From positions 32,731 to 96,730 of the forward strand of contig CAVOWE010000018.1 of the NCBI GenBank assembly GCA_963700035.1: a stretch of 64,000 nucleotides of DNA. Direction: 5' to 3'. A program made the position numbers and the translations under genes. Below the pieces are notes generated by a model that searched no databases, was not told where the DNA came from, and was given only the letters and a program-made list of their open reading frames with translations. Positions 1-64,000 of this stretch are shown here, piece by piece (within the stretch, counting starts at the first letter, position 1; the number at the start of each line of letters is the position of its first letter). The stretch comes from an uncultured Thermoleophilia bacterium. GTDB taxonomy: Bacteria; Actinomycetota; Thermoleophilia; UBA2241.

Positions 1-992
1 ACCGCCCAGTTGGGGTACAGCGCAGCGAGCTCCGTATAGCTCGTGACCTCCGTCCCCGCGAAGGAGATGGGAGTCGAGAAGTTCGGGATCGCGTAGCTGA
101 CGCCCACGAGCAGGATGAAGCCGGCGATCATCGAGACCCAGATGGACCGCACGATGCCCTTCGCCGCCTGGACGTTGGCCGATATCGTCTCCTCGGACAC
201 GTGGGCCGAGGCGTCGTAGCCGGTGAACGTGTACTGGGCGTTCAGCATGCCGAGAGCGATGATGTAGAGCGGCACCGTCCACCCCGAGAGCCCCTTGAAC
301 GCGTTCCACCCCTCGCTCCCGAACATGAACGAGACCGAGTTGTGGGTCGAGCCGTCGGCGGGCCCCCAGTACAGGATGGACGACGATGATCGCGACACCG
401 ATGAGGTGCCAGTAGACCGAGACGTCGTTGAGCAGGGCCACCAGGCGGACGTTGAAGGTGTTCAGGAGGCCCTGCAGGAAGAGGATGACGGCCAGGATGC
501 CGAGGACGTGCCCGGGCGAGAGCCAGTACACTTCGCCGGTCAATTCGGCAAGGAGGGCCGCGACCATGAGAACGCGCAGCCGAAGCTGATGCCGGCCGTG
601 ACGGCGACCTGCCCCAGCAGGTTGAACCAGCCGGTGAACCACGACCACCAGGGCCCGCTCTTGCCGGGCGCCAGCTTGGCCGACCAGTAGTAGAGGCCGC
701 CGGCCGTCGGGTAGGCCGAGCAGATCTCGGCCATCGACAGGCCGGCGAAGATGACCATCACGCCGACGAACAGCCAGCCCCAGTTCATGACCGGCGGGCC
801 GCCGTGGTGCAGGCCGTACTGGTATACGGTTAGGCAGCCCGACAGGATGGAGATGATGGTGAAGGAGATGGCGAAGTTGGAGAAGCCGCTCATCTTCCTG
901 TCGAGCTCTTGGGCGTAGCCCATCTCGTGGAGGCGTTGGGTATCCTCGTCTACTTGTTGGACCGGTGGTGATGCGGAGCCCTGTTCGACCAC
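1..992 (-). pseudogene. APC-superfamily amino-acid/choline-type permease. The 3' end lies beyond the window start. The frame is broken twice as sequenced.
   Basis: ORF 540..992 gives a typical APC N-terminus (FSNFAISFTIISILSG, AYPTAGGLYYWSAKL, FNLLGQVAVTAGISFG). Manual minus-strand translation continues the protein in other frames (LMVAALLAELTGEVYWLSPGHVLGILAVILFLQGLLNTFNVRLVALLNDVSVYWHLIGV, then ILYWGPADGSTHNSVSFMFGSEGWNAFKGLSGWTVPLYIIALGMLNAQYTFTGYDASAHVSEE). This implies frame changes near 570 and 378. Confidence 0.8.
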
Positions 993-1162
993 GTTAACCC
1001 CCCCCTGTTCGACGACGCGTCCAACGGACGCATGACTTGAATGCCATTTAGTACGAGCGAGCCATCGAAGTCAAGGGTCTTGGGCTCGCGGGGCTGCGAG
1101 CGAACGTGCGTGCGCGTCGCACTGCAGCCTGAGCGCGCCCCCGCCCCTCGCAGATCGGCCCC

Positions 1163-1795
1163 CTACTTCCCCAGCAGCGCGTCGATCTTCTTGACCCCGT
1201 CGCTGGCGTCCTCGGCGTAGGCGTCGGCGCCGATCTGGTCGGCCCAGCGCTGCGTGCAGGGGGCGCCGCCGACCACGGTCTTGTAGGCGAGGCCCTCGTC
1301 CTTCACGGTCTTGATGACCTTGCGCTGCTCCTCCATGGTGGTGGTCAGCAGGGCGCTCATGCCGATCACGTCGGCGTTCTCCTCCTTGGCCCTGGCGATG
1401 AAGCTCGCCGCGGGCACGTCGCGGCCGAGGTCGCTGACCTCGTAGCCGTTGGCCTTGAGGTAGGCGATCACGATGGCCTTGCCGATGTCGTGCACGTCGC
1501 CCTGCACGGTGCCGATGACGATGCGCCCCTTGACCTCGGCGGCCTCGCCCTCGAGGGCGGCGTTGGTCACCTCGGTGGCCCCGGCCATGGCGTCGGCGCT
1601 CATCATCAGCTCGGGGAGGAAGAGCTCGCCGGACTCGAAGAGCTCGCCGACCTCCTGGATGCCCTTGACGAAGCCCTTGGCCATGATCTCGCCGGGGGCG
1701 ATGCCCTGGTCGAGGGCGCGCTGCGCGACCTCTTCGGCGGCGGCGCGGTCACTGGTGATGATCGCCTGGGCTGCTTCTTCGTAGATGTCGGCCAT
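1163..1795 (-). CDS. Cobalamin-binding corrinoid protein of a methyltransferase system (MtbC/MttC/MtmC-like)
   Basis: 210-aa ORF with the B12-binding DxHxxG signature (GDVHDIGK), followed by MSALLTTT and VVGGAP. It has an N-terminal helical cap region. The stop codon is TAG. Confidence 0.9.
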   Translation of the reverse strand: MADIYEEAAQAIITSDRAAAEEVAQRALDQGIAPGEIMAKGFVKGIQEVGELFESGELFLPELMMSADAMAGATEVTNAALEGEAAEVKGRIVIGTVQGDVHDIGKAIVIAYLKANGYEVSDLGRDVPAASFIARAKEENADVIGMSALLTTTMEEQRKVIKTVKDEGLAYKTVVGGAPCTQRWADQIGADAYAEDASDGVKKIDALLGK

Positions 1796-2043
1796 GCCTT
1801 GGACTCCTCTCCCCGTTGTGCGGGCACAAGCCCGCCTGTCCGTCGCCGTATATCTCTCGCGCGCGCATGGAGCGTGGTCCGCGCCTGCCGGCCTCTACCC
1901 ATTGCCGGCCGATGGTCGTATAGTCTGAGATGCGCTGCTCCGGACCGCGCTCCACCTCTTCGGGAGCTGCGCAGCTCGTCGGGCGTTGCGGCGTGCGGCA
2001 GTCAAACTAGCACGTTCGCGCACGTTATCAAACAAAGTCGCAC

Positions 2044-2071
2044 TTGACGCCGCGCCAGTCGAGCCTATGAT
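2044..2071 (+). promoter_or_regulatory. Candidate sigma70-type promoter (TTGACG, 16 nt spacer, TATGAT)
   Basis: TTGACG at 2044..2049 and TATGAT at 2066..2071 lie in a locally AT-richer patch of the 640-nt divergent intergenic region. If used, it implies a leader of about 360 nt before the ATG at 2435. Confidence 0.3.
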
Positions 2072-2434
2072 GAGCTTTGATTTTGTTCGATTCTGCCGAT
2101 TCGGGAATCACGTGGGGGGCAGTGCTCGAACCACTCTCATCGTTTGAGGCACATGGCACGGAGTCGTCCGCCGGTCGAGGACGTCGCGACCTACCGCGCC
2201 CCAGCCTCCAGCCACCCCATGTCACCGCACAAGACGACCGCCACGGTGCGCGCTCCGGGCGGCCGCTCTCGACTGCCACCCGGATGCCCGGGTCGCACGC
2301 GAGACGGCCGTCGGCTTGCTGCGCCCACCCGGACGGCCCGCGCAGCCGCGGGGCCTCATGGAGCACCCTCCGGTGCTGAAAGGAGCGAGACGACACATGG
2401 ATACACACGTGAGCGCAGGGCGAAGGAGGCCGAC

Positions 2435-3383
2435 ATGAGCGTGCGGCTCTTCTTCGCCACGGACGTGCACGGCTCGGAGGCCTGCTGGCGGAAGTTCATC
2501 AACTCCGGCAAGCACTACGAGGCAGACGTCCTCATCCTCGGCGGCGACATGACCGGCAAGGCGGTCGTGCCGATCATCGACAACGGCGGCGGCAAGTACA
2601 CGTTCCACATGCAGGACGTGCGTCGCGACATCGACGGCGCCGACGCGCTGGCCGTCGATCAGCGCGCGATCCGCGATCACGGCTACTACCCCGTGGTCAT
2701 GACTCCCGAAGAGAGAAACGAGTTCACCAGCGACCCCGACAAGCTCGACGAGCTCTTCCACGCGCAGATGCGCCGCACCGTCGAGGAGTGGGTCGCCTGG
2801 GCCGACGAGCGTCTGGCCGGCGGGAACATGCGCTGCATCGTGTGCCCCGGTAACGACGACCGCCCCGACATCGACGAGACTGCTCGCCACTTCTTCGCAG
2901 ATCGAGCTCGGCGAGGGCAACGTCATCGACCTGCCCGAGGGGTACCAGCTCGCCTCCAGCGGCTGGACCAACCTCACGCCCTGGGACACGCCGCGCGAGG
3001 AGGAGGAGCCGGCGCTCAAGGCGCGCATCGAAGGCATCGTCGCGCAGGCCACCGTGAGCCCCGACCGCCTCGTCCTCGGCCTGCATTGCCCACCCTACGA
3101 CACGCAGCTCGACGTGGCGCCGAAGATCGATTGGGAGACGCTCACGGTGAAGGGGCAGGACGTCGCCCATGTAGGCTCCACCGCCGTCAAGGAGGTGATC
3201 GAACAGGTCCAGCCGATCCTCTCGCTCCACGGGCACATCCACGAGAGTCGCGCGGCCGTGCGCATCGGGAGCACGCTCGCGATCAACCCCGGGAGCTCGT
3301 ACGTCGAGGGCACGCTGTCCGGCTGCATCGTCGAGCTCGACGGCAAGAAGAAGCTGAAGCGCTACAGGCTCACGATGGGGTGA
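2435..3383 (+). pseudogene. Calcineurin-like metallophosphoesterase with one frame change as sequenced
   Basis: GAAGGAGG RBS lies 5 nt upstream of the ATG at 2435. Motifs present are FATDVHGS, GGDMTGK, CPGNDD and LHGHIHES. The frame switches from frame 2 to frame 0 near 2879 (DIDE / LLATSSQIELGEGNVIDLPEGY). Confidence 0.8.
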
Positions 3384-3465
3384 GGGTGACTTCGAGCCTG
3401 CTGTAAGTGGGGGGACGGCGCTCTTGTTGTCGTCCGGAACCGTTTTGTGTCAGGAGGTTGCGTCT

Positions 3466-5221
3466 ATGGCGACCAATGCGCCAGAGCAAACGCTCTTCGT
3501 GCGAAAAGCAAGTGGTCTTGTCAAAGGCTGGTCGAGTGGGGACGGCTTCCGCTACTCGTTCTTCTCGGTCAACCTGTTCCTCGCGATCTGGTCGATCTCG
3601 TACGCCACATTCATCCCGGGTGGCAGTCTGTTCTGGTCGATCGTCATCACCGCGGCGTTCATCATCCTCGAGATCATCGTGTACGCGGGTCTCATCTCGG
3701 CGATGCCGCGCGCCGGTGGCGACTACGTGTGGATGACGCGTATCTTCAACAGCGCGATCGGCTTCATCATCGCCGCTGTAGGCTGGTGGTTCATCCTCTG
3801 GCTCTGGACGCCGATCTACGCCGACATGGGCGTCCAGACCACGGTCAAACCGATCTTCCGCATCCTCGGCCTCAATGGGGCGGCAGATTGGCTGGGTACC
3901 CGCACGGGCATCTTCGTGGCCTCGCTGGTGGTCATCGCCATCGCCTCGACACTCGTGGCCGTAGGCATGAAGACCTATGCCAAGTTCCAGAAGTGGGCGA
4001 TGTGGATCGGCCTCGCCGGCGTGATCATCTGCGGCATCCTGCTGCTCGTCACCTCCGGTGCCTCCTTCAAGGAGAAGTTCAACGCCGCCGCCGAGAAGTA
4101 CTACGGCGGCGACAATCGGCACGCTCAATCTCACAGAAGTACGAGACCGACGAGTCCGGCTACTTCGTCTACGACGACGACGGTCTTGCCATCAATACCG
4201 TGGAGGGCGAGACCTACCCCGACGCGTTCGCGGCGGTCGAGGCGGTCGGCTCGGGTACTGGCATGCCGACGTCGACCTTCGCCGGTGGCCTGAGCTGGGC
4301 CACCTGGACGCTCATCCCGTTCATGATGTTCTGGATGGCGTGGCCGAACTGGGGGGCGACGCTGTACGGCGAGGTCCGAGGGGCCAAGGACTTCCGCAAG
4401 AACATCTACATGATGCTCGGCGGGCTCCTGGTGCCGACGGCCATCACCTTGGCCTTCCTGGGGTTGATGACCTGGAAGGTGGGCTACCAGGCGTTCATGG
4501 GCATGATGGCCTCGTGGTGGTACTACTCCACGGCGGGTACCAACATCTCGCCGATCGGTGGCGACTACATCTCGCCGACGGCGATGATCTCCTGGATCGT
4601 CCCCAACGCGGCGTTCCAGATCATCCTCATCGCCGGCATCTCGCTGCTGCTCTTCGGCTGGTTCGGCACGCTCTTCCTCTCGTCGACGCGCATGATCTTC
4701 GCGTCCGCGTTCGACCGCATCCTGCCTGAGGGCGCGGCGAAGGTGACCTCCGGCGGCGTGCCGGTCGTCGCCCTTGTGCTGATGACCATCCCGTCGATCA
4801 TCATGGCGGCGCCTCTACGCCTACACGCCGATCGATGCCGAGAAGGGCGTCACCATCGTCAAGCTGTTCACCTACGACGCGACGGTGGGCATCCTGATCA
4901 TGTTCCTGGGCTCTGCCCTCGCCTTCATGATCATGAAATGGCGGGCGCAAGAGCATCTGGGACAGCTCCTCGCTGCCCAAGAGCGGCATCGCCGGCATCC
5001 CCTGGATGTCCATCATCGCCGCAATCTACTCGGCGTTCCTGGTGTTCAACCTCTACCTGTTCGTCACGGACGCGCTCTACGGCGTGAACAACTCGAAGTC
5101 CGCCATCTTCATGGCGATCCTGTACGTGGCCGCGCTCGTCATCTGGATCATCGCCTGGGCGACGCGCAAGCGCCAGGGCATGGCCCTCGAGGCGGTCGCC
5201 AAGGAGATCCCGGTCGAGTAA
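3466..5221 (+). pseudogene. APC-superfamily permease with three frame changes as sequenced
   Basis: AGGAGG RBS precedes the ATG at 3466. Multi-TM APC-like sequence (MPRAGGDYVWMTRIF, MFWMAWPNWGATLYGEVRGAKDF, LFLSSTRMIFASAFDRILPE) can be followed through frames 1, 0, 1 and 2, with switches near 4117, 4810 and 4945. The gene ends at a TAA at 5219. Confidence 0.8.
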
Positions 5222-5264
5222 GGGACGCTCCTAAGCACCACAGACACCGGTCGCTTCGACGGTA

Positions 5265-5300
5265 CCGGCGGCGGCCCGGCCTTGGCCGGGCCGCCGCCGG
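5265..5300 (+). terminator. GC-rich perfect hairpin downstream of the permease gene
   Basis: CCGGCGGCGGCCCGGCC pairs with GGCCGGGCCGCCGCCGG (about 16-17 bp). No clear U-tract follows. Confidence 0.45.
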
Positions 5301-5347
5301 GTCTGTGAGACAGAGAGAACGACGCGAGCAAAGGAGGCCGCGCATTC

Positions 5348-6751
5348 ATGAAGATCTTGACGCGAATGGGCGACAGCTCCAACGTGGAACTCACGCTGGA
5401 CGAGCTGCGCAGAGAGTTTGAGGAGGGATCGGAGTTCGCCGCCAAGAAGGCCAAGGTCCCGGTCCTCACGGAGAACGAGGTCGACTACCTCGTCGACATG
5501 TTCGCCGCCCCCACGCGCATCTGGGGCTGCCAGCGCGGCAACGAAGTCGTGATGACCAAGGACGGCTGCGTCAACGCGCTCAACTCCTCGCGGATGTCGA
5601 GCGGCGTGGTCGCGCCGGTCAACCGCGAGGTCGGCGTGCGCCTCTTCGAGTCGATGCTCGGCTTCGACTCCATGGAGGTCTCGCACAACGACTACTCGGT
5701 GAAGCCCCAGCGGTTCCTCAAGGCGCTCGAGATGCTCCACGTCGAGCTGCTCATGGAGACGACGATCTTCCCGCTCCTCTACGGCTTCATGCCGAACCTG
5801 GGGCTGTACTACCGCCCGGACGGGTCGTTCGAGAACCCGAGCGACCTCATGCCGTTCGGCAAGATCGCCGAGGCGCGCAAGACGCAGGAAGAGGCGGGCG
5901 AAGCCTGTCTCGCGGACTGCATCGAGATGAGCGACTGCATGGTCGAGATGGGCGCCGACGGCATCGACTTCGACACCGTCGCGTCCACCGGCGACGCCGA
6001 GTTCTACGCCGTCCTCAAGGCCTGCGATCACGTCGCCAACGAGACCGGCCTGCCGGTCGAGATCGGCATGTCGGCAGAGATGGTGCTCGGCTTCCACGGC
6101 GAGCTCGAGTACAACGGCAAGCGCCTCGCCGGCATGTGGGCGCACGAGCAGCTGCAGATCTGTGAGGAGGCCGGCTGCGCCATCTTCGGCCCGGTCTCCA
6201 ACACCAACACCAGGAAGACCGTCCCGTGGAACCTCGGCAAGGCGCTGACCTTCATCAAGGCCTGCACCGAGATCGCCAAGATCCCCGTCCACCCCAACGT
6301 GGGCATGGGCGTCGGCGGCGTGCCGATGTTCGAGACCCCGGCCGTCGACGTCGTGACGCGCTGCAGCGCCGCGATGATCGAGATCGGCAAAGCGGACGGG
6401 TTGTAGGTGGGTACTGGTGACCCCGCCGGCATGCACATCGCGCATCTGCTGGCCTCGTCGATGGGTGGGATCCGGGCCGCCGGAGATCTGGTGGCAAGGA
6501 TGCAGCTCAGCAAGAAGATGAGGATCACGGAAGCCAAGCAGTATGTGGCCGACAAGCTCCACGTGACGCCGCTCGACCTGTCCGACCCGACGATGATGCG
6601 CCAGCTCCGCGAGGATCTGGACATCGGCGTGATCACGGGCGTGCCGGGCATCGCCAAGGGCCTCGCAGCCAAGGCGCGTATCGCCGAGCTGCTCGACATC
6701 GAGATCAACTGCGTCGAGCAGTTCAAGAAGAAGACCGGGCTCCACTACTAG
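5348..6751 (+). CDS. mtbB: Dimethylamine:corrinoid methyltransferase MtbB homologue, 467 codons including one in-frame UAG (predicted pyrrolysine)
   Basis: AAAGGAGG RBS precedes the ATG at 5348. ORFs 5348..6406 and 6407..6751 share one frame and are separated only by the TAG. Strong resemblance to remembered MtbB blocks ([83 protein letters not shown]). Confidence 0.9.
6404..6406 (+). other. In-frame TAG, predicted pyrrolysine (recoding) codon of mtbB
   Basis: Context is [26 protein letters not shown]. As I recall, archaeal MtbB reads VDGI-Pyl-IGVGDPLGMPIAHIM at this point. The protein arithmetic (352 + 1 + 114 = 467) matches canonical MtbB length. Confidence 0.85.
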
Positions 6752-6762
6752 GAGGCCCGCGA

Positions 6763-6800
6763 GGGCGGCCCTGGCGCCCTGCAGCGCGTCAGGGCCGCCC
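6763..6800. terminator. Hairpin between convergent mtbB and the kinase gene
   Basis: GGGCGGCCCTG (6763..6773) pairs with CAGGGCCGCCC (6790..6800), with a 16-nt loop. Confidence 0.4.
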
Positions 6801-6820
6801 GCTTCAGGCGCGAGCGGTGC

Positions 6821-7747
6821 TCACACCGACTCGAGCCACGCCTCGTAGTCGGCGTTGGCGGCGTTGCTCTGGAAGCGCCGCATGCGGTTCATGCCGTACT
6901 CGTAGAAGTCGAAGTCGAGCTTGGACACGCTCGCCTGGATCATCGCCCAGATGCTCCACCACAGGTCGGCGACCAGCTTGTGCAGCTGCATGCGCGCGTA
7001 GCGATGCTCGTCCATGCCGCCGCAGTAGGCGCTGAGCACGAGCTTCTCCTCGGCGACGCTGAGGGGATGTTCCACGCAGAAGTCGCCGAGGTCGAAGTAG
7101 GGGTCGGTCATGCCGCCGTACTCCCAGTCGATGATCCACATCTTGCCGTCGGGCGCCAGGAGGAAGTTCTCGCTGAGCAGGTCGTTGTGGCAGGCGGTGA
7201 AGGCCGGTGCATCGCGCTCCAGGGCCGGCTCGATGCGCCGGCCCTGCTCGAGCATCCAGTCGAGCTCCGCGGGATGCCGCGCGTTCACGTCCTGCGCCAT
7301 GCGCAGGTAGTCGCGGATCATGTCGAAGAGGCGGATCTCGTTGTCGAAGACCGCCTTCTCGTGATAGGTGCGCATCGCCGCGACGATCTTCTCGAGGCGG
7401 TCGGGGTGGCCGGCGAGCGACTCGGGGTGCATGGTCTCGCTCTGGATGAACGGGACCACCGTGCAGTCCCCGGGCTGGATGACGTGGAGCAGCGGCGGGG
7501 TGACCCCGGTGGCGGCCGCGGCGGCGTGGTTGTGCAGTTCGCGGGTGCGGTCGATGAAGGTCTCCGTACCCTCCCCGGGGATGCGCAGCACGAACCTGCC
7601 GACGCCCGCGGCGCCCGGCTCCCCGTCGACGGTGACGAGGTAGTTGCGGTTGGTGATGCCGCCGCCGAGCACCTCGCAGCGGACATCCTTGCCCCGCCAG
7701 TCGTCGATCCTCGCGATCACGTCCTCGGCGCTGATGGGCTCAGTCAT
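6821..7747 (-). CDS. Choline/ethanolamine kinase-like phosphotransferase (APH/ChoK fold)
   Basis: 308-aa ORF with GGITNRNY, the Brenner motif CHNDLLSENFLL and the ChoK-type IIDWEYGG. Confidence 0.85.
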   Translation of the reverse strand: MTEPISAEDVIARIDDWRGKDVRCEVLGGGITNRNYLVTVDGEPGAAGVGRFVLRIPGEGTETFIDRTRELHNHAAAAATGVTPPLLHVIQPGDCTVVPFIQSETMHPESLAGHPDRLEKIVAAMRTYHEKAVFDNEIRLFDMIRDYLRMAQDVNARHPAELDWMLEQGRRIEPALERDAPAFTACHNDLLSENFLLAPDGKMWIIDWEYGGMTDPYFDLGDFCVEHPLSVAEEKLVLSAYCGGMDEHRYARMQLHKLVADLWWSIWAMIQASVSKLDFDFYEYGMNRMRRFQSNAANADYEAWLESV

Positions 7748-7775
7748 GTGCGTTCCTTCGTTCGCTCGATTGCGA

Positions 7776-7833
7776 CGAAAACGGCCGGGGTCCCTCGCGC
7801 CCCCGGAGGAGCATATGCGAGGGACCCCGGCCG
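7776..7833 (-). terminator. Intrinsic terminator after the MtmB-family gene
   Basis: A perfect 17-bp stem (7782..7798 pairs with 7817..7833) is followed on the minus strand by TTTTCG. Confidence 0.65.
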
Positions 7834-7852
7834 CGTCAGCTTGTCGCCGCGG

Positions 7853-9235
7853 TCAGGAGACCGGCACCTCGAGGCCCATGCCGGCGAGGTCGCTGCGCAC
7901 GTCGTCCATGGCCTTCTGGTACTCGCTGTTCACGATCCGCTTGGTCTTGGCGTCGTAGACCTCCTGGAAGGTCATGCCCTTGTCGGGATCCTTCAGCTTG
8001 TCGCCGAAGAGCGGGAAGATCTTCTGCGCGATGGGTTCTGCCTCGGCGCGCGTCAACTTCGCCGTCGCCAGGCCGATCTCGGCGTGGAACTTGTGGTCGT
8101 CCGGCACCAGCGAATCGGACTGCACCGACATGGCCGGGTGCCCCGAGAAGATGTTGCCGCCGGAGGTCACGATGGCGAGCAGGTAGCAGGCCATCTCGTA
8201 GTGGTACTGCTTGGTGCCGGAACCGCCTCCGAGGTATGGCAGGTTGACCATCGGGTAGCCCATGTTGCGGCCGATGGCGGCGTTGCTCATGGCGATCGCC
8301 CAGATGAGCGGCTTGGTCGACGAGAGGTGCAGCTTGCTGTGCAGCGGCGCGTTGTAGTGGTAGCTGCCGCGGAAGATCAGGTTGCCCATGATCATGTAGC
8401 AGGTGGCCGTGACGGCGACGCCCTCGGCGCCGCCGGCGTAGCCGCCGAAGAGCGGCGTCGAGGTGGAGCCGATGTTGGCGCTGATGCTGTTGTAGAAGGC
8501 GACCTTCTGCAGCGCCTCGTAGCCCACCACCATCTCGGAGAGGAAGTCGATGAGGAAGCCGTCGCTGGGGCGCAGGCCGAAGGCCGGGTAGCTGGCGGCG
8601 AACATCGAGGCCGGCTGGGAGGCCGCGGAGATGCCGTTGATGATCGGCAGGCCCGCGCGGCCTGAGCGGCGGATGCCTTCGCGGGCGAGGCGCACGGTCT
8701 TGCAGGCCGCGAGGATCTCCTGCGGCGAGCGCACGCGCGAGTCCTTGCCGCGCAGATGGAGGATCGACGGTACGCTGACCGAGTCGACGATGTTGAACGA
8801 CGCCATCTTCTCGACGGTGTCCATGTACACTTGCTCGTCGGTCGTGTAGATGCCGCCGCCGACGTGCACCCACGGCCGGTCGTCGGTGGTGTCGGGGCGC
8901 CGGCCGTGCATGGTCTTGCGCTCGCGGCCTTCGCCGAAGGTCGTGGCCTTGGGCGCCTGCGAGCAGGCGAGCAGGATCTCGTCGCGCGTGAACTGCATCA
9001 CGCGGTTGGTCTCGGGGCAGTACGCGCCGGCCTCGGCGAGGAGGTCGACGGCCGCCTGGAAGACGCGGTCGGTGAGGTCGTCGTCGGTGTTGATGATGGT
9101 CTCTTTGTCCCACTTGACCTGGTGGCGCGCGATCACCTCGGTGAGCGTGGGGACGTAGCGCTTCATGTAGTAGTCGGTCTCGGAGGTCAGCGGCCCGACT
9201 TCGGCGCGGTCGAATACTTCGATCAGGTCGATCAT
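7853..9235 (-). CDS. MtmB-family (monomethylamine methyltransferase-like) protein, uninterrupted, with no in-frame UAG
   Basis: 460-aa ORF with a GAGGAG RBS. It resembles remembered MtmB blocks: FDRAEVG (MtmB YDRAKVG), PLFGGYAGGAEGVAV (PIFGGYAGGIEETTIV), and the C-terminal KGMTFQEVYDAKT...LAGMGL (GKTFQECYDVKT...LEDLGL). The region SGRAGLPIINGISAAS aligns to MtmB AGRPGMGV-Pyl-GPETSLS. Confidence 0.8.
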   Translation of the reverse strand: MIDLIEVFDRAEVGPLTSETDYYMKRYVPTLTEVIARHQVKWDKETIINTDDDLTDRVFQAAVDLLAEAGAYCPETNRVMQFTRDEILLACSQAPKATTFGEGRERKTMHGRRPDTTDDRPWVHVGGGIYTTDEQVYMDTVEKMASFNIVDSVSVPSILHLRGKDSRVRSPQEILAACKTVRLAREGIRRSGRAGLPIINGISAASQPASMFAASYPAFGLRPSDGFLIDFLSEMVVGYEALQKVAFYNSISANIGSTSTPLFGGYAGGAEGVAVTATCYMIMGNLIFRGSYHYNAPLHSKLHLSSTKPLIWAIAMSNAAIGRNMGYPMVNLPYLGGGSGTKQYHYEMACYLLAIVTSGGNIFSGHPAMSVQSDSLVPDDHKFHAEIGLATAKLTRAEAEPIAQKIFPLFGDKLKDPDKGMTFQEVYDAKTKRIVNSEYQKAMDDVRSDLAGMGLEVPVS

Positions 9236-9283
9236 GTCGTTCTCCTCAAGATGCGGGTTCGGCGGTCGGCTGCGAGGCGCCGG

Positions 9284-9931
9284 TCAAGACACCAGCTTGG
9301 TGGCCAGGACGACGGCATCGTAGGCGCTGCCGCTCCATCCGTCGGCGCCGATCGTGTCGGCCCACTCCTTGGTGGTCGCGCCGCCGCCCACGATGACCTT
9401 GTACTTGTCGCGGGTGCCCTGGTCCTTGAGCGCGTCGATGACGTCCCGCTGGCCGATGAGCGTCGTGGTGAGGAGAGCCGAGATGGCGATGATGTCGGCG
9501 TTCGTTTCGTTGGCCTTGTCGATGAACTTGAAGAGGTCGACGTCGATGCCGAGGTCGTGGACCTCGAACCCGGAGGTCTCGAAGAGGAGCTTGAGGATGT
9601 TCTTGCCGATCGAGTGAAGGTCGCCCTTCACGGTGCCGATGACGATCGTGCCCTTCTTCTCGTCGGCGCCACCGGCTTCCTTGATCTTGGGCTCGAGCAC
9701 GGTCATGGCCGACTGGAAGGCCAGAGCGGCCTGCATGAGCTCGGGGAGGAAGATGTCTTCGCACTCGAACTGCTCGCCGATGACGTTCAGCCCCGGCAGC
9801 AGGCCCTTGTCGATGACCTCGCGGGGGTCCATCCCGTCGGCCAGGGCCTTGTTGACGGCCTCGAGGACGGCGTCCGGATCCTGGTCGACGATCGACTGCT
9901 TGAGCTGTTCGTGCATGGTCTCGTTTCCCAT
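9284..9931 (-). CDS. Cobalamin-binding corrinoid protein (second copy)
   Basis: DxHxxG signature GDLHSIGK, followed by ISALLTTT and IVGGGA. The ATG at 9931 has a GAAGGGG RBS. The ORF track starts at a GTG at 9940. Confidence 0.9.
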   Translation of the reverse strand: MGNETMHEQLKQSIVDQDPDAVLEAVNKALADGMDPREVIDKGLLPGLNVIGEQFECEDIFLPELMQAALAFQSAMTVLEPKIKEAGGADEKKGTIVIGTVKGDLHSIGKNILKLLFETSGFEVHDLGIDVDLFKFIDKANETNADIIAISALLTTTLIGQRDVIDALKDQGTRDKYKVIVGGGATTKEWADTIGADGWSGSAYDAVVLATKLVS

Positions 9932-10012
9932 TACGTGCACCCCTTCTTGTCGTGTCTGGATGTGATCGTGAAGATCGTGGAGTACGGCGTCGGCGCCGCG
10001 GGGCGGGCGCCG

Positions 10013-11473
10013 CTAGGCGTCGCCCCCGGCCTCGACCCAGGTGGCTTCGCCGGCGACGAGGCCGGGGAACTCGGCGCGGATCTGCGCGTCCAGCTCGGGC
10101 GCCCAGACGGCCGGGTTCGGCTGCGACAGGAGGCCGCGGGCGAAGGCGCGCGCGCGGCTCTGCGCGTCCGGCCGTCCGGCCGCCTCCCATTGCGCGCGCA
10201 TGCCGCGGTCGGCGACCTTGGGGAAGACCGCGGTGGTCTTCATCAGCGACTTGGTGTGCTTGCTCTTCATGAAGTCGCCGCCCGGTCCCACCTGGGCGAT
10301 GACCTCGAGGGCCAGGTTGTCTTCGCTGAACTCCAGGCCGCGCACGACGCGCTTGTTCATGAGGGCGATCTCGTCGTCGACCACGGCCTTGCCGAAGTCG
10401 AACGCCATGAGCGAGCTGAACAGGCCGCCCATGTTGAGCAGCGTGGCGCCGGCGAGCACCGCGCCGAGCGTGTTCATGCCGGTCTCGTAGCCCGACTGCG
10501 CGTCGTTCGAGTGCGCGTTGGTGAGGCCGATGTAGCCGCCGGTCGGGACGTTGTAGAAGTGCCCGAGCTGGGCCTGGGCCATGCAGAGCATGCCGGTCTC
10601 GATGGCGCCCGGGGCGTAGGCCCCGGTGCGCATGTCGGCGACCGTGGGCAGGCTGGCGTAGATGATCGGCGTGCCTGCCCTGACCATCTGCTGGAAGACG
10701 GTGATGGCGAGGAACTCGGCGTTGCCCACGATGAGCGTGCCCATGAGCGTCATCGGCGAGGTGAGGCCGGCGTTGGGCACCACGGTCGTGTACACGGGCA
10801 GGCCGCGCTCGGTGAGATACATCACCGCTTCCGTGGAGTCGACGTCCATGGTCAGCGGGCTGACCATCGGGCAGTAGTGATGGTTGATGATCGGCCGCTC
10901 GCGATAGGCGTCGGCGCCGCCGGCGATGAGCTCGCCGAGCTTGAGCACCTGGCGCAGGTCGTCCATGTTGGGGGTGTTGCTGCGCACCGGCTTGAGGCAG
11001 TTCTTGAGCGCCGGGTAGAAGCGGCTGAGGCTGAACTGGCCGGGGGGCGCGTCGTCGGCGAGCGTGGAGATCGAGAAGATGTCGAAGCCCTTGAGCTCGT
11101 TGATGAGGTGGGCGATGTTGGCGATGTCGGTGGAGGTGGCGCGGCGCTCGACACCGGTCGCGGGGTCGACCACGTTGGGCGCGGAGCTGCCGGTGACGAC
11201 CACGGGCCCGCACTCGGGGATCGTGCGGTCGAACTGCGGGTCGCGGCCGCGGAAGGTGAAGCTCGTCGGGCAGACTTCCAGGTACTTGCCGATCACTGCG
11301 GGGGGGAACTTGACGAGCCCATCGGCGTCGACGCTGCAGCCGTGGGCCTTGAAGACCTCGCGGGCGGGCCCGTGGTGAGCCAGGATGCCGACGTTCTCGA
11401 GGACCCACAGCGACGCTTCGTGGACTCGCTCGACCTGCTTGGCGGTGAGTAGCTCAACGTGCTTCATGTGCAT
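10013..11473 (-). CDS. MttB-superfamily (trimethylamine methyltransferase family, COG5598-like) protein, non-Pyl
   Basis: 486-aa uninterrupted ORF with family-typical blocks (LTAKQVERVHEASLWVLENVG, HHYCPMVSPLT, GPGGDFMKSKHT). It sits directly downstream of the DeoR gene and upstream of the corrinoid gene. The stop codon is TAG. Confidence 0.85.
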   Translation of the reverse strand: MHMKHVELLTAKQVERVHEASLWVLENVGILAHHGPAREVFKAHGCSVDADGLVKFPPAVIGKYLEVCPTSFTFRGRDPQFDRTIPECGPVVVTGSSAPNVVDPATGVERRATSTDIANIAHLINELKGFDIFSISTLADDAPPGQFSLSRFYPALKNCLKPVRSNTPNMDDLRQVLKLGELIAGGADAYRERPIINHHYCPMVSPLTMDVDSTEAVMYLTERGLPVYTTVVPNAGLTSPMTLMGTLIVGNAEFLAITVFQQMVRAGTPIIYASLPTVADMRTGAYAPGAIETGMLCMAQAQLGHFYNVPTGGYIGLTNAHSNDAQSGYETGMNTLGAVLAGATLLNMGGLFSSLMAFDFGKAVVDDEIALMNKRVVRGLEFSEDNLALEVIAQVGPGGDFMKSKHTKSLMKTTAVFPKVADRGMRAQWEAAGRPDAQSRARAFARGLLSQPNPAVWAPELDAQIRAEFPGLVAGEATWVEAGGDA

Positions 11474-11494
11474 CAGATCCTCTCAGTCGGATTC

Positions 11495-12280
11495 TCATAC
11501 AGCGACCACCCGCAGGCCCCGCCGCAGCATCTCGTCGCGCACGTCGTCGTCGACGCCGTCGTCGACGACGACCGCCTGCACGTCGTCGAGGGTACAGATG
11601 ACGAAGTCGCCGACGACGCCGATCTTGCTGCCGTCGGCGAGGACGATCACCTCGCCGCGAGTCTGGCGGATCATGGCGCGTTCGACGCCGGCGAGGCCGA
11701 CGCTGGCGGTGGTGATGCCCTCCTCGAGGCTGACACCGTCGGCGCCGAGGATGAACTTGGAGGCGTGGAAGCCGCTGAGGACCTCCAGCGACAGGGCGCC
11801 TTCGAGCGTGTTCGAGCGTGGCCGGTAGAGGCCGCCGAGGAGGATGACGTCCAGCGCCTTCTCCTGGGCCGAAGACACGGCGCCGAGGTTGTGCGTGACG
11901 ATGCGCGCGTGAAGGTCGGGGTCGACGTGTGAGAGGACCTGCGTGGCGGTGGTGCCCGAGCCCAGGAACACGGTCTCGCCCGGCTTGATCATGGCGGCCG
12001 TCGCCTTGGCGATGCGCTGCTTCTCCTGCGCGTGCGCGCGCACGTTCGTGACGTAGCGCGGCTCCTCGACGATGTGCTGCTTGAGGAGGGCCCCGCCGTG
12101 GGTGCGCGAGAGCAGCCCCTCGGTCTCCAGACGTTCGAGGTCGCGGCGGATGGTCATCTCGGAGACGCCGAGCAGGTCGCTCAGCGCGGAGACGCGCACG
12201 CCACGCTGTTCGGCGAGTATCTCCAGGATGCGACCCTGCCGTTCGGCCGGGAACATCTCGCGCATGTCTGGCGACGACAT
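11495..12280 (-). CDS. DeoR/GlpR-family transcriptional regulator
   Basis: HTH region (ILEILAEQRGVRVSALSDLLGVSEMTIRRDLERLETEGLL) plus a DeoR C-terminal sensor domain. Alternative in-frame starts lie at 12265 and 12322. Its stop is 21 nt before the MttB-family start. Confidence 0.85.
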   Translation of the reverse strand: MSSPDMREMFPAERQGRILEILAEQRGVRVSALSDLLGVSEMTIRRDLERLETEGLLSRTHGGALLKQHIVEEPRYVTNVRAHAQEKQRIAKATAAMIKPGETVFLGSGTTATQVLSHVDPDLHARIVTHNLGAVSSAQEKALDVILLGGLYRPRSNTLEGALSLEVLSGFHASKFILGADGVSLEEGITTASVGLAGVERAMIRQTRGEVIVLADGSKIGVVGDFVICTLDDVQAVVVDDGVDDDVRDEMLRRGLRVVAV

Positions 12281-12434
12281 CGAGCTCCCCAAAGGCTGTG
12301 ATGTGTTGTCAGAATCGCTCATAATCGAACGCTGTCCTGCAATTCTCAGGCTGGAGCCGGTGAATGTCAAGTGTTCTGGCGTGTGCGAGTCTGTTTTTGC
12401 GTGGGAGAACGTTGCCGCCTGCACGCGCTCACGA

Positions 12435-12468
12435 GAAAGGCGGCGGGCCGTGAGGCCCGCCGCCTTTC
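12435..12468 (-). terminator. Perfect 15-bp hairpin downstream of cydB
   Basis: GAAAGGCGGCGGGCC, loop GTGA, GGCCCGCCGCCTTTC. Confidence 0.55.
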
Positions 12469-12501
12469 GCCGGTCGGTGTGGGGAAGACGGTGCGGCCGC
12501 G

Positions 12502-13521
12502 TCAGTACTCCGCGTCGGCCGCCTTCGTCTTGCCCCTGAAGGTCCTGTAGACGAGCGCCGTGTACGCCAGGACGATCGGGCAGAAGATGAGCGCGATGAC
12601 GAGCATGACCTGCAGCGTCAAGCGTCCGGAGGCGGCGTTGGTGACCGTCAGGCTGGTCTCGGGCGGCGTGCCCCGCGCCGGCACGATCTCGGGGAAGTTG
12701 CCGACCGCGGCGATGCCGGCCAGGGCGATGATGGTGACCGCCGAGCCGAGGAAGGACTTGAGCTCGGCACCCTCCTTCGTCATCTGCCAGATGGTGTAGA
12801 GCAGCGACAGCGCGAGGAGGACGAGGAAGAACCAGCCGAGCGGCCGGCCGAACACGTTGTCCGACGCGCGCGAGACCGTGACGATGGTCGCGACGGAGGT
12901 CGCGACCGCCAGCACCACGCACACCCAGAAGGAGATCTTGCGGTACTGCAGCGCGCGGGCGTGCAGCGCGCCCTCCGACTTGAGCGCCACCCAGGCCGCG
13001 CCGTGTGTGACGATCAGGAACAGGCCGGTGACCGCCACGAGCAGGGAGTACGGGTTCAGCAGTTGCAGGAACGTGCCCGTGTAGTCGCCGTTGGCGTTCA
13101 TCGGGACGCCGCGGATGACGTTGCCCAGGGCGCAGCCGACGAGGATCGCCGGCACCAGGCTGCCGAGGAAGAAGGCGCCGTCCCAGACCCTGCTCCAGTT
13201 CTCGTCACGATGGCGGAACTCGAGCGAGACGGCGCGCAGGATCAGGCCGAACAGCACGAGCATGATGGCGAGGTAGAAGCCACTGAACGTCATCGCGTAG
13301 ACCATGGGGAAGGCCGCGAACACGGCGCCGGCGCCGGTCACCAGCCAGACCTCGTTGCCGTCCCAGATCGGCCCGATCGAGGCGCGGACCACGCGCTTCT
13401 CGTCCTCGGTCCTGGCGATGAAGGGGTAGAGGACGCCGGCTCCGAGGTCGAAGCCGTCGAGGACCACGTAGCCGGTGAGCAGGAAGGCGACCAGGAAGAA
13501 CCAGATGTTCACGAGGCTCAT
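12502..13521 (-). CDS. cydB: Cytochrome bd ubiquinol oxidase subunit II
   Basis: 339-aa polytopic ORF with the typical N-terminus (VVLDGFDLGAGVLYPF), immediately downstream of cydA. Confidence 0.9.
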   Translation of the reverse strand: MSLVNIWFFLVAFLLTGYVVLDGFDLGAGVLYPFIARTEDEKRVVRASIGPIWDGNEVWLVTGAGAVFAAFPMVYAMTFSGFYLAIMLVLFGLILRAVSLEFRHRDENWSRVWDGAFFLGSLVPAILVGCALGNVIRGVPMNANGDYTGTFLQLLNPYSLLVAVTGLFLIVTHGAAWVALKSEGALHARALQYRKISFWVCVVLAVATSVATIVTVSRASDNVFGRPLGWFFLVLLALSLLYTIWQMTKEGAELKSFLGSAVTIIALAGIAAVGNFPEIVPARGTPPETSLTVTNAASGRLTLQVMLVIALIFCPIVLAYTALVYRTFRGKTKAADAEY

Positions 13522-13525
13522 CTCG

Positions 13526-14890
13526 TCACCTCCCCGCGCCGACGGGAGCGGGCTGCGCGGAGGCCCGCTCGGCCTCCAGCATCTCGACGACGTCGTCCGG
13601 GCCCTTGCGGATGATCCCCAGGAAGATCCGCAGCCAGGCGATGAACAGGATCAGGTAGATGAGGCCGAACAGGCCGAGCGTGGTCCAGACTTCGCCGGCG
13701 GAGACCGTCGGCGAGACGCCGTCGGTGGTGCGCAGCAGGCCCTGGACGATCCAGGGCTGCCGCCCCACCTCGGTGGCGGCCCAGCCCATGTTGATGGCGA
13801 TGAGGGGGAGCGGGAAGCACACGACCAGCAGCCACAGCAGCCAGCGCGCCTTCTCGAGGCGCTTCAGGAAGTGCATGACGAGCGCCAGCAGCATCACCCC
13901 GATGAACACGAACGACAGGGCGATCATCAGATGGTAGCTCTGGAAGGTGATCTGAGCCGGGGGCCGGTCGGCGGGCGGGACGCTGTCGAGGCCCTTGACC
14001 ACGCGGTCCGGGCTGAGACCCAGCATGAGGCTCAGGCCGCTGGGGATGCTGACACCGGTCGTGCCGCCGTCGCCGTTCACCCAGCCGAAAAGGTACAGCG
14101 GCGCGTTCTTCCGCGTCTCAGTGAGGTTCTCGAAGGCCGCCATCTTCACCGGCTGATACTCTTCGACTACCAGCGCGTGCCAGTGACCGATGAAGGGCAT
14201 GGCCGCCGAGGCGAGGAGCCCGACGACGAGCGCGGTGACCAGCGCCTGGCGGGCGAAGTGCAGGTGGCGCTTCTTGAGCAGGTACCAGGCGCAGATGCTG
14301 GCCACGACGAAGCATCCGGCGATGACGCAGGCCACGATGGTGTGCACGTAACGCGGCGGGAAGGACGGGTTGAGGGCGGCGGCCCAGAAGTCGGTGAGGA
14401 TGGCCCGGCCGTCCTCTATGGCGTAGCCGGCCGGGGTCTGCTGCCAGGAATTGGCGATGAGGATCCACACCGCCGACAGCAAGGTCCCGATCATCACGAG
14501 CCACGCCGAGGCGTAGTAGAAGCCTTTGGAGACCTTCTTGCGGCCGAACAGCAGCACGCCGAGGAAGGTCGACTCGAGGAAGAAGGCGAGAAGGCCCTCA
14601 GCCGCCAGGGGCGCTCCGAAGATGCTGCCCACGAAGCGCGAGTAGTCCGCCCAGTTGGTGCCGAAGGCGAACTCCATGGTGATCCCGGTGGCGACCCCGA
14701 TGGCGAACGTGGTCGTGAAGAGCTTGATCCAGAAGTTCGAGGCCGCCTTGTCGGCGGGGATGTTGCTCTTGTAGTAGCGCCGCTCGGAGAACACGACCAT
14801 GAGCGCCAGGCCGATGCTGATGGGCACGAAGATGAAGTGATAGCCCACGGTGAACGCGAACTGGATACGGGAGAGCATCAAGGCGTCCAT
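13526..14890 (-). CDS. cydA: Cytochrome bd ubiquinol oxidase subunit I
   Basis: The start was chosen at MDALMLSRIQFAFTVGYHFIFVPISIGL (ATG at 14890). The longer ORF reaching 14974 adds an Arg-rich non-protein-like extension. Confidence 0.9.
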   Translation of the reverse strand: MDALMLSRIQFAFTVGYHFIFVPISIGLALMVVFSERRYYKSNIPADKAASNFWIKLFTTTFAIGVATGITMEFAFGTNWADYSRFVGSIFGAPLAAEGLLAFFLESTFLGVLLFGRKKVSKGFYYASAWLVMIGTLLSAVWILIANSWQQTPAGYAIEDGRAILTDFWAAALNPSFPPRYVHTIVACVIAGCFVVASICAWYLLKKRHLHFARQALVTALVVGLLASAAMPFIGHWHALVVEEYQPVKMAAFENLTETRKNAPLYLFGWVNGDGGTTGVSIPSGLSLMLGLSPDRVVKGLDSVPPADRPPAQITFQSYHLMIALSFVFIGVMLLALVMHFLKRLEKARWLLWLLVVCFPLPLIAINMGWAATEVGRQPWIVQGLLRTTDGVSPTVSAGEVWTTLGLFGLIYLILFIAWLRIFLGIIRKGPDDVVEMLEAERASAQPAPVGAGR

Positions 14891-15000
14891 GCGTGTCCGC
14901 CACCTCCTGGGAGAGCGTGTGTTTCCCGCCTGCGCGCGACACCCCCGGTCACTGCGCGAACGGCTTGGCGACACTTATTTTCACTGTCGGTGTAGTGTCA

Positions 15001-15030
15001 TGTCAACAGAAATATGTGCGCCGGGTCACA
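15001..15030 (-). promoter_or_regulatory. Candidate cydAB promoter -35 box (TTGACA) with an upstream CRP/GlxR-type palindrome
   Basis: On the minus strand, TTGACA lies at 15006..15001. TGTGCGCCGGGTCACA at 15015..15030 matches TGTGA-N6-TCACA in 9 of 10 positions. The site is in an AT-richer patch upstream of cydA. Confidence 0.4.
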
Positions 15031-15164
15031 AGCGGGCCGACGGCGAGCTGAATAGAAAGTATTAAGCGCAGGTTAAGCAGCCTGTTCAGGCCCCGGGAGC
15101 CTGTGCTACCATGCGCGAGGGCCGGCACCGATCGCCGGCCGTTCTGCTGTAGGAGGCTGAGGCT

Positions 15165-15515
15165 TTGTCTGAAGAACTGCTCGAATGCACAGAATGCTCG
15201 GCACAGTGCGAGAAGGTCGTCTACCCGGCGGCTTGTCTCAGCATGAACTGCCGTTTTCTCTACGCTTTCAAGGAAGACGGCGACACGTTCTTCGGGTGCA
15301 TCGAGAAGGTGTTCCCGCACGAGATCGACCTCAAGATGTTCGAGGACATCGAGCGCGGCAAGGGCGGGTTCGGCGTGGTCAAGGTGGTCCGCACCCCGTT
15401 GCCGCAGTGCTCGGTGGCCGTGCAGAGCTGCTACGCCTCCGGTGAGGGGCCGCTCTGCCGCAACATGTACTTCCGGCGCCGCGACCGGCGCGAGGTGCAG
15501 ACGGTAGAAGATTGA
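15165..15515 (+). CDS. Small cysteine-rich hypothetical protein (116 aa, 9 Cys)
   Basis: AGGAGG RBS lies 8 nt before a TTG start. Includes a CxxC and further Cys residues (ECTECSAQCEKVVYPAACLSMNC...). A clean intrinsic terminator follows. Confidence 0.6.
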   Translation: MSEELLECTECSAQCEKVVYPAACLSMNCRFLYAFKEDGDTFFGCIEKVFPHEIDLKMFEDIERGKGGFGVVKVVRTPLPQCSVAVQSCYASGEGPLCRNMYFRRRDRREVQTVED

Positions 15516-15543
15516 GTTCGCTGAGCAGACACCAGCGTTTGCG

Positions 15544-15580
15544 GGCGAAACCGCGGCTCTGCCGCGGTTTCGCCGTTTTC
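15544..15580 (+). terminator. Intrinsic terminator
   Basis: GGCGAAACCGCGG pairs with CCGCGGTTTCGCC and is followed by GTTTTC. Confidence 0.7.
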
Positions 15581-15623
15581 GGGGGCTGGTATACTCAAGA
15601 AGCGCAGCCACCAGGCTGCCCAT

Positions 15624-15983
15624 GGGGGCGAACAGGTCTCGACATGGGCTGTACCGAGGTGGGAGCAGCAGGCCGAGGTCCGGTGGCCTCGTTAAACTGC
15701 CGGAACCATATACTTGCCGAGAATAAGACTCTCGCACTCGCCGCCTGACCTAGTCAGGTAGCGCATCGCGCCCGGCTCGTCCACGGCTGGGGCCTGCGGT
15801 GTCATCAAGTGGACTGGGGTGCGGTCGCGCTGCTCCGAGCGAGCGCACCCGAGACTGATCGGAGCTGGCAGACGGCACCCGGCCGACGCGGGGGCCGCGA
15901 GCGAGATCAATGCGCCGGCTAAGCCTGTAGAGACTCCGCCGAGGCGTCCGTGGACGCGGGTTCGATTCCCGCCGCCTCCACCA
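15624..15983 (+). ncRNA. ssrA: tmRNA (ssrA)
   Basis: The 5' GGGGGCG pairs with the 3' CGCCUCC-ACCA, including a G3:U wobble (alanine identity). The 3' end GGACGCGGGTTCGATTCCCGCCGCCTCCACCA forms a T-arm. The tag reading frame at 15716..15748 encodes AENKTLALAA followed by a stop. An extended -10-like TGGTATACT lies at 15587..15595. Confidence 0.9.
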
Positions 15984-16027
15984 TCCTTCTTCGCCGCAGG
16001 CCCGCGGCCGTGCACTATACTGCGGGC

Positions 16028-17249
16028 GTGGACCAGCCGGCCGACATCCTCTCTTCAGCCGCGTCCGGCGCCTCCACGCCGTCGGCTTCGCGATGGCCGC
16101 GCCTCCTGGATCCGCTCCCTGTGAGCATCGGGCTTGCGCTCGTGTTCACCGCGGCCGGGCTGGTCGAGCTCCTGACGCGCGGCGCCGCTGCGGCCGGCTA
16201 CCGCGACGACGGACCCCTGCTGATCACGCTGACCGTGGCGAGCGCGCTCTCGCTGGCGCTGCTGTGGTGGTCGCCGCTCGCCAGTCTCTGCGCCTCGCTG
16301 GTCCTCCTGTGCGCGCAATCGATCATCGGCTACGAGTTCACCCAGGCGGCTCTGTGGGCAGTCGTCGTCGCGTCCTTCGCTACCGTGGCCTTCGACCACT
16401 GGCGGCGCGCCCTGGCGGCCGGGTTCCTGGCGGTCCCCGGTGTGGTCGTCCTGGTGCTGACCGTGCCGAACCTCTCGTGGCAGAGAGCCCTGGGCGCGTG
16501 GGCCTCGCTCTCGCTCGTTTGGGTGATCGCGGTGGTGATCCGCGTCTACCGTGGCAGTATCGAGCGGGCCGAGCGCAGGGCCGCGCTCTTTGCGGCCGAC
16601 CGCGAGGCGCGCGCCCGCGAGGCGGTGGCGGAGGAGCGCTCGCGCCTCGCGCGCGAGCTGCACGACAGCGTCGGGCACGCGCTCAACGTGGTGGTACTTC
16701 ACGCGGGCGCCGCCCAGCGCGTCATCGAGACCAAGCCCGAGCTGGCGCGCGAGGCGCTCGGCAGCATCGAGACGGCGGGCCGCCAGGCGCTCGGGGACAT
16801 CGAGCGCATGCTGGGCATCCTGCGCGCCCCCGACGACGGCGTGGGGCTCGATGCCACCCCGGGCCTCGGCCAGCTGGAGAGGCTTTGCGCTCAGGTCCGC
16901 GAGGCCGGGCTACCCGTCGATCCTGAACGTGGTGGGCGAGGCTCGAGGGTTGCCGGCCAGCCTCGACCTCACCGCCTACCGCATCGTCCAGGAATCGTTG
17001 ACCAACACGCTCAAGCACGCCGGCAAGACTCACGCGACCGTGACGGTGCAGTACGAGCCGGACGCGGTCGCCATCGAAGTGCTCGACGACGGCCGCGGGG
17101 TCACCGCCGGCATCGCCGGCGGCGGCCGCGGCCTCGTCGGCATGGGCGAGCGCGTCGCCACTTTCAGGGGAGAACTCGAGGCGGGCCCGCGCGCGGAGGG
17201 CGGCTTCGCCGTCCGCGCGCGCCTCCCGCTGCACAAGGAGGGCACATGA
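16028..17249 (+). pseudogene. Sensor histidine kinase (HisKA_3/NarL-type partner) with one frame change as sequenced
   Basis: Multi-TM N-terminus, H-box ELHDSVGHALNVVVLHAGAA, then after an apparent 1-nt insertion near 16922 (GAT-C-CTG) the ATPase part (LDLTAYRIVQESLTN, LDDGRG, GRGLVGMGERV). The TGA overlaps the regulator's ATG. Confidence 0.85.
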
Positions 17250-17929
17250 GCATCACCGTGGTGCTGGCCGACGACGAGCAGATGGTGCGCTCCGGTCTCC
17301 GCCTCATCCTCGAGGCCGAGCCCGATATCGAGGTCCTCGGCGAGGCCGGCGACGGCGGCGAGGCGGTGGAGCTGACGCGCCGCCTGGATCCCGACGTCGT
17401 ACTCATGGACGTGCAGATGCCGGTCATGAACGGGATCGAGGCGACGCGCGCCATCGTCGCGCTGGGGCGCGACGAGACCTCGCGCGTCCTCATCCTCACG
17501 ACCTTCGACCTCGACGAGTACGTCTACGAGGGCTTCAAGGCCGGCGCCAGCGGCTTTCTGCTCAAGCGCACGCCGGCCGCCGACCTCGTCGCCGGCATCC
17601 GCATCGTCGCCGCCGGCGACGGCATGATCGCGCCCTCGGTCACCACGCGTCTCATCGCCACCTTCCGCGACAGGGACGAGCGCGCCGGCGTGCCTCGCGA
17701 CCCGGCCGTGCTGGACGATCTCACCCAGCGCGAGCACGAAGTGCTGGTGCTGGTCGCGCGCGGCATGACCAACGGAGACATCGCCGCGCATCTCTTCCTC
17801 AGCGAGGGCACGGTGAAGACGCACGTCAAGCGGATCTTCGCCAAGCTCGCGTTGCACGACCGCACGCAGGCCGTGATCCTCGCCTACGAAGTGGGCCTGG
17901 TGCGCCCCGGGGAGAGCGCGGCCGAGTAG
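17246..17929 (+). CDS. LuxR/NarL-family response regulator
   Basis: Receiver domain (VVLADDE...VLMDVQMP) plus a LuxR HTH (LTQREHEVLVLVARGMTNGDIAAHLFLSEGTVKTHVKRIF). ATGA overlap with the kinase gene. Confidence 0.9.
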   Translation: MSITVVLADDEQMVRSGLRLILEAEPDIEVLGEAGDGGEAVELTRRLDPDVVLMDVQMPVMNGIEATRAIVALGRDETSRVLILTTFDLDEYVYEGFKAGASGFLLKRTPAADLVAGIRIVAAGDGMIAPSVTTRLIATFRDRDERAGVPRDPAVLDDLTQREHEVLVLVARGMTNGDIAAHLFLSEGTVKTHVKRIFAKLALHDRTQAVILAYEVGLVRPGESAAE

Positions 17930-18085
17930 CCGCGCGGCGGCCGGCGTACCCCTGTGGGGGTACGCGCACCGCCGCAAGAATCCCTCTGCCGGCGACCGCA
18001 CGTTCCTGCCCTGGGGTGACGACGGGGTGACCGCACACCGCTAGGCTTCTCGTGCAAGTCGCAGAGGACCCTCGGAGGTGCGGAC

Positions 18086-18952
18086 ATGAACGACTCGACG
18101 CTCGGCCGGTTCTTCGGCGTCGTCGTTCGCCCGCGTACCTGGCTCAACGTGCTGTTCCAGTGGCTGGCGTTCCCCCTCGGGCTCTTCTACTTCATCTTCC
18201 TCGTCACGGGCCTGTCCGTGGGCCTCGGCCTGGTCATCGTCTGGGTGGGCATCCCGATCCTGCTCGTCGTGGCGGGCGCCTGGTGGCTGTTCGGCGCGTT
18301 CGAGCGGGTGCAGGCGAAGTACCTCCTTGGCGCCCACATACCCCCGGCGCCGCGCGCCTGGGAGACTGCGAACGGCGTGTGGGGCAAGCTCAAGGCCCAC
18401 TTCGGCAGCGCCGCCACCTGGAAAGACCTCCTGTACCTGCTCGCCAAGCTGGTCTTCGGGACCGTCGCCACGACGCTACTGATGACGTTGGCCGGGACGG
18501 TGTTCTGGTGCCTCGCGCTGCCGGTGGCGGCCATCTGGCGCCTCGACATCGTGACGACCTCCGCCGGCGGCTGGCACCCTCCGCTGTGGCTGGGTCTCCT
18601 CGGCATCCCCGCAGGCCTGTTGGTCTTCTTCGCCGGCCTGCATCTGCTCAACGGCTGGGGCTGGGTGTGTCGCCTCTGGGCGGAGCTGATGTTCGGCGCG
18701 ACGCCGCAGGCTCCCGCGCCGCCGGCGCCCGTGCCGCCGGCGACCGTCCCGGGCGCGCTCGCGCCGCTGGTGAGCGTGTCGGCGCCGGCCCCGCCGCCCG
18801 TTTACCCGCCGCCGCCCGCTCTCCCACAGACAGGCGTGCTGCCGGCGCCGCCGCGACCGCCGGTCGCGCCGACGAGCCCCGTACCGGCGGCCGCTCCTGA
18901 GGCGCCGACGGCTCCCGATGCGGCCGGCGCGCACGAACCCGGATCGAATTGA
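18086..18952 (+). CDS. Membrane 'putative sensor' domain protein with a Pro/Ala-rich tail
   Basis: GGAGG RBS. The multi-TM N-terminal 200 aa resemble the sensor-domain proteins found next to HisKA_3 kinases in Actinobacteria. The C-terminal ~90 aa are low-complexity P/A. Confidence 0.6.
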   Translation: MNDSTLGRFFGVVVRPRTWLNVLFQWLAFPLGLFYFIFLVTGLSVGLGLVIVWVGIPILLVVAGAWWLFGAFERVQAKYLLGAHIPPAPRAWETANGVWGKLKAHFGSAATWKDLLYLLAKLVFGTVATTLLMTLAGTVFWCLALPVAAIWRLDIVTTSAGGWHPPLWLGLLGIPAGLLVFFAGLHLLNGWGWVCRLWAELMFGATPQAPAPPAPVPPATVPGALAPLVSVSAPAPPPVYPPPPALPQTGVLPAPPRPPVAPTSPVPAAAPEAPTAPDAAGAHEPGSN

Positions 18953-18977
18953 CCCCCGTGGTCTTGGAGGTGGAGTG

Positions 18978-20353
18978 ATGACGACTCAACGAGTGACAAG
19001 GATCCTTCGGACCTCGGTCGCCCTGGTGGCACTCGCCCTGGCGCTGATCGTGCTCGGGCTTATGCTGACGGGCCCCGCGCGGGCCGCCACGCCGGCGCCG
19101 CTCGAGTCATTGAAGGGCGAGGTCCAGCAGGCCGCCCAGACTCAGGGACGCGATCGTCCAGTTCGGTGAGGACGTGTCGGTGCCCGCCGGTGAGCGCGTG
19201 GAGGGGGTCGTGGCCGGTGGCGGCGACGTCACCATCGACGGCACCGTGACGGGGAGCGTCGTGGCGTTCGGCGGCGACGTGCTGGTGCGCGGGACCGTCC
19301 AGAACAGCATCGTTGCGTTCGGCGGCGACGTGCGCCTTGCGCAGACGGCGGTCGTCGGCAGCACGATGTCGCCGCAGGACAAGTCCATCGTCCTCATCGG
19401 CGGCACGCTCACGCGCGCCCCCGGAGCTCAGGTCACCGGCGACGTCCAGCGCATCGACAACGCGAACTGGGGCGGGGTGCTGAGCTGGGCGACGCAGCAC
19501 ACCGTCATCCGCCCGTGGTGGGGCTTCACGCTGATGGGCTGGATCGTGCAGACGGCGTTCTTCCTGGTCCTTGCCCTCGTCGCCGCCGCGCTCATGCCGC
19601 GGCAGCTGCACGCCGTGCAGCGCAGCCTGCGGCTCAAGCCGGCCGGATCGCTCGGCTGGGGGGCGCTCATCTTCTTCATCGCGGGGCCGGCGCTGCTCGT
19701 CATCCTGGTGATCAGCATCGTCGGGCTTGCTGGTGGTGATCCCCTACATCCTTCTCGTCCTGCTCGCCTACTTCTTCGTGACCACGGCAGTGGCCGCGTT
19801 CGTCGCGCAGCGTGTCCTGGTGGGAAGCAAGCAGAGCGACAACCTGATGCTGGCCACCACGCTCGGCGTCATCGGCACGACGATCGTCTCGCGCATCCCG
19901 GTGCTGGGCCCGCTGGTGGTCGTCGCGATGATCGTGTTCGGCACCGGCGCCGCCACTCTCGCCATCGCCGAGTGGCGTCAGGGCCGCAGACTCGCCGCCA
20001 CCCCTGCGCCGCCCGGGACTCCGCTCGTGGCGGGCGCGGCGGGCGCGGCGGTGGCTCCGCCGTACCCGAGCGCGCCCGTGGCGCCGACCACGGCCGCACC
20101 CCCTGCTGTCGAGCCCGCCACGACGCTCGCGGCGCCGGCGCCCGCCGCCGAAGCGGCCACGGTCGTCATGCCTCCCGAGGAGCCGACCGTCGAGCAGCCG
20201 CCGGCCGACGCGCCGCCGGCGGACGTACCGGCTGTGGATGAGCCGGCTGCGGAAGAGCCCGCTGCTCCTGCGGAGCCGGCTGACGAGGTGCCGGCCTCCG
20301 AGGTGCCGGACGCCGTCGAGCCCACCGCGGATGAGCCGCCGGCCGAGAAGTGA
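18978..20353 (+). pseudogene. Bactofilin-like (polymer-forming cytoskeletal repeat) membrane protein with a Pro/Ala-rich tail and two frame changes
   Basis: GGAGG RBS and a signal/TM segment. Repeat region: GGGDVTIDGTVTGSVVAFGGDVLVRGTVQNSIVAFGGDVRL. TM segments follow, then a P/A/E-rich tail. Frame switches lie near 19146 and 19726. Confidence 0.65.
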
Positions 20354-20438
20354 GCGCGTGAGCCTCCTCGCGCTCCCGCAGGAGGTCGAGGACTGAGGTT
20401 GCCACTCGCGCTTTGCGTGGCATACAGAAAGCAACAGA

Positions 20439-20472
20439 GTGGCGGGCCGCGCCGGGAGGCGCGGCCCGCCAC
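20439..20472 (+). terminator. Perfect 15-bp GC hairpin
   Basis: GTGGCGGGCCGCGCC, loop GGGA, GGCGCGGCCCGCCAC. Confidence 0.5.
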
Positions 20473-20511
20473 GGGTCGTCACCGACGGCGGGCCGACATC
20501 AAGGGGGAAGC

Positions 20512-21327
20512 GTGAGCGACATGACCGAGACCACACCGCAGGCCGGCTCCGCCGCGGCGCCGACGACCTGTGAAGCCGGTACCACGATCGGCCTGGACGA
20601 CGCCGTCGTGCAGGCGCGCGGCGTCACCCGGCTGTACGGTCAGGGCGACGCGTGTGTCCACGCCCTGGCGGGTGTCGATATCGACCTGCAGCGCGGCGCG
20701 TACACGGCGATCATGGGCCCCTCGGGCTCCGGCAAGTCGACCCTCATGCACATCCTGGCCGGCCTCGACCGGCCGAGCGCGGGCAACGTCTGGGTCGACG
20801 GCATCGAGATCACGACGCTCAGGGAGCGCGCTCTCACGCAGCTGCGGCGCGACAAGGTCGGCTTCATCTTCCAGACGTTCAACCTGCTGGCCACGCTGAC
20901 CGCGGCCGAGAACATCGTCCTGCCGCTCACCATCGCCGGGCGCAAGGGCGACGAGGCCTGGGTAGATGAGCTCGTCGCGACCGTCGGCCTCGGCGACCGC
21001 CTCAAGCACAAGCCCGCCGAGCTCTCGGGCGGGCAGCAGCAGCGCGTGGCCGTGGCCCGCGCGCTCGCCTCGCGGCCCGCGGTGCTCTTCGCCGACGAAC
21101 CGACCGGCAACCTCGACTCGCACACCGGTGAGGAGGTGCTTCAACTCCTGCGCCACTCCTCCGACAACCTCGGCCAGACCATCGTCATGGTCACCCACGA
21201 CGCGCACGCCGCCACCTACGCGGACCGCATCGTCTTTCTCAAGGACGGCGTCATCGCCCACGACTGCGGCCGTCTCGGTCGCGACGAGATCTACGACGTC
21301 ATCAAGTCGCTGGAGGACGTGGGATGA
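20512..21327 (+). CDS. ABC transporter ATP-binding protein (MacB/LolD/FtsE-like)
   Basis: Walker [10 protein letters not shown], signature [15 protein letters not shown], Walker [12 protein letters not shown]. Start is a GTG at 20512 (or the ATG at 20521) after AAGGGGGAAG. Confidence 0.9.
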
Positions 21328-23871
21328 TCCGCATCGCCTGGCGGAGCCTGACGGCGCACAAGCTGCGCACGATCCTCACGACCCTGGCGATCCTCCTCGG
21401 GGTGGCCATGATCAGCGGCACCTACGTGCTCACCGACCAGATCGACCGCGGCTTCACGGAGATCTTCAGCGACGCCTACAAGGGCACGGACGTCACGATC
21501 CAGAGGAAAGCCGAGTTCTCGGGGCAGCTGACCGGCGCCACGGAGGGGCTGCCCGAGTCCATGGTGGATCAGGTGAGATCCGTCGACGGCGTCTCGGCCG
21601 TGTTCGGCTACGTCGCCGGCATGGGGGCCGTCGCGGTCGACGGCAAGGTCGTGGAGACCAGAGGCTCGCCGACCCTGTTCTTCTCGTACTCGCCCAACGA
21701 CATCGCGCCACCGCAATACATCCGCGGAGCCCCCCCGGCGAAGAGCGGCGAGGTGGCCGTCATCGAGAAGCTGGCCACCGACCAGAAGCTCGCCGTCGGA
21801 GCGCCGCTCACGGTCATCACCGAGAACGGTCCGCACGAGGCGCGCGTCTCGGGCGTCTTCCGTTTCTCGGCGCAGTCGTCTCTGGGCGGCTCGCTGCTCA
21901 TCCACACGACGCTGGCGGACGCGCAGGACTGGTTCGGCATGGCCGGCCGCGTCAGCGAGATCGACGTGAAGGCCGAGCCCGGCGTCTCGGCCGACACCCT
22001 CGCCACGCGGATCCGCGCCGAGCTGCCGCCCGACACGGAGGTCAAGACGGGCGCCCAGGCCGCGGCCGACCAGACCAAGTCGGTCAGCGACTCGATCGGC
22101 GCCTTTCTTAACCCGGTACTGCTCAGCTTCGGCGGCATCGCCGTGCTCGTCGGCGCCTTCATCATCTTCAACGCCTTCTCGATGACCGTGGCCCAGCGCC
22201 GGCGAGAGCTGGCCATGCTGCGCGCCCTGGGCGCGACCCGCCGGCAGGTGCTGACGAGCCTTGGCGGGCGAGGCGCTGGTCATGGGCGTGCTCGCCTCGC
22301 TCATCGGGCTGTTCGTGGGCCTCGGCGTCGCCGCCGGCGTCAACCAGGTCTTCAAGGCCGCCGGCTTCGACATCCCGCGCAGCGGCCTGGTGCTGCTGCC
22401 GCGGACCATCATCATCGCCCTGGCGGTGGGCATCGTCGTCACCTTGCTGTCGGCGCTGGTCCCGGCGCTGCGCGCCACGCGCGTGCCGCCCATGGCGGCG
22501 CTACAGGAGGGCGCGGAGCTGCCGCCGTCCCGCTTCGCGCGGTTCGCGCCCATCATGGGCGGCGTGGTCGCCGTGGTGGGCGCGCTGCTCATCGTCGCCG
22601 GCATGTACGGCCCCGGCAGCACCATGATCCGCCTGGCGACGATCGCCTTCGGCGCCATCCTCGTGTTCGTCGCCGTGGCCATGCTGAGCCGGTTCATCGT
22701 ACGGCCGCTCGTCGGCGTGCTCGGCTGGCCGCTGCAGAGGCTGGCTCCGGTCAGCGGCCGCCTGGCCCGCGACAACAGCCGCCGCAACCCCGGCCGCACC
22801 GCCCTCACGGCGGCCGCTCTGATGATCGGGCTTGCCGTGGTCGTGTTCGTCGCCGTGCTCGCCCAGGGCCTGAAGAGCTCGTTCATCGACAGCTTCGACA
22901 AGACGGTGCGCGCCGACTACATCGTCAGCGCCAAGAACTTCATGACGCTCCCGTCGGACACGGCCCTGCAGGTCGCGAAGGTCCCCTCGGTCGAGACGGC
23001 CGTCTCGCTGGATGCGCAGCAGGTGCAGGCCAAGGGCGGCAGCCTGCCGGTGGTCTGGGGCATCGATCCGTTCGCCATCGAGCGGGTCTGGAGCTTCGAC
23101 TGGCTCGAGGGCAGCGACGCCGTGCTTCCCCAGCTCGGGACGAGCGGCGCGATCGTGGAGGAACAGACGGCGTCGAGTCTGGGCGTGGGCATGGGTGACA
23201 CGATCGCCGTCACGACAGTCGAGGGCACGAAGGCGACGCTCAAGGTGGCGGGCATCTACCGCGACCCGATGATGTTGAACGGCATCACGGTGAGCACCAC
23301 CGGCTATGACGCCCTCTTCCCGAAGTCGCAGGCCTTCATGGTGGTCGCCAAGGCGACCCCCGGCAGCGACATCGACCAGACGCAGAAGGCCATCGAGGCG
23401 GCCCTGGCCGACACGCCGACCGCCCAGGTGCAGACCGCGGCCGAATACAAGAAGACCACGGTCGGCCTGGTGAACCAGATCCTGACCCTGGTCTACGGGC
23501 TGCTGGCGTTGAGCGTGATCATCTCGCTCTTCGGCATCGTCAATACGCTCGTGCTGGCGGTGTTCGAGCGCACCCGTGAGATCGGGCTCTCGCGCGCCAT
23601 CGGCATGTCACGCCGCCAGGTGCGGGCGACGGTACGGTACGAGAGCGTCATCACGTCGATCATCGGCGCCGCCCTGGGCATCGTCGTGGGCATCGTGTTC
23701 GCCTGGGTGGTGGTGACGAAGTTCGCCGGCCAGGGGATCACCTTCTCGATTCCCGGCGGCCAGCTCGTCGTCTTCGTGATCCTGGCCGTGTTGGTGGGCG
23801 TGATCGCCGCCATCCTGCCGGCGCGGCGGGCGGCGCGGATCGACATCCTCGAGGCGATACACTACGAGTGA
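21324..23871 (+). pseudogene. FtsX/MacB-type ABC permease (two FtsX domains) with one frame change
   Basis: ATGA overlap with the ATPase gene. The N-terminal half is in frame 0 up to ...RRQVLTS, and the rest (LAGEALVMGV...) is in frame 1 from about 22260. The C-terminus ...RAARIDILEAIHYE is typical. Confidence 0.85.
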
Positions 23872-23922
23872 CAACCTAGGGGTGGGCGGCGCGCCGCCCT
23901 CCCCTGAACGACGGAGAGACTC

Positions 23923-24588
23923 ATGCCCGAGAGCGACAGCGCCTACGGCGTCGACGAGGCCCTGGAAGGCGAGATCGTGGAGGAGGGCGGCGAGGAGGCG
24001 GCCGCTGGAGGCGCCGCCAGCGGCGCCCGGCCCGACTTCGCCGTCGGCGGCGCCCGGCCCGGCGCCGCCGGCATGACCTTCACCGTGCCGGTCGACACGA
24101 CGGTCATCAAGCAGCACCGCGACAACGCCGCCGTGACGTTCGGCGCCGTGCTCGTGGTGGTCGGCGCGGTGCTGCTCGGGGCACGCTTCAACGACGTGGT
24201 CGCCGCCGGCGGCCCCGCCCTGTGGATCGGCCTCGGCTTCCTCACCTGGTGGGCCTTCAGCGGGAACTACGGCCTGCTGGTGCCCGCCGGCGTGCTCACT
24301 GGCCTTGGCGTGGGACTGATGCTCTCAGACGTCGAGCTCTCGGGGAATCCCGTGGCACTCGGCTTGGGCGTCGGCTTCCTCGCGATCTACGCGCTCGACG
24401 CCCTGCGGCGACGGCGCAGCTCCAGCTGGTGGCCGCTCGTGCCGGGCGCCGTGCTGGTGATCGTGGGACTGCTGCAGAACACGTCGGGGTGGGATTCGCT
24501 GGGCGAGCTGGGCTGGCCGCTGTTCCTCATCGTCATCGGTATCGTCATCATCGGCGGCGCGCTCTCGCGCCGCGCGCCGCGATCGTAG
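23923..24588 (+). CDS. Hypothetical polytopic membrane protein (LiaF-N/DUF-like)
   Basis: 221-aa ORF with an acidic N-terminus followed by 5-6 hydrophobic segments. The stop codon is TAG. Confidence 0.55.
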   Translation: MPESDSAYGVDEALEGEIVEEGGEEAAAGGAASGARPDFAVGGARPGAAGMTFTVPVDTTVIKQHRDNAAVTFGAVLVVVGAVLLGARFNDVVAAGGPALWIGLGFLTWWAFSGNYGLLVPAGVLTGLGVGLMLSDVELSGNPVALGLGVGFLAIYALDALRRRRSSSWWPLVPGAVLVIVGLLQNTSGWDSLGELGWPLFLIVIGIVIIGGALSRRAPRS

Positions 24589-24597
24589 GCGACGGCC

Positions 24598-27273
<2,676 letters not shown>

Positions 27274-27302
27274 CGCTGCGTGACGGCCGGGGAGGACAGC
27301 GC

Positions 27303-28437
27303 GTGAGCCCATCGACTCCGTCGTTCGAGCAAGGTCCCATCCGCCCGCCGAGCGAGGCGCACAGCCTCCTGGTGCGGGTGATCCGCAACTGCACCTGGAA
27401 CCGCTGCACCTTCTGCCCGGTGTACAAGGGCAGCGGGTCGTCGCTCAGGCCGCTGGAGGACGTGCTCGGCGACGTGGACGCGATGGCCGCCGCCGCCGAG
27501 GTGCTGGAAGAACGAGGGGTGGGGGCCATCCACGGCGGGCTGGTGCCGCAGGAGGCCTACCAGGTCGCGCTGTTCCTGCGAGGGGGAGGCCGCACGGTCT
27601 TCCTGCAGGACGCGGACCCCTGCGCCGTGAAGCCCGAGAAGCTGGCGGCCGTGATCGGTCGCGTGCGGGAGCGGTTCCCGGCCGTCGAGCGCGTGACGAC
27701 GTACGGACGAGCGGCGACGCTTGCGCGACGCACTCCGGAGCAGCTTGCGCTGCTCGGAGGCGCGGGCTTGACCCGGGTGCACCTGGGCCTCGAGTCGGGC
27801 GCCGACGAGGTCCTCATGGCGATCGACAAAGGCTGCACCAGCGGTGACCTGATCGCCGCCGGCGAGAACGTGGTGCGCGCCGGCCTGGAGCTGTGCTTCT
27901 ACCTGATGCCGGGGCTCGGCGGGCGCGAGGCGGCCGCCGCGCACGTCGCGGGCTCAGCCCGCGTGATCCGCGCGGTGGCCGCGGCCGCGCCCGCGGAGCG
28001 CCCGCTCGTGGTGCGCCTGCGCACGGCCGCGGTGGTGCCCGGCACGCCGCTGGCGGAGCGCGAGGCGGCGGGCGAGTTCGTGCTGCCCGACGACGTGGAG
28101 GTCGCGCAGGAGCTGCGCGACCTCCTCGGAGCAGCTCGGCGACGCCCGCCTCGAGCTGCGCTCCGACCACGCGCTCAACCTGTTGCCGGGCCTCGAGGGC
28201 TCTCTGCCGGCCGATCGCGAGCGGCTCGCCGGCATGCTCGACGAGTTCCTTGCGCTCTCGCGCGACGAGCAGGCGCGCTACGCCGTCGGCGCGCGCCTGG
28301 GCATCTACCGGGCCCTGAGCGACAGGCTCGACGCACAGCGCAGGGCGATGCTGGACCAGCAGTTCGGCGGGTACGGCCAGCCGACCGCCGACGAGCTTCT
28401 CCAGGCGGCCACGGCGCTGCGGGCACGCTTCATCTAG
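27303..28437 (+). pseudogene. Radical SAM domain protein with one frame change
   Basis: GGGGAGGA RBS and a GTG start at 27303. Cys cluster NCTWNRCTFC (C-x4-C-x2-C). The frame switches near 28130 (ELRDLLG / QLGDARLELRSDHALNLLPGLEG). Confidence 0.7.
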
Positions 28438-28456
28438 CCCGGCCCGCCTCTGGCGC

Positions 28457-29089
28457 TCAGCCGTCGACGGACGGCCCGGGGCCGAGGTCGCCGGTCAGAT
28501 ACCGCTGCACGGTCGGTCCGATCGCCGCCACCAGCTGCTCGACCGGCGCCGAGGCGATCGGCTCGATGCGCGTGATGTAGCGCATCATCGACAGGCCGAT
28601 GAACTGCGAGCCCACGAGATTGGCGCGCAGCTCCGCGTCGGGGACGCCGAGGGCCAGGGTGATCGGGCCGAAGACGCGGCGCCCGAGGTACTCACGCACC
28701 ATCCCGAGGGCGACCTCGTTGGTCATCGCCGAGCGCACCATGGCGATGAGGCGCTGGCGGTTGTCCGGCGGTTCCCAGGCCTCGAGGAAGGTGCGCGCAA
28801 TGGTCGTGCCGAGCTGGTCGGGATGGGCCGCCGCGGCGCGCTCGAGCACCACGCCCGGCTCGACCGGGATCTCGAGCGCGGCCCCGAACAGCTCGTCCTT
28901 GGAGCCGAAGTAGTGGAGGACCAGGGCGGGGTCGACGCCGGCGGCCGCGGCGATGCCGCGGATGGTGGCGCGATCGAAGCCGAGCTCGGCGAAGGCGTCG
29001 CGCGCCGCCGCCAGGATCGCCTCGCGCGTGTCGCTCTCGCCGGGGCGACGGCCGCCGGGGCGGCGACCACTGCGAGCGCCGCCGCTCAT
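28457..29089 (-). CDS. TetR-family transcriptional regulator
   Basis: HTH region REAILAAARDAFAELGFDRATIRGIAAAAGVDPALVLHYFGSKDELF. The start was chosen at MSGGARSGRRPGG (29089). The same frame stays open upstream into the MFS C-terminus. Confidence 0.8.
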   Translation of the reverse strand: MSGGARSGRRPGGRRPGESDTREAILAAARDAFAELGFDRATIRGIAAAAGVDPALVLHYFGSKDELFGAALEIPVEPGVVLERAAAAHPDQLGTTIARTFLEAWEPPDNRQRLIAMVRSAMTNEVALGMVREYLGRRVFGPITLALGVPDAELRANLVGSQFIGLSMMRYITRIEPIASAPVEQLVAAIGPTVQRYLTGDLGPGPSVDG

Positions 29090-29164
29090 TTGCCCGATCA
29101 GCGGCGCGCCGGCCTCGGCCGCCTCGGCTTCGCCGGCGGCCTTCAGCCGCTCCTCGCGCGACAT

Positions 29165-30823
29165 CTCGTGATGCCCTTCGTGCTCGCCCAGGCGCCGCCC
29201 GGTGAAGAGGGCGGGGATGATGGCCAGCAGCGCCGCCAGCGCGGCCGCGTAGAACGGCCAGCTGAACGACCGCGCGATGTCGTGCTTGTAGATCGCCGCG
29301 GCGCCCGCGTTCACCTTGCGCCACGTCAGCGCCTGCGGCGTCCCGGCCGGGGGCCGGGGGGCGCCCTTCAGCGGCTACGGTGGTGAGCACGGCCGCGCCG
29401 CCGCCACTGCTCGCCGCCGCCTTGGCGTTCTTGATGATGGCTGCCGGAGTACATGCCCTTCTCGGCCGGGCTGAGCTGCTGCTGCGCGGCGACGAAGCCC
29501 ACGGCCTGCCTGGTCGCCTGCTGGGCGTTCTGCGCCACCGTGTGCGTGAAGATCGCCACCAGCAGGGCGACGCCGATCGTGAAGCCCACCTGGCGCATGG
29601 TGTTGAGCGAGCCCGAGCCGACGCCGCGGACCTCGGGCGGCAAGCGAGGCCATGGAGGCCGCCGAAAGGGTCGGCATCGCAAGGCCCATGCCGAGGCCCA
29701 TGAAGGCGGCCCGCCACATCACGTCCCACAGCGTGGTGTCGCCGCCGAGCTGCGCCAGCAGGATGAGGCCGACGGCGAAGCTCGCCGCCCCGGCCGCGGC
29801 CGGAAGCCGCGGCCCGATGCGGTCGTTCAGGCGTCCGGCGTTGGGGGCGACGAGCAGGGCGATCACCGGCATGATCGTCAACGCCGTCGCGGCGCGCAGC
29901 TCGGTGTATCCCAGCACCGAGACCAGGAAGATGACGACCATGAGGAAGGTGCCGCCCATCGCCATGCCGATGAACATGATCGAGGAGTTGGCGGCCGTGA
30001 ACGAGCGGATCCGCAGCAGCTTCACCGGGAACATCGGCGAGGAAGTGCGCAGCTCCCACCACATGAACAGCGGGAAGGTGATGGCGGCGGCCACGAGCAG
30101 GCCGACGATGGCCGGCGAGGTCCAGCCCCAGGAGTTGCCTTGCACGAGGCCCAGGGTGAGCATGAAGAGCCCAAGGCCCGAGATGACGATGCCGGGGATG
30201 TCGAGACCACCCTGGGACTGCGACTTCCCGACCCGCGCGGGGAGGACGATGCCGCAGACGACCAGGGCGAAGATCCCGACCGGGATGTTGACGAAGAAGA
30301 TCCACGACCAGTGACCGTAGGTCACGAGCACGCCGCCGAGCACCGGCCCGACGGCCGCCGCCGCCGTGCCGAGCGCCCCCCAGAGGCCCACCGCCATGCC
30401 CTGCTGGCGACGCGGGAAGGCGCCCAGCACGATCGGCAGCGAGATGGTGAGCAGCGCGGCGCCGCCGATGCCCTGGAGGGCGCGGAAGGCGATCAGCCAG
30501 TCGATCGTGGGAGCGAAGCCGCAGAGCATCGAGGCCAGCGTGAAGGTCACGAGGCCGAACATGAAGACGCGCTTCAGGCCGTAGCGGTCGGCGATGCGCC
30601 CCATGGAGAGGAAGCAGACGGCCAGCACCAGGCTGTAGGCGTTGATCACCCACGAGGCGTGCGTCACCGTGGTGTGGAGGTCGGTGATGATCGCCGGCAT
30701 CGCGATGTTGACGATGGTCACGTCGAGCAGCCCCATGAACATGCCGATCGAGACGGCGCCGAGGATCCACCACTTGCGCGGGTGGCCCTGGTCGAGGGTC
30801 GGGTCAGGTGACGGGTCGATCAC
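29165..30823 (-). pseudogene. MFS drug:H+ antiporter (EmrB/QacA-like, 14-TMS type) with at least three frame changes; the 3' end is undefined
   Basis: GTG at 30823, then RKWWILGAVSIGMFMGLLDVTIVNIAMP, RIADRYGLKRVF and LQGIGGAAL. The C-terminal third can be followed through frame switches near 29644, 29443 and 29350. There is no stop before the TetR coding sequence in the final frame. Confidence 0.75.
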
Positions 30824-31743
30824 TGTGCGGTCCTTTCGACGGCGGGATCCTGCGGAGCCGGTTCCCCCTGGATTCTCGCTCGCACGGGCGAGCGCCACGA
30901 AGGTCTCTTCGAAGGTCGCGGGGACCACGCTGAGCGCGGCGGCGACGCCGCCCGCGTCGAGCGCCGCCTGGACGCGGGCGGCGTCGCCGCCCGGCACGCG
31001 CAGCGTGTGGCCGACGAGGGCCGCCGGGAGGCCGCTTCTGTCGAGTGCCGTGAAGGCGGCCTCCCAGCGAGGCGCCTCGACGGCCACGGCCTTGCGTCCG
31101 CCGACGATGTCGGCCAGGGTGCCCTGCGCGACGACGCTGCCGGCGGCCATCACGACCAGGCGGTCGCAGAAGCCCGCCTCGTCGAGGTGATGGGTGGTGA
31201 CGAGCACGCCGGCGCCGTCCCGGGCCGCCTCGTGGACCGACTCCCAGAGCCGGGCTCGAGCCGTGGGGTCGACGCCCGAGGTGGGCTCGTCGAGGACGAG
31301 CAGCTCGGGCGCGTGCGCGAGGGCCGCGGCGAACGCGAGCCGGCGGCGCAGCCCGAGCGGCAGGTCGCGCACCGGCGAGTCGCGCAGCGCCTCGAGGTCC
31401 GGCTCCAGATCGGGCACGACGCTGCCGAACGCCTGCGCCGAGAAGGCCAGGTTCTCCTCCACGCTGAGGTCCTCCCAGAGGCCGAGGCCTTGTGGAACGT
31501 AGCCGAGGCGTAGCCGGCCGGCGCGCGAGGGCGCGCGGCCGAAGAGCCGGACCGCGCCCGACGTGGGGTGCAGCAGACCGAGCAGCAGCCGGATGAGGGT
31601 CGTCTTGCCGGCGCCGTTGGCGCCGAGCAGGCCGACGACCTCGCCGGCGCGCACCTCGAGGTCGACGCCGGCGACGGCGGTGACCCGGCCAAAGCGGCAC
31701 ACGACCGCGTGGGCTGAGGCCTGGGGGGGAGGGGGCGCGCCAT
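30820..31743 (-). pseudogene. ABC transporter ATP-binding protein (second NBD); both ends uncertain
   Basis: Walker A GANGAGKTT, LPLGLRRRLAFA, Walker B LVLDEPTSGVD. The main frame runs into the MFS gene without a stop. An alternative frame ends at a TGA at 30820 that overlaps the MFS GTG. The candidate ATG at 31743 lies in another frame, next to a C-run. Confidence 0.7.
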
Positions 31744-31772
31744 CCGACAGGCCGCGCGAGTCCGGGCCGGCT

Positions 31773-32441
31773 TCACGCTCGTGTCGGCTTGGCCGGGGGC
31801 AGCGCTGCGACGACCGCCTGCGGCGGTCCGGCGGCGATCGCCCGGCCGGCATCCAGCAGCAGTACCGAGGCGGCGCGTTCGGCTTCATTGAGGTAGGTGG
31901 TCGAGACGACCACCGCCGCGCCGCCGGCGGCGGCGCCGGCGATCAGGCGCCACAGCTCCACCCGGCTCACCGGGTCCACGCCGGTCGTGGGTTCGTCGAG
32001 GATCAGCAGTTCGGGCCGGTGCAGCATCGCGAGCGCGAAGGCCAGCTTCTGGCGCATACCGCCGGAGAGGCGGCCGGCGAGGCGGTCGCCGATGCCCTCG
32101 AGTCCCGTGCGCTCGAGGAGCTCGGCGAGGCGCGCCTCCAGTTCGGCGCCGCGCACGCCGTAGGCCCCGGCCACGAAGGCGACGTTCTCGGCGACGCTGA
32201 GGTCGGCGTAGAGGCCGGAGGAGCCGGCGACGTAGCCGATCCGGCGACGCGCCGGGCTGCGCACCGTCCCCGCCGTGGGCCGGGCGACGCCGGCCAGGGC
32301 GCGGAGCAGGGTCGTCTTGCCGGCGCCGTCGCCGCCGATGACGGCGGTGACCGCCCCGGCCGGCACGTCCAGAGTGACGTTCTCCAGCGCGGCGCGCCGG
32401 CCGTAGCGCACCGTGAGGCCGCTCGCGCCCCAGCCGCTCAC
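31773..32441 (-). CDS. ABC transporter ATP-binding protein (first NBD)
   Basis: Walker A GGDGAGKTT, signature LSGGMRQKLAFA, Walker B LILDEPTTGVD. GTGA overlap with the permease stop. Confidence 0.85.
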   Translation of the reverse strand: MSGWGASGLTVRYGRRAALENVTLDVPAGAVTAVIGGDGAGKTTLLRALAGVARPTAGTVRSPARRRIGYVAGSSGLYADLSVAENVAFVAGAYGVRGAELEARLAELLERTGLEGIGDRLAGRLSGGMRQKLAFALAMLHRPELLILDEPTTGVDPVSRVELWRLIAGAAAGGAAVVVSTTYLNEAERAASVLLLDAGRAIAAGPPQAVVAALPPAKPTRA

Positions 32442-33595
32442 GCGCCGGTCTCCGCGGCCGTCGCTGCGACGGGCGTGCCGCCTTGGGCCTCCGGCGCATC
32501 GTCGTCCTCTCTCCCGGCCGGCGCCAGATCGCGACGAAAGCGCAGGGTAGAGGCCGTGAACACGAAGGTCGCCATGACGGCGAGCACGACCAGCGGCACC
32601 CACAGGGCGTCGATGGGCGCACCGCGCACCATGACCCCCCGCGCCACCTTGATGAAGTAGGTCAGCGGCAGGATGTACCCGATCCAGCGTACGCCCCAAG
32701 CCATCGAATAGAGGGGGAAGAAGAGGCCGCTGAGCAGGAACTGCGGGAGCAGGGTCATCATCGCCAGCTGGATGGCCTGACCCTGGGTCTGCGACACCGT
32801 GGAGATGAGCACGCCGGTCCCCAGCGTCACGAACAGGAAGAGCGCGGCCCCGAGGGCGAACACCGCGACCGAGCCGCGGAAGGGTACGTCGAAGAGCAGC
32901 ATGCCGGCGCCGACGACGATCACCATGTCGAGGGCGGCGATGAGCATGTAGGGCGCGATCTTGCCGATGAAGACGTCGCGCGGGCGGAACGGCATGACGG
33001 CGAGCTGTTCCATGGTCCCGGCCTGGCGCTCGCGCACCACGCCGAGGGCCGTGGCCACGGTCCCGACGAAGACGAGGATGATGCCGCACAGGCCGGGGAT
33101 CATGATGACGGCGGTGCGCAGATCGGGGTTGAAGAGGATCTCGGCCCTGACCGACGCGACCAGGTTCCCGCTCGGGGTCGCGCCGGACTGCGGCGTGCCG
33201 CCGCCGGCCTGCGCGGCGATCCCCTGTGCCTGCGCCAGGGCGCGCAACGCTGCCTGGGTCGCGAACAACTCGGTGCCGTCGAGGAGCAGTTGTGGCGCGG
33301 CTCCCGCCCGCGCCGGCATGACGATCGCGGCTGCGGCTTCGCCGCGGCGCAGCGCGTCGCGGGCCTGCGCCGCCCCGTCGCCGGGGCGCGTGGCCACGAC
33401 GCGAAGCTCCGCGGGGAGCGCCGCGGCGGCGAGCGGAGCCCCGGGGCCGACGACGAGCGTGGGCACCTCCTTGACGTCGAAGCTGGCCGCGTAGCCGAAG
33501 ACCACGAGGAAGAGGAATGGGAGCAGGAACAGCATCGCCACCGTTCTGCGGTCGCGGCGCAGCTGGCGGAACTCCTTGAGCGCGATAGCCCACAT
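32438..33595 (-). CDS. ABC-2 type transporter permease
   Basis: 385-aa ORF. N-terminus IALKEFRQLRRDRRTVAMLFLLPFLFL, a large periplasmic loop, then 5 TM segments typical of the ABC-2 family. Confidence 0.85.
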   Translation of the reverse strand: MWAIALKEFRQLRRDRRTVAMLFLLPFLFLVVFGYAASFDVKEVPTLVVGPGAPLAAAALPAELRVVATRPGDGAAQARDALRRGEAAAAIVMPARAGAAPQLLLDGTELFATQAALRALAQAQGIAAQAGGGTPQSGATPSGNLVASVRAEILFNPDLRTAVIMIPGLCGIILVFVGTVATALGVVRERQAGTMEQLAVMPFRPRDVFIGKIAPYMLIAALDMVIVVGAGMLLFDVPFRGSVAVFALGAALFLFVTLGTGVLISTVSQTQGQAIQLAMMTLLPQFLLSGLFFPLYSMAWGVRWIGYILPLTYFIKVARGVMVRGAPIDALWVPLVVLAVMATFVFTASTLRFRRDLAPAGREDDDAPEAQGGTPVAATAAETGA

Positions 33596-33640
33596 GGGCG
33601 CCTCCTTCGCCGCGAGCGCGGTCCCTGCGCGCGGATGAAC

Positions 33641-33686
33641 TCAACGACTGTTGAATTCTACGACCGTTGAATTCTTCCGTCAACAT
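33641..33686. promoter_or_regulatory. Operator-like repeat cluster upstream of the ABC-2/NBD/MFS/TetR block
   Basis: Two tandem 16-nt direct repeats, ACGACTGTTGAATTCT (33644..33659) and ACGACCGTTGAATTCT (33660..33675), are flanked by inverted TCAAC/GTTGA elements. The site is in an AT-richer patch about 50 nt upstream of the permease start. Confidence 0.45.
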
Positions 33687-33885
33687 GCCGAATACGACAA
33701 GACGCGGGCGGTGCCGGTAGCCTCGGGCCGCTGGGCCCGAAGCCACCGGCCTTGCCGAATCCCACACGTCGACACGGCTGCCCGTTTTCCTGCTCTTGAG
33801 CCGATTTGCGTCCTTCTGGTAGGTTTCGGGCTCGCATCCCCGGCGGCGCGTTCGCGCCGTCTGCGGGGTTCTCGCGGTCGCCCAC

Positions 33886-34926
33886 GTGGCGCGCCGCAGC
33901 CACGGAGGAGGCGCGCTGGATCGCTGCCACCCGAGACGTCTGCCCGTGAGTGTCGCGCTGGCCGGCGTGGTGTTGCTCGCCGCCCTCGTTCTCGCGGCCA
34001 TGGCCGCACAAGCCTCGGCGCGCACCGGCCAACTTCAGAGCGTGCGCGCCAAGGCGAAGGCTCTGGCTGCCGACGTCGCCACCCTCGACGCGCAGATCGA
34101 CGCCGCGGTCCAGCGATGCACGCGGGCCACCGATTCGCTCGCCGCGGTCCGCACTCAGATCGGCGTCAACAGGCGCCTTCAGAAGTCGGCGCTTCGCGAA
34201 CTGGACGTGGCGCGCGCCACGCTCGCAGCGCGCGCCGTCGCGCTCTACAAGCACGACGACGCCACGACGCTCGACGCCATCTTCAGCGCCGACGACTTCG
34301 GCGACCTCGTCAGCCGTCTCACCATGGTGCAGAGCATCGCGCGCGGCGACCGCGACGTGCTGCGCACCGTCGAGCGCACCAAGCGCGAGCTCGCCGACCG
34401 GGCGGTGTCCCTGGCCGCCGACGAGCGCACCGCCAAGAAGCTCGTGGTTCAGCGCGACGCGGAGCTCAACAGCATCCGGGCGCAGCTCGGCGAGCGGCAG
34501 GCGATGCTCGCCGGGGTGCGCCAGGAGATCCGCGATCTTGCCGCCAGGCAGAAGCCCGCGACACCCGCGCCCGACCAGACCGTCAAGCCGCCGTCCGGCG
34601 ATGGGGGCGGCGAAGACGGTGGCGGCCAGGGGCAGTGGTGGCCGCTGATCCAGCAGGCCGCCGGCGCCAACGGCGTCAGCGCGCGCGGGATGTACCGCCT
34701 CATGATGATCGAGTCCGGGGGCAACGCGTCCATCGTCGGTCCCGGTGGCTACTACGGCCTCTTCCAGTACCACCCCGCCACCTGGAAGGGCTCCTGGAAC
34801 CCCTATCGCTCGGCCGGCATCACCGACGGCGCCGCACAGATCCGCGCCACGGCGCTTGCCCTCAAGCTGGGGTACGGGCACGCCTGGTGGGACCCGTCCT
34901 ACTCCTGGGCGTTCTCGGGTAGGTGA
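33886..34926 (+). CDS. Secreted coiled-coil protein with a C-terminal lytic-transglycosylase-like domain
   Basis: Signal/TM segment (VSVALAGVVLLAALVLAAMAAQASA), a long coiled coil of about 200 aa, then MMIESGGNASIVGPGGYYGLFQYHPATWKG. Confidence 0.7.
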   Translation: MARRSHGGGALDRCHPRRLPVSVALAGVVLLAALVLAAMAAQASARTGQLQSVRAKAKALAADVATLDAQIDAAVQRCTRATDSLAAVRTQIGVNRRLQKSALRELDVARATLAARAVALYKHDDATTLDAIFSADDFGDLVSRLTMVQSIARGDRDVLRTVERTKRELADRAVSLAADERTAKKLVVQRDAELNSIRAQLGERQAMLAGVRQEIRDLAARQKPATPAPDQTVKPPSGDGGGEDGGGQGQWWPLIQQAAGANGVSARGMYRLMMIESGGNASIVGPGGYYGLFQYHPATWKGSWNPYRSAGITDGAAQIRATALALKLGYGHAWWDPSYSWAFSGR

Positions 34927-35579
34927 CCAGGCCGCTGCTGATGCTCGACCACGACGGCGTCGTGGTCGACTCCTTCGAGATCTTCACGTCGTCGTTCGTG
35001 GAGGCGTGCCGCCGCGTCGGGCTGCAACAGGTCACGAGCGCCGAGGACGTGCTCGCCCTTTTCGACGGCAATTTCTACGAGAGCCTGCGGGTCGCGGGCG
35101 CCGAGGACGCGCAGATCCGCGAGGCCATGATGCGCACCGCCGGCGCCCTTCGCCTCGCGATGCCGGCGCTCCGTCCCTTTCCGCTCATGCCCGAGGTGCT
35201 CAACGATCTCGGCGAGGCGCGCCACGTCGTCATCGTCTCGTCGAACGCGAGCGACGTGGTGGAGCTCTTCCTCAAGCGGCACGGTATCGCCGGCGTCGCC
35301 GAGGTGGCCGGGGCCGAGTCCGGGCGCAGCAAGGTCGCCAAGATCGAGGCGCTCATCGCGCGGTTCCCCGGTCAGGCGAGCTACTGGTTCGTGGGCGACA
35401 CGGCCGGCGACATGCGCGAAGCGCGCCTCGCCGGCGCCACGCCGCTCGGGGTGGCCTGGGGATGGCACGGCAGAGAAGAGCTCGAGGCGGCCGGTGCGGA
35501 GCGCATCGCGGACACGCCGGCCGACCTGCTGGCCATCGTCGCGCCCGAGGTGGCGGCCGACTTCCTGGGCACCGGCTAG
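34923..35579 (+). CDS. HAD-superfamily hydrolase (phosphoglycolate-phosphatase-like)
   Basis: GTGA overlap with the upstream gene. Motif I LMLDHDGVVVDS, motif II VIVSSN and VGDTAGDM are present. The stop codon is TAG. Confidence 0.75.
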   Translation: MTRPLLMLDHDGVVVDSFEIFTSSFVEACRRVGLQQVTSAEDVLALFDGNFYESLRVAGAEDAQIREAMMRTAGALRLAMPALRPFPLMPEVLNDLGEARHVVIVSSNASDVVELFLKRHGIAGVAEVAGAESGRSKVAKIEALIARFPGQASYWFVGDTAGDMREARLAGATPLGVAWGWHGREELEAAGAERIADTPADLLAIVAPEVAADFLGTG

Positions 35580-35599
35580 GTCGGGCCGGGTCGGCGCCG

Positions 35600-36076
35600 T
35601 CAGCGTTCGCCGGCCGGCGCGGCCAGAGCGGCGGCCAGTCTGCGGGCGCTGCTCGCGCGGAAGCCGCCGGCATCGTGGAAGGCGACCATGCCGGCGCCGT
35701 CCAGCAAGACCACCTGGGCCCTGTCGCCACCACCGTCGCCGATGAACGCGCGAGCCTTCGCGCCGTCCTCGTACAGCGTCACGACGCTGGACCACTGGGC
35801 GCGGGGCACGCCGCCGCGCATGCCGCCGTCGATCCAGCCCTGCAGGGGTCGCCAGATGAGCGCGGGGATGATGGGCAGCTCGAAGACGGCCAGGCGCGGG
35901 AGCTCTCGTCCGCAGAACGCCGCCCACTTGTCGATGTCGGACTGGGTCCCGCGCCGGTACGCGCACAGGAGCAGCGCCGGCGCGCCCATGAGGTCCTCGG
36001 GGATGCGCACCCGCTCGCCCGAGAGCGCCACGCCGGCGACGGATGGGAAGCGCAGCCCTTCGAGCGGCGACGTCAT
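35600..36076 (-). CDS. Hypothetical protein (158 aa)
   Basis: The start was chosen at MTSPLEGLRF (ATG at 36076). The protein-like composition ends there and the longer ORF upstream is Arg/Pro-rich. No motif was recognised. Confidence 0.45.
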   Translation of the reverse strand: MTSPLEGLRFPSVAGVALSGERVRIPEDLMGAPALLLCAYRRGTQSDIDKWAAFCGRELPRLAVFELPIIPALIWRPLQGWIDGGMRGGVPRAQWSSVVTLYEDGAKARAFIGDGGGDRAQVVLLDGAGMVAFHDAGGFRASSARRLAAALAAPAGER

Positions 36077-36652
36077 CGGCCCGGGTCGCCGGCGGCGATG
36101 CGTAGATACGTCATGAAGTGATTGTACTGCGGTCCGCGCCGGCCCGCCGCAGGCGCGGCCGGCGAACGCCGTCGCGGCGGCTGGAAGCGCTCGAGATCGC
36201 CGGGGCGCGGGACATCTTCTCGGGCCGGTCCTGTGCCGGCTCCGCCGCCGGCCCGTCGGGGTCGTGCCGCGGAGCCGTTGCCGCGCAGTCCGTAGCAGCC
36301 ATAGCCTCGCTCGGTGATGATCGGCGAGCAGGCGATCCGGTTGTTGAGGCTCGACTCCTTCATGCCCGCGGCCGTCCCAGCCCCAGTACCGGACGGCGAT
36401 CCGAGCCGTGCGGCCGGGCTCGGCGTTCTCTGCGCTCGTGGCCAGTTCGGCCTCGAGTGAAGGGGTCGACGGCTCCACAGGATCTCCGCTTCGCGCTGCT
36501 CGCTCCGGGGAAGGATACTCCAGGGCGGGCCGGGGGGACCTGGACGTCACGCCGGCCGCGCGCCCGTTGGTGTGCGAACGGTCATACTCCCGTTGACGTC
36601 GCCCCTGCACTATGATGAGGGCGACCGCGAAGCCCGTGCCGGAGGGAGTTCG

Positions 36653-37498
36653 ATGGCTACCGAGAAGCCCAAGCCGAAGAAGCACGCCGACGAGCTCGAG
36701 CACGCCGCCGGCTCGCCGCACAAGAAGATGGAGTGCAAAGCCTACGCGGAGGAACTGCACAAGCTCCAGATCGAGCTCGTCAAGCTCCAGGAGTGGATCA
36801 GGCACGAAGGCCTGAGGGTCGCGGTCATCTTCGAGGGCCGCGACGCCGCCGGCAAGGGCGGCACCATCAAACGCTTCACCGAGCATCTCAATCCGCGCGT
36901 CGTGCGCATCGCCGCGCTGGCGACGCCGAGCGACCGCGAGAAGACGGAGTGGTACTTCCAGCGCTACGTGGAGCACCTGCCGGCCGGCGGCGAGATGATC
37001 CTCTTCGACCGCTCCTGGTACAACCGCGCCGGGGTCGAGCGCGTGATGGGCTTCTGCACCGAGGACGAGGTGTGGGACTTCTTTCGCGCCTGCCCCGAGT
37101 TCGAGCGCATGCTCATCCGCAGCGGGATAATCCTCGTGAAGTACTGGTTCAGCGTGAGTGACGAGGAGCAGGACAAGCGCTTCCACGCGCGCGTCAAGGA
37201 CCCGCTCAGGCAGTGGAAGCTCAGCCCCATGGACCTGGAGAGCCGCCTGCGCTGGGTGGAGTACTCGCAGGCCAAGGACGAGATGTTCAGCTACACCGAC
37301 ACCAAGGATTCGCCCTGGTGGGTGGTCAAGTCCGACGACAAACGTCGCGCGCGGCTCAACTGTATCCACCACCTGCTGAGCATGATCCCCTACGAGGACG
37401 TCACCCCGAAAGGCCTCAAACTCCCCGACCTCCCGCCAGACAGAGGGTACGTGCGGCCGCCGATCGACTCGCAGACGTTCGTGCCGGAGATCTTCTAG
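36653..37498 (+). CDS. ppk2: Polyphosphate kinase 2
   Basis: GGAGGGAG RBS. FEGRDAAGKGGTIKR (Walker A), FDRSWYNRAGVERVMGF and KYWFSVSDEEQDKRF are present. The stop codon is TAG. Confidence 0.9.
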   Translation: MATEKPKPKKHADELEHAAGSPHKKMECKAYAEELHKLQIELVKLQEWIRHEGLRVAVIFEGRDAAGKGGTIKRFTEHLNPRVVRIAALATPSDREKTEWYFQRYVEHLPAGGEMILFDRSWYNRAGVERVMGFCTEDEVWDFFRACPEFERMLIRSGIILVKYWFSVSDEEQDKRFHARVKDPLRQWKLSPMDLESRLRWVEYSQAKDEMFSYTDTKDSPWWVVKSDDKRRARLNCIHHLLSMIPYEDVTPKGLKLPDLPPDRGYVRPPIDSQTFVPEIF

Positions 37499-37588
37499 GT
37501 CTCAGCCGCCCGCGGCCTCCTTCAAGACCGTCGCCGCGCCTGCGTGCCCGCCGGGGAGACGCGGCGGCGGTGGATCGTCGCAGCGAGG

Positions 37589-37864
37589 CTAGTCGGTACC
37601 ATCCTCGCCGCCGAACGGCTCGCCGATGAACGGCAGTTCGGGGGGCTCGCCGAGGCAGTCGATCACGGCGCCGGCGATGATCCCCACCAGCGCCTCGGCC
37701 CGCGCGGCTTCGTCCACCGTTGCCTGCATGGCGTCGAACTCGGCGACCAGACGCGCGAGCTGCGCGGACGACGAGGCGCGCGCAGCTCCCGCGAGGGCCT
37801 CGGGGACGCGCACGACCCAGTGAAGCTGCGCATCGACGGCGACGGTGATGCTGGCCTGCGACAT
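37589..37864 (-). CDS. Small hypothetical protein (91 aa)
   Basis: The start was chosen at MSQASITVAVDAQLHWVVRV. No motif was recognised. Confidence 0.35.
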   Translation of the reverse strand: MSQASITVAVDAQLHWVVRVPEALAGAARASSSAQLARLVAEFDAMQATVDEAARAEALVGIIAGAVIDCLGEPPELPFIGEPFGGEDGTD

Positions 37865-38322
37865 GGCGGCCTCCTCGAGGTCGGCGGCGGACAGAGAAGC
37901 GAACGCCGCCGCCGGACGTATGGCGACACGTGGTCTGCAGCGACCGGTCGCACGTGCGGTGCGCGGCGCCTGGCGCGGGGCCGGCAACCGGCGGCGGCGT
38001 TCGAGACCCAGACTAGCAGCAGGGGCGGACGGATGTTCGCGTGGCCGCCGCTTCGGATCCTGCTTCGCCCGGCAGACGGCCTTCCCGCGGAAGAGCGTCG
38101 AGGTCACATCGGCCCGGTCCCTGTGCTTGGGAGCCATCCTCAGGAGGTTCTTGCCGATCACGGTGAGGTCGGCGAAGCGTCCGACGGAGACGAGGTCGCG
38201 CATATCTTGGGATCAGAGGGCCGCGCCGTACGCGCGACCAACCGGCGATCCCGAGGTTCACGTTGGGCTCGCCTGCGGGTATCATGCGCCATCACCCCAC
38301 GCCGCCCAATGAAGGAGACAGC

Positions 38323-38538
38323 ATGTCGAGCAGCGTCTACAAGGTCATGGAAGTCATCGGGTCGAGCCCGAGCTCGTGGGAAGAGGCCGCCAAGACCGCC
38401 GTCGAGAAGGCCGGCATCCACCGTGAGGACCTGCGGGTGGCCGAGGTCCTCGAGTTCGACATGAAGATCGACAACAAGCAGATCGTGGCGTTTCGCGCCA
38501 AGGTCAAGATCTCGTACAAGTATCACGAGATGGTCTGA
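38323..38538 (+). CDS. Dodecin-family flavin-binding protein
   Basis: GAAGGAGA RBS. 71 aa: MSSSVYKVMEVIGSSPSSWEEAAKTAVEKA...FRAKVKISYKY, typical of dodecin. Confidence 0.85.
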   Translation: MSSSVYKVMEVIGSSPSSWEEAAKTAVEKAGIHREDLRVAEVLEFDMKIDNKQIVAFRAKVKISYKYHEMV

Positions 38539-38562
38539 GGGCGCAGGACACAGCCGACGCGT

Positions 38563-38610
38563 GACGGGCGGCGCGGGAGAGGCGGCAGAGCCGCTCCCGC
38601 GCCGCCCGTC
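38563..38610 (+). terminator. Perfect 17-bp hairpin after the dodecin gene
   Basis: GACGGGCGGCGCGGGAG pairs with CTCCCGCGCCGCCCGTC, with a 14-nt loop. Confidence 0.5.
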
Positions 38611-38842
38611 CGTCTAGCGGACGCACCTGGCCGCCATGTCCCGGCAACGAACGCGCCGCTGACGCCGCCCCAGCGAACAGCCCGTGGTCCCAGCGAGGCA
38701 CGGCGTTCGGCAGAGGTTGACACGGCCGTGATGGACGACCCCCATCCGGGCCCTCACGCCGCGCCCGCGCGGGCACCCTGCAGCGCGTGACTGACGGCAG
38801 GGTCAGTGTACGCGGAGTCGACAGGTCGCCGTGGCGCAGGTG

Positions 38843-39502
38843 CTACTGCACCACTACCTCGGCGTGCATCGCCGCAGCGAGACTGTGGATCTGGCACTCA
38901 TAGAAGAACGTCCCGGGGGTCGTGAATGTGTAGCGGAACGTGTGTCCGCCGGCGATGGGCCCGCTATCGAAGAGCCCCGTCGGCGTGGCGTTCGGATCCA
39001 GGCTGTCCACCGCCGTGACCGTGTGGTTGGTGGAGTCGTTGTTCGTCCACACGACGGTCGTCCACGGCTTGACGGTGAGCGTCTTGGGCGAGAACGCGTG
39101 AGACGCGATCTCCACGGCGGCGCGTTCGACCACCGTGACCATGAGCTTCTTCGTGGTGAGTCCTCCGAACCTGGCGCGGAAGTAGATCGGGCCGAGCGAT
39201 GTACCCGCCACCCACGTGGTCTTGTACTTGGTCGCGCCCTTGGGGAGGCTGAGCTTCTTCAGCGTGGTGAAGGCCGTACCGTCAAGTGAAGACTGCAGCG
39301 TCAGCTTGGCGGGCTTCTTCAGCTTGGGGGACACCTTGCCCGAGAGCGTGACCGTCTCGAAGGGCGAGATCGAATCCGGCGAGATCCTGAGTGACAGCGA
39401 GCCGGCCACCGCGGGAGGCGGGGCGGCAGCGGCCACGAGCAGGGCGAGGGCGAGGGCTCGCGGCGAGCGCGACGACGGCGAGGAGTCTGGACATGACGGC
39501 AC
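38843..39502 (-). CDS. Secreted cupredoxin (plastocyanin/azurin-like blue copper) domain protein
   Basis: The C-terminal ligand pattern NHTVTA...FFYECQIHSLAAAMHAEVVV (Cys-x2-His-x5-Met) follows a signal-like N-terminus. An alternative ATG at 39494 has a well-spaced GGAGGT RBS but lies in another frame (MSRLLAVVALAAS...). Using it would require a frame change near 39455. Confidence 0.75.
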   Translation of the reverse strand: MPSCPDSSPSSRSPRALALALLVAAAAPPPAVAGSLSLRISPDSISPFETVTLSGKVSPKLKKPAKLTLQSSLDGTAFTTLKKLSLPKGATKYKTTWVAGTSLGPIYFRARFGGLTTKKLMVTVVERAAVEIASHAFSPKTLTVKPWTTVVWTNNDSTNHTVTAVDSLDPNATPTGLFDSGPIAGGHTFRYTFTTPGTFFYECQIHSLAAAMHAEVVVQ

Positions 39503-39664
39503 CTCCGGTTGACGATTGGGGTATGCCCGCGCGGGCGGTCAAGGGAACCGCGCGGCGGTGCCAGCGCGGACGGCGCCGCCTCGTACACGGCATGAAGCCC
39601 GCGTCATCGGGTACGAAAGACGTGCAGGCAACACGTCTTCGCAGGCGTCGCGAGGGGAGGTTCG

Positions 39665-39829
39665 ATGGCCGTCTACGAGTTCACCTGCAAGAAGTGCGGC
39701 ACCGGTTTCGAGGTCACCTGCCACATGGACGAGCGCGAGGCCAAGGCGGTGTGCCCCAAGTGCGGCAGCCGGAAGGTAGCCCAGAAGCTCACCGCCGGGT
39801 TCTCGTCGCCGCCGCCGGCCAAGTACTGA
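39665..39829 (+). CDS. FmdB-family zinc-ribbon small protein (54 aa)
   Basis: MAVYEFTCKKCGTGFEV...CPKCGS. The ORF is below the ORF-track length cut-off. Coordinates were read directly from the sequence. Confidence 0.7.
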   Translation: MAVYEFTCKKCGTGFEVTCHMDEREAKAVCPKCGSRKVAQKLTAGFSSPPPAKY

Positions 39830-40048
39830 GCGGCGGTTTGTCGTCCCTTCGCGGCGGGTACGCTGCGCATCACCGCGCGCCCGCCGCAGGCGCGGCGCGC
39901 GGTGACAGCGACAGCTGCCACGCGGCCGGGCGGGCGTAGCCCCACCCGGCCTCCAGACACGACAGGAGCGACATGGTCCAGGTAGGTCAGAAGGCCCGGG
40001 AGTTCGCGCTGTCTTGAGGACGCTGCCAACACGCGAGAAGGGAGTGGG

Positions 40049-40345
40049 ATGTCCGGGATCGACGACTGGTTCGACGAGAAGACGCTGCTCGACATGGCGC
40101 CGCCCGACGTGTTCGTGAGGGGCGCTTCGGCCGCCGAGCACGGCTCCGTACAGATAGTCGAGCGCGACGAGGAGCATCTGCGCAGCCGTGTCGAGGACAC
40201 CGAGGTGCTCACCACGGAGTTCTGGCTCAGCGGCGGTGAGCTGAAGTGGTCGTGCACCTGCGGCGCGGCCGAGACGCATCCCTGCGAGCATCTCATGGCC
40301 AGCGCGCTGGCCACCTGGCCCGGCGAGGCGCCGCGCGCAGAGTGA
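40049..40345 (+). CDS. SWIM-type zinc-finger domain protein (98 aa)
   Basis: CTCGAAETHPCEH matches the CxCx(n)CxH SWIM signature. Confidence 0.55.
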   Translation: MSGIDDWFDEKTLLDMAPPDVFVRGASAAEHGSVQIVERDEEHLRSRVEDTEVLTTEFWLSGGELKWSCTCGAAETHPCEHLMASALATWPGEAPRAE

Positions 40346-40392
40346 AGGTGAGCGACGCGGATGACAGTGGTCACGACCGCGAGAGGTGACAG

Positions 40393-41427
40393 ATGGAGTT
40401 TCGCAGACTCGGGAACAGCGGCCTGCGCGTGTCGGAGCTGTGCCTGGGCACGATGACCTTCGGCCACGGCTTCATGGGCATCGGCGTCCTGGGGCAGGAG
40501 GAGGCCGACCCGCTGGTGCGCACCGCGCTTGACGCCGGCGTGAACTTCTTCGACACCGCAGACGTCTATTCGCGCGGCGAGTCCGAGGAGATCCTCGGCC
40601 GCGCCCTCAAGAACGCCGGCGTCGCCCGGCACAGCGTGGTGCTCGCCACGAAGCTGCGCGGCACCATGAGCGACGCCGCCGCGGCCGAGACCGGCGACAT
40701 CAACAACCGGGGCTTGTCGCGGAAGCACGTCATGGAGTCCATCGACGGCAGCCTGCGCCGTCTGGGCGTGGAGTACATCGACCTGTACCAGATCCACGGC
40801 ATCGACCCCCACACGCCGATCGAGGAGACGCTCGAGGCCCTGAACGACCTGGTGCGCGTGGGCAAGGTCCTGTACATCGGCGTCTCGAACCTTGCCGCCT
40901 GGCAGATCACGAAGGCGCTCGGCATGTCGGAGCGCCGCGGCTGGTCCAGGTTCGTGAGCCTGCAAGCCTACTACTCGCTGGTCGCCCGCGACCTCGAGGT
41001 CGAGCTGCTGCCGATGGCACGCGAGGAGGGACTCGGCGTGCTGACCTGGTCGCCGCTCGCCGGGGGTTACGCATCCGGCAAGTACCGCGCCGGCAAGCCG
41101 GAGGTGGCCCGGCGCAACAGCTTCGACTTCCCGCGGGTGTCGCCCCAGGCCGAGGAGGCGCTGGTCGTGCTGGAAGAAGTGGCCGACGCGCGCGGCGTCA
41201 GCATGGCCCGCGTCGCGCTCGCCTGGCTGCGTCAGCAGCCCGGCGTGACCTCGGTGATCGTCGGCGCACGTGACCCGGACCAGCTCGAGGACAACCTGAA
41301 GGCCGCAGACCTCGAGCTGACGCCCGACGAGCTGGAGACGCTGGCCGTGCCCACCGCGCCACAGCTGCCGTACCCGCAGTGGATGATCGCCTTGCAGTCG
41401 GGGCGGCAGCGGCCGCCGGTGCGCTAG
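40393..41427 (+). CDS. Aldo/keto reductase
   Basis: 344-aa ORF with LGNSGLRVSELCLGTMTFG, FFDTADVYSRGESEEILG and IDLYQIH. The stop codon is TAG. Confidence 0.9.
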   Translation: MEFRRLGNSGLRVSELCLGTMTFGHGFMGIGVLGQEEADPLVRTALDAGVNFFDTADVYSRGESEEILGRALKNAGVARHSVVLATKLRGTMSDAAAAETGDINNRGLSRKHVMESIDGSLRRLGVEYIDLYQIHGIDPHTPIEETLEALNDLVRVGKVLYIGVSNLAAWQITKALGMSERRGWSRFVSLQAYYSLVARDLEVELLPMAREEGLGVLTWSPLAGGYASGKYRAGKPEVARRNSFDFPRVSPQAEEALVVLEEVADARGVSMARVALAWLRQQPGVTSVIVGARDPDQLEDNLKAADLELTPDELETLAVPTAPQLPYPQWMIALQSGRQRPPVR

Positions 41428-41561
41428 CGGGCCGGAAGGCCGGTGTCCACAGACGCGGTGTGACGAGCGAAGACAGGCGAACGGTCACGCTGAGATGAGG
41501 TGAGCAGCGGCGCCTTCGCGCCTGAGTCGCCCGTGCTCTCCGCCCATGCTAGCCTGTGCCC

Positions 41562-41804
41562 ATGCCTCTCTACGAGTACAGGTGCACGGCGTGCGGCGAG
41601 ACCTTCGAGATCATCACCAGCCTCGCCGAACGCGACGAGAAGGCCGTGTGCCCCGCCTGTGGCGGCCACGACACGGCCCGGGTCTTCAGCCCGATCGCGC
41701 TCGCCGGCAGGCGCACCTCCATCGATCCTCAGAACTTCGTGCGCCCGCACGGACCGGTGACGCGGCCCAAGCCGGCGCAGCCGGGGAAGGGCGCGAAGGA
41801 CTGA
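41562..41804 (+). CDS. FmdB-family zinc-ribbon small protein (second copy)
   Basis: MPLYEYRCTACGETFEI...CPACGG. The ORF track starts 6 nt earlier at a GTG. Confidence 0.7.
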   Translation: MPLYEYRCTACGETFEIITSLAERDEKAVCPACGGHDTARVFSPIALAGRRTSIDPQNFVRPHGPVTRPKPAQPGKGAKD

Positions 41805-41844
41805 CGGAGGTCGTCGCCCGCGGCGCCGCGCAGAGCGACGCTGC

Positions 41845-44581
41845 TCACCCGTCTGTCGGCTCGGCTCGGAGGGGCGTTGTCAGGTCGGGCGACAGTTCCG
41901 GGAAGAGCGTCTCGACTTCGGCGATCCGCGCCGCGATGCGGGCGCGCAGGTCGGGGCACTCCTCGTCCTGCAACCAGGCGGTCAGTGACCCGTGCTCGTC
42001 GCGCTCGGGTCGCTCGACCAGCTCCCGCAGAAACGGGTGGACGTAGGGTCGCGACGAGTCGATGGTGAGCAGCACCGAGTCGCGCGCCCGGGTCACCCCG
42101 ACGTAGACGACCCGCCGCTCCTCCTCGATCTCCGAGGCCTCCCAGCGCGTGACGTCGCAGTCGTAGTCGGGGATCGCGACGGCGGCGTACTCGCGCCCTT
42201 TGGCGGCATGGATGGTGCCGATGACCACGCGATCCTCCTCAGCCTCCTCTCGCGCCAGCGTGTCGTCGGCCATGCCCGCGTGCGCGAGCTCGTCGGCCAG
42301 GAGCCGGTCCCAGACGGAGAGATAGGCGGCGGGGTCGGGGTATGTCTCGGCGAGCACCAGCAGGGCATCGAGCACCTGCAGGGCGCCGGCCTCGTCCTGC
42401 TGCCCGGGTGCGTCGGGGGCGCCGCCGTCCCAGTAGTCCTCGAGACCGAACTCGTCGACCACGGCCCAGACGAGCTCGCCGGCGGACAGGCTCGACGGGG
42501 TCTCCGGCGCGGGCAGTCTGCCTGCCGCCGCACTCGCCGCCCCGCCGAGCGCCCGCACGCCCTCGACGAGCGTGCTCAGAGGGTGCGGTGCGCTCGCCCG
42601 CTCTCCGGCGGCGAGCGCCAGCAGGTGCGCCCAGGGCCGTGGGGCTGCGCAGACGGCCTCTACTACGGCGCTGCCCAGGTAACGGTTCGGCCGGTTGAGC
42701 AACAGGCGCAGGCGGTCGCCGGGCACGTCCTCCGGTGCGCCCACGAGGTCGATGTACGCGCGCAGCAGCGCGGCGCCCGGATGCGAGAAGAGCCTGTAGC
42801 CGAGCGCCGGAGTGCGCGGGATCTCGTCGGCGTCGAGGGCCAGCGCCACGGCGAGCTGCTGCGAGCGGTAGCGGCACAGCACGGCGAGGTCGCGCCAGGC
42901 GCAGCCCAGGCGCGACCTCTCGGCGCGCAGGAAGGCGCAAAGCGCCGCCGCGCGCGCCGGCCACGTGGGCGCGCCGGCGAAGCGCAGGGCGCCCTCCGCG
43001 GCCCCCTCGCGCGGTCTCACGTCCTTGTCCTCGCGGACCGTGTTGTGCGCCACGAGCCTGGCCGCCGACTCCACCACCGCGCGCGAGCAGCGGTAGTTGG
43101 TACACAGGGTGTACGTCGCCGACCAGGGTCGCGGCGGCATGCGCTCGTGGAACTCCAGGATGCCGCGCGGGTCGGCGGACCGCCATCCGTAGATGAGCTG
43201 GTCGTCGTCGCCCACCACGAAGAGGTCGCGCCGGGGCCGTGAGAGCACGTCGACCAGCGCCAGCTGGGCGCCGTTGAGGTCCTGGAACTCGTCGACGAGG
43301 ATGTGGTCGAAGCGGCCTTCGATGTAGGCGCGGTGCTCCGGGTCGGCGAGCATATCGGCCACGGCCAGGTAGATCTGGTCGTCGAACGACTGGCAACCCG
43401 TCACCGCCTGGGCGCGCGTGTAGCGGGCGTGGACCTCGGCGAACGGGACCATGACCACGGGCTGGTCGCCGACCGACTCGATACGCACCTCCACGACCGC
43501 GGGATCTTCGAGGCCGGCGCGGACGCGCGTCATCGCCGCGAGAAAGGCGCCCACAGGATCGCTGCCGCGCGCCGGCTTGAGCGTGGCCGGCGAGGCGCCG
43601 GCGGCCGCCATCGCCTGCTGCATCAGGGCGCGCTGTCCGGAGCCGCGCGTATCGACGGTGAAGCGCGCTTCGACGATCTCGCGCTGGTAGCGATACCCGA
43701 ACGCGTTGAAGGTGGCGCAGTGCACCGCGGCGGGACGCCGCCCGCGCTCGCCGCGGATGCGCCGCGTCGTGGCGATGCCCTGCGTGGCCAGGCGCTCCTC
43801 GAGCTGCTCGGCCGCCTTGCGATTGAAGGCGAGCAGCAGGATGCCGCCGGGATCCACGCCTCGCGCCACCAGCTCGGCGACGCGGCTGACGAGGGTCTTG
43901 GTCTTGCCCGAGCCGGCGGGCGCGAGGACGCGCGCCGCGCCGCGCCCGTGCTCGACGGCGGCCCGCTGTGCGGCGTCGAGTCGCGCTTCGTCGGGGGCCG
44001 GCGAGGCGCCGCCTCGGGCGGCGTCTTCGGCCGCGACGGCGTGCTCTCCCCGGCGTCTGCGCGCCGGTGCGGCGCACGCCCGCCTGGTCGCCCTCGCGCG
44101 AGGCGCCGCGCACGCCCAGCAGGGCGCCGATGTCCTCGAAGTCCAGCAGAGCGGTGTCGGCGGGGCCGAGAGGGCGGCGCGCGAAGGCGTCGGCGGCGAA
44201 CGGAAAGCCGATGCAGTAGGGGAGGCCGCGAGCCACGAGCGGGTGGACGAATCGCAACAGCACGTCGTTGGCCCGGGCGAGCAACTCCTCCTCGGTGCCG
44301 CTCCAGAGCCACAGGCCCACCGGCGCGCGGCGCGCCCGCCCGGGCTTCGCTCGGGCGGGCCGCTCGCCGGGGTCGTCGAACCAGGAGCGGCGCCAGACGA
44401 AGCGCGAGTCGGGGAAGGCCGCCGCAGCTCGCTGCGCGAGGTCTCGGCGGCCCGTCACGCCGCAGAAGACGCTTCTGGGCGCGGCGGCGGCCCCGTCGCC
44501 GTCCAGAACACCCACGTCGCCGCAGGCCGGGCGGTCGCCGGCCTCATCGTCGAGTCCTTCTCGGAGCGGTCGTGTGATCAT
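41845..44581 (-). pseudogene. UvrD/PcrA-family superfamily-1 helicase with an extra N-terminal region of about 170 aa and one frame change (or two adjacent genes)
   Basis: Walker A APAGSGKTKT, VDEFQDLN, TIHAAKGREY and YVGVTRAR lie in the frame of ORF 41845..43869, extended upstream. The N-terminal segment (MITRPLREG...LDFEDIGALLGV) is in another frame. The switch lies somewhere in the low-complexity stretch 43990..44130. Confidence 0.75.
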
Positions 44582-44806
44582 GGGGTGGCCGGCCGGGCTC
44601 GCTCCCGCGGGCCCCGCCGGCCACCGACGCTAGCAGGCTCCGCGCTTCGCGACGAGGGTGACGAAGGTTGACGTTGCGTCGAGCGGCGGCGTCCACGCGG
44701 CCGTCGCCCTCTCGGGCGACGGCAAGCGGGCCGCCGCCGCCGATGCTCTGGCTTTGCACGGCCGAGTGCGATACACATAGGGGCCATCGTGTCTAGGGGG
44801 TCGCAC

Positions 44807-45950
44807 ATGAGCGACACGGCAGACCGGAGAGGCCGCGGCGCCGACCGCGGCCTCGGCGCGGCCCATGCGGCGGCGGGCCGAATCGCGGCGCTCGAGAAGG
44901 TCGTGGAGCAGTACAAGGTCCTGTCTGGAGACGAGCGCCGCCATCACGGCCAGCACCGACCTCGAGGAGACCTTGGGCCTCATCACGAGCCTCGTCACGG
45001 AGCATCTGGACGTGGCCTGGTGCGACCTCTACGACTATGAGGCCGCCGGCGACGAGTTCGTGGTGATCGCCTTCTAGTCAACTGCCCGAGCTCGAGATCG
45101 ACTCTTCGGGGTGGATGGGTACGAGCTACGATTCGAGCAACTGGAGCGACCTCGACGCCTGCGTCGAACGAGCGGCGCCCGTCGATCTGGTACCGCGACG
45201 ACTCCCGGCTCTCCGCGGATGAGCGCGCCAGCATGGACGAGTGGGGAGAGCTCTCCAACATGAGCCTGCCACTGGTGTACAGGGGCACCGTCATCGGCCT
45301 CATCGATGTCGGCGAAAGCTCGCAAGATGCGACGCTGGACCGAGGACGACAAGCGCGTCCTGCAGGCGATCGCCGACCAGGCCGCCATCGCCATCGTCAA
45401 CGCGCGCGCCTACGCGGCGCTGGCGGAGCAGGCCATCACCGACGGGCTCACCGGCCTCTTCAACCACCGGCACTTCAACGAGCACCTGCGCCAGGAGGTG
45501 GCCACGGCGCGCCGCTACGGCCAGGAGCTCTCTCTGGTCATGGTCGACGTGGACGGCTTCAAGGCGTTCAACGACCGCTACGGCCACCCACAGGGCGACA
45601 GGGTGCTGGTCGAACTGGCGGAGATCATCCGTCAGGGCACGCGCAATGACGTGGACATCCTCGCGCGCTACGGCGGCGACGAGTTCATGGTGATCCTGCC
45701 ACAGGCCCGGGCGAGCGGTCCGGAGCCCACGGCGGCGCGCAACGTGGCGGAGCGCATCGCGGCGGCCATCCGCGCGCACCGGTTCGAAAGCGTCGAGGGT
45801 CGCAGGGACGTGGTCATGACGGTGAGCGTCGGCGTCGCCGGTCTGGGCCTCGGCGGCTACACGCCCGAAGAGCTGGTGAGCAGCGCGGACAAAGCGCTGT
45901 ATCTGGCGAAGCACCAGGGCAAGGACCGGGTCAGCGTCTTCGGCACGTAG
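44807..45950 (+). pseudogene. GAF-GGDEF diguanylate cyclase with four successive +1 frame changes
   Basis: The protein can be followed through frames 2, 0, 1, 2 and 0, with switches near 44924, 45075, 45187 and 45320. The GGDEF domain itself is intact (LTGLFNHRHF, RYGGDEFMVIL). The stop codon is TAG. Confidence 0.8.
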
Positions 45951-45982
45951 GCCCCGGGCGGGAGTGGCTGCGCCGCCCGCCC

Positions 45983-46758
45983 CTACCCCGTAAGAGTCGT
46001 CCGCGACGTCGCCCCGGCGTCCTCTCCCAGGGGGACCGTCGCGCGCGTCGGGACGGCGTAGTACACCGCTGACCGCGATGAAGATGGCGATGCTCGCCCA
46101 CACGTTCACCAGCGCCAAGCCCAGGGCCGCGACGTACACGACCGGCGCCACGGCGTATTGCCTGGTCACGGCGCGCAGCGTCTGCGGCGAGGCGTCGGGC
46201 TCGAGCAGGTGCCCGCCGCGGCGCGCCCAGAACCAGAGGGCGTTGTAGGCCAAGGCGATGAAGAGCGCGACGACGCAGTAGACCTCCGCGGCCACCCCCT
46301 CGCCCGGGTGCCCGAGGTGGCTCGCCAGGAGCTGGGTGGGGAACGGGACCAGCGTCACGCCCATGAGCACCAGTCCGTTGAGGAGGAGGAACACGTGGTC
46401 CACGCGGCGGATGAGGCTGAAGATGTTGTGGTGGCTAGCCCACATGATCAGGATGCTGAGGAACGACATCACGAACGCCACGTGGGTGGGCCACTGCTCG
46501 AGCAGCGCGCGGCGTAGCTCCGGCGCGCTGGCCGCTCTTTCTTAGGTCGGTACGGCCAGGGTGAGGACGAGCAGGGTGATGGCGATGGCGACGACCCCGT
46601 CGCTGAACGCCTCGACGCGGCTCGTCTCGCGCAGCAGCCTCGTCGCCGTGCGCTGTGGCGAGACGCTTCTCACCTCGAGCTCCGGGAGGTCGCAGAAAGC
46701 GTCCGGATCGTCGGTCGCGTCGCTGTCGGAAGGGGGGCGGTCGCTCACGATATCAAGG
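45983..46758 (-). pseudogene. TMEM175/DUF1211-family potassium-channel-like protein with an in-frame TAA plus one frame change
   Basis: RVEAFSDGVVAIAITLLVL (the RxxxFSD motif). An in-frame TAA at 46542..46544 sits between LAVPT and ERAASAPELRRALLEQWPTHVAFVMSFLSILIMWASHHNIF. There is a frame switch near 46067 before the predicted end VYYAVP...TG-TAG. Confidence 0.75.
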
Positions 46759-46879
46759 GTAGCAGATGCGCCGTGGCGGCTCGCCGGCTCCGCGCGGCGC
46801 GGGCCCACCAGACGGATGTCCGGGCCCGCTTCCACGGTCGGGGTCATTCTGCGCCTGTTCGGCGAAGGAGGCTTCAGCC

Positions 46880-47896
46880 TCATGGAGCGAGTGGCGCGCG
46901 GACGCGCAACGCGTGGGCGATCAGGCTCACGTCGAGCGGCACATCGCCCAGCGCCTCGCCGTCCACATCGAGCGGGAACACGCCGCCGCGAGGCGGCCGT
47001 GCCGGGGGGTCGAGCGGTTCCAGCCGCAGGGCGCGACAAGTGAAGTGATGCACGCCCGGCTCGCTGGTGTGGGTCCCGGCGTACACGGTGAGGAACTTAC
47101 CCACGAGTCGCCAGCGCGTGCGCGTCTCCAAGGCGATCACCTCCAGCAGGCCATCGTCAGGCCGCGCCATGGGGGCGATGCGCATGCCGCCGCCGAACGT
47201 CGTGCCGTTGCAGATCGCCACGGCGTGACCGTCCAGCAGCCGTTCGCAGTCGCTTCCGTCCGGAAGCGAGACGTGGCAGCGCAGCCGCACGCGGCGGCAC
47301 ATGACGATGCCGCGCAGGGCGGCCTGGGCGTAGGTGACACGCCCGCCGAGGATGGCGGGGGCGGCGGCGGCGTAGCGGTCGACCAGCCCGCCGACGCCCG
47401 CCGACAGCACGTTGATCCAGTAGCGATCCGCCGCACGTCCGTCCGTGCCGATGAAGCGCGCCGACCCGACGTCGACGGTACGCTCGCGGCCGCCGGCGAT
47501 CGCGTCCAGATAGTCCTTCACGCCGTGCGGGATTCCGAGCGCGCGACCGAAGTCGCCGCCGGTGCCGGTGGCGATGAGGCCCAGCGCGGGGAGGTCGGCG
47601 GCCTCGCCGAGGGCGCCGCGGCGAGTCTCCCGCGCCCGCATCAGCCCGTTCACGACTTCGTGCAGCGTGCCGTCGCCGCCCAGGCTGATCACGAGGGGCC
47701 GCCGCTCGGCTACGGCCGCGGCGGCAAGGTCGGTCGCCTGGCGGGCTTCGGCGGTCGTGACGGCGTCGAGCTCGCCGAGGGCGTCGCGCAAGGCGCTCAG
47801 AAGATGTGGCAGGTCGCGGCCGGTGCGGCCACGACCTGCGGAAGGGTTGGCGATGACGAGGGGGCGCCGCGAGAGGCGGGGGTCGGCGGTCTGCAT
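46880..47896 (-). CDS. Diacylglycerol-kinase-family lipid kinase (YegS/BmrU-like)
   Basis: LVIANPSAGRGR and ISLGGDGTLHEVVNGL are present. Confidence 0.85.
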   Translation of the reverse strand: MQTADPRLSRRPLVIANPSAGRGRTGRDLPHLLSALRDALGELDAVTTAEARQATDLAAAAVAERRPLVISLGGDGTLHEVVNGLMRARETRRGALGEAADLPALGLIATGTGGDFGRALGIPHGVKDYLDAIAGGRERTVDVGSARFIGTDGRAADRYWINVLSAGVGGLVDRYAAAAPAILGGRVTYAQAALRGIVMCRRVRLRCHVSLPDGSDCERLLDGHAVAICNGTTFGGGMRIAPMARPDDGLLEVIALETRTRWRLVGKFLTVYAGTHTSEPGVHHFTCRALRLEPLDPPARPPRGGVFPLDVDGEALGDVPLDVSLIAHALRVRAPLAP

Positions 47897-48279
47897 GGGG
47901 CAAAGGTACCAGACGGCGCGGCCTGCGTCAGGGCGCCGTTGGCGCGCGCCGTGCAGGGGTTCCCGCGGCGCGCCGCAAACCGTGAAGACGACGGAGACGC
48001 CGGCAGTCGAGAGTATCGCGGATCAGAACAAGGAGGTGGCGCGCATCGCCGCCCTCAGCGAAAGCGGCGTCGCCATCGTCATCAGCTGAGCCGGAACTGC
48101 CGCGGGACCCATCGGCGGCCAGCAGCCCGCGGTACGGTCGGTACGACCGAGACTCGAAGATATAGCTCCATGATTGAGTTACTCCATTGAAGGGTAATGA
48201 TTCCCCATATCGCTGTGCGGGTCAAGGTGCGTAGCGCCATTCGCAGCAGCGCTCAACTCGAACCTGAGGGGGTTCCACG

Positions 48280-48886
48280 ATGTCACTGTCCTCGACAACC
48301 GGCAGACGTTCTTTGGGCCTTGCGGCCGCGGTTCTCTTGCTTGCCGTGGCGTTCCTGGCCTTTTCGGCCAGCGCGCAGGCGAACACGTCCACGCTGGCCG
48401 GAGGGTATACGGAGTTGACCACCGATCCGGGCACCACCAAGGTCCTGGTCGCCAACCGCATTCTGCCGCTGCCCGTGTTCCCGTCTTGGGTGATCCCGGC
48501 GAAGGTCGACGGGCAACTGGCGCTTCGCTACCGCTTCTACATCACCGGCGGACAATTCCCCGGCGAAATCTTTCACTCTGGTGGTCTGAAGTTCGTCAAC
48601 TTGAACAAGGGCAAGTCGCTCACGGTCCGTGACTTCATCGATCGACACGGGCAAACAGGAACTCACGGCTTTCGTGCCGGCGCTCAACACGCGCGCCCCG
48701 ATCCTCAGCCTCGGACTGGTCGGCGCTCCAATCACTCCGGGCTCCATCTACACGAAGGTCGGCCCGGTGCCTGCCCGCCTCACCGGCATCGCCGCGTCGG
48801 TGCTGAACGACAAGCTGTCCACTGACATCTTCGCCGAGGGCCTGCTGATCGGCACGGCGAACGTGTTCGCGCGCTTCGCCAAGTGA
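48280..48886 (+). pseudogene. Secreted hypothetical protein with one frame change
   Basis: Signal peptide (LGLAAAVLLLAVAFLAFSASAQA). The frame switches near 48640 (VRDFI / IDTGKQELTAFVP). An unusually AT-rich ~100 nt precedes the gene. Confidence 0.5.
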
Positions 48887-48908
48887 CGTTCGCTTAGACC
48901 CCGCGCCT

Positions 48909-48960
48909 GAAGGGCGGTCCGGGAATGGGCCTGCAAGGCCCATCCGCCGGACCGCCCTTC
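48909..48960 (+). terminator. Compound hairpin
   Basis: GAAGGGCGGTCCGG pairs with CCGGACCGCCCTTC and encloses a second hairpin (ATGGGCC...GGCCCAT). Confidence 0.5.
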
Positions 48961-49155
48961 CTCGTGGCGGGGCGCACAGACCGCTCCGCCCGGCGCGCCC
49001 CGCGAAGTTCGCCCAAGATCGCGCGAAGGCGTCGCAAGGATTGCCTATCTGGTCGGCGCCGCAGGCTGGTGGTATGAATGAGCCGTTGCGCCGGCGCGGC
49101 GCACGCTGCGCGCCCGCGCCGATGTCCCGTCGTCCCCGAGCCGGAGGCTGATCCC

Positions 49156-50612
49156 TTGGCATCCATCGCACGCCCACCGATCGAGCCGCTCAAGCCGGCG
49201 TTCACCTTCCACGTATCACTCATCCCGAGCAGCTGGACCGCCTGAAGCAGGCGACGCTCGACATCCTCGAGACGGTCGGCGTGCAGTTTCAGTCAGAGAA
49301 GGCGCTGGACGTACTCGCCGAGCACGGCGTGCGCGTCGACCGCACCGCGCAGATCGCCAAGTTCCCGCCCGAGATCGTGCTCGCGGCGATGGCGCAGGCG
49401 CCGCGGCGCTTCGGCCTGGGCGCCCGCGACGCGAGCTGCGACATCCCCGTCGGCGACGGCAACACCTACTGCACCACCGACGGCAGCGGCGTGGAGATCA
49501 TCGATTTCGCGACGCGCGAACGACGCCAGTCCACGAAGGCCGACGTGGCCGACGTGACCCGCATGCAGGACTATCTCTCGAGCATCGCCTTCTGGTGGCC
49601 GACGCTGAGCGCCGGCGATTACGGCGAGACTGCGCAGCTCCACGAGCTCGACGCGGGCTGGAACAACACGGTCAAGCACCTCCAGGGTTTTGTGCAGGGC
49701 GAGCGCGAAGCCCGCTACGCCGTGGAGATGGCCACCGTGATCGCCGGCAGCGCCGAGGAGCTGCGGCGCCGGCCGGTGCTGAGCGAACTCATCGGCGTGA
49801 ACTCGCCGCTGGTCGTCGACAAGGACGGCATCGAGGCGGCGCTCGTCTTGGCGGAGGTCGGCGTGCCCGTCTGCTGGGTGACGGCGCCGATGCTCGGTAC
49901 GACGGCGCCGGCGACGAGGGCCGGCGCCTATGCTCTCGGCGCAGCCGAGCTGGTCGCCGCGACCGTCGCGCTCGAGCTCGCCAGCCCGGGGGCGCCGGTG
50001 CTGCACTTCGCGATGCAGAGCTGGGCCGACCCGCGCACCGGCGACGTCGTGAGCTTCCCCCAGGACGGCCGCGCCCGCGCTCTGAGCACCGAACTCGCGC
50101 ACCACTGGGGCGTCCCGGCCGAGTCCGCCGCCTGCGGCACCGATTCGCCGGTCCCCGGCACCTGGCAGGCCGGCGTCGAGGAGGCGATGGACTTCGTGCA
50201 AGCCGCCCAGGAGGGCTCCGACCTGATGCCGAGCATCGGCCTCGTCAACGTCTATACGCTCTTCTATCCCGAGCACCTCATCCTCGGCGACGACATCTAC
50301 CATCGCGCTCGCTTCGCGATCATGGATATCGAGGTCGACGCGGAGTCGCTCGCGCTCGAAGCGATCGCCGAGGTCGGTCCCGGGGGGCATTTTCTCGGTC
50401 ACAAGCACACGCGACGGCACATGCGCGAGGCCGTCAAGCCGGCGATCACCCACCAGCCGGGGCCCGACGGCGTCTTCCGCGATCCCCTCGAAGTGGCCCG
50501 CGAGAAGGCCGAGTGGATCTGGCGCGAGTACAGGCCGGAGCCGCTGGAAGCCGACAAGGCCGCCGAGCTCACGAAGATCCTCGCGGCGGCCGACGCCGAG
50601 CTGCGCGGCTGA
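49156..50612 (+). pseudogene. MttB-superfamily methyltransferase paralogue (non-Pyl) with one frame change near the 5' end
   Basis: GGAGG RBS and a TTG start at 49156 (MASIARPPIEPLKPAFTFHV). There is a -1 switch near 49225 into ORF 49281..50612 (EQLDRLKQATLDILETVGVQF...GPGGHFLGHKHT). No corrinoid protein gene lies nearby. Confidence 0.8.
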
Positions 50613-50731
50613 GCCACGCGCCGAGGTCTCGCCCGTGGGCGTCGTGCCGACGAGTCCTCCGGACGCCGCGCCGGGCGTAGCCTGGGCGCGGCGGTGGAAT
50701 GCTCCGTGCACACCGAGAACAAGGAGCGAGG

Positions 50732-51052
50732 ATGATCGTCGTGCGCTCGTCGACCGTGGTCGACGTCCCCATCGAACAGGCCGGGCATCATTGGGCCGAT
50801 TTCGTGCGTCAGCGGCTCTCCGACCGCAATTTCGTGCCGGACGAGTGGCTCGTCAAGGACAACGCCTGCGGCGTGTTCGGCAGCGGCGACGTGACCTTCG
50901 AGCCGGTGAGCGTGGCACGCACGCGCGTGACGCTGTCGGTGCAGCTCGACCTGTCGCCGTCAGACGCAGACACAGGCCCTGAGGTGGAAGAGACCTACCG
51001 CCGGGCGGTCGCCCATCTTGACCGCTACCGCGACTTCGCCGAGATGCGCTGA
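50732..51052 (+). CDS. Small SRPBCC/cyclase-like hypothetical protein
   Basis: AAGGAG RBS before the ATG at 50732. 106 aa with only weak fold-level resemblance. Confidence 0.4.
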   Translation: MIVVRSSTVVDVPIEQAGHHWADFVRQRLSDRNFVPDEWLVKDNACGVFGSGDVTFEPVSVARTRVTLSVQLDLSPSDADTGPEVEETYRRAVAHLDRYRDFAEMR

Positions 51053-51082
51053 TGCCGGCGGTCCGCGGCCGGCCGGCGCGGG

Positions 51083-51811
51083 ATGCCGGCCGATGAGCAC
51101 TCGCGAGCGCCTCACCGCGTGATGGACGAGCTGGCCTCGCAGGCCAGCGAGGAGAGCCGCGCCGGCATGGCGCGCTACGGCATCAACGTCGGGCACGCCT
51201 TCGGGGTCTCGGTGTACGAGTTGCGGCGCATGGCGAAAGGCCTCGGAAGAGACCACGAGCTCGCTTTGGCCCTCTGGGACACCGGCAATCACGAGGCGCG
51301 CCTGCTGGCCAGCATGGTCGACGACCCGACGGCCGTGACCGAGTCTCAGATGGAGGCGTGGGCCGCGGCCTTCGACTCGTGGGACGTCTGCGACCAGGTG
51401 ACCTCCAACCTCTTCGACAAGACCCCGTTCGCCTACGACAAGGTGCGCGCGTGGAGCGCCGCCGAGGACGAGTGGGTCAAGAGAGCCGCGTTCGCGACCG
51501 CGGCCGCCCTGGCCGTCCAGGACAAGAAGGCGCCCGACGAACGCTTCCTCGCGATCCTCGAGCTGGTCCGCCGCGAAGCGGGGGACGGCCGCAACTTCGT
51601 GAAGAAGGCCGTCAACTGGGCGCTGCGCAACATCGGCAAGCGTAACGCGGCGCTGCACGCGGCGGCGATGGATACGGCCGAGGCCATCCTGGCCGAGGCC
51701 GAAGCCCTCGCCGCCGTCGACCGCCGCGACCCGGCCGCGCGCAGCGCCCGCTGGGTCGCGCGCGACGCTCTGCGCGAGCTGCGCTCGGACAAGGTGGTGC
51801 GCCGCTTCTGA
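51083..51811 (+). CDS. DNA alkylation repair protein (AlkD-like HEAT-repeat family)
   Basis: MARYGINVGHAFGVSVYELRRMAK, ALWDTGNHEARLLA and NFVKKAVNWALRNIGKRN are present. An alternative start is the ATG at 51122. Confidence 0.75.
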   Translation: MPADEHSRAPHRVMDELASQASEESRAGMARYGINVGHAFGVSVYELRRMAKGLGRDHELALALWDTGNHEARLLASMVDDPTAVTESQMEAWAAAFDSWDVCDQVTSNLFDKTPFAYDKVRAWSAAEDEWVKRAAFATAAALAVQDKKAPDERFLAILELVRREAGDGRNFVKKAVNWALRNIGKRNAALHAAAMDTAEAILAEAEALAAVDRRDPAARSARWVARDALRELRSDKVVRRF

Positions 51812-51895
51812 GCGCAGCGCTGGCCCGGCCTCTCATTCCGGTAGTAATATGAGGGTCTGCGCAGGTTCGGCCTGCACTCACCGTCAGGGGGTCTC

Positions 51896-54532
51896 GTGAC
51901 GGCCTCGTCCACCACAGGCACCTACGGCTCCGCCGAACGACGGCACCCGCGACTGGTACGGCGCACCGCCTGGCTGCGGCGCCATTCCGTGGGGGTCGCA
52001 GTGACGGCCGCCGTCCTCATCGCCGTCGTCTTCTTCCTCGACGCCGGCGTTCATCCCGTGACCATGGCCGGGTTCTACCTCGTGCCGCTCACGTTGCTGG
52101 CCCTGTCGGCGCAAGAGCGGCTCGTGGCCGCGGCGGGCATCATCTGCGGCCTGCTCACCGTGCTGGTCATGGTCTGGCAGGACACGCTGACGGCGAGCTA
52201 CCTCTTCAACCTGCTCTACGGGGGGCTCGCCGGCGTCAGCCTCATCATCCTCGCCTATCTCATCCGCCGCCTGTCCACGATCAGCGACTACGCCACGCTG
52301 CGCGCCCAGCTGTCCGAGGCGGGCGCGGACATCCTCACGAGCGGAGGCACGCGCGACGACCTCGACGAGCTGCTCGAGTACGCCCTGGAGCATCTCGGCG
52401 AGCAGCTCGACGCCACCGCCGGCGTGCTCCTGCTCCTCGAGGACGGCTACTGGCAGGGACGCGCCGGGTTCGGCCTCGGCGTGGATGCTCGTGAGATCGC
52501 CGCGGAGTACGGTGACATGGCGCTGTCCGCAGAAGCCTTGAGCACAGAGACGACCGTGGCCCGTGACCTGACCGGCGGCGACCCTGCGCCGGGCCCGCTC
52601 TCCGAGCGTCTGCGCCTCGAGCGCGTGCTGGTCGTGCCCATGCGGGCTCTCGACCGCGAGGTCGGCGTGCTCGTGTACAACCGCCCGCAGGCGAGTGGCG
52701 ATTTCGATCACGAGCAGGTGAGCCTGGCAGAGTACGTCGCCCGCTATCTGGGCGTCGCCGTGGACAACATGCGCCTGATGCTCGAGCTCGGGGCCAAGCG
52801 CCGCGACCTCGAGCTGGTGCGCGACTCGAGCCTCGACTTCGCCCAGAGCCTCGACATGACCGAGGTGCTCGAGGCGGTCGTCACGCGGCTCCTCGACGCC
52901 CTCAGTATGCACGCCTGCGACGTGTACGAGGTAGATCTGGACGCCGGTGTCCTGCGGGTCCTCGTGAGCTTCGACGACCTGGCGTTCGACGAGGAAGAAT
53001 GGATCGGGCGCGAGCTGCCGCTGGACCACTTCGCGGCCAGCGCCCTGGCCGTCGAAAGCCGCCGGCCCGTGCTCGTGACGTCGCTGGACGATCCGCGGCT
53101 CAACGACGCCGAACGGGAGCTGCTCGGGAGACTCGGACACCAGACCCAGCTCAGCATCCCGCTGCGCATCCGCGATCGCGTGATCGCCTTGGTCGAGCTG
53201 TTCGACCGGGAGCCTCGCCACCTCAGCGACGAGGAGATCGATCTGGCGCGCACCATCTGCCGGTTCGCCGCTCTGGCCGTCGAAAAGGCGAGGCTGTACG
53301 ACCGGCAGCGCGTGACCGCCGAGCGGAGCGACCGGCTGGCGCGGCGCCTGCAGCGCCTGCAGTCGTTCGCCGTCGACCTCAACCGGCGCCTCGACCGCGC
53401 CGGCCTCCAGGATGTGCTCGACGAGGTCGCCCACGCGGCGCTCGACCTGCTGCACGTGCGCACGGCCGCCGTCCTCAGCGGTTCCGGCGAGTATCTCGCC
53501 GCCCGCTCGCTCGCCCTGGCGGGCGAGGTCTCGCCGGCCCGCGCCGCTGCGCTCGAGAGCGAGCTCCTGGAGCGCTGCCGGGAGGCCCTCGCGGCGCCGG
53601 GCGACGAGACCATGGCCGGCGGCGGGCTCGTCACGGTCGCCGTGGTGCAGAGCGACGGCCTCCTGTTCGCGCCCCTCGAGAGCGAGGCCCCGCAGCAGGC
53701 GTCGACCCTCGTGGTCGCCGACAAACACGACGGGGAGTTCGACGACGAGGACCGCCTGCTCGTGGCGACCCTCGGGGCGCAGCTCAGCGCGAGTCTCCAC
53801 AACGCCACGGCCTACCAGCGCGAGCATGCCATCGCCGAGACCTTCCAGCAGGCGCTGCTCATGGCACCGCCGGCGATCCCCGGGATCGACGTCGGGGTGC
53901 GCTACCGGGCGGCGACCGACACGGCCCGCGTGGGCGGCGACTTCTACGATCTGGTGACTCTGGGGCCGGGCCGCCTGATGGTCATCGTCGGCGACGTCTG
54001 CGGCAAGAGCTTGAGCGCCGCGGCGCAATCGGCCGTCGTGAGGTACATGCTGCGCGCCTACGCCGCCGAGGGATCGCCGGGAGAGGCGCTCTCCCGGCTC
54101 AACGCGGCGGTCATCGCGCAGACTCCCGACCAGCCGTTCGTGACCCTGGTCGTGGCCTACATCGACGTGGCGCGGCACATGTTCGAATACGCGGTGGCCG
54201 GCCATCCGCGGCCCATCGTCCTGGCCGGCCACGGCCGCTTCCCCATCCCCGGCGAGGGCAACGTGCCGGTGGGCATCTTCCGCGGCGCCGTGTACCCCAC
54301 GAATCGTGCGATCCTGCCCGACGACACGTGCGTGGTGCTGTACACCGACGGCATCACCGACGCGCGCATCGATGGATCGTTGTTCGGCGAGGCCCGGCTG
54401 CACGAGACCGTGCTGCAGCACCTCGGCCTGCCCGCTCAAGGACTGGCCGACATCATCCTCGAGACCGTCAAGGACTACGCCGGCGGCGTGCTCGCCGACG
54501 ACTGTGCGGTGGTGACGATCAGGTTGCCGTGA
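51896..54532 (+). CDS. Membrane-anchored multi-GAF PP2C/SpoIIE-family serine phosphatase
   Basis: 878-aa uninterrupted ORF with N-terminal TM segments, repeated GAF-like regions and a C-terminal PP2C (VGGDFYDLV, VIVGDVCGKSLSAA, VLYTDGITD). Confidence 0.85.
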   Translation: MTASSTTGTYGSAERRHPRLVRRTAWLRRHSVGVAVTAAVLIAVVFFLDAGVHPVTMAGFYLVPLTLLALSAQERLVAAAGIICGLLTVLVMVWQDTLTASYLFNLLYGGLAGVSLIILAYLIRRLSTISDYATLRAQLSEAGADILTSGGTRDDLDELLEYALEHLGEQLDATAGVLLLLEDGYWQGRAGFGLGVDAREIAAEYGDMALSAEALSTETTVARDLTGGDPAPGPLSERLRLERVLVVPMRALDREVGVLVYNRPQASGDFDHEQVSLAEYVARYLGVAVDNMRLMLELGAKRRDLELVRDSSLDFAQSLDMTEVLEAVVTRLLDALSMHACDVYEVDLDAGVLRVLVSFDDLAFDEEEWIGRELPLDHFAASALAVESRRPVLVTSLDDPRLNDAERELLGRLGHQTQLSIPLRIRDRVIALVELFDREPRHLSDEEIDLARTICRFAALAVEKARLYDRQRVTAERSDRLARRLQRLQSFAVDLNRRLDRAGLQDVLDEVAHAALDLLHVRTAAVLSGSGEYLAARSLALAGEVSPARAAALESELLERCREALAAPGDETMAGGGLVTVAVVQSDGLLFAPLESEAPQQASTLVVADKHDGEFDDEDRLLVATLGAQLSASLHNATAYQREHAIAETFQQALLMAPPAIPGIDVGVRYRAATDTARVGGDFYDLVTLGPGRLMVIVGDVCGKSLSAAAQSAVVRYMLRAYAAEGSPGEALSRLNAAVIAQTPDQPFVTLVVAYIDVARHMFEYAVAGHPRPIVLAGHGRFPIPGEGNVPVGIFRGAVYPTNRAILPDDTCVVLYTDGITDARIDGSLFGEARLHETVLQHLGLPAQGLADIILETVKDYAGGVLADDCAVVTIRLP

Positions 54533-54556
54533 GGGGCGGGGCTTCGCCGCGCGCCG

Positions 54557-55834
54557 TCAGCCGTCGCTGACGACGGTGGCCATCGCGTCGGCCACGGCGA
54601 GCACGCGAGCCCGGCGGCCGAGGCGCGCCTCGGCCGCGCCGACGGCCGCGTCGACGGAGTCGAACGCGGCCACTCCGAGGGGTTCGAGAAAGCCGCGGTC
54701 CGTGGCGCCGACCACGGCCAGACGGAAGCGCTCCAGTACGCGGGCGACGACGAAGGCGCGCTGGCCTCCGGGGCCGAGCGGCTCGCGCAGCCCTCGCGCG
54801 ACGAGCTCGGCCGGCGACGCTGCCGCGGCAAGGACGTCGGCGAAGTTACGCTCGCCGGGACCGTCGCCGGCGCCGCCCGGCAGGTCGGCGCACAGCACGA
54901 GCAGCCCGCCGTCGGTCAAGGCCGGGCCGTCGGCGAGGCCGATGTAGGTCGCCGCGCGGCTGGCCTGATAGAAGTCGCGGCTCTTGGGCGCGTGCACGCC
55001 GGCGACGATGACGTCGAACGGGCCGTCCACGGTGCGCAGCCAGGCGTGGCCGTGCGCGCGCGCCAGCAGGGCCTGGGCGGCCGTCGGGTCGCCGGCGGTC
55101 ACACTGACGGCCTCTCGGCGCTCGTTCATCACGACGTTGACGGCCCAGGCCAGGGGCGTGCGCGCGGCGATCTCGCGGAGAGTGTCATGGAAGGGGTTGC
55201 CGGCGAGACTTCCGACGGCGACGCCCGGTGAGATGAGGAACGCCGGGTCGTGCGTCCAGGCGATCGTCTCGTGGCCGGCGCAGCCGATGGCGACGCCTTT
55301 CACCCCACCCGAGAAGCCGGCGTAGAGGTGCGGCTCGACCACGCCCACGGTGACCGAGAGATCGGCCTCGGCCATGCGGCGCGCGACGTGCACCGGCGCG
55401 CCGCGCGAGGTCAGGCCGAGATCCGCGCACGGCGTCTCCAACCCCTGCGCATCCTCGATCCTGACGCGACGGGCTGCGGGCGCCCCGGCGAGGCTCTCCC
55501 GCTCGCTCGCCGAGGTGGTGCGGTGGAGGCCGCAGCCCACCACCACCGTCACGCCGTCGTCGGGGACGCCGGCGTGGTGGAGCTCGCCGAGCAGGTGCTC
55601 GAGAATGGCGGGGCTGGGGCAGGGGCGCGAAGCGTCGCAGATGGTCACGGCCACCGTGCGGGCGCCGCGCGCCAGCCGGCGCAGGCGCGGCGCCGCCACG
55701 GGGGCGGCCAGAGCGCGCTCCACAGCACGGTCGAGGTCATCGACGCGCGCCAGGGGGGCAGGCGGTTCGAAAGCGTCGGCGCGGGGGACCGGCAGTCGGT
55801 CCGCGCCGCAGAAGACCCAGGGCACGCCGGTCAC
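54557..55834 (-). CDS. LarA-like (lactate racemase N-terminal domain / DUF2088) protein
   Basis: VAVTICDASRPCP, VVVGCGLHR and EPHLYAGFSGGVKGVAIG are present. The start was placed at the GTG at 55834, which overlaps (GTGA) the stop of the upstream small membrane ORF. The ORF track extends to 55894. Confidence 0.75.
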   Translation of the reverse strand: MTGVPWVFCGADRLPVPRADAFEPPAPLARVDDLDRAVERALAAPVAAPRLRRLARGARTVAVTICDASRPCPSPAILEHLLGELHHAGVPDDGVTVVVGCGLHRTTSASERESLAGAPAARRVRIEDAQGLETPCADLGLTSRGAPVHVARRMAEADLSVTVGVVEPHLYAGFSGGVKGVAIGCAGHETIAWTHDPAFLISPGVAVGSLAGNPFHDTLREIAARTPLAWAVNVVMNERREAVSVTAGDPTAAQALLARAHGHAWLRTVDGPFDVIVAGVHAPKSRDFYQASRAATYIGLADGPALTDGGLLVLCADLPGGAGDGPGERNFADVLAAAASPAELVARGLREPLGPGGQRAFVVARVLERFRLAVVGATDRGFLEPLGVAAFDSVDAAVGAAEARLGRRARVLAVADAMATVVSDG

Positions 55835-56091
55835 GCCGGCGGCTCTCTGTCCTGCGGCGCGGTTGCGGCCATGGCGGCCCCCGCGCGCCACCACAAGCCG
55901 AGCATGATGAGGACGCCGGCGAGCGGCACGAGGGCGGCGAAGAAACCGACCACCAGCCAGTTGAGCAGGTCGCCGGCGGTCTTGCGCGCCGCGAAGTACC
56001 CGAGCAGCATACAGATCACCATCTGGGGGCCGAGCGCATAGAAGTACCAGCCGGTCTCGAAGGCGATCCAGCCCAGGCTTGCGACGGTCAT
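55831..56091 (-). CDS. Small membrane protein (86 aa, 2-3 TM)
   Basis: MTVASLGWIAFETGWYFYALGPQMVICMLLGYF... ATGA overlap with the PafBC-like stop and GTGA overlap with the LarA-like start. Confidence 0.55.
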   Translation of the reverse strand: MTVASLGWIAFETGWYFYALGPQMVICMLLGYFAARKTAGDLLNWLVVGFFAALVPLAGVLIMLGLWWRAGAAMAATAPQDREPPA

Positions 56092-58160
56092 CGTCCGTAC
56101 ACGGCCAGCAGGCGCCGGACCGTCGCCTGCAGATCGGCGACCGCCTCCGGTGGCGCTATCGGGCGCGCCTGGTCGGCGAAGCGCAGCAGGTGATGCGAGA
56201 GCCAGCTCTCGTCCACGTAGGGTTGCGCGGCGAGGCACGAGCCGTCCGCAAGCGGTCGCACCGGCTGGCGTTCGGCGATCCAGCGGTGCACCGCCGGGCT
56301 GTACCAGACGGTTGCGGTCCTGGGCGCGTAGCTCCCCGAGGCGGGGATGCCCTCTCGTCGGTAGAGCTCAAGCTGCACGTCGGGTCGCGGCTCGAAGCGC
56401 TCGTCGAGCAGCCGCGCCGTCTTGGTGGTGGCTACGCGGAACACGCGTGTGCCGGTGGCGGTCCGGCACCAGCAGACGTAGTACCACTCACCGCGGCTGT
56501 GGACGAGCAGGTAGGGCTCGACGGTGCGCCGGCCGATCCGCTCGGTGCCCTCGGTCCAGTACTCGATCTCCAGCAGGCGGCGCGCGACGATGGCCGTGTT
56601 GACGGCGTCGAGTACGTCGTCGGCGGGCAGCAGGAGGTCGCCGCCCAGCAGGGCCGGCGAGCCGTCCCAGCGCGCCTGCCGCAGCTTCTCCGCGGCGCTC
56701 GCGAGAGCCGTACCCGAGGCCGTGGGGAGCTGGCCGCCGACGAGCTCGACGGCGAGGAGCAGCGTGTCGGCCTGCAGCGGCGAGAGCCGCGCCGGCCGCG
56801 TGAAGGCGGGGCCGGCCAGGTCACAGTACACCCTGAGCTTGCCGCGGCCCTCGTACTCGGCGTAGAGCAGCGCGCCGTCGGCGCCGAAGTTGACCAGGTT
56901 GAGGAGCCGGACGTCGGCGCGCAGCTCCTCGGCCGAGACCCCGAGAGCGGCGCGAATGGCGGCGACGTCGAGCAGCGCTTCGTCGTCGCCGCAGCTCTGC
57001 AGAAGATAGGTGGTGAGCGCCGTGAGGCGCGTGAAGCGGTCGACCTCCACGCGCCAGTCCGTGGCAGGGCGCCGCCGGCGCCCGCCGGCGGCCGCGACGC
57101 GGCCGGCGGGGGCCGGCGGCGCCGGCGGCGGGTCCGCGTCGAGCAGGTCGTCGAGGCGGCGGAGCTGCGCCGCCAGCTGCTCGCGCAGCTCGGCCGGCTC
57201 CAGGAGCTCCGCCGCCTCGGCCAGTCCGAGCAGCCAGCCGAGGAGGGGCCGCGCGTCCGCGTAGGGCGTGCTGTAGACGATGCCGCCGTCCTCCCGGCGC
57301 TGGATGGCGCCGCAGTGCCCCCAGTGCGCCTCGACCCACCAGGCCATCTGGGGCGCGATGCGGATGCGCGCCGTGCCCGTCGGCTTCGCCAGCCGCCAGG
57401 CCGGCCGATCGCGGTAGGCGCCGATGTCGAAGCCGTCCGGCGCCTCGAAGTCGTGCGGTGCGCGCGTGGCGTGGGTGACCCGGGAACGGATGCGAGAGAG
57501 GCGGAAGGTGCGCTCGGCCCGGCGCAGGTGGCACCAGCCGATCAGGTACCACTCGCCGGCGACCAGCTGCAGCCCGTAGGGGTCGACCGTGCGTTCGAGC
57601 TCCTGGTCGCGGCCGATGGCGTAGTACGCGAAGCGGACGGTCTTGCGTTCCGCGATCGCCGCCTGCAGCTTGGGCAGCACGGTCGCCGGGGCGGCCGTCT
57701 CCGGCACGACCGTCAGCGGCGGGACCTCGGCGTCGGTGACGAGCTCGGGACGCCCCTGGGCCAGGCTGAGCAACGCCAGACGCAACGGCTGCGAGTAGGC
57801 GAAGCGGTCCTCGAGAACGGCGAGACACGTGGCCAGCGCGGTGAGCTCCTCGCCGCTCAACTCGACCGGCGGCAGGTAGTAGGCGTCGGCCGGCAGGCGA
57901 TAGAGCTCCGGGCCGCCGCCGGCGTCCTTCTCGGCGGCGATCTCGACGCCGAGCCCGGCGAGCTCCGTGCGGTCCTCGTAGAAGCGGCGCTTGAACGCGT
58001 CCTCGGTCATGGTCGGATAGCCCTCGACCCTGCGGCGGATCTCCTCGGCGCTCACCGGCTGGCCGCGGCGCGAGAGCAGAAGGGCGACCAACGAGAGGCG
58101 CCGCACCAGCTTGTCGGCGTCCTTGGAGAAGCCTTCCTCGCGGACTCTGCTGCTGCTCAT
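56088..58160 (-). CDS. Fused PafB-PafC-like regulator (two HTH-WYL-WCX modules in one 690-aa chain)
   Basis: There are two WYL cores (GEWYLIGWCHLRRAERTFRLSRI and GEWYYVCWCRTATGTRVFRVATT), each preceded by an HTH-like region. The first half starts KLVRRLSLVALLLSRRGQPVSAEEI. Confidence 0.8.
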   Translation of the reverse strand: MSSSRVREEGFSKDADKLVRRLSLVALLLSRRGQPVSAEEIRRRVEGYPTMTEDAFKRRFYEDRTELAGLGVEIAAEKDAGGGPELYRLPADAYYLPPVELSGEELTALATCLAVLEDRFAYSQPLRLALLSLAQGRPELVTDAEVPPLTVVPETAAPATVLPKLQAAIAERKTVRFAYYAIGRDQELERTVDPYGLQLVAGEWYLIGWCHLRRAERTFRLSRIRSRVTHATRAPHDFEAPDGFDIGAYRDRPAWRLAKPTGTARIRIAPQMAWWVEAHWGHCGAIQRREDGGIVYSTPYADARPLLGWLLGLAEAAELLEPAELREQLAAQLRRLDDLLDADPPPAPPAPAGRVAAAGGRRRRPATDWRVEVDRFTRLTALTTYLLQSCGDDEALLDVAAIRAALGVSAEELRADVRLLNLVNFGADGALLYAEYEGRGKLRVYCDLAGPAFTRPARLSPLQADTLLLAVELVGGQLPTASGTALASAAEKLRQARWDGSPALLGGDLLLPADDVLDAVNTAIVARRLLEIEYWTEGTERIGRRTVEPYLLVHSRGEWYYVCWCRTATGTRVFRVATTKTARLLDERFEPRPDVQLELYRREGIPASGSYAPRTATVWYSPAVHRWIAERQPVRPLADGSCLAAQPYVDESWLSHHLLRFADQARPIAPPEAVADLQATVRRLLAVYGR

Positions 58161-58284
58161 CGGCGGCGCTCCGGCGGTAGACGGTGAGGCGCGGGCGGCG
58201 GCTGCGCCGCCCGCGCCTCATGCTACCTCAGTCCGCGCCGCGGGCGGGAGCCGCCGCGCCCCGTCTCGTCACGCGGCTCGCCGT

Positions 58285-59751
58285 CTACCGCGCGGCGGCC
58301 TCCCTCGCCGCCGCGGCGATGATCGCGTCGAACTCGGCGCCGAGGTCGGCGGGGAACGGCACGGGATCGGCGGCCAGGATCTCGGCGACGCGCTCCTGCG
58401 CCTTCTCCGTCGTGCTCTTCGCGCCGGCGTTCTTCCAGCCGTCGTAGCTGCCGGTCTCGCCAAGCTTGGCCTGCCACAGCTCGCGCACGTGCGCGCGGGT
58501 GTGGTCGTCGAAGAGGTAGTTGCCGTTGAAGCCCATCTTCTTGATGAGGTCGACGGCCAGCGTCTCCTCGCTCACCTCGATGCCGGAGAGGATGCGCTTG
58601 ACCATGCCGATGATCTCGTCGTCGACGACCATGTTCTCGAGGCACAGGATGCGCGAGCCGTCGAGAAGGCCGGTGCCGAAGGTCACGTCGGCGCCGTTGG
58701 CGTAGGCCATGAACATCGCCAGCGCGTTCTCGTAGGCGCTCTGGATGCCGGGCTCCTTGGCGGTGGTGGCGCCGGCGCCGTACCAGGCGGGCACGCCGTA
58801 GAAGTCGGCCATGTGGCCCTGGCAGCTGCGCAGGAGCAGGGCCTCCGGCGAGTTGCTGGCGTAGGCGCCGCTCCGCATCTCCATGGCGGTCGGACCGCCG
58901 CCGTGGATCACCTTGGCGCCGGGGTGAGCGAGCTGCACCAGCGCGGCGCCGCTCAGGAACTCGGCGTTGGTGATGACTGCGGAGCCGGCGATGGTGATGG
59001 GGCCGGTCGCGCCGAGGATCGGCATGGGGTAGAAGCTCACCGGTATGCCGGCCTCGGCCAGCACCAGGGCGAGGTCCATGCCGAAGCGCTCCTGGTGGAG
59101 CGGGCTCACGGTGCAGATGATGGCCGTGAACATCGGCCGGCGCTTCAGCTCTTCAGCTGCCGCCGGCCAGGCACTCGGCCATCCTGATCAGGCTGCGCGC
59201 CTCCCAGTCTTCCTTGATCGACACGACGATGTTGTGCTTCTCGCTGTTGCGTACGCAGGCGTCGAACTCGTGCAGCACGCGCGTCTCGGGCGGGCAGTCC
59301 TGGGCACTGACCACGGCGCTCGTGGCGCTGACGTTGTCGAGCGCCTGCACGACCCTGGCGCAGTTCTCGAGGTCCTCCTTGCGTGACGAGCGCACCTCGC
59401 CCGTGTTCGGATCGCGAGAGAAGACGCCGCAGCCGTCCGAGCTGATGTAGACGTGCTCGCCGTCGAGCGGCAGGTCGTACTCGGGGTTGCGAGCGCCGAG
59501 GGTGAACTCGTGCGGCACGGTGCTCATCGCCTTCTCGACGACGGCGGCCGGGATCCTCGCCACCGTCGTCTTGCGGTCGACGGTGGCGCCGTTGGCCTCG
59601 AGGATGTCGAGGGCGGTCTGCGAGTGGAACTTGACGCCCACGCTCTCGATGACGTCGAGGGTGGCCTCGTGGATCTGGCTGCACCTCGTCCGGACGAGAG
59701 CAGGTCGAGCCTGACGCGCTTGCCGACGTAGCACTTGTCTGCGTAGGCCAT
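58285..59751 (-). pseudogene. MttB-superfamily methyltransferase paralogue (non-Pyl), downstream copy of a tandem pair, with three frame changes
   Basis: AAAGGAG RBS and an ATG at 59751 (MAYADKCYVGKRVRLDLLS). Two switches lie near 59703 and 59690 (…DEVQ…IHEATLDVIESVG) and one near 59160 (LAGG / AAEELKRRPMFTAIICTVSPLHQERFG). The stop codon is TAG. Confidence 0.8.
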
Positions 59752-59764
59752 CGGGTGGCTCCTT

Positions 59765-61225
59765 TCAGAAGCGGCCGGACTCGACCGCGGCGATGATGTC
59801 GTCGAACTCGCGGCCGAGCTCCTCGGGGAACTCGGACGCCGGGAGAGGCGAGGATGCCGTCGGCGACGGCCCGCGCCTTGTCTTCGAGGCACGGGCTGCC
59901 GGCGGCCCTCCAGCCGTCATAGGTGCCGGTCTCGCCGAGGCGCGCCTGCCAGAGCTCGCGCACGTGGGAGCGCGTGTGCTGCTCGAACAGGTAGTCGCCG
60001 CGGAAGCCCAGCTTCTTGATGAGGTCGACGGCCAGGTTCTCCCGGTCGACGGTGACGCCGCGCAACAGGCGCGTGACCATGCCGAACACCTCGTCGGCGA
60101 TGACCAGCTCCTCGAGGCTCATCTGCTGCACGCTGTCGAGGAGGCCGGCGCCGAAGAGGAAGTCCGCGCCGGCGGCCATCTCGAGCACCATGCCGAGCGT
60201 GTTCTCGTAGGCGGATTGCGCCTCGGGCTGCTTGGCCTTGGTGCCGCCCCAGCCGAGGCCGGCCGGCAGGCCGTAGAACCGCGCCATCTGTGCCTGCGCG
60301 GCGCGGAGCAGCAGAGCCTCGGGCACGTTGGCGAAGTAGGCCCCCGTGCGCATGAAGAGCGCCGTGGGGCCGCCGGCGTGCACGATCTTCGCGCCGGGGC
60401 AGGTGAGCTGCACCGCCGTGATGGCAGCGAGGATCTCGGTGTTGTTGACGACCGCCGTGCCGGCCGGCGTGACCGGCGCCGTGGCTCCGAGGATCGGCAT
60501 CGGGTAGAGCATCAGCGGGATGCCGGCCTCGGCGAGCTCGAAGGCCAGCTCCATGCCGAAGCGCTCCTGGTGGAGCGGGCTGACGGTGCAGAGGATGACC
60601 GAGAAGGTTGGCCGGGTCTTCAGCTCGGCTGAGCCGCCGGCCACCGCTGCGGCCATGCGGATCAGCGGCCGCGCCTCGGCCGCGTCCTTGATGCTCACGA
60701 CGATGCTGTGCTTGCGCGAGGCGCGCATGCAGGCGTCGAACTCGTGCAGGACGCGGGACTCCTCGGGGGTGTCCTGGGCCGAGACGAGCGCCGAGGTGGC
60801 CGAGAGATTGGTCAGACCGTCGACGACGCGGGCCGCGTCGAAGACGTCCTGCTTGACGCTCGGCCGCACCGTGCCGTCGGCGTCGCGGACGAAGGTGGCG
60901 CAGCCGTCGGAGGCGAGGTACACGTGCTCGCCGTCGAGCGGCAGGTCGAAATCGGGGCGTGCGCCCGCCGAGCGTGAAGCCGGCGGGCAGGGTCTCGAGC
61001 GCCTCGCTCGACGGCGCCGCCGGGAATGCGGGCCACCGTCGTCTCGCGGTCCACGGCGGCGCCGTGGGCCTCGAGCACGTCGAGAGCGCGCTGCGAGTGG
61101 AACATCACGCCGACGTCGGCCAGCACGTCGAGCGAGGCTTCGTGGATGCGCTCCACGTCTTCGGCCGAGAGTATCCTCAGCGGGCGCCGGCGGCCGACGA
61201 AGCGGCCCTCTGCGTGAGCGCTCAT
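59765..61225 (-). pseudogene. MttB-superfamily methyltransferase paralogue (non-Pyl), upstream copy of a tandem pair, with three frame changes
   Basis: AGGAGG RBS and an ATG at 61225 (MSAHAEGRFVGRRRPLRILSAEDVERIHEASLDVL). Switches lie near 61025, 60975 and 59850. It ends ...EFDDIIAAVESGRF-TGA at 59765. Confidence 0.8.
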
Positions 61226-61512
61226 GAGTCTCCTCCTGGGGTATCGGACTGCTCCCCGGTGATGAACTTCTTCGTCACCGAGGGCGAGGTGACGGCTCTC
61301 ACCAGAGCGTCGTAGTCCACGGCGAACGACACCGCGTCGCCGAGGCCGGCGCAGCCGGCCTCGAGCAGCGCCTGCCCGACGCGCGGCTCGCCGTCGACGC
61401 ACTTGGTGACGCCGACGAGGGCGAACCCTTCGCCGCGGAGCCGCGCGCCCAGCCGCCGGGGGTTCTCGGCGACTGCGTCGAGGTCGATAGTCAGCGTGGG
61501 GTGACCGTTCAT
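61222..61512 (-). CDS. 96-aa ORF resembling only the N-terminal ~60 residues of an alanine-racemase-fold (PLP) enzyme
   Basis: LTIDLDAVAENPRRLGARLRGEGFALVGVTKCVDGEPRVGQALLEAGCAGLGD parallels IEVDCERIRRNAAAVVAMCAARGIEVAGVTKGCCGEPQVARAILAGGVAQLAE of the full-length gene at 62122. Its ATGA overlap with the MttB paralogue start suggests translational coupling. Confidence 0.5.
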   Translation of the reverse strand: MNGHPTLTIDLDAVAENPRRLGARLRGEGFALVGVTKCVDGEPRVGQALLEAGCAGLGDAVSFAVDYDALVRAVTSPSVTKKFITGEQSDTPGGDS

Positions 61513-61959
61513 CCGGTCCGGTCTCCGGCGCGCTGACGGGGACGGCTGGGTGTGTCTGTGTACGGAGGTGTGCTCAAGGTCTTCCACCCGGTGTGGTCGT
61601 GGAGCCGGCGGTGAGCTCTCCGCGGGGTGACAGGCGTTTGGCCGCTGAACGGCCGGTACTCGTCGCGGTCGGGTCGCCGTCGCCGGCGTGATCGCACGGC
61701 GCGACCTCTGTCAGAACGCAGCGGAGACCGTCGCGCCGCGGCGAGAGGGGGCGGCTGCTAGAAGTCGTGGAACTTGCCGCCCGAGAAGGCGGCGCGGCGA
61801 TGGTCGTGGGGCTTGACGTCAGCCACTCGGTTCACGTGTCTCCCGTAGCCGGTGGGACGGAGCGCGGGAAGTATACTTCGGCCGCATCCGACAGAACAAG
61901 CGGGGAATACCGCGTGCCGGACGACGCTTCGCTGCTGCGCTGGGTCCCGGGGACTTCTC

Positions 61960-62118
61960 CTCCGCACTGCGAGGCTCGGCTGCGTGGGGCGGCTCATCGT
62001 GCTCCACGCCCTGCGTGGCTTCTACAACCCACACCGGTGGCGCTTGGCCCTGGGCTATGGCTCGCCAAGCCGGTGTGAGAGGATGCTACGCGACGATGAG
62101 GCTCCTCCTGCCGGGTGA
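61960..62118 (+). mobile_element. Probable remnant of the C-terminal end of a DDE (rve) transposase/integrase
   Basis: ORF 61852..62118 ends ...LHALRGFYNPHRWRLALGYGSPSRCE. This resembles the conserved FYN-x-R-H-x-ALGY-x-SP end of IS3/IS481-type transposases. No catalytic core and no inverted repeats were seen. Confidence 0.35.
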
Positions 62119-62121
62119 CAG

Positions 62122-63195
62122 ATGGCACGCATAGAGGTCGACTGCGAACGCATCCGCCGCAACGCCGCGGCCGTCGTCGCCATGTGTGCCGCCAGAGGCA
62201 TCGAGGTCGCCGGCGTGACCAAGGGCTGCTGCGGCGAGCCGCAGGTCGCGCGCGCCATCCTGGCCGGCGGCGTTGCCCAGCTTGCCGAGTCGCGTCTGCC
62301 CAACGTGCGGCGTCTGCGCGACGCCGGGATCGACGCGGACGTGCTGCTGGTGCGCTTGCCGGCGCTCAGCGAGGCGGACGAGGTCGTGGCGCTGACGCAG
62401 TACAGCTTGAACTCAGAGGTCGACGTGGTGCGCGCCCTCTCCTGCGCCGCGCAGGCACAGGGCAGACGGCACGGCGTCATCCTCATGGTCGAGACCGGCG
62501 ATCGCCGCGAAGGTGTCATGCCCGAGGACGCGGTCGCCGCGGCGGCCGAGATCGCCGCCTTGCCGGGCATCGAACTGTCCGGCGTGGGCACCAACCTCAG
62601 CTGCATCGGCGGCGTGATCTGCACGGTCGAGAACCAGAACCTTGTGGTCGACACCGCAGAGCAGATCGAGCGGGCGTTGGGCATCAGGCTGCGCTGGATC
62701 TCCGGCGGGCACACCGGCAGCCTGCCGTGGGTCAACGAGGGCACTCTGCCCGCGCGCATCAACCACCTGCGCATCGGCGAGGGCATCCTCAACGGCACTG
62801 AACAGTGCACATGGTATGAGCTGCCGGTGCCGCACCGGGACGCCTTCCGGGTCTATGCCGAGGTGATCGAACTCAAGACCAAGCCGTCGCTGCCTGAGGG
62901 CCCGATCGGCCCCGATGCGTTCATGAACATCCCCCAGTGGGAGGACCAGGGGCTCCGTCGCCGCGCCATCCTGGCGCTGGGGGAGCACGATCTGCGCACC
63001 AACTGCCTGCTGCCGACACGTCCCGGCGTGTCGATCGTGGGCGCCAGCTCCGATCACCTCGTCGTGGACGTCACCGAGGCCGACCCGCCCGTGCGCCTCG
63101 GGGAGGAGCTCGAGTTCAACGTGCTCTATGCGGCCATGGCCACAGCTTGGGCAAGCAGCTGCATCGCCAACGTCGTTCGGCCCATTGCCGGGTAG
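62122..63195 (+). CDS. Alanine-racemase-fold PLP enzyme (YhfX / ornithine-racemase-like)
   Basis: 357-aa ORF with the PLP lysine context AGVTKGCCG and METGDRREG, plus a C-terminal beta domain. The stop codon is TAG. Confidence 0.75.
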   Translation: MARIEVDCERIRRNAAAVVAMCAARGIEVAGVTKGCCGEPQVARAILAGGVAQLAESRLPNVRRLRDAGIDADVLLVRLPALSEADEVVALTQYSLNSEVDVVRALSCAAQAQGRRHGVILMVETGDRREGVMPEDAVAAAAEIAALPGIELSGVGTNLSCIGGVICTVENQNLVVDTAEQIERALGIRLRWISGGHTGSLPWVNEGTLPARINHLRIGEGILNGTEQCTWYELPVPHRDAFRVYAEVIELKTKPSLPEGPIGPDAFMNIPQWEDQGLRRRAILALGEHDLRTNCLLPTRPGVSIVGASSDHLVVDVTEADPPVRLGEELEFNVLYAAMATAWASSCIANVVRPIAG

Positions 63196-63439
63196 TACGC
63201 CGCGGAGCTCTGCTCAGAGTGTGCGGCGAGCGGTGACTCGACGCCGTCGCCCACGAAGCAGGCAGGCAGATCCGAAGACGGCGACCGTCTCGGCCCGCGC
63301 ACGCCTGTGGTCTGCCCGCAGCGCGGCGTGGACTACTCCGACCTTCTCGCCTTCTACCTGACGCCCGGCCTCGAGCCCTGACGACGCGTCAAGACCCGGG
63401 GGGCAGGCTCGAGCCTGCCCCCCGGAAGCACCTGCGGAC

Positions 63440-64000
63440 TCAGACGACCCATTGCGCCCTCACGCGCGCGAACCGGTAGCGCGTGGAGCTGTAGCCCATC
63501 TTCCAGAAGGTGCGGTAGTAGTCGGTGGTGTGCGCGTCGACGACCTTCTGTCCGGCGCTGTTGCTGCCGGCCACCACGGCGACGTGGTCCCAGAAGCCGT
63601 CGCCGCTCCAGTCGTAGTACACGAAGTCGCCTTTGCCGAGCGAGCTGATCGAGCCGACCCAGTCGGTGCGGCTGCCGTTCCAGTAGCTGATCTGCTTCGT
63701 CACGTTGATCCAGCTCAGGCTGTAGCGGTCGTCGGAGGTGGACGAGGTGCCGTTCTTGTCGTACCACCAGCCGTTGCTGTAGTCGCCGGAGGTGAGCGGC
63801 ATGCCGCCGGCGCGGCCGCCCTGCGAGGCGAAGTTGGCGCAATCGGCGCCGAAGCGGACATAGCCGGGGTTGTACGAGAGCGCATACCGGTCGGCGTAGC
63901 CGGCGGCGGCCTCGCGGTCGTAGGTGAGGATGTCCCTGTAGCGACGGATGCCCGAGGTGCGCGCCACGCGCTTGCGCTCGCTGCCTGACACCGCGGCGGG
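63440..64000 (-). CDS. Putative amidase-domain protein (Amidase_6-like), probably 5'-truncated by the window end
   Basis: YDREAAAGYADRYALSYNPGYVRFGADCANFASQ...GWWYDKNG...WDHVAVV. The reading frame is still open at 64000. Confidence 0.6.
   Translation of the reverse strand, partial: PAAVSGSERKRVARTSGIRRYRDILTYDREAAAGYADRYALSYNPGYVRFGADCANFASQGGRAGGMPLTSGDYSNGWWYDKNGTSSTSDDRYSLSWINVTKQISYWNGSRTDWVGSISSLGKGDFVYYDWSGDGFWDHVAVVAGSNSAGQKVVDAHTTDYYRTFWKMGYSSTRYRFARVRAQWVV

Follow-up and report, generated by a model that had tools for sequence, protein, structure and literature searches.

A conserved Thermoleophilia gene cluster that combines one pyrrolysine-dependent and two pyrrolysine-free methyltransferases, and its possible role in the use of choline-type compounds

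The stretch of DNA analysed here (the window, 64 kb) comes from a soil or sediment actinobacterium of the class Thermoleophilia, and at its start members of the MttB, MtbB and MtmB methyltransferase families are encoded together as one conserved unit. What is new in the cluster is how familiar enzyme types are put together; as a system it belongs to a kind already known. In the reading favoured here, to which we give about an even chance, it serves, under the control of DeoR, the breakdown of N-methylated amino alcohols (choline-type compounds) by corrinoid-dependent methyltransferases, the link to choline being one of gene association.

Gene order, conservation and frame breaks

Profile searches and translations recovered every gene listed in the initial annotation, each where it had been placed. 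The minus-strand operon is headed, as had been proposed, by a DeoR/GlpR-family regulator (11495–12322; HTH_DeoR and DeoRC domains), followed by a non-Pyl methyltransferase from a separate subfamily within the MttB family (10013–11473; PF06253, 273 bits), a corrinoid protein with B12-binding and B12-binding_2 domains (corrinoid A, 9284–9931), a non-Pyl MtmB-family methyltransferase (7853–9235; PF05369, 230 bits over the full length) and, added here as the last gene of the operon, a kinase of the LicA-type choline/ethanolamine family (6821–7747; PF01633, 108 bits). DeoR-family regulators usually sense phosphorylated metabolites. A metallophosphoesterase-like gene (2435–3383), an APC permease of the AA_permease_2 family (permease 2, 3466–5221) and mtbB (5348–6751), encoding a pyrrolysine-type dimethylamine:corrinoid methyltransferase, lie on the plus strand, and a second corrinoid protein with the same two domains (corrinoid B, 1163–1795) and an APC-family permease of the amino acid/choline transporter type, which runs past the window start (permease 1, 1–992), on the minus strand. 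Consensus scans place promoter-like sites before the DeoR-headed operon (12370–12342, minus strand) and upstream of the plus-strand genes (2044–2071, plus strand), the latter being a consensus match only (10/12 positions). Outside the system, the flank holds cydB and cydA for a cytochrome bd oxidase (12502–14974, minus strand), with typical CydB/CydA translations, and a tmRNA gene (15624–15983, plus strand; ARAGORN, and Rfam RF00023 with 150 bits), a context that recurs in five related loci (L012, L013, L016, L017 and L081). An independent short-read contig (L001) has the same gene order as the window at 98.5% identity.

Conservation in relatives, which the initial annotation had made the check on its own reading, was counted over 35 species loci of Thermoleophilia/Actinomycetota that had sufficient flank. 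DeoR, the MttB-like gene, corrinoid A and the MtmB-like gene are present in all 35, the choline kinase in 30, a permease in 29, the phosphoesterase in 27 and a TAG-containing mtbB in 25. The kinase, phosphoesterase and permease thus co-occur with the methyltransferases far above chance, since dozens of species-level genomes show the association. In 33/35 relatives a further kinase, of the APH type, adjoins the MttB-like gene; its loss from the lineage of the window counts against the choline reading. Outside these loci, choline-kinase orthologues with 46–48% identity adjoin MtmB-like genes in other phyla: in Desulfohalobiaceae the orthologue stands beside the corrinoid and MtmB-like pair together with an OpuAC-type betaine/choline ABC transporter and RamA, and the kinase is found beside the same pair in Spirochaetota-like genomes. 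Desulfobacteraceae have a gene for a pterin-binding second methyltransferase (MT2) placed between those for the MttB-like and corrinoid proteins.

The kinase, the metallophosphoesterase and the two APC permeases of the initial annotation do exist, but the last three are frameshifted in this assembly. The phosphoesterase was traced by tblastn of intact orthologues (L008 and L007) in two frames, with a break near 2880 that corresponds to one extra base relative to L007; with the intact orthologue, Metallophos and Metallophos_3 match weakly. Permease 2, traced by tblastn in three frames, is broken near 4114, 4137, 4812 and 4949; compared with the unbroken copy on a short-read contig (L010) it has four insertions of 1 nt. 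In permease 1 six-frame translation reveals two breaks; its N-terminal 150 aa match Pfam AA_permease_2 and TIGR00907, and its orthologues follow the gene of corrinoid B in L081, L016 and L009. In the closest relatives all three genes are unbroken; in the present assembly their frameshifts weigh against the choline reading. These breaks could mean that the cluster is decaying in this strain, with three true pseudogenes and a partly non-functional pathway, a reading that we consider unlikely. It would fit the distribution of the breaks (seven in 1–5300, zero in 5348–15000), the intact phosphoesterase/permease genes of L010, L013, L016 and L081 and the loss of the APH kinase from this lineage. 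Breaks occur elsewhere too, however, in a sensor kinase at ~16.9 kb, an ABC/MFS gene at 29–32 kb and two MttB paralogues at 59–61 kb; the relatives come from metagenomes assembled from long reads, with contigs named in Flye style; and those of permease 2 are all single-base insertions, in a strain-variable stretch (91.5% identical to L010, whereas MtbB is identical). To judge from the alignments, the frame breaks of permease 2 look like consensus errors. Decay of the cluster would be compatible with the other explanations discussed below, not exclusive of them.

Methyltransferases, corrinoid proteins and pyl genes

As the initial annotation had held, only one of the three methyltransferases is Pyl-dependent. 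The mtbB gene contains an in-frame UAG (6404–6406, plus strand; GGG TTG TAG GTG GGT), with matches to the MtbB models on both sides of it: 408.5 bits upstream and 168.6 bits downstream to Pfam Dimeth_Pyl (PF09505), the TAG falling on profile position 354, and pieces of 326.8 and 148.3 bits to TIGR02368, whose cut-off is 369. The homologues in protein databases all end at 352–353 aa, i.e. at the TAG. The codon is invariant in 28/28 orthologues, and purifying selection acts downstream of it (dN/dS 0.17) as well as upstream (0.23). From the UAG onwards a PYLIS-like RNA element (6404–6503) matches Rfam RF02509 PYLIS_2 with 64.2 bits (gathering score 36, E 3.8e-13), and its hairpin (~6476–6495) covaries: in a consensus fold of 27 orthologues 98.7% of cells are paired and five pairs changed on both sides, including CG/AU/UA and GC/CG swaps at synonymous third positions. 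By comparative sequence criteria the UAG is shown to be read through. Expression of Pyl-type mtbB by Actinobacteriota MAGs has been reported in Stordalen Mire (PMC10805028), from which one of the relatives also comes (L041, isolate bog_752).

In the MttB-like protein a Leu is aligned to the pyrrolysine of the MttB structure 7XCL, and residues Y97, R312, H348 and F356 of the glycine betaine methyltransferase MtgB are replaced by S, G, N and L, in this protein as in 52/53 linked homologues. The Arg among the four is reported to be conserved in MtgB, MtcB, MtpB, MtyB and MthB (PMC13080624). With all four glycine-betaine-binding residues missing, the protein is, as far as its aligned residues tell, unlike any characterised non-Pyl MttB; and since the lost Arg is the acid-binding residue of these enzymes, MthB included, a phosphorylated substrate is not obviously favoured. 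Three further non-Pyl MttB paralogues occur in the window (49152–50612, 58285–59764 and 59838–61186), the last two frameshifted. The same residues bear on a reading in which the core (MttB-like, corrinoid, MtmB-like) serves glycine betaine, dimethylglycine or sarcosine-type N-methyl amino acids and the kinase is unrelated to its substrate. MtgB is the top solved-structure match of the MttB-like protein (231 bits), the best NCBIfam match of corrinoid A is of the MtgC type (224 bits, under the cut-off), and the core adjoins GCV_T and SHMT genes in some Thermoleophilia and, free of a kinase, a dimethylglycine-dehydrogenase-like DAO-FAO_M-GCV_T gene in Desulfobacterales and Syntrophales, which points to other substrates there. 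We think this quite improbable for the present cluster, given the replaced residues, scores under the curated cut-offs and the recurrence of choline-kinase orthologues beside the MtmB-like gene in three phyla.

The MtmB-like protein aligns with the MtmB1 structure 1L2Q (E 8e-44), with Ile199 opposite Pyl202, and belongs to a compact bacterial clade with identities of at least 55%, its next relatives having at most 39%. The initial annotation had seen in the three families a mirror of the TMA, DMA and MMA cascade, with non-Pyl paralogues for the TMA and MMA steps. One member of each family is indeed present, in a conserved unit in which only MtbB depends on pyrrolysine; the cascade part holds only to a degree, for all the non-Pyl members characterised so far act on quaternary amines and not on TMA or MMA (PMC13080624, PMC12155760, PMC13044021), and MtgB does not use TMA. 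A literal copy of the cascade is hardly credible: pyrrolysine is replaced by Leu and Ile, no Pyl-type MttB able to make DMA from TMA is present, TMA-using high-GC relatives retain a TAG-containing mttB (L094), and the kinases, phosphoesterase and DeoR are conserved yet without role in simple methylamine use.

Both corrinoid proteins have the DxHxxG motif. Corrinoid A is encoded immediately upstream of the MtmB-like gene in 80/80 related loci and would be the shared methyl acceptor within the operon. Corrinoid B is MtbC-like (TIGR02370 pyl_corrinoid, 223 bits above a cut-off of 215.3; MtbC, 217 bits) and is the probable partner of MtbB. Its orthologues (81–99% aa identity) adjoin pylSc on 18 high-GC metagenome contigs, and in L192 and L206 lie between mtbB and pylSc.

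The initial annotation had reported neither MT2, a RamA-type activase nor pyl genes in the window, and our searches of the 64 kb likewise found no MT2, RamA, pylS/B/C/D or tRNA-Pyl. Neither MT2 nor RamA was found within 10 kb of the cluster in any Thermoleophilia relative or on the high-GC pyl contigs, which weighs against the choline reading. Beyond the window a complete set of pyl genes (pylB, C, D, T, Sn and Sc) was found in the lineage, adjoining orthologues of the corrinoid B gene. For example, a contig from the same sample as L001 (L200) is 99.47% identical to window positions 1157–1535 and continues into pylSc (TIGR02367, 312 bits); another carries pylSc, the corrinoid gene, pylSn and tRNA-Pyl (L178), and a third pylB, pylC, pylD, tRNA-Pyl, the corrinoid gene and pylSc (L187). 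A survey of 2022 found PylRS in just two Actinobacteria genomes (PMC9630628).

A candidate route for choline-type compounds

The kinase of the operon matches PDB 3DXQ (143 bits) and the choline kinase of S. pneumoniae (4R77, 89 bits), and its translation has a Brenner motif, HNDLLSENF, and the choline-kinase motif IIDWEYGGMTDPYFDLGDF. For the suggestion of the initial annotation that a phospho-headgroup or choline compound is the feedstock, direct precedents have been published (MthK/MthB, PMC12155760; MtqB, PMC13044021), from which, with the neighbourhood, we infer the substrate here. A permease would bring the substrate in and the LicA-type kinase would make its phosphate ester, the part played by MthK for MthB. 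The Pyl-free MttB-like and MtmB-like enzymes may then demethylate the positively charged quaternary stage, loading the methyl groups onto corrinoid A (9284–9931), and the uncharged dimethylamino stage, which would chemically require pyrrolysine, may be left to MtbB and the MtbC-like corrinoid B (1163–1795), with either free dimethylamine or a dimethylamino intermediate as the substrate of MtbB. The phosphate group would be removed or released by the metallophosphoesterase, the methyl-corrinoid would pass its methyl group to tetrahydrofolate through a methyltransferase encoded elsewhere, and pyrrolysine would come from a pylB-C-D-T-Sn-Sc locus in another part of the genome, beside another copy of the same corrinoid gene.

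It is also possible, if somewhat doubtful, that two independent modules are merely adjacent, with regulation or location in common and no common substrate chain: a Pyl-free quaternary-amine module (DeoR, MttB-like, corrinoid A, MtmB-like and kinase) and an ordinary dimethylamine module (permease 2, MtbB, and corrinoid B as MtbC) that would use free environmental DMA. The halves of MtbB, summed, pass the equivalog model for DMA methyltransferases, and that it scores as an ordinary enzyme of this kind counts against a role on a substituted amine. Other high-GC lineages (L094, L192, L206) pair mtbB with a Pyl-type mttB, corrinoid genes and pylSc, and no kinase; the phosphoesterase-permease-mtbB block moves as one unit and is inverted in the lineage of the window; and 10 of the 35 relatives show the core without mtbB inside the fetched flank. 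Against two modules, in most relatives mtbB directly follows the kinase, phosphoesterase and permease genes in the same orientation, and has no corrinoid gene of its own (corrinoid B, 3/35), which suggests that a shared corrinoid protein is used. Cluster-type MtbB moreover forms its own group (at least 80% identity inside, ~65% to MtbB of canonical contexts), and mtbB has no linked gene, such as one for a Pyl-type MttB, that would provide DMA.

Comparison with known systems

With the MtbB/MtbC and pylTSBCD systems of Methanosarcina, Desulfitobacterium and other Pyl-decoding bacteria the choline-type cluster proposed here shares the in-frame UAG, the PYLIS_2 element and an MtbC-like corrinoid protein, and its lineage has pylB, C, D, T, Sn and Sc, with pylSn and pylSc split as in bacteria. 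It differs in its host, a high-GC member of the Thermoleophilia with an adjacent cytochrome bd oxidase, in the position of mtbB, which lies inside a kinase/phosphoesterase/permease operon with Pyl-free methyltransferases and not with mttB and mtmB, and in having no linked RamA or MtbA/MtgA. The MtgB/MtgC/MtgD system of aerobic marine bacteria (Mausz et al., 2025; PMC12478193) likewise combines an MttB-family enzyme and a corrinoid protein in a host that is not strictly anaerobic, with a second methyltransferase that is a shared enzyme and not dedicated to the cluster; its substrate, however, is glycine betaine, MtgC is of a distinct lineage, and no MtmB-like protein, MtbB, kinase or pyrrolysine is involved.

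Closer to the MtmB-like protein is MtqB of Methanococcoides methylutens, a non-Pyl MtmB homologue active on choline and tetramethylammonium (Kashyap et al., 2026; PMC13044021), and in both cases a corrinoid protein is adjacent. MtqB is archaeal, feeds CoM and is kinase-free, whereas the MtmB-like gene of the window is regularly linked to a choline kinase; the two are probably not orthologues, because of the gap in identity around the bacterial clade. In Eubacterium limosum, MthK, MthB, MthC and MthA convert choline via phosphocholine to DMAE-phosphate (Jiang et al., 2025; PMC12155760), MthB being a phosphocholine-specific member of the MttB family, and kinase and MttB genes co-localise in many bacteria (PMC12155760). 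Here too a kinase of the choline-kinase/APH superfamily lies beside a non-Pyl MttB-family enzyme and a corrinoid protein, and phosphorylation would come first and demethylation after. The published range of MthK/MthB is Firmicutes and Deltaproteobacteria, whereas the present host belongs to the Actinomycetota; judged by the published description of MthB and MthK, MthB has the conserved acid-binding Arg that the MttB-like protein lacks; and the cluster, which has no linked MthA-type MT2, adds to such a system a non-Pyl MtmB homologue, a Pyl-containing MtbB, a phosphoesterase and a permease.

Gene map and conservation of the cluster

As mapped by ORF listing, third-position GC plots and profile searches of the window, the methyltransferase cluster (1–12322) opens with an APC permease gene (permease 1; 1–992, minus strand) and the gene of corrinoid protein B (1163–1795, minus), and continues on the plus strand with a metallophosphoesterase-like gene (2435–3383), a second APC permease gene (permease 2; 3466–5221) and mtbB (5348–6751), the frame of which is interrupted by TAG at 6404–6406. 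The remaining genes, all on the minus strand, are a choline/ethanolamine-kinase family gene (6821–7747; PF01633), an MtmB-family gene (7853–9235; PF05369), the gene of corrinoid protein A (9284–9931), an MttB-family gene (10013–11473; PF06253) and a DeoR regulator (11495–12322); the kinase lies three genes downstream of the MttB-family gene, within one operon. Beyond the regulator are cydB and cydA (12502–14974, minus) and the tmRNA gene (15624–15983, plus). Between cydA and the tmRNA gene, a cysteine-rich ORF of 120 codons (15153–15515, plus) shows coding-like third-position GC and gave no Pfam match.

The gene list of the initial annotation is confirmed by this map, except that the phosphoesterase and both permease genes change frame in the window assembly. 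The breaks fall at about 330–540 in permease 1, at 2880 in the phosphoesterase (one extra base) and at 4114–4949, and permease 2 carries four single-base insertions relative to the intact short-read contig L010; further breaks affect a sensor kinase at about 16.9 kb, an ABC/MFS gene (29375–31942) and two MttB paralogues. Since the contigs related to the window derive from long-read soil metagenome assemblies, we lean towards consensus error in the assembly rather than real decay. The transport genes may be decaying for real in the window's strain: the breaks are densest in 1–5300, while the phosphoesterase and both permeases are intact in L013, L016 and L081, the closest relatives sharing the gene order of the window; L081 belongs to the closest MAG, CAVXXF01 (MFD04716.bin.1.399).

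The neighbourhood, on whose recurrence the initial annotation had made its reading depend, is conserved in relatives. A scan for MtmB-like proteins, with one genome per species, yielded 80 loci, most of them in Thermoleophilia/Actinomycetota MAGs of soil, peat and lake sediment and the remainder in Desulfobacterales, Syntrophales, Desulfohalobiaceae, Chloroflexota and Spirochaetota. When the cluster proteins were used as probes on the 35 actinobacterial loci with enough flank, DeoR and the core (MttB-like, corrinoid A and MtmB-like) were present in all 35, the choline kinase in 30, permease 2 in 29, the phosphoesterase in 27 and mtbB in 25; a second, APH-type kinase, which is absent from the window, lies between DeoR and the MttB-like gene in 33. 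The commonest layout is a co-directional operon in the order DeoR, APH, MttB-like, corrinoid, MtmB-like, choline kinase, phosphoesterase, permease and mtbB. In the sub-lineage of the window (L011–L013, L016, L081 and L084) the APH gene has been lost and the phosphoesterase–permease–mtbB block is inverted, with corrinoid B beyond it; the gene order of the window is confirmed by an independent short-read contig (L001, 98.5% identity). A second, paralogous set of choline kinase, a 265 aa gene, phosphoesterase (about 41% identity) and permease (about 26%) was observed at L014 11437–15922, and also in L021, L037, L039, L040, L048, L050 and L061, sometimes with a second DeoR, which suggests that kinase, phosphoesterase and permease form a duplicable uptake and activation module.

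The chromosomal site of the cluster differs between genomes. In many relatives, e.g. L007/L008 (5280–16821), a cluster of 11.5 kb is inserted between PcsB-like and HAD hydrolase genes; in the window these two genes overlap by 4 bp (34923–34926), i.e. the site is empty, and the cluster stands 20 kb away beside cydAB and tmRNA, which indicates that it has moved within Thermoleophilia genomes. This variable position is better evidence for mobility than composition: the first 16 kb have a GC content of 64–69%, against about 71% (about 70% for the whole window), but the GC3 of the region is as high as elsewhere, so that composition alone does not show recent horizontal transfer. The 5.5-kb contig L023, labelled Deltaproteobacteria MAG248, has 92% protein-level identity to the Thermoleophilia cluster; this probably reflects the mis-binning of an actinobacterial contig and not recent transfer.

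UAG decoding in mtbB and the pyl genes of the lineage

Several features of mtbB indicate that its UAG is read through, presumably as pyrrolysine (Pyl). The Pfam Dimeth_Pyl profile (PF09505) is matched up to position 353 on the upstream side of the TAG and again from position 355 on the downstream side, the TAG taking position 354, and the TIGR02368 pieces sum to 475 bits against a cut-off of 369. The TAG is kept in 28 of 28 orthologues in the context EIG(K/H/G)ADGL-TAG-VGTGDP, the MtbB homologues in the database all end at 352–353 residues, i.e. at the TAG, and dN/dS is 0.17 downstream as against 0.23 upstream of it (23 distinct orthologues). The Rfam model of the mtbB pyrrolysine insertion sequence (PYLIS_2) scores 64 bits on 6404–6503, from the TAG on, where the gathering score is 36. 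In the consensus fold of 27 orthologues 98.7% of cells are paired and five pairs are changed on both sides, with CG/AU/UA and GC/CG swaps at synonymous third positions in a hairpin at 6476–6495; as the fold was derived from those same orthologues, this covariation is supportive rather than decisive. No solved structure of MtbB was found. Among 34 confident genes of the window, 23 end with TGA, 10 with TAG (including mtbB itself, corrinoid B and the MttB-like gene) and one with TAA, so UAG would be both a common stop and a Pyl codon in this organism. Such a double use of UAG is usual in Pyl-decoding bacteria.

Neither pyl genes nor tRNA-Pyl were found in the 64-kb window, as initially annotated. 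Near the cluster, ARAGORN detected no tRNA-Pyl in 60 loci and tblastn with M. mazei PylS no pylS in 1.39 Mb of loci; no pyl genes lie within 10 kb of the cluster in any relative, in the gaps of L030 (transaldolase, aminotransferase and transketolase only) or within that same distance of the closest MtbB homologues outside the cluster (L094 and L095). A protein-database search with D. hafniense PylSc, a query checked against the PDB, returned only Firmicutes among the matches listed and was uninformative on Thermoleophilia. The pyl genes expected elsewhere in the genome were met on contigs of relatives, when metagenome contigs were scanned with a DNA pattern back-translated, for high GC, from the PylS motif RPMLAPNLY. 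At least 120 contigs were recovered, at least 90 of which have a GC content of at least 64%, and on at least 18 contigs an orthologue of corrinoid B (81–99% aa identity) lies about 100 bp from pylSc in convergent orientation. Contig L200, which shares its JGI sample with L001, matches window 1157–1535 at 99.47% identity and then encodes pylSc (TIGR02367, 312 bits; cut-off 178); L178 carries the corrinoid B orthologue, pylSc, pylSn and tRNA-Pyl(CUA); and L187 carries pylB (441 bits), pylC (338), pylD (204), tRNA-Pyl, the corrinoid gene and pylSc. A TAG-type mtbB directly adjoins the corrinoid gene and pylSc in L192 and L206, and corrinoid B is therefore best read as a putative MtbC-type partner of MtbB. 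Since L200 and the window cease to be similar six bases past the corrinoid stop codon, either the window genome has two copies of corrinoid B or the arrangement is strain-dependent, probably.

Inside the pyl region of the high-GC lineage, a gene of 295–369 aa that weakly resembles B12-binding radical SAM proteins lies next to the MtbC-like corrinoid gene and is divergent from it (L199 195–1082; L178 5317–6204; L187 7905–9014). A soil contig of 67% GC (L094 7734–14389) combines TAG-type versions of mttB (LLPSWVAGA-TAG-GDAKLGD) and mtbB with a non-Pyl MttB and two corrinoid genes, so that canonical Pyl-dependent TMA and DMA modules also occur in high-GC soil bacteria.

Pyl decoding had been thought rare in Actinobacteria, and a 2022 survey reported PylRS in two Actinobacteria genomes only (PMC9630628). 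In Stordalen Mire, from which the MAGs L021 and L041 originate, Actinobacteriota MAGs express Pyl-type mttB and mtbB (PMC10805028). Among the high-GC Thermoleophilia that inhabit soil, peat and lake sediment, by contrast, Pyl decoding appears to be widespread.

The MttB-like and MtmB-like proteins and their partners

The MttB-like protein is a full-length family match to PF06253 (273.5 bits, residues 3–468 of 486), and among solved structures it matches MtgB best (231 bits), followed by MttB (192 bits). A Pyl-type TMA methyltransferase was rejected, as a Leu aligns with the Pyl of MttB (7XCL) and TIGR02369, the equivalog model of Pyl-type MttB, gives 356.9 bits, under its cut-off of 525. The glycine betaine methyltransferase MtgB was rejected too: in place of its betaine-binding residues Y97, R312, H348 and F356, defined by mutagenesis and a ligand-bound structure (PMC13080624), the MttB-like protein has S, G, N and L, as have 52 of the 53 homologues with a linked MtmB-like gene. 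Every characterised non-Pyl MttB enzyme, the phosphocholine-specific MthB among them, reportedly keeps the Arg of position 312 (PMC13080624), and its replacement here suggests that the MttB-like protein belongs to a separate, Arg-less MttB subfamily. Three further non-Pyl MttB paralogues, about 30% identical to that of the cluster, lie at 49152–50612 (plus), 58285–59764 (minus) and 59838–61186 (minus), the latter two split by frame breaks; none is adjoined by a corrinoid gene, and a LarA-like gene, WYL-domain regulators and alanine-racemase-N-like genes were observed around them.

The MtmB-like protein is likewise a full-length match to its family (PF05369, 230 bits, residues 2–455) and aligns with the solved MtmB (1L2Q) over residues 3–455 (E 8e-44). 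It was rejected as a Pyl-type MMA methyltransferase, since Ile199 aligns with Pyl202 of Methanosarcina MtmB and there is no in-frame stop; mtbB, with its TAG, is thus the only Pyl-type member of the three families in the cluster, in agreement with the initial annotation. The clade is compact (at least 55% identity), the next relatives in a library of 1.84 billion representatives being at most 39% identical, and its close relatives in metagenomes number hundreds. Corrinoid proteins A and B both have a B12-binding_2 cap and a B12-binding domain with DxHxxG, the motifs in the translations being GDLHSIG and GDVHDIG. The kinase, which matches PF01633, contains both the Brenner motif HNDLLSENF and the choline-kinase motif IIDWEYGGMTDPYFDLGDF, and it matches a structure of the choline/ethanolamine kinase family (3DXQ) and the pneumococcal LicA (4R77). 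In the search of solved structures the phosphoesterase gave weak matches to aq_1956 and Rv0805, and the APH kinase gave nothing useful.

The combination that stays constant from phylum to phylum is corrinoid plus MtmB-like, and the other partners vary by lineage. In Desulfohalobiaceae there are choline-kinase orthologues, 46–48% identical to that of the window, with an OpuAC-type ABC transporter and the reductive activase RamA; elsewhere the MttB-like gene joins the unit, in L069 and L066 with a pterin-binding second methyltransferase (MT2) in between. In Desulfobacterales and Syntrophales the unit is joined by a dimethylglycine-dehydrogenase-like gene. A betaine-type substrate of the core is weakly possible, given such neighbours on one side and the replacement of all four betaine-binding residues of MtgB on the other. 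In a genome of 34% GC (L092 6177–11383), a choline kinase stands between two MtmB-like paralogues that have a corrinoid gene apiece, and the set adjoins acetyl-CoA synthase/CODH (Wood-Ljungdahl) genes and the gene of a RACo activase; here MtmB-family methyltransferases are the only ones linked to the kinase.

Putative pathway and comparison with known systems

Corrinoid methyltransferases demethylate a positively charged nitrogen unaided, while uncharged amines need Pyl to form a charged adduct, a need established for tertiary, secondary and primary amines with MttB, MtbB and MtmB. The initial annotation saw in the trio a mirror of the TMA, DMA and MMA cascade with two catalysts replaced by non-Pyl paralogues, and the three families do stand together; taken literally, such a mirror is unlikely with two of the three proteins lacking Pyl. 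The demethylation of charged and uncharged amines is treated in PMC13044021, which also describes MtqB of Methanococcoides, a non-Pyl MtmB acting on choline and tetramethylammonium; in E. limosum, MthK phosphorylates choline and the MttB member MthB then demethylates phosphocholine (PMC12155760). Phosphotransfer from DMAE-phosphate to choline has also been observed with MthK. By analogy with these precedents and in view of the charge requirement, the cluster most likely serves the kinase-assisted demethylation of a choline-type compound. The compound would be taken up and phosphorylated, the MttB-like and MtmB-like proteins would strip methyl groups at the quaternary stage onto corrinoid A, Pyl-MtbB would act at the dimethylamino stage, on free DMA or on a dimethylamino intermediate, and the phosphoesterase would take off the phosphate. 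A DeoR-family regulator fits a phosphorylated effector.

Several points weaken the choline-type reading: the MttB-like protein lacks the acid-binding Arg, the APH kinase has been lost in the lineage of the window, the core is joined to glycine-cleavage-type genes in some relatives, and in the high-GC lineage the vicinity of the cluster and of the pyl genes yielded neither MT2 nor RamA. MT2 was absent from the window, as was RamA, both as first annotated, and no pterin-binding MT2 lies within 10 kb of the cluster in any Thermoleophilia locus; RamA probes matched only non-Thermoleophilia loci (L068, L073/L093, L086 and L092) and lower-GC pyl contigs. There is an aerobic precedent for a second methyltransferase that is both unlinked and shared (PMC12478193). 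The strongest rival explanation is that a quaternary-amine module and an ordinary DMA module are simply juxtaposed. In most relatives the three methyltransferase families are arranged around a single corrinoid protein in one operon. Such a one-acceptor operon offers a natural setting in which to ask why Pyl is required for some methylated amines and dispensable for others. An extended form of the choline-type reading, which we consider improbable, is that the operon encodes the full stepwise corrinoid-dependent N-demethylation of (phospho)choline to (phospho)ethanolamine, with the Pyl-free pair acting on the phosphorylated quaternary stage and MtbB on N,N-dimethylaminoethanol(-phosphate), not DMA. 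If true, no Pyl enzyme before MtbB would have had a substituted-amine substrate, and the MtmB-like proteins would be the first kinase-dependent non-Pyl MtmB clade, in oxygen-tolerant soil Actinomycetota in which UAG encodes Pyl while still being a frequent stop.

Every component of the cluster is from a known family, the known chemistry of these methyltransferases is unchanged by it, and the substrate assignments are putative. Pyl-type mtbB and non-Pyl mttB in Actinobacteriota have been noted before in survey papers. Four features do not seem to be described in the searchable literature: the conserved operon of three families with two kinases, phosphoesterase and permease, the linkage, seen in three phyla, of a non-Pyl MtmB clade to choline kinase, the MttB subfamily without the Arg, and the location of Thermoleophilia pyl genes beside an MtbC-like corrinoid gene. 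For specialists the cluster holds solid interest. Up to 2026 the non-Pyl homologues of MtmB counted as orphan enzymes, and the choline-kinase linkage offers a concrete, cheap substrate hypothesis for the bacterial clade. In soil, peat and lake sediment, the turnover of choline and methylamines bears on methane precursors and nitrogen cycling.

Among known systems, MtqB, which has a conserved Met-Cys pocket, is comparable to the MtmB-like protein by its published description. It is probably not an orthologue, as no representative outside the clade of the window protein exceeds 39% identity. The MthB system differs from the cluster in having a linked methylcorrinoid:THF methyltransferase, MthA, of which the cluster has no linked counterpart, and in the R312-equivalent Arg reported for MthB (PMC13080624), where the MttB-like protein has Gly; the two systems share a choline kinase gene near an MttB-family gene.

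Follow-up and report, generated by a model that had tools for sequence, protein, structure and literature searches.

A predicted pyrrolysine-recoded mtbB gene and its conserved neighbourhood in an uncultured Thermoleophilia bacterium

Positions 5348..6751 (+) of the window, as we call the whole 64-kb stretch of DNA analysed here, very probably form one functional gene for a dimethylamine-type methyltransferase of the MtbB family, in which the UAG at codon 353 is predicted to be read as pyrrolysine (Pyl). Its host, an uncultured bacterium of the class Thermoleophilia (Actinomycetota), comes from soil or sediment, and the closest relatives of its mtbB were found in Thermoleophilia MAGs, of which CAVXXF01 was the closest (98% MtbB identity). 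Pyl recoding in Actinomycetota is not new and has already been published, and Pyl genes in Thermoleophilia have been noticed in metagenomes before and hardly studied. The fresher point is the gene context of this mtbB paralogue rather than the recoding itself.

Reading frame, family and the pyrrolysine column

The earlier note on this DNA had joined the ORFs 5348..6406 and 6407..6751 (+), and direct reading of the sequence confirmed that they share one frame with the TAG at 6404-6406 as the sole break. A recount again arrived at 467 codons, sense or Pyl, of which the TAG is number 353. The ribosome-binding site that had been called good is an AAGGAGG located 10 nt 5' of the ATG at 5348, and the description of both halves as protein-like agreed with GC3 values of 0.95 before the TAG and 0.89 after it, compared with a GC2 of 0.40. 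Standard gene callers divide the gene into ORFs of 352 and 114 aa. Its parts are as follows:

5331..5337 (+), Shine-Dalgarno-like AAGGAGG upstream of the mtbB start, read from the sequence
5348..6403 (+), pre-UAG part of mtbB, 352 codons, matching PF09505 and TIGR02368; the calls for public homologues, of about 352-357 aa, end here
6404..6406 (+), predicted pyrrolysine codon, an in-frame TAG at codon 353, placed by the RF02509 alignment and by the homologues
6407..6748 (+), post-UAG part of mtbB, 114 codons, VGTGDP...GDLVARM..., within the same Pfam and NCBIfam matches and in frame in all homologues
6749..6751 (+), actual stop codon of mtbB, likewise TAG; the next in-frame stop lies 638 codons further on

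Profile scans of the joined product, with Lys put in at position 353, revealed full-length matches to Pfam PF09505 (598 bits, residues 5-462 of 467) and to the equivalog NCBIfam TIGR02368 (494 bits, cutoff 369), which bore out the proposed identity as an MtbB homologue. Comparison with the PDB found no solved structural relative of MtbB. In the alignment to Rfam RF02509 (PYLIS_2), the TAG fell on the UAG at model positions 1-3. The consensus of this model codes for Pyl-IGVGDP...AAGDLVARM, and the TAG column is thereby the Pyl column. All 85 homologues compared, at 55-100% identity, carried a TAG at this column, with variable synonymous sites on both sides of it, and the terminal stops of the mtbB homologues varied (TGA in 59, TAG in 17, and TAA in 7). 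The best 120 database homologues in a library of 1.84 billion proteins all ended at the TAG column, which was also the last aligned column in every complete MtbB representative down to 36% identity; the nearest representatives from outside Thermoleophilia were about 44% identical. The truncated representatives of 355 aa presumably fit the Pyl356 of Methanosarcina MtbB. Comparison with the homologues gave dN/dS values of 0.06-0.16 for the pre-TAG part and 0-0.31 for the post-TAG part, and, as judged from these substitutions, the 114 post-TAG codons are under purifying selection.

The window protein resembled MtbB1-3 of Methanosarcina barkeri (TIGR02368/PF09505) in the family match over its whole length, in having just one in-frame UAG, located in the matching column of the alignment, in the post-UAG motif (I/V)G(V/T)GDP...AAGDLVARM, in the presence of a corrinoid partner gene nearby, and in the 3' hairpin of PYLIS_2, which is common to both. 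In contrast to M. barkeri, the host of the window is a bacterium with 70% GC and cytochrome bd, in which the methyl group would presumably go to tetrahydrofolate instead of coenzyme M and TAG is a common ordinary stop, and the gene is surrounded by kinase, phosphatase, and permease genes rather than arranged as mtbB-mtbC-mttB.

Pyrrolysine machinery of the lineage and alternatives to recoding

A search with ARAGORN and with tblastn using the PylRS of M. mazei, D. hafniense, and M. alvus found no pylT, pylS, or pylBCD in the window or within 10 kb of any of 80 mtbB loci, and a second PylS search with a listing of cluster members tied no PylS to the closest MAG CAVXXF01. In two related MAGs, pylT(CUA), pylSc, and pylD were located on the same contig as TAG-containing mtbB: contig_23250 (1,999,427 bp) carried the pyl locus L173 together with the mtbB loci L033 and L067, and contig_16451 (466,430 bp) carried the pyl locus L176 together with the mtbB locus L057. 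The genes called at the pylB and pylC positions of L173-L176 bore only weak or generic Radical_SAM and ATP-grasp marks, and PylD_N was present. On a related high-GC metagenome contig (L148), pylB, pylC, pylD, pylSn, pylSc, and pylT were all confirmed. When the proteins of the lineage were scored on family models, PylB reached 441 bits on TIGR03910, PylC 338 bits on TIGR03909, PylD 91 bits on PF21455, and PylSn 127 bits on TIGR03912. Both pylT and pylS were also found in about 80 high-GC metagenome contigs, and high-GC PylSc contigs were present in the metagenome that holds a contig 98.5% identical to the window. The Thermoleophilia tRNA-Pyl has the sequence GGGGGGTCGATCGGAAGGATCAGCGTGGGCTCTAAACCCACGTAGGCGGGTGTGACTCCCGCACTCCCCGCCA, and we take this tRNA-Pyl(CUA) to resemble that of D. 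hafniense. Dozens of Thermoleophilia species representatives carried one to three Pyl-mtbB genes, and several added a Pyl-type mttB, whose in-frame TAG was found in the same genomes as TAG-mtbB.

Pyl recoding is well supported by these comparisons, for the window's own genome by way of its lineage. The earlier note had proposed a genuine Pyl-recoded mtbB rather than a nonsense mutation, and this proposal stood, because the TAG lies on the Pyl column, is invariant in the homologues, and is followed by codons under purifying selection, and because the lineage has pyl genes, which in two MAGs share a contig with TAG-mtbB. Compared with the bacterial Pyl systems of Desulfitobacterium hafniense, Acetohalobium arabaticum, Bilophila, and the Olavius delta-1 symbiont, that of Thermoleophilia likewise has PylS split into PylSc and PylSn (the PylSc of D. 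hafniense is 52-56% identical to that of the lineage), has pylB, pylC, and pylD clustered, and has not purged TAG from the genome. It differs in its phylum, Actinomycetota; in the approximately 4 kb that part pylSc from pylBCD-pylT and contain a corrinoid protein gene, a radical-SAM gene, pylSn, and a Germane-domain gene; in the hundreds of kb between the pyl locus and the mtbB genes; and in genomes that can each hold as many as three groups of mtbB paralogues as well as a Pyl-type mttB.

The host had been described as high in GC and bearing cytochrome bd, and the window indeed showed 69.9% GC and cydAB at 12502..14974, but the claim that such a host is an unusual home for Pyl decoding was overstated. 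Pyl-encoding mtbB and mttB are expressed in situ by Actinobacteriota MAGs, including the genus Bog-752 (PMC10805028), PylRS is present in two Actinobacteria (PMC9630628), and the record name 'pyrrolysine--tRNA(Pyl) ligase large subunit [Thermoleophilia bacterium]' is already in use at NCBI. The Stordalen Mire MAGs with Pyl-encoding mttB or mtbB (Ellenbogen et al. 2023, PMC10805028) represent the same phenomenon and partly the same lineage, as our locus L044 is the bog_752 MAG and the genus Bog-752 is named in that study. There, Pyl was inferred from gene truncation only and in one peatland, whereas the present comparison covers pyl genes, tRNA-Pyl, paralogue groups, and a conserved neighbourhood across dozens of species representatives, most of which are named Thermoleophilia.

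With heuristic ORF calling, TAG was the ordinary stop of about 13 of the 32 window ORFs and ended about one quarter of the ORFs at the loci of relatives, a fraction in which the internal TAGs of mtbB and mttB are counted. Such frequent use as a stop would make genome-wide read-through costly, which is a point against Pyl recoding. As a possible second site of read-through, an in-frame TAG lies between the ORFs 23908..24588 and 24589..27273 (P-type ATPase). The upstream ORF matched no family, and the two ORFs probably adjoin by coincidence.

For mtbB, PylB, PylC, and PylD, which to judge from the relatives would be encoded elsewhere in the genome, would make pyrrolysine from two lysines, and PylSc together with PylSn would load it onto tRNA-Pyl(CUA). 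This tRNA would compete with release factor 1 for the UAG and would decode it by means of the ordinary elongation factor. Since TAG still serves as an ordinary terminator, at the end of mtbB itself as well, recoding would be partial or condition-dependent, as in other Pyl-using bacteria. The result would be a 467-residue enzyme whose pyrrolysine imine binds and activates the methylamine, from which the methyl group would pass to the Co(I) of a neighbouring corrinoid protein and then on to tetrahydrofolate. Methyl transfer to a corrinoid through the pyrrolysine imine is established for MtbB, MttB, and MtmB. Dimethylamine is the predicted substrate, assigned solely through membership in the family, and the gene context leaves a related amine open.

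It is improbable that the gene is instead a relic, in which the pyl genes were lost or never present here and the UAG acts as a stop, giving an inactive 352-residue fragment or trace near-cognate read-through. The lack of pyl genes from the window would fit such a relic, and the frameshifts in the adjoining permease and phosphatase genes are readable as local decay. However, both halves of mtbB are intact and under purifying selection relative to relatives at only 5-12% synonymous divergence, and the TAG and the pyl genes are kept throughout the lineage. Frameshifts of the same kind broke different genes in the sister long-read MAGs (L173 versus L174), and they therefore look like assembly indels rather than decay; on the short-read contig that is 98.5% identical to the window, the adjoining genes are intact.

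A split enzyme, in which the TAG is a true stop, the 114-codon part is started at the following GTG, and the two chains assemble, is highly implausible. The codon after the TAG is GTG in 79 of 83 homologues, as a restart there would have it, but it is GTC in three and GTA in one, neither of which is a start codon, and the restart is thus not conserved. No ribosome-binding site was found ahead of this GTG, and the Val/Ile that follows the UAG belongs to a protein motif conserved in methanogen MtbB too. Neither TGA nor TAA ever replaces the internal TAG, a constancy that stopping and restarting would not need. Methanosarcina MtbB is one continuous chain, and mass spectrometry placed pyrrolysine at its UAG position (PMC2933860). 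Creation of the TAG by a sequencing or assembly error, which the single-base indels in nearby genes of the assembly might suggest, is effectively refuted: the errors seen in those genes are indels and not substitutions, and 84 independent homologues, drawn from many short-read and long-read assemblies, have the TAG as well.

RNA elements around mtbB

The following RNA features lie within or next to mtbB:

5265..5300 (+), GC-rich hairpin with 17 perfectly paired bp, downstream of the permease stop and ahead of the mtbB ribosome-binding site, a candidate terminator or attenuator
6404..6503 (+), match to Rfam RF02509 PYLIS_2 (mtbB), 64.2 bits against a gathering score of 36
6477..6494 (+), conserved 7-bp hairpin CCGCCGG-AGAU-CUGGUGG, 71 nt after the UAG, the 3' helix of PYLIS_2
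6763..6800 (no strand assigned), GC-rich hairpin with 19-nt arms and without a T tract, where the mtbB and kinase genes converge

A PYLIS-type structure immediately following the UAG was rejected as a candidate, as the fold was no stabler than those of shuffled sequences (z = -1.0) and the 5' helix of the Rfam model was not formed, being poorly paired with many non-standard pairs. The PYLIS_2 match therefore appears to reflect mostly coding conservation and the 3' hairpin. For the family in general, a role of PYLIS in recoding is unproven (PMC2933860). Of the PYLIS-type structures, covariation argues for the distal 7-bp hairpin alone: two of its pairs at third codon positions covaried, each being mismatched in one of 83 sequences and having switched independently many times. 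A dedicated insertion element would not be required for decoding of the UAG, and this hairpin may modulate the recoding. Among mtbB RNA elements, it would be the first that comparative data truly support. Outside the coding region, the stretch around the hairpin at 5265..5300 aligned with the relative L001, and the hairpin at 6763..6800 is likely a bidirectional terminator, by inference. A scan for consensus promoters and terminators around mtbB found none.

Gene neighbourhood and a possible choline-type pathway

The MtbB of the window belongs to group A, the most derived of the three Thermoleophilia MtbB paralogue groups. The genes around it are as follows:

1163..1795 (-), cognate-type corrinoid (B12-binding) protein, PF02310 and PF02607, TIGR02370 at 223 bits against a cutoff of 215
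2438..3383 (+), metallophosphatase, frameshifted in the window near 2890-3054 with its halves in different frames; the orthologue is annotated Metallophos_3
3466..5221 (+), APC-family amino-acid/amine permease with three frameshifts in the window, near 4110, 4812 and 4949, single-base indels relative to L001
6821..7747 (-), small-molecule kinase of the choline/ethanolamine kinase (APH) family, PF01633 at 108 bits, syntenic in relatives
7853..9235 (-), non-pyrrolysine MtmB homologue of 460 aa without an internal stop, PF05369 at 230 bits over its full length
9284..9940 (-), second corrinoid protein, by profile matches
10013..11473 (-), non-pyrrolysine MttB-superfamily methyltransferase, PF06253, TIGR02369 at 357 bits, below the cutoff of 525

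The corrinoid protein gene expected near a member of the MtbB family was thus found at 1163..1795, with a second one at 9284..9940. The MtmB homologue has Ile opposite Pyl202 of M. barkeri MtmB, and the closest solved structure to the MttB homologue was that of the glycine betaine methyltransferase MtgB. The two halves of the permease share one frame in the relative L002, and the metallophosphatase gene lies upstream of mtbB in most group-A loci. The permease, the phosphatase, the choline-kinase-family kinase, the non-Pyl MtmB and MttB homologues, and the corrinoid proteins were all conserved as neighbours of mtbB in relatives.

This conserved cluster suggests a stepwise demethylation of choline-like quaternary amines, in which MtbB would take the dimethyl intermediate. 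Tentatively, the group-A MtbB could be the Pyl-dependent step in a complete demethylation of choline or phosphocholine, acting on N,N-dimethylaminoethanol or its phosphate, although we consider this specific assignment doubtful. The permease would bring in the substrate, and the non-Pyl homologues of MttB and MtmB would take the first methyl group off the quaternary amine, with phospho-intermediates falling to the kinase and the phosphatase. We know of no Pyl-containing MtbB in any such demethylation cluster described so far. The MthK-MthB-MthC-MthA system for phosphocholine demethylation in Eubacterium limosum (PMC12155760) similarly has a kinase gene next to those of a corrinoid protein and a non-Pyl methyltransferase of the MttB superfamily. 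Like the window, Methanococcoides has a non-Pyl homologue of MtmB, namely MtqB (PMC13044021). The likeness to MthB and MtqB is one of published descriptions. The window kinase is a member of the choline-kinase/APH family, in contrast to MthK with its relation to serine kinases, and the E. limosum pathway stops at dimethylaminoethanol.

With Pyl-mtbB in dozens of species and a pyl locus on the same contig in two MAGs, the expansion of the code by Pyl looks lineage-wide in this high-GC, cytochrome-bd-bearing class and not like an oddity of two genomes. Because the best 120 homologues are cut at the UAG, methylamine use by Actinomycetota of soil and peat is systematically under-annotated. Pyl-using Thermoleophilia would compete with methylotrophic methanogens for the methylamines of wetlands, and the very common use of TAG as a terminator makes them a good natural case for the tolerance of ambiguous UAG decoding. 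The neighbourhood of kinase, phosphatase, and non-Pyl methyltransferase genes offers a testable lead to a choline-type pathway with a Pyl enzyme. If this reading is true, pyrrolysine enzymes would gain their first new class of substrate, and the E. limosum pathway would be extended beyond its end at dimethylaminoethanol.

Reading frame of mtbB and the pyrrolysine column

Retranslation showed that positions 5348..6751 (+) formed a single frame whose only internal stop was the TAG at 6404-6406 (codon 353), as the earlier note had described to the base. AAGGAGG lay 10 nt upstream of the ATG, and both halves of the gene had the high GC3 and low GC2 of real genes (GC of the window, 69.9%). With Lys set at codon 353 for the family scans, the 467-residue product matched PF09505 (Dimeth_Pyl) with 598 bits over residues 5-462 and the NCBIfam equivalog TIGR02368 (dimethylamine--corrinoid protein Co-methyltransferase) with 494 bits, against a cutoff of 369. 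No relative of MtbB was found by sequence among the solved structures.

Features of the window
1163..1795 (-), corrinoid protein
within 2438-5221 (+), metallophosphatase and APC permease, upstream of mtbB
6477-6494 (+), 7-bp hairpin, the 3' helix of PYLIS_2, within the AAGDLVA coding sequence
6749-6751 (+), TAG terminator of mtbB, the second TAG in frame
6821..7747 (-), choline-kinase-family kinase
7853..9235 (-), full-length non-Pyl MtmB homologue, Ile at the Pyl202 column of M. barkeri MtmB
10013-11473 (-), non-Pyl MttB-superfamily gene, closest to the glycine betaine methyltransferase MtgB
15624-15983 (+), tmRNA gene, tag peptide AENKTLALAA
49281-50612 (+), non-Pyl MttB-superfamily gene
58285-59734 (-), non-Pyl MttB-superfamily gene, split by a frameshift, not by TAG

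The TAG coincided with the pyrrolysine (Pyl) column on three independent lines. The Rfam model RF02509 (PYLIS_2, mtbB-based) matched 6404..6503 with 64 bits, its positions 1-3 (UAG) aligning onto the window TAG; at the protein level its consensus reads Pyl-IGVGDP.GMP..H...[14 protein letters not shown], and the window counterpart was [35 protein letters not shown]. The best 120 homologues in a collection of 5.8 billion proteins were all short (343-356 aa) and covered just the first 75% of the query, which indicated that gene callers had halted at the same place. HMMER, run exhaustively over 1.84 billion cluster representatives, revealed a small MtbB family of 376 representatives, whose complete members (353-357 aa, down to 36% identity) all ended at one aligned column, ...GK.DG(L/V). 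The sole full-length homologue in the scan, the library protein P0261 (463 aa, 33% identical), had Trp at the Pyl column and is a rare non-Pyl branch of a family that is usually regarded as Pyl-containing throughout. The Trp codon TGG is one base away from TAG.

Maintenance of the TAG and ambiguity of UAG

One genome per GTDB species was scanned, which yielded 80 mtbB loci, and TAG stood at the junction in 85 of 85 mtbB copies from these loci and the window. The frame continued after the TAG for 106-126 conserved codons per copy (184 in one copy). Synonymous sites near the TAG were variable (GGG/GGC/GGT/GGA, TTG/TTA, GTG/GTC/GTA) and the real terminators of mtbB homologues differed (TGA 59, TAG 17, TAA 7), showing that the TAG was specifically maintained. 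The dN/dS against close relatives was 0.06-0.16 upstream of the TAG and 0-0.31 downstream, so the downstream part is translated. A split gene, in which translation stopped at the TAG and restarted, was argued against by the codon after the TAG: in four homologues it was GTC (three) or GTA (one), neither of which can serve as a start. Pyl recoding, which the earlier note had proposed for this gene, was supported by the placement of the TAG on the Pyl column, its retention in all 85 copies, the downstream dN/dS and the pyl genes of the lineage; the UAG of the window mtbB is very probably decoded as pyrrolysine in a functional enzyme.

Single-base indels broke the phosphatase, the permease (three shifts) and the MttB gene at 58285-59734. 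Relatives were intact at these sites, with the permease halves sharing one frame, and sister long-read MAGs had different genes broken. Long-read assembly error is a likelier cause of the indels than pseudogene formation. The TAG, a conserved feature at the level of substitutions, is untouched by them. Two composite ORFs, 15950-17929 (+; histidine-kinase (HisKA_3), receiver and LuxR-type domains) and 29375-31888 (-; ABC ATPase and MFS transporter), may be real fusions or indel artefacts merging neighbouring genes.

TAG is not avoided, and the organism lives with a heavily ambiguous UAG. Of the 32 ORFs called heuristically in the window besides mtbB, about 13 (~40%) ended in TAG and none in TAA; in the loci of relatives (1.3 Mb), TAG ended about one quarter of such ORFs, the internal mtbB and mttB TAGs being counted. 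Beyond the terminal TAG of mtbB, the next in-frame stop was 638 codons on, and the PylSc genes of three relatives (L114, L148, and L155) terminated with TAG. Since TAG is a common terminator, Pyl decoding must compete with termination or be conditional, as is the reported situation in Pyl-using bacteria. A 226-codon ORF at 23908-24588 (+), with no family match, ended in TAG in frame with a P-type ATPase ORF (24589-27273, +), which is probably a coincidence and not a second read-through gene.

The fold of the 100 nt after the UAG was no more stable than that of shuffles (z = -1.0), and the window sequence did not form the model's (RF02509) 5' helix. In the 7-bp hairpin, both variable pairs linked third (synonymous) codon positions and covaried among 83 homologues, the first being CG 51, AU 14, UA 11, UG 6, and mismatch 1, and the second CG 29, GC 26, UG 22, UA 5, and mismatch 1. 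On a neighbour-joining tree these pairs changed state 15 and 24 times, and the observed covariation was reached by 0 of 500 shuffles. The hairpin began 71 nt downstream of the UAG, which we think is too distant to touch the ribosome decoding it. GC-rich long hairpins without T tracts were also seen at 5265-5300 (a 17-bp perfect stem just before the mtbB RBS) and 6763-6800 (after the stop); as possible terminators, or an attenuator, they would set mtbB apart as its own unit.

Pyrrolysine machinery in the Thermoleophilia

Of the 80 loci, nearly all belonged to MAGs whose names place them among uncultured Thermoleophilia, Actinomycetes or Actinomycetota; long-read Microflora Danica (MFD) bins made up many of these. 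The closest relative, CAVXXF010000002.1, had an MtbB identity of 98% and a DNA identity of 92% across 14 kb, which suggests another species of the same genus, and several metagenomes contained JGI contigs that were short but matched the window at 98.5-99.3% identity. The tmRNA gene was in the same place downstream of cydAB in three relatives (L002, L020, and L028).

No pyl genes turned up in the window or in the 10 kb flanking any mtbB locus. The metagenome collection was therefore searched for the invariant PylRS motif LRPMLAPNLY in a GC-rich back-translation, after the motif had been verified on the solved PylRS sequences of M. mazei, D. hafniense, and M. alvus. Each of the 91 motif-matching contigs encoded a PylSc, whose identity to the D. 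hafniense enzyme was 42-61%, and about 80 of them had a GC of 67-76%. One of these contigs, L148, encoded PylB (441 bits, TIGR03910), PylC (338 bits, TIGR03909), PylD (PF21455), PylSn (127 bits, TIGR03912), PylSc (318 bits, TIGR02367), tRNA-Pyl(CUA), and a corrinoid protein. Its PylSc had thousands of relatives, some named 'pyrrolysine--tRNA(Pyl) ligase large subunit [Thermoleophilia bacterium]' at NCBI.

Two PylSc proteins were located on the same contigs as TAG-containing mtbB: contig_23250 (CAWCSR010000003.1, 1,999,427 bp; pyl locus at 853-874 kb, mtbB at 241-262 kb and 594-615 kb) and contig_16451 (CAVVGY010000005.1, 466,430 bp; pyl locus at 16-37 kb, mtbB at 228-249 kb). On both, tRNA-Pyl(CUA) adjoined pylD (ARAGORN), and specific marks were those of pylSc, pylT, and pylD only, the genes in the pylC and pylB positions having weak ATP-grasp and Radical_SAM matches. 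A Pyl-type mttB, likewise interrupted by an in-frame TAG, was present in the same genomes. By gene content, the Thermoleophilia lineage is fully equipped for Pyl, and the window's own genome presumably is as well. The pyl genes of Firmicutes have a compact pylTSBCD arrangement. In contrast, conserved extra genes part pylSc from pylBCD-pylT in Thermoleophilia (L148 5869-9005; L173 11744-14859), where a Germane-domain protein, pylSn, a 205-aa protein of no family, a radical-SAM protein, and a corrinoid protein lie in between.

Gene neighbourhood and a predicted choline-type pathway

The non-Pyl MtmB homologue, about 28% identical by eye to M. barkeri MtmB, was syntenic with mtbB across Thermoleophilia, a second corrinoid protein was also encoded near mtbB, and three non-Pyl MttB-superfamily genes fell within the single 64-kb window. 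In most loci whose flanks were long enough, the genes around mtbB (corrinoid proteins, phosphatase, permease, kinase, the non-Pyl MtmB homologue and the first of the MttB-superfamily genes) recurred beside group A mtbB (the window type, 81-98% identical). Of the paralogue groups, A is the furthest from MtbB representatives outside these groups. For the group B paralogue (63-67%) the layout was instead the classical mtbB-corrinoid-mttB(Pyl) one: in L057, L059, L065, L067, and L069, a corrinoid gene came next after mtbB, and then mttB, which contained an in-frame TAG (SWVAGA-TAG-GDAK; in L057 at 13679-15064, TAG at 14603). A third mtbB paralogue was found 5-6 kb downstream in three genomes (L061, L065, and L067).

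In E. limosum, a kinase acts together with a non-Pyl MttB homologue in the demethylation of phosphocholine, which yields dimethylaminoethanol phosphate (PMC12155760), and the non-Pyl MtmB homologue MtqB is a tetramethylammonium/choline methyltransferase, a function published only in 2026 and the first for any non-Pyl MtmB (PMC13044021). By analogy with these systems, the genes around mtbB resemble a choline-type demethylation pathway; its dimethyl intermediate, either dimethylamine or dimethylaminoethanol (or its phosphate), would be the substrate of the Pyl enzyme. That the Pyl enzyme acts on a new substrate within the choline pathway seems rather unlikely.

Actinobacteriota MAGs from Stordalen Mire were reported to express Pyl-encoding mtbB and mttB, with the genus Bog-752 named (PMC10805028), and one of our loci (L044) is from a MAG of this genus. 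Two Actinobacteria were counted in a PylRS survey (PMC9630628, PMC11764691), and a full-text literature search for pyrrolysine together with Thermoleophilia gave a single, incidental paper. The recoding is thus of a known kind, in a lineage from which it is known but barely described. Our results add how widely it occurs across Thermoleophilia, a pyl locus that is complete and includes tRNA-Pyl, the grouping of the mtbB paralogues, a hairpin with covarying pairs, and a conserved neighbourhood of mtbB, predicted to be of the choline type.

Follow-up and report, generated by a model that had tools for sequence, protein, structure and literature searches.

We propose, with moderate confidence, that the MtmB-like protein encoded at 7853-9235 of the window (the whole 64,000-nucleotide stretch of DNA analyzed here) is a functional, pyrrolysine (Pyl)-independent substrate:corrinoid methyltransferase (MT1) for a phosphorylated choline-type amine, in a gene island controlled by a DeoR-family regulator. 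That it is a functional corrinoid methyltransferase with some substrate other than monomethylamine (MMA) is very likely on the sequence evidence, because its gene is under purifying selection and linked to a corrinoid-protein gene, and because some relatives have complete sets of MT1, corrinoid protein (CoP) and MT2; the sequence-only reading had argued the same. The catalytic activity itself, the phosphorylated choline-type substrate and the demethylation step are what we infer. In uncultured Thermoleophilia of soil and sediment, the MtmB-like subfamily as a whole probably demethylates a choline-type compound. The gene and its neighbors are as follows.

1163-1795, minus strand: Cor2, a second corrinoid protein, 210 aa, 45% identical to Cor1
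2435-3380, plus strand: metallophosphoesterase-like gene, with weak Pfam Metallophos matches and one frameshift near 2880-2893
3457-5218, plus strand: APC-family permease gene, in four pieces and three reading frames in this assembly
5348-6751, plus strand: gene for an MtbB-type dimethylamine methyltransferase of 467 aa (352 aa + Pyl + 114 aa), TAG in frame at 6404-6406
6404-6503, plus strand: PYLIS_2 element (Rfam RF02509), beginning at the mtbB TAG codon (64.2 bits, gathering score 36, E=3.8e-13)
6821-7747, minus strand: LicA-type choline/ethanolamine kinase-family protein, 308 aa (PF01633, 7.6e-31)
7853-9235, minus strand: non-Pyl MtmB-family methyltransferase, 460 aa, with Ile199 (ATC) at the Pyl202 position in the motif LPI-I-NGIS
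9284-9940, minus strand: Cor1, the cognate corrinoid protein (B12-binding_2 and B12-binding), 215-218 aa, start most likely Met at 9931
10013-11473, minus strand: non-Pyl MttB-family methyltransferase, 486 aa, with Leu317 at the MttB Pyl334 position
11495-12262, minus strand: DeoR/GlpR-family regulator (HTH_DeoR and DeoRC)

The MtmB-like gene is an open frame of 460 codons from ATG to TGA, without internal stops, and a Shine-Dalgarno sequence (GAGGAG) lies 7 nt 5' of the ATG. The protein contains FDRAEVG, PLFGGYAGGAEGVAV, KGMTFQEVYDAKT and GMGL, all of the motifs that the sequence-only reading had quoted in calling this an uninterrupted MtmB-family reading frame, and the Pfam MtmB profile (PF05369) proposed there as a check matches it significantly and end to end (E=5.1e-68, 230.4 bits where the gathering cut-off is 25, all 450 profile positions covered). 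A phmmer search of the PDB retrieves Methanosarcina barkeri MtmB1 (1L2Q/1NTH) with E=8e-44; there is no match to an NCBIfam equivalog. The AlphaFold 2 model (pTM 0.85) is likewise matched to 1L2Q by Foldseek (E=2e-28, TM 0.84). Residues 201-262, which adjoin the active site, are modeled with low confidence (pLDDT <50), so the geometry of the pocket is unreadable. Judging from the profile match and the predicted structure, the 460-aa protein is an intact member of the MtmB superfamily with the MtmB TIM-barrel fold.

At the Pyl site, the phmmer alignment pairs AGRPGMGV-X-GPETSLS of MtmB with SGRAGLPI-I-NGISAAS without gaps; the segment is thus not deleted, and MAFFT also places MtmB Pyl202 on Ile199, the residue that the sequence-only reading had picked out. 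In place of the in-frame TAG of a bona fide Pyl-MtmB, the gene has ATC, three changes away from TAG. Independent contigs of three JGI metagenomes carry a gene for exactly this protein; together with the codon, this excludes a TAG masked by an assembly error, a danger that had been raised beforehand. The position holds Ile or Leu in 116/116 members of the clade, inside the invariant motif LPI[IL]NGIS. MtmB residues E205, E229, E259 and Q333, which we take to be the acidic and polar residues of the Pyl pocket, align with I202, L228, T258 and L332, and these are invariant across the clade. By alignment, the acidic residues of this putative pocket set are lost in the MtmB-like clade.

Non-Pyl MtmB homologues are very numerous and varied: public data contain 779 clusters at 50% identity, with more than 100 full-length, Pyl-free clusters in the top 150. 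The window protein falls in a discrete subfamily with members in Thermoleophilia, Desulfobacterota, Chloroflexota and Spirochaetota. Every member shares at least 55% identity with it, against no more than 39% for the next clades; nor does identity between this clade and any other 50%-identity cluster exceed 39%. Identity to MtmB1 is 26%, and to the non-Pyl representatives nearest MtmB1 about 25%. The subfamily is widespread: its Thermoleophilia are uncultured, from soil, peat and sediment, and its Desulfobacterota and Spirochaetota anaerobic. Some 90 positions never vary over the four phyla, and dN/dS values of 0.12-0.20 show purifying selection on the gene.

To our knowledge, only one non-Pyl MtmB homologue, MtqB, has a known function. 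This enzyme (ACT9XH_RS04775), described from Methanococcoides methylutens Q3c in 2026, demethylates tetramethylammonium and choline with a preference for choline, has weak MMA activity and is inactive on glycine betaine (PMC13044021). It has 459 aa, its gene lies directly downstream of a gene for an MtbC-like corrinoid protein of ~216 aa, and its authors describe it as branching near the Pyl-MtmBs (PMC13044021); non-Pyl MtmBs had been noted earlier as well (PMC9768040). Look-ups of the cluster members of 20 family representatives gave no names from Methanococcoides. The survey of such proteins suggested by the sequence-only reading has turned up the subfamily in four groups; the accompanying statement that no substrate is assigned to any of them is outdated.

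Upstream of the MtmB-like gene and on its strand lie the corrinoid-protein gene and the non-Pyl MttB paralogue, in agreement with the operon described in that reading. Between the end of Cor1 and the MtmB-like start there are 48 nt; the profile matches of Cor1 are of the MtgC/MtbC-like type and fall under the equivalog cut-offs. The MttB-family gene is uninterrupted, with the same residue at the Pyl334 position as the glycine betaine methyltransferase MtgB, which is also the best solved relative of its product (E=2e-67). A longer frame for the regulator, up to 12922, is probably a spurious 5' extension overlapping cydB. On the other side, the kinase-family gene lies 105 nt downstream of the MtmB-like gene, and its product matches 3DXQ (1e-40) and Streptococcus pneumoniae LicA (4R77, 3e-24) in the PDB. 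The minus-strand orientation, this adjacent choline-kinase gene and the convergent, TAG-bearing mtbB had no place in the sequence-only reading.

Much of this neighborhood is a conserved island in Thermoleophilia, consisting of the DeoR regulator (39/39 loci), the non-Pyl MttB gene (38/39), Cor1, the MtmB-like gene, the LicA-type kinase (34/39), the metallophosphoesterase (33/39), the APC permease (intact in one orthologue, L014:13525-15153) and the TAG-bearing mtbB with its PYLIS element (28/39 for the Pyl-type mtbB). In all related loci with enough upstream flank (at least 4 kb on both sides for this count), the MtmB-like gene directly follows a Cor1 gene. Most relatives have a second, APH-family kinase (390 aa in L014) beside the MttB-like gene. 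Outside Thermoleophilia, the LicA-type kinase recurs in Spirochaetota and relatives (L079, L083, L087), and beside Desulfohalobiaceae orthologues, where an OpuAC-type ABC importer accompanies it. In the Spirochaetota locus L086, metallophosphoesterase, APC permease, APH kinase and MttB come as a set again. The DeoR regulator is also present in L056, L057, L059 and L062. Neither MT2 nor reductive activase genes were found in the window or the Thermoleophilia flanks. Elsewhere, orthologues adjoin a pterin-binding MT2 (Desulfobacteraceae L059, L062) or a URO-D-type MT2 (L090), a RACo activase (L061, L085, L087, L090) and Wood-Ljungdahl genes (L087, L090).

From these neighbors a pathway can be sketched. 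The APC permease would take up a choline-type compound, and the LicA-type kinase would phosphorylate its hydroxyl. The non-Pyl MttB-like and MtmB-like enzymes, possibly with the Pyl-type MtbB, would then act on phosphocholine, on its partly demethylated products or on both, stripping off N-methyl groups, and the metallophosphoesterase would take off the phosphate. In its own step, be it the first (with the quaternary amine as substrate) or a subsequent one, the MtmB-like MT1 would move an N-methyl group from the substrate to the Co(I) form of Cor1. DeoR-family sensors typically bind phosphorylated effectors. The conserved neighbors thus offer substrate candidates that are cheap to test: phosphocholine and the phosphates of dimethyl- and monomethylethanolamine, or the glycine betaine series.

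The second set of candidates comes from loci in other phyla, whose dimethylglycine-dehydrogenase-like partners argue for caution about a phosphocholine substrate. Orthologues in L004, L056, L057, L058, L059, L062-L064, L071, L088 and L089 adjoin a DAO-FAO_M-GCV_T flavoprotein resembling dimethylglycine and sarcosine dehydrogenases, several with ETF and a PotD-like ABC importer besides; by gene content, these loci look more like catabolism of the glycine betaine series. About 11 orthologous loci (Chloroflexota, Desulfobacteraceae, Syntrophales) have such a flavoprotein in place of any kinase, with MtmB-like proteins 66-72% identical to that of the window. Only five peripheral positions separate kinase-linked from dehydrogenase-linked orthologues, and the pocket motifs are invariant; the residues therefore give no clue to the substrate, and with orthologues this uniform, one substrate class must suit both contexts. 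The enzyme might accordingly work next to the MtgB-like MttB as a methyltransferase of the glycine betaine series (glycine betaine, dimethylglycine or sarcosine), with the Thermoleophilia kinases serving some other purpose. We consider this unlikely: the kinase, the metallophosphoesterase and a DeoR regulator of the phosphate-sensing type are tightly linked to the gene in 33-39 of the 39 Thermoleophilia loci, and the first two turn up again in other phyla (the DeoR regulator does so next to orthologues that have no kinase). Compounds of the betaine series, moreover, have no hydroxyl to phosphorylate, and MtqB does not act on glycine betaine (PMC13044021).

It is rather improbable, too, that the protein, like MtqB, takes methyl groups directly from free choline or from tetramethylammonium, with phosphorylation no part of the substrate. 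MtqB is the sole characterized precedent, its size and its place after an MtbC-like corrinoid gene of 216 aa match the locus, and the OpuAC-type importer adjoins a Desulfohalobiaceae orthologue. Against this, kinases recur beside the present subfamily while the mtq locus is described with no mention of one, and MtqB is said by its authors to branch near the Pyl-MtmBs, whereas the window protein is remote both from MtmB1 and from the non-Pyl proteins nearest it.

The phosphorylated choline-type substrate that we prefer has a bolder form, which we rate as a doubtful extension. The island might take (phospho)choline step by step all the way to (phospho)ethanolamine, in an actinobacterial lineage of aerobic type, with the MttB-like enzyme acting at the trimethyl, the Pyl-type MtbB-like enzyme at the dimethyl and the MtmB-like enzyme at the monomethyl stage. 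We know of no enzymes for the later steps of such a route. The demethylation of choline through dimethylethanolamine and monomethylethanolamine to ethanolamine is itself known physiologically (PMC7374477). If the stepwise form were true, each of the three unrelated methylamine methyltransferase families would have contributed one enzyme, the metabolism of tri-, di- and monomethylamine would be mirrored on a phosphorylated C2 scaffold, and the long-missing dimethyl- and monomethylethanolamine demethylases would be identified.

The presence of mtbB raises a further alternative. Its TAG is kept in 30/30 orthologues and it is convergent with the MtmB-like operon; Cor2, conserved in four other loci (L010, L074, L027, L042), may be the partner of MtbB. 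The host can evidently decode Pyl. No tRNA-Pyl was found by ARAGORN in the window or 87 related loci, nor pylS, pylB, pylC or pylD in Pfam scans of ~45 window ORFs. The MtmB-like protein could then be a Pyl-independent MMA methyltransferase that completes the path from dimethylamine through MMA to ammonia after Pyl-type MtbB, an idea suggested by the frequency of mtbB in the Thermoleophilia islands and by the weak MMA activity of MtqB without Pyl (PMC13044021). It is nevertheless very unlikely, since the protein has I, L and T where MtmB has the acidic residues E205, E229 and E259, none of the ~20 non-Thermoleophilia loci carrying the subfamily has mtbB, and a host that evidently decodes Pyl has no obvious reason to use a Pyl-free version. 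That such a host uses Pyl in MtbB and yet keeps MttB and MtmB paralogues free of it is relevant to the divergence of Pyl and non-Pyl methyltransferases.

Finally, frameshifts in several neighboring genes of the window might suggest that the MtmB-like gene is itself decayed or mis-assembled, whether a former Pyl gene with its TAG lost or masked or a non-catalytic relic, but the chance of this is negligible: we reject an assembly artifact given the ATC codon, the three metagenomes and Ile or Leu in all 116 homologues, and a pseudogene given the intact frame, the low dN/dS and the ~90 positions invariant over four phyla.

Among known systems, the nearest by family is MtmB of M. barkeri, with which the protein shares its superfamily and TIM-barrel fold, length, the GR(P/A)G and GGYAGG motifs and a corrinoid protein partner. 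It differs in sequence (26% identity), in Ile199 (ATC) for Pyl202 and in I, L, T and L for E205, E229, E259 and Q333. The hosts differ as well, a methanogen in one case and in the other a bacterium of Thermoleophilia with a cytochrome bd oxidase.

With MtqB, the protein has in common a non-Pyl member of the MtmB superfamily, 459-460 aa in length, encoded downstream of an MtbC-like corrinoid gene of ~216 aa (judged from the published description), and for both a choline-type compound is the substrate or the leading candidate. MtqB uses unphosphorylated choline or tetramethylammonium in an archaeal CoM pathway, with no kinase reported, and on its description as near the Pyl-MtmBs it is set apart from the window clade, which is far from MtmB1; this indirect evidence argues against orthology.

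In its logic, the closest parallel is the MthB/MthC/MthA/MthK system of Eubacterium limosum, in which MthK phosphorylates choline and MthB then demethylates phosphocholine only (PMC12155760). There, too, a kinase gene adjoins methyltransferase and corrinoid-protein genes, and the Thermoleophilia island also has a non-Pyl MttB homologue. In contrast, MthB belongs to the MttB superfamily, which is unrelated to the MtmB family, the kinase beside the MtmB-like gene is LicA-type with 308 aa, an MthA-type MT2 is absent nearby in Thermoleophilia, and E. limosum removes one methyl group only. The non-Pyl MttB family (MtgB, MtcB, MtpB, MtyB), a different and non-homologous protein family, shows the same pattern as proposed here: a Pyl family with many Pyl-free members that act on larger methylated amines.

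The open reading frame at 7853-9235 on the minus strand, which the sequence-only reading had described as uninterrupted and MtmB-like over its whole length, is genuine, with an ATG start, 460 sense codons, a TGA stop and a Shine-Dalgarno sequence (GAGGAG) 7 nt 5' of the ATG. Its product matches the Pfam MtmB family (PF05369) across the whole profile (230 bits, E=5e-68) and matches no NCBIfam equivalog model. Searching the PDB with phmmer gives M. barkeri MtmB1 (1L2Q/1NTH, E=8e-44), and an AlphaFold2 model (mean pLDDT 80.5, pTM 0.85) can be superimposed on 1L2Q with a TM-score of 0.84; residues 201-262, adjoining the site equivalent to pyrrolysine (Pyl), are modeled at low confidence.

The phmmer alignment has no gaps around the Pyl site (AGRPGMGV-X-GPETSLS versus SGRAGLPI-I-NGISAAS); therefore Pyl202 pairs with Ile199, and a MAFFT alignment of 117 homologues gives the same register. 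The replacement of Pyl by a sense codon, here Ile, is thus borne out. A TAG masked by an assembly error is ruled out, because codon 199 is ATC, three substitutions from TAG, and the identical protein is found on contigs of three separate JGI metagenomes. The MtmB residues that we take to surround Pyl (E205, E229, E259 and Q333) are aligned with I202, L228, T258 and L332, all four of which are invariant across the clade.

Among the matches listed from a search of 5.8 billion proteins, at least 120 are relatives at 54-93% identity; all 116 full-length relatives listed carry Ile (88) or Leu (28) at the Pyl position rather than a stop. When 1.84 billion representatives at 50% identity were searched exhaustively with HMMER, 779 MtmB family clusters were recovered. 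Two of these make up the clade of the window protein (representatives 71% and 57% identical), and the next full-length clusters outside it are at most 39% identical to the window protein. Within the top 150 clusters, more than 100 are full-length and Pyl-free, with nearly any residue at the Pyl position after a conserved GRPG motif, from which we infer that Pyl-free MtmB homologues are a large, diverse superfamily. Scanning a single genome for each GTDB species gave 80 loci, all from uncultured organisms: about 59 from Thermoleophilia/Actinomycetota MAGs at 84-96% identity (one labelled deltaproteobacterial), and the others from Desulfobacterota/Syntrophales and one Pelolinea (66-72%) or from Spirochaetota and one unclassified MAG (55-57%). 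The window itself belongs to a Thermoleophilia MAG lineage and is most closely related to L005, L006 and L074. Compared with 10 orthologues, dN/dS is 0.12-0.20; about 90 positions are invariant across phyla.

The corrinoid protein and non-Pyl MttB paralogue noted earlier are present on the same strand, in a minus-strand series with short intergenic gaps:

12262-11495, minus strand: DeoR regulator, the first gene
11473-10013, minus strand: non-Pyl MttB-like gene
9940-9284, minus strand: corrinoid protein Cor1
9235-7853, minus strand: MtmB-like gene
7747-6821, minus strand: LicA-type choline/ethanolamine kinase

The best solved relative of the MttB-like protein is MtgB, and both have Leu at the Pyl334 position (Leu317 in the window protein). 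The kinase matches PDB entry 3DXQ (1e-40) and S. pneumoniae LicA (3e-24). Directly upstream of the operon is cydAB (cytochrome bd oxidase, 12502-14974, minus strand), and cydA is in the same place in L006, L007, L010, L011 and L074. The host likely respires oxygen, unusual company for corrinoid methylamine-type methyltransferases. A tmRNA gene (tag peptide AENKTLALAA) is found at 15624-15983 on the plus strand.

Converging on the operon is mtbB (5348-6751, plus strand), for an MtbB-type dimethylamine methyltransferase. An in-frame TAG at 6404-6406 gives a product of 352 aa, Pyl and 114 aa, the two halves spanning Pfam Dimeth_Pyl positions 5-353 and 355-463. The TAG and its 11-letter protein context are kept in 30/30 Thermoleophilia orthologues, and an Rfam PYLIS_2 match (6404-6503, 64 bits) has its first base exactly at the TAG; together these imply Pyl decoding in Thermoleophilia (Actinomycetota). 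No pyl genes or tRNA-Pyl were found in the window or related loci, and our literature search found no publication on Pyl decoding in Thermoleophilia. This Pyl-type gene is the most striking by-product of the analysis.

Past mtbB are a frameshifted APC permease (3457-5218), a frameshifted metallophosphoesterase (2435-3380) and a second corrinoid protein, Cor2 (1163-1795, minus strand; 45% identical to Cor1), after which comes a 150-aa fragment from the N-terminus of a further APC permease (540-992, minus strand). The 64 kb include four MttB-family genes (10013-11473, minus; 49281-50612, plus; 58285-59734, minus; 59841-61180, minus). None of the four was seen to have a conserved in-frame TAG, a sign that the genome has an expanded set of Pyl-free MttB paralogues. 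Two MttB paralogues are also broken by frameshifts (58423-59698 and 59841-61180). Intact orthologues of the frameshifted genes exist elsewhere, and the MtmB-like gene is unaffected; errors in long-read assembly are the probable cause of the frameshifts, the alternative being that these are pseudogenes.

Neighbors were counted by tblastn of the island proteins in the 39 Thermoleophilia loci that have 4 kb or more of flank at each end. DeoR and Cor1 are found in 39/39, the MttB-like gene in 38, the LicA-type kinase in 34, a 390-aa APH-family kinase adjoining the MttB-like gene in 34, the metallophosphoesterase in 33, the APC permease in 31 and mtbB in 28. In most of these loci (for example, L014) the island genes are on one strand; the mtbB-permease-phosphoesterase segment is inverted in the window, L007, L010 and L074, and the APH kinase, either lost from the window or never there, is absent from the same four. 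In most relatives this homoserine-kinase-like phosphotransferase (L014:6602-7774) immediately precedes the MttB-like gene; it adjoins MttB in Spirochaetota (L086) as well and may be an analogue of MthK, the choline kinase of Eubacterium limosum.

Outside Thermoleophilia, Cor1 is always directly 5' of the MtmB-like gene where the upstream flank is long enough, and the remaining partners are of several types. The Desulfohalobiaceae order is MarR, choline kinase, OpuAC-type ABC importer, corrinoid protein, MtmB-like gene and a ~740-aa protein, beyond which L085 has a second kinase, a SAM methyltransferase and the reductive activase RACo. Spirochaetota and relatives have either corrinoid protein, MtmB-like gene, metallophosphoesterase, APC permease, APH kinase and MttB, or a divergent pair of MtmB paralogues, both accompanied by a corrinoid protein of their own (L087, L090), near RACo and Wood-Ljungdahl genes; L090 adds a URO-D MT2 (the next methyl acceptor enzyme). 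The second paralogues (L087:6177-7565, minus; L090:5107-6483, minus; L062:11407-12783; also L079, L083 and L073) adjoin the orthologue, are 34-39% identical and have Ile/Leu at the Pyl site; choline kinase is found in L079, L083 and L087. The pairing suggests enzymes for successive steps.

The MtmB-like protein is almost certainly an active substrate:corrinoid methyltransferase (MT1), predicted to methylate Cor1, because the corrinoid linkage is invariant, some lineages have full sets of MT1, corrinoid protein, MT2 and activase, and purifying selection is strong. A relic gene is excluded. As substrate we favor a choline-type amine that would be phosphorylated ahead of demethylation, because the kinase-phosphoesterase-permease-DeoR set recurs across phyla and DeoR-type sensors usually bind phosphorylated ligands. 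Further reasons come from characterized systems: E. limosum MthK phosphorylates choline and MthB demethylates only phosphocholine (PMC12155760), and MtqB, the sole characterized non-Pyl MtmB, prefers choline (PMC13044021). Our literature search found no publication in which MtmB homologues are tied to choline kinases. As the only MT1 in L059 and Desulfohalobiaceae, the MtmB-like protein points to a step on the quaternary amine; the often adjoining MttB-like gene points to a later demethylation step.

Genuine counter-evidence to a phosphorylated choline-type substrate comes from Chloroflexota, Desulfobacteraceae and Syntrophales, where the MtmB-like gene occurs with a corrinoid protein and a DAO-FAO_M-GCV_T flavoprotein of 806-810 aa resembling dimethylglycine/sarcosine dehydrogenase (L056:7546-9966; L059:5293-7725 and 11676-14090; L004:391-2811; also L088 and L089). 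MttB and a PotD-like ABC importer are found in most of these loci, and ETF, DeoR or a pterin-binding MT2 in some; none includes a kinase. This context keeps a glycine-betaine-series substrate alive. Only five residues, all peripheral, separate kinase-linked from dehydrogenase-linked orthologues, and one substrate class must suit both contexts.

The protein shares a superfamily with Pyl-MtmB but not its defining features: it lacks Pyl, and other residues align with the acidic positions of the pocket. A Pyl-free monomethylamine methyltransferase is unlikely. Reports of non-Pyl MtmBs go back years (PMC9768040); the earlier statement that they have no assigned substrate is outdated, because MtqB was given the first such function in 2026 (PMC13044021). 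The sequence-only observation is therefore confirmed, and its interpretation supported in part: this is an uncharacterized subfamily of the MtmB superfamily, with an unusually informative and conserved neighborhood. MtqB, from Methanococcoides methylutens, reportedly branches close to the Pyl-MtmBs (PMC13044021), whereas the window protein shares only 26% identity with MtmB1 and ~25% with the non-Pyl representatives closest to MtmB1; thus, its clade seems not to be orthologous to MtqB.
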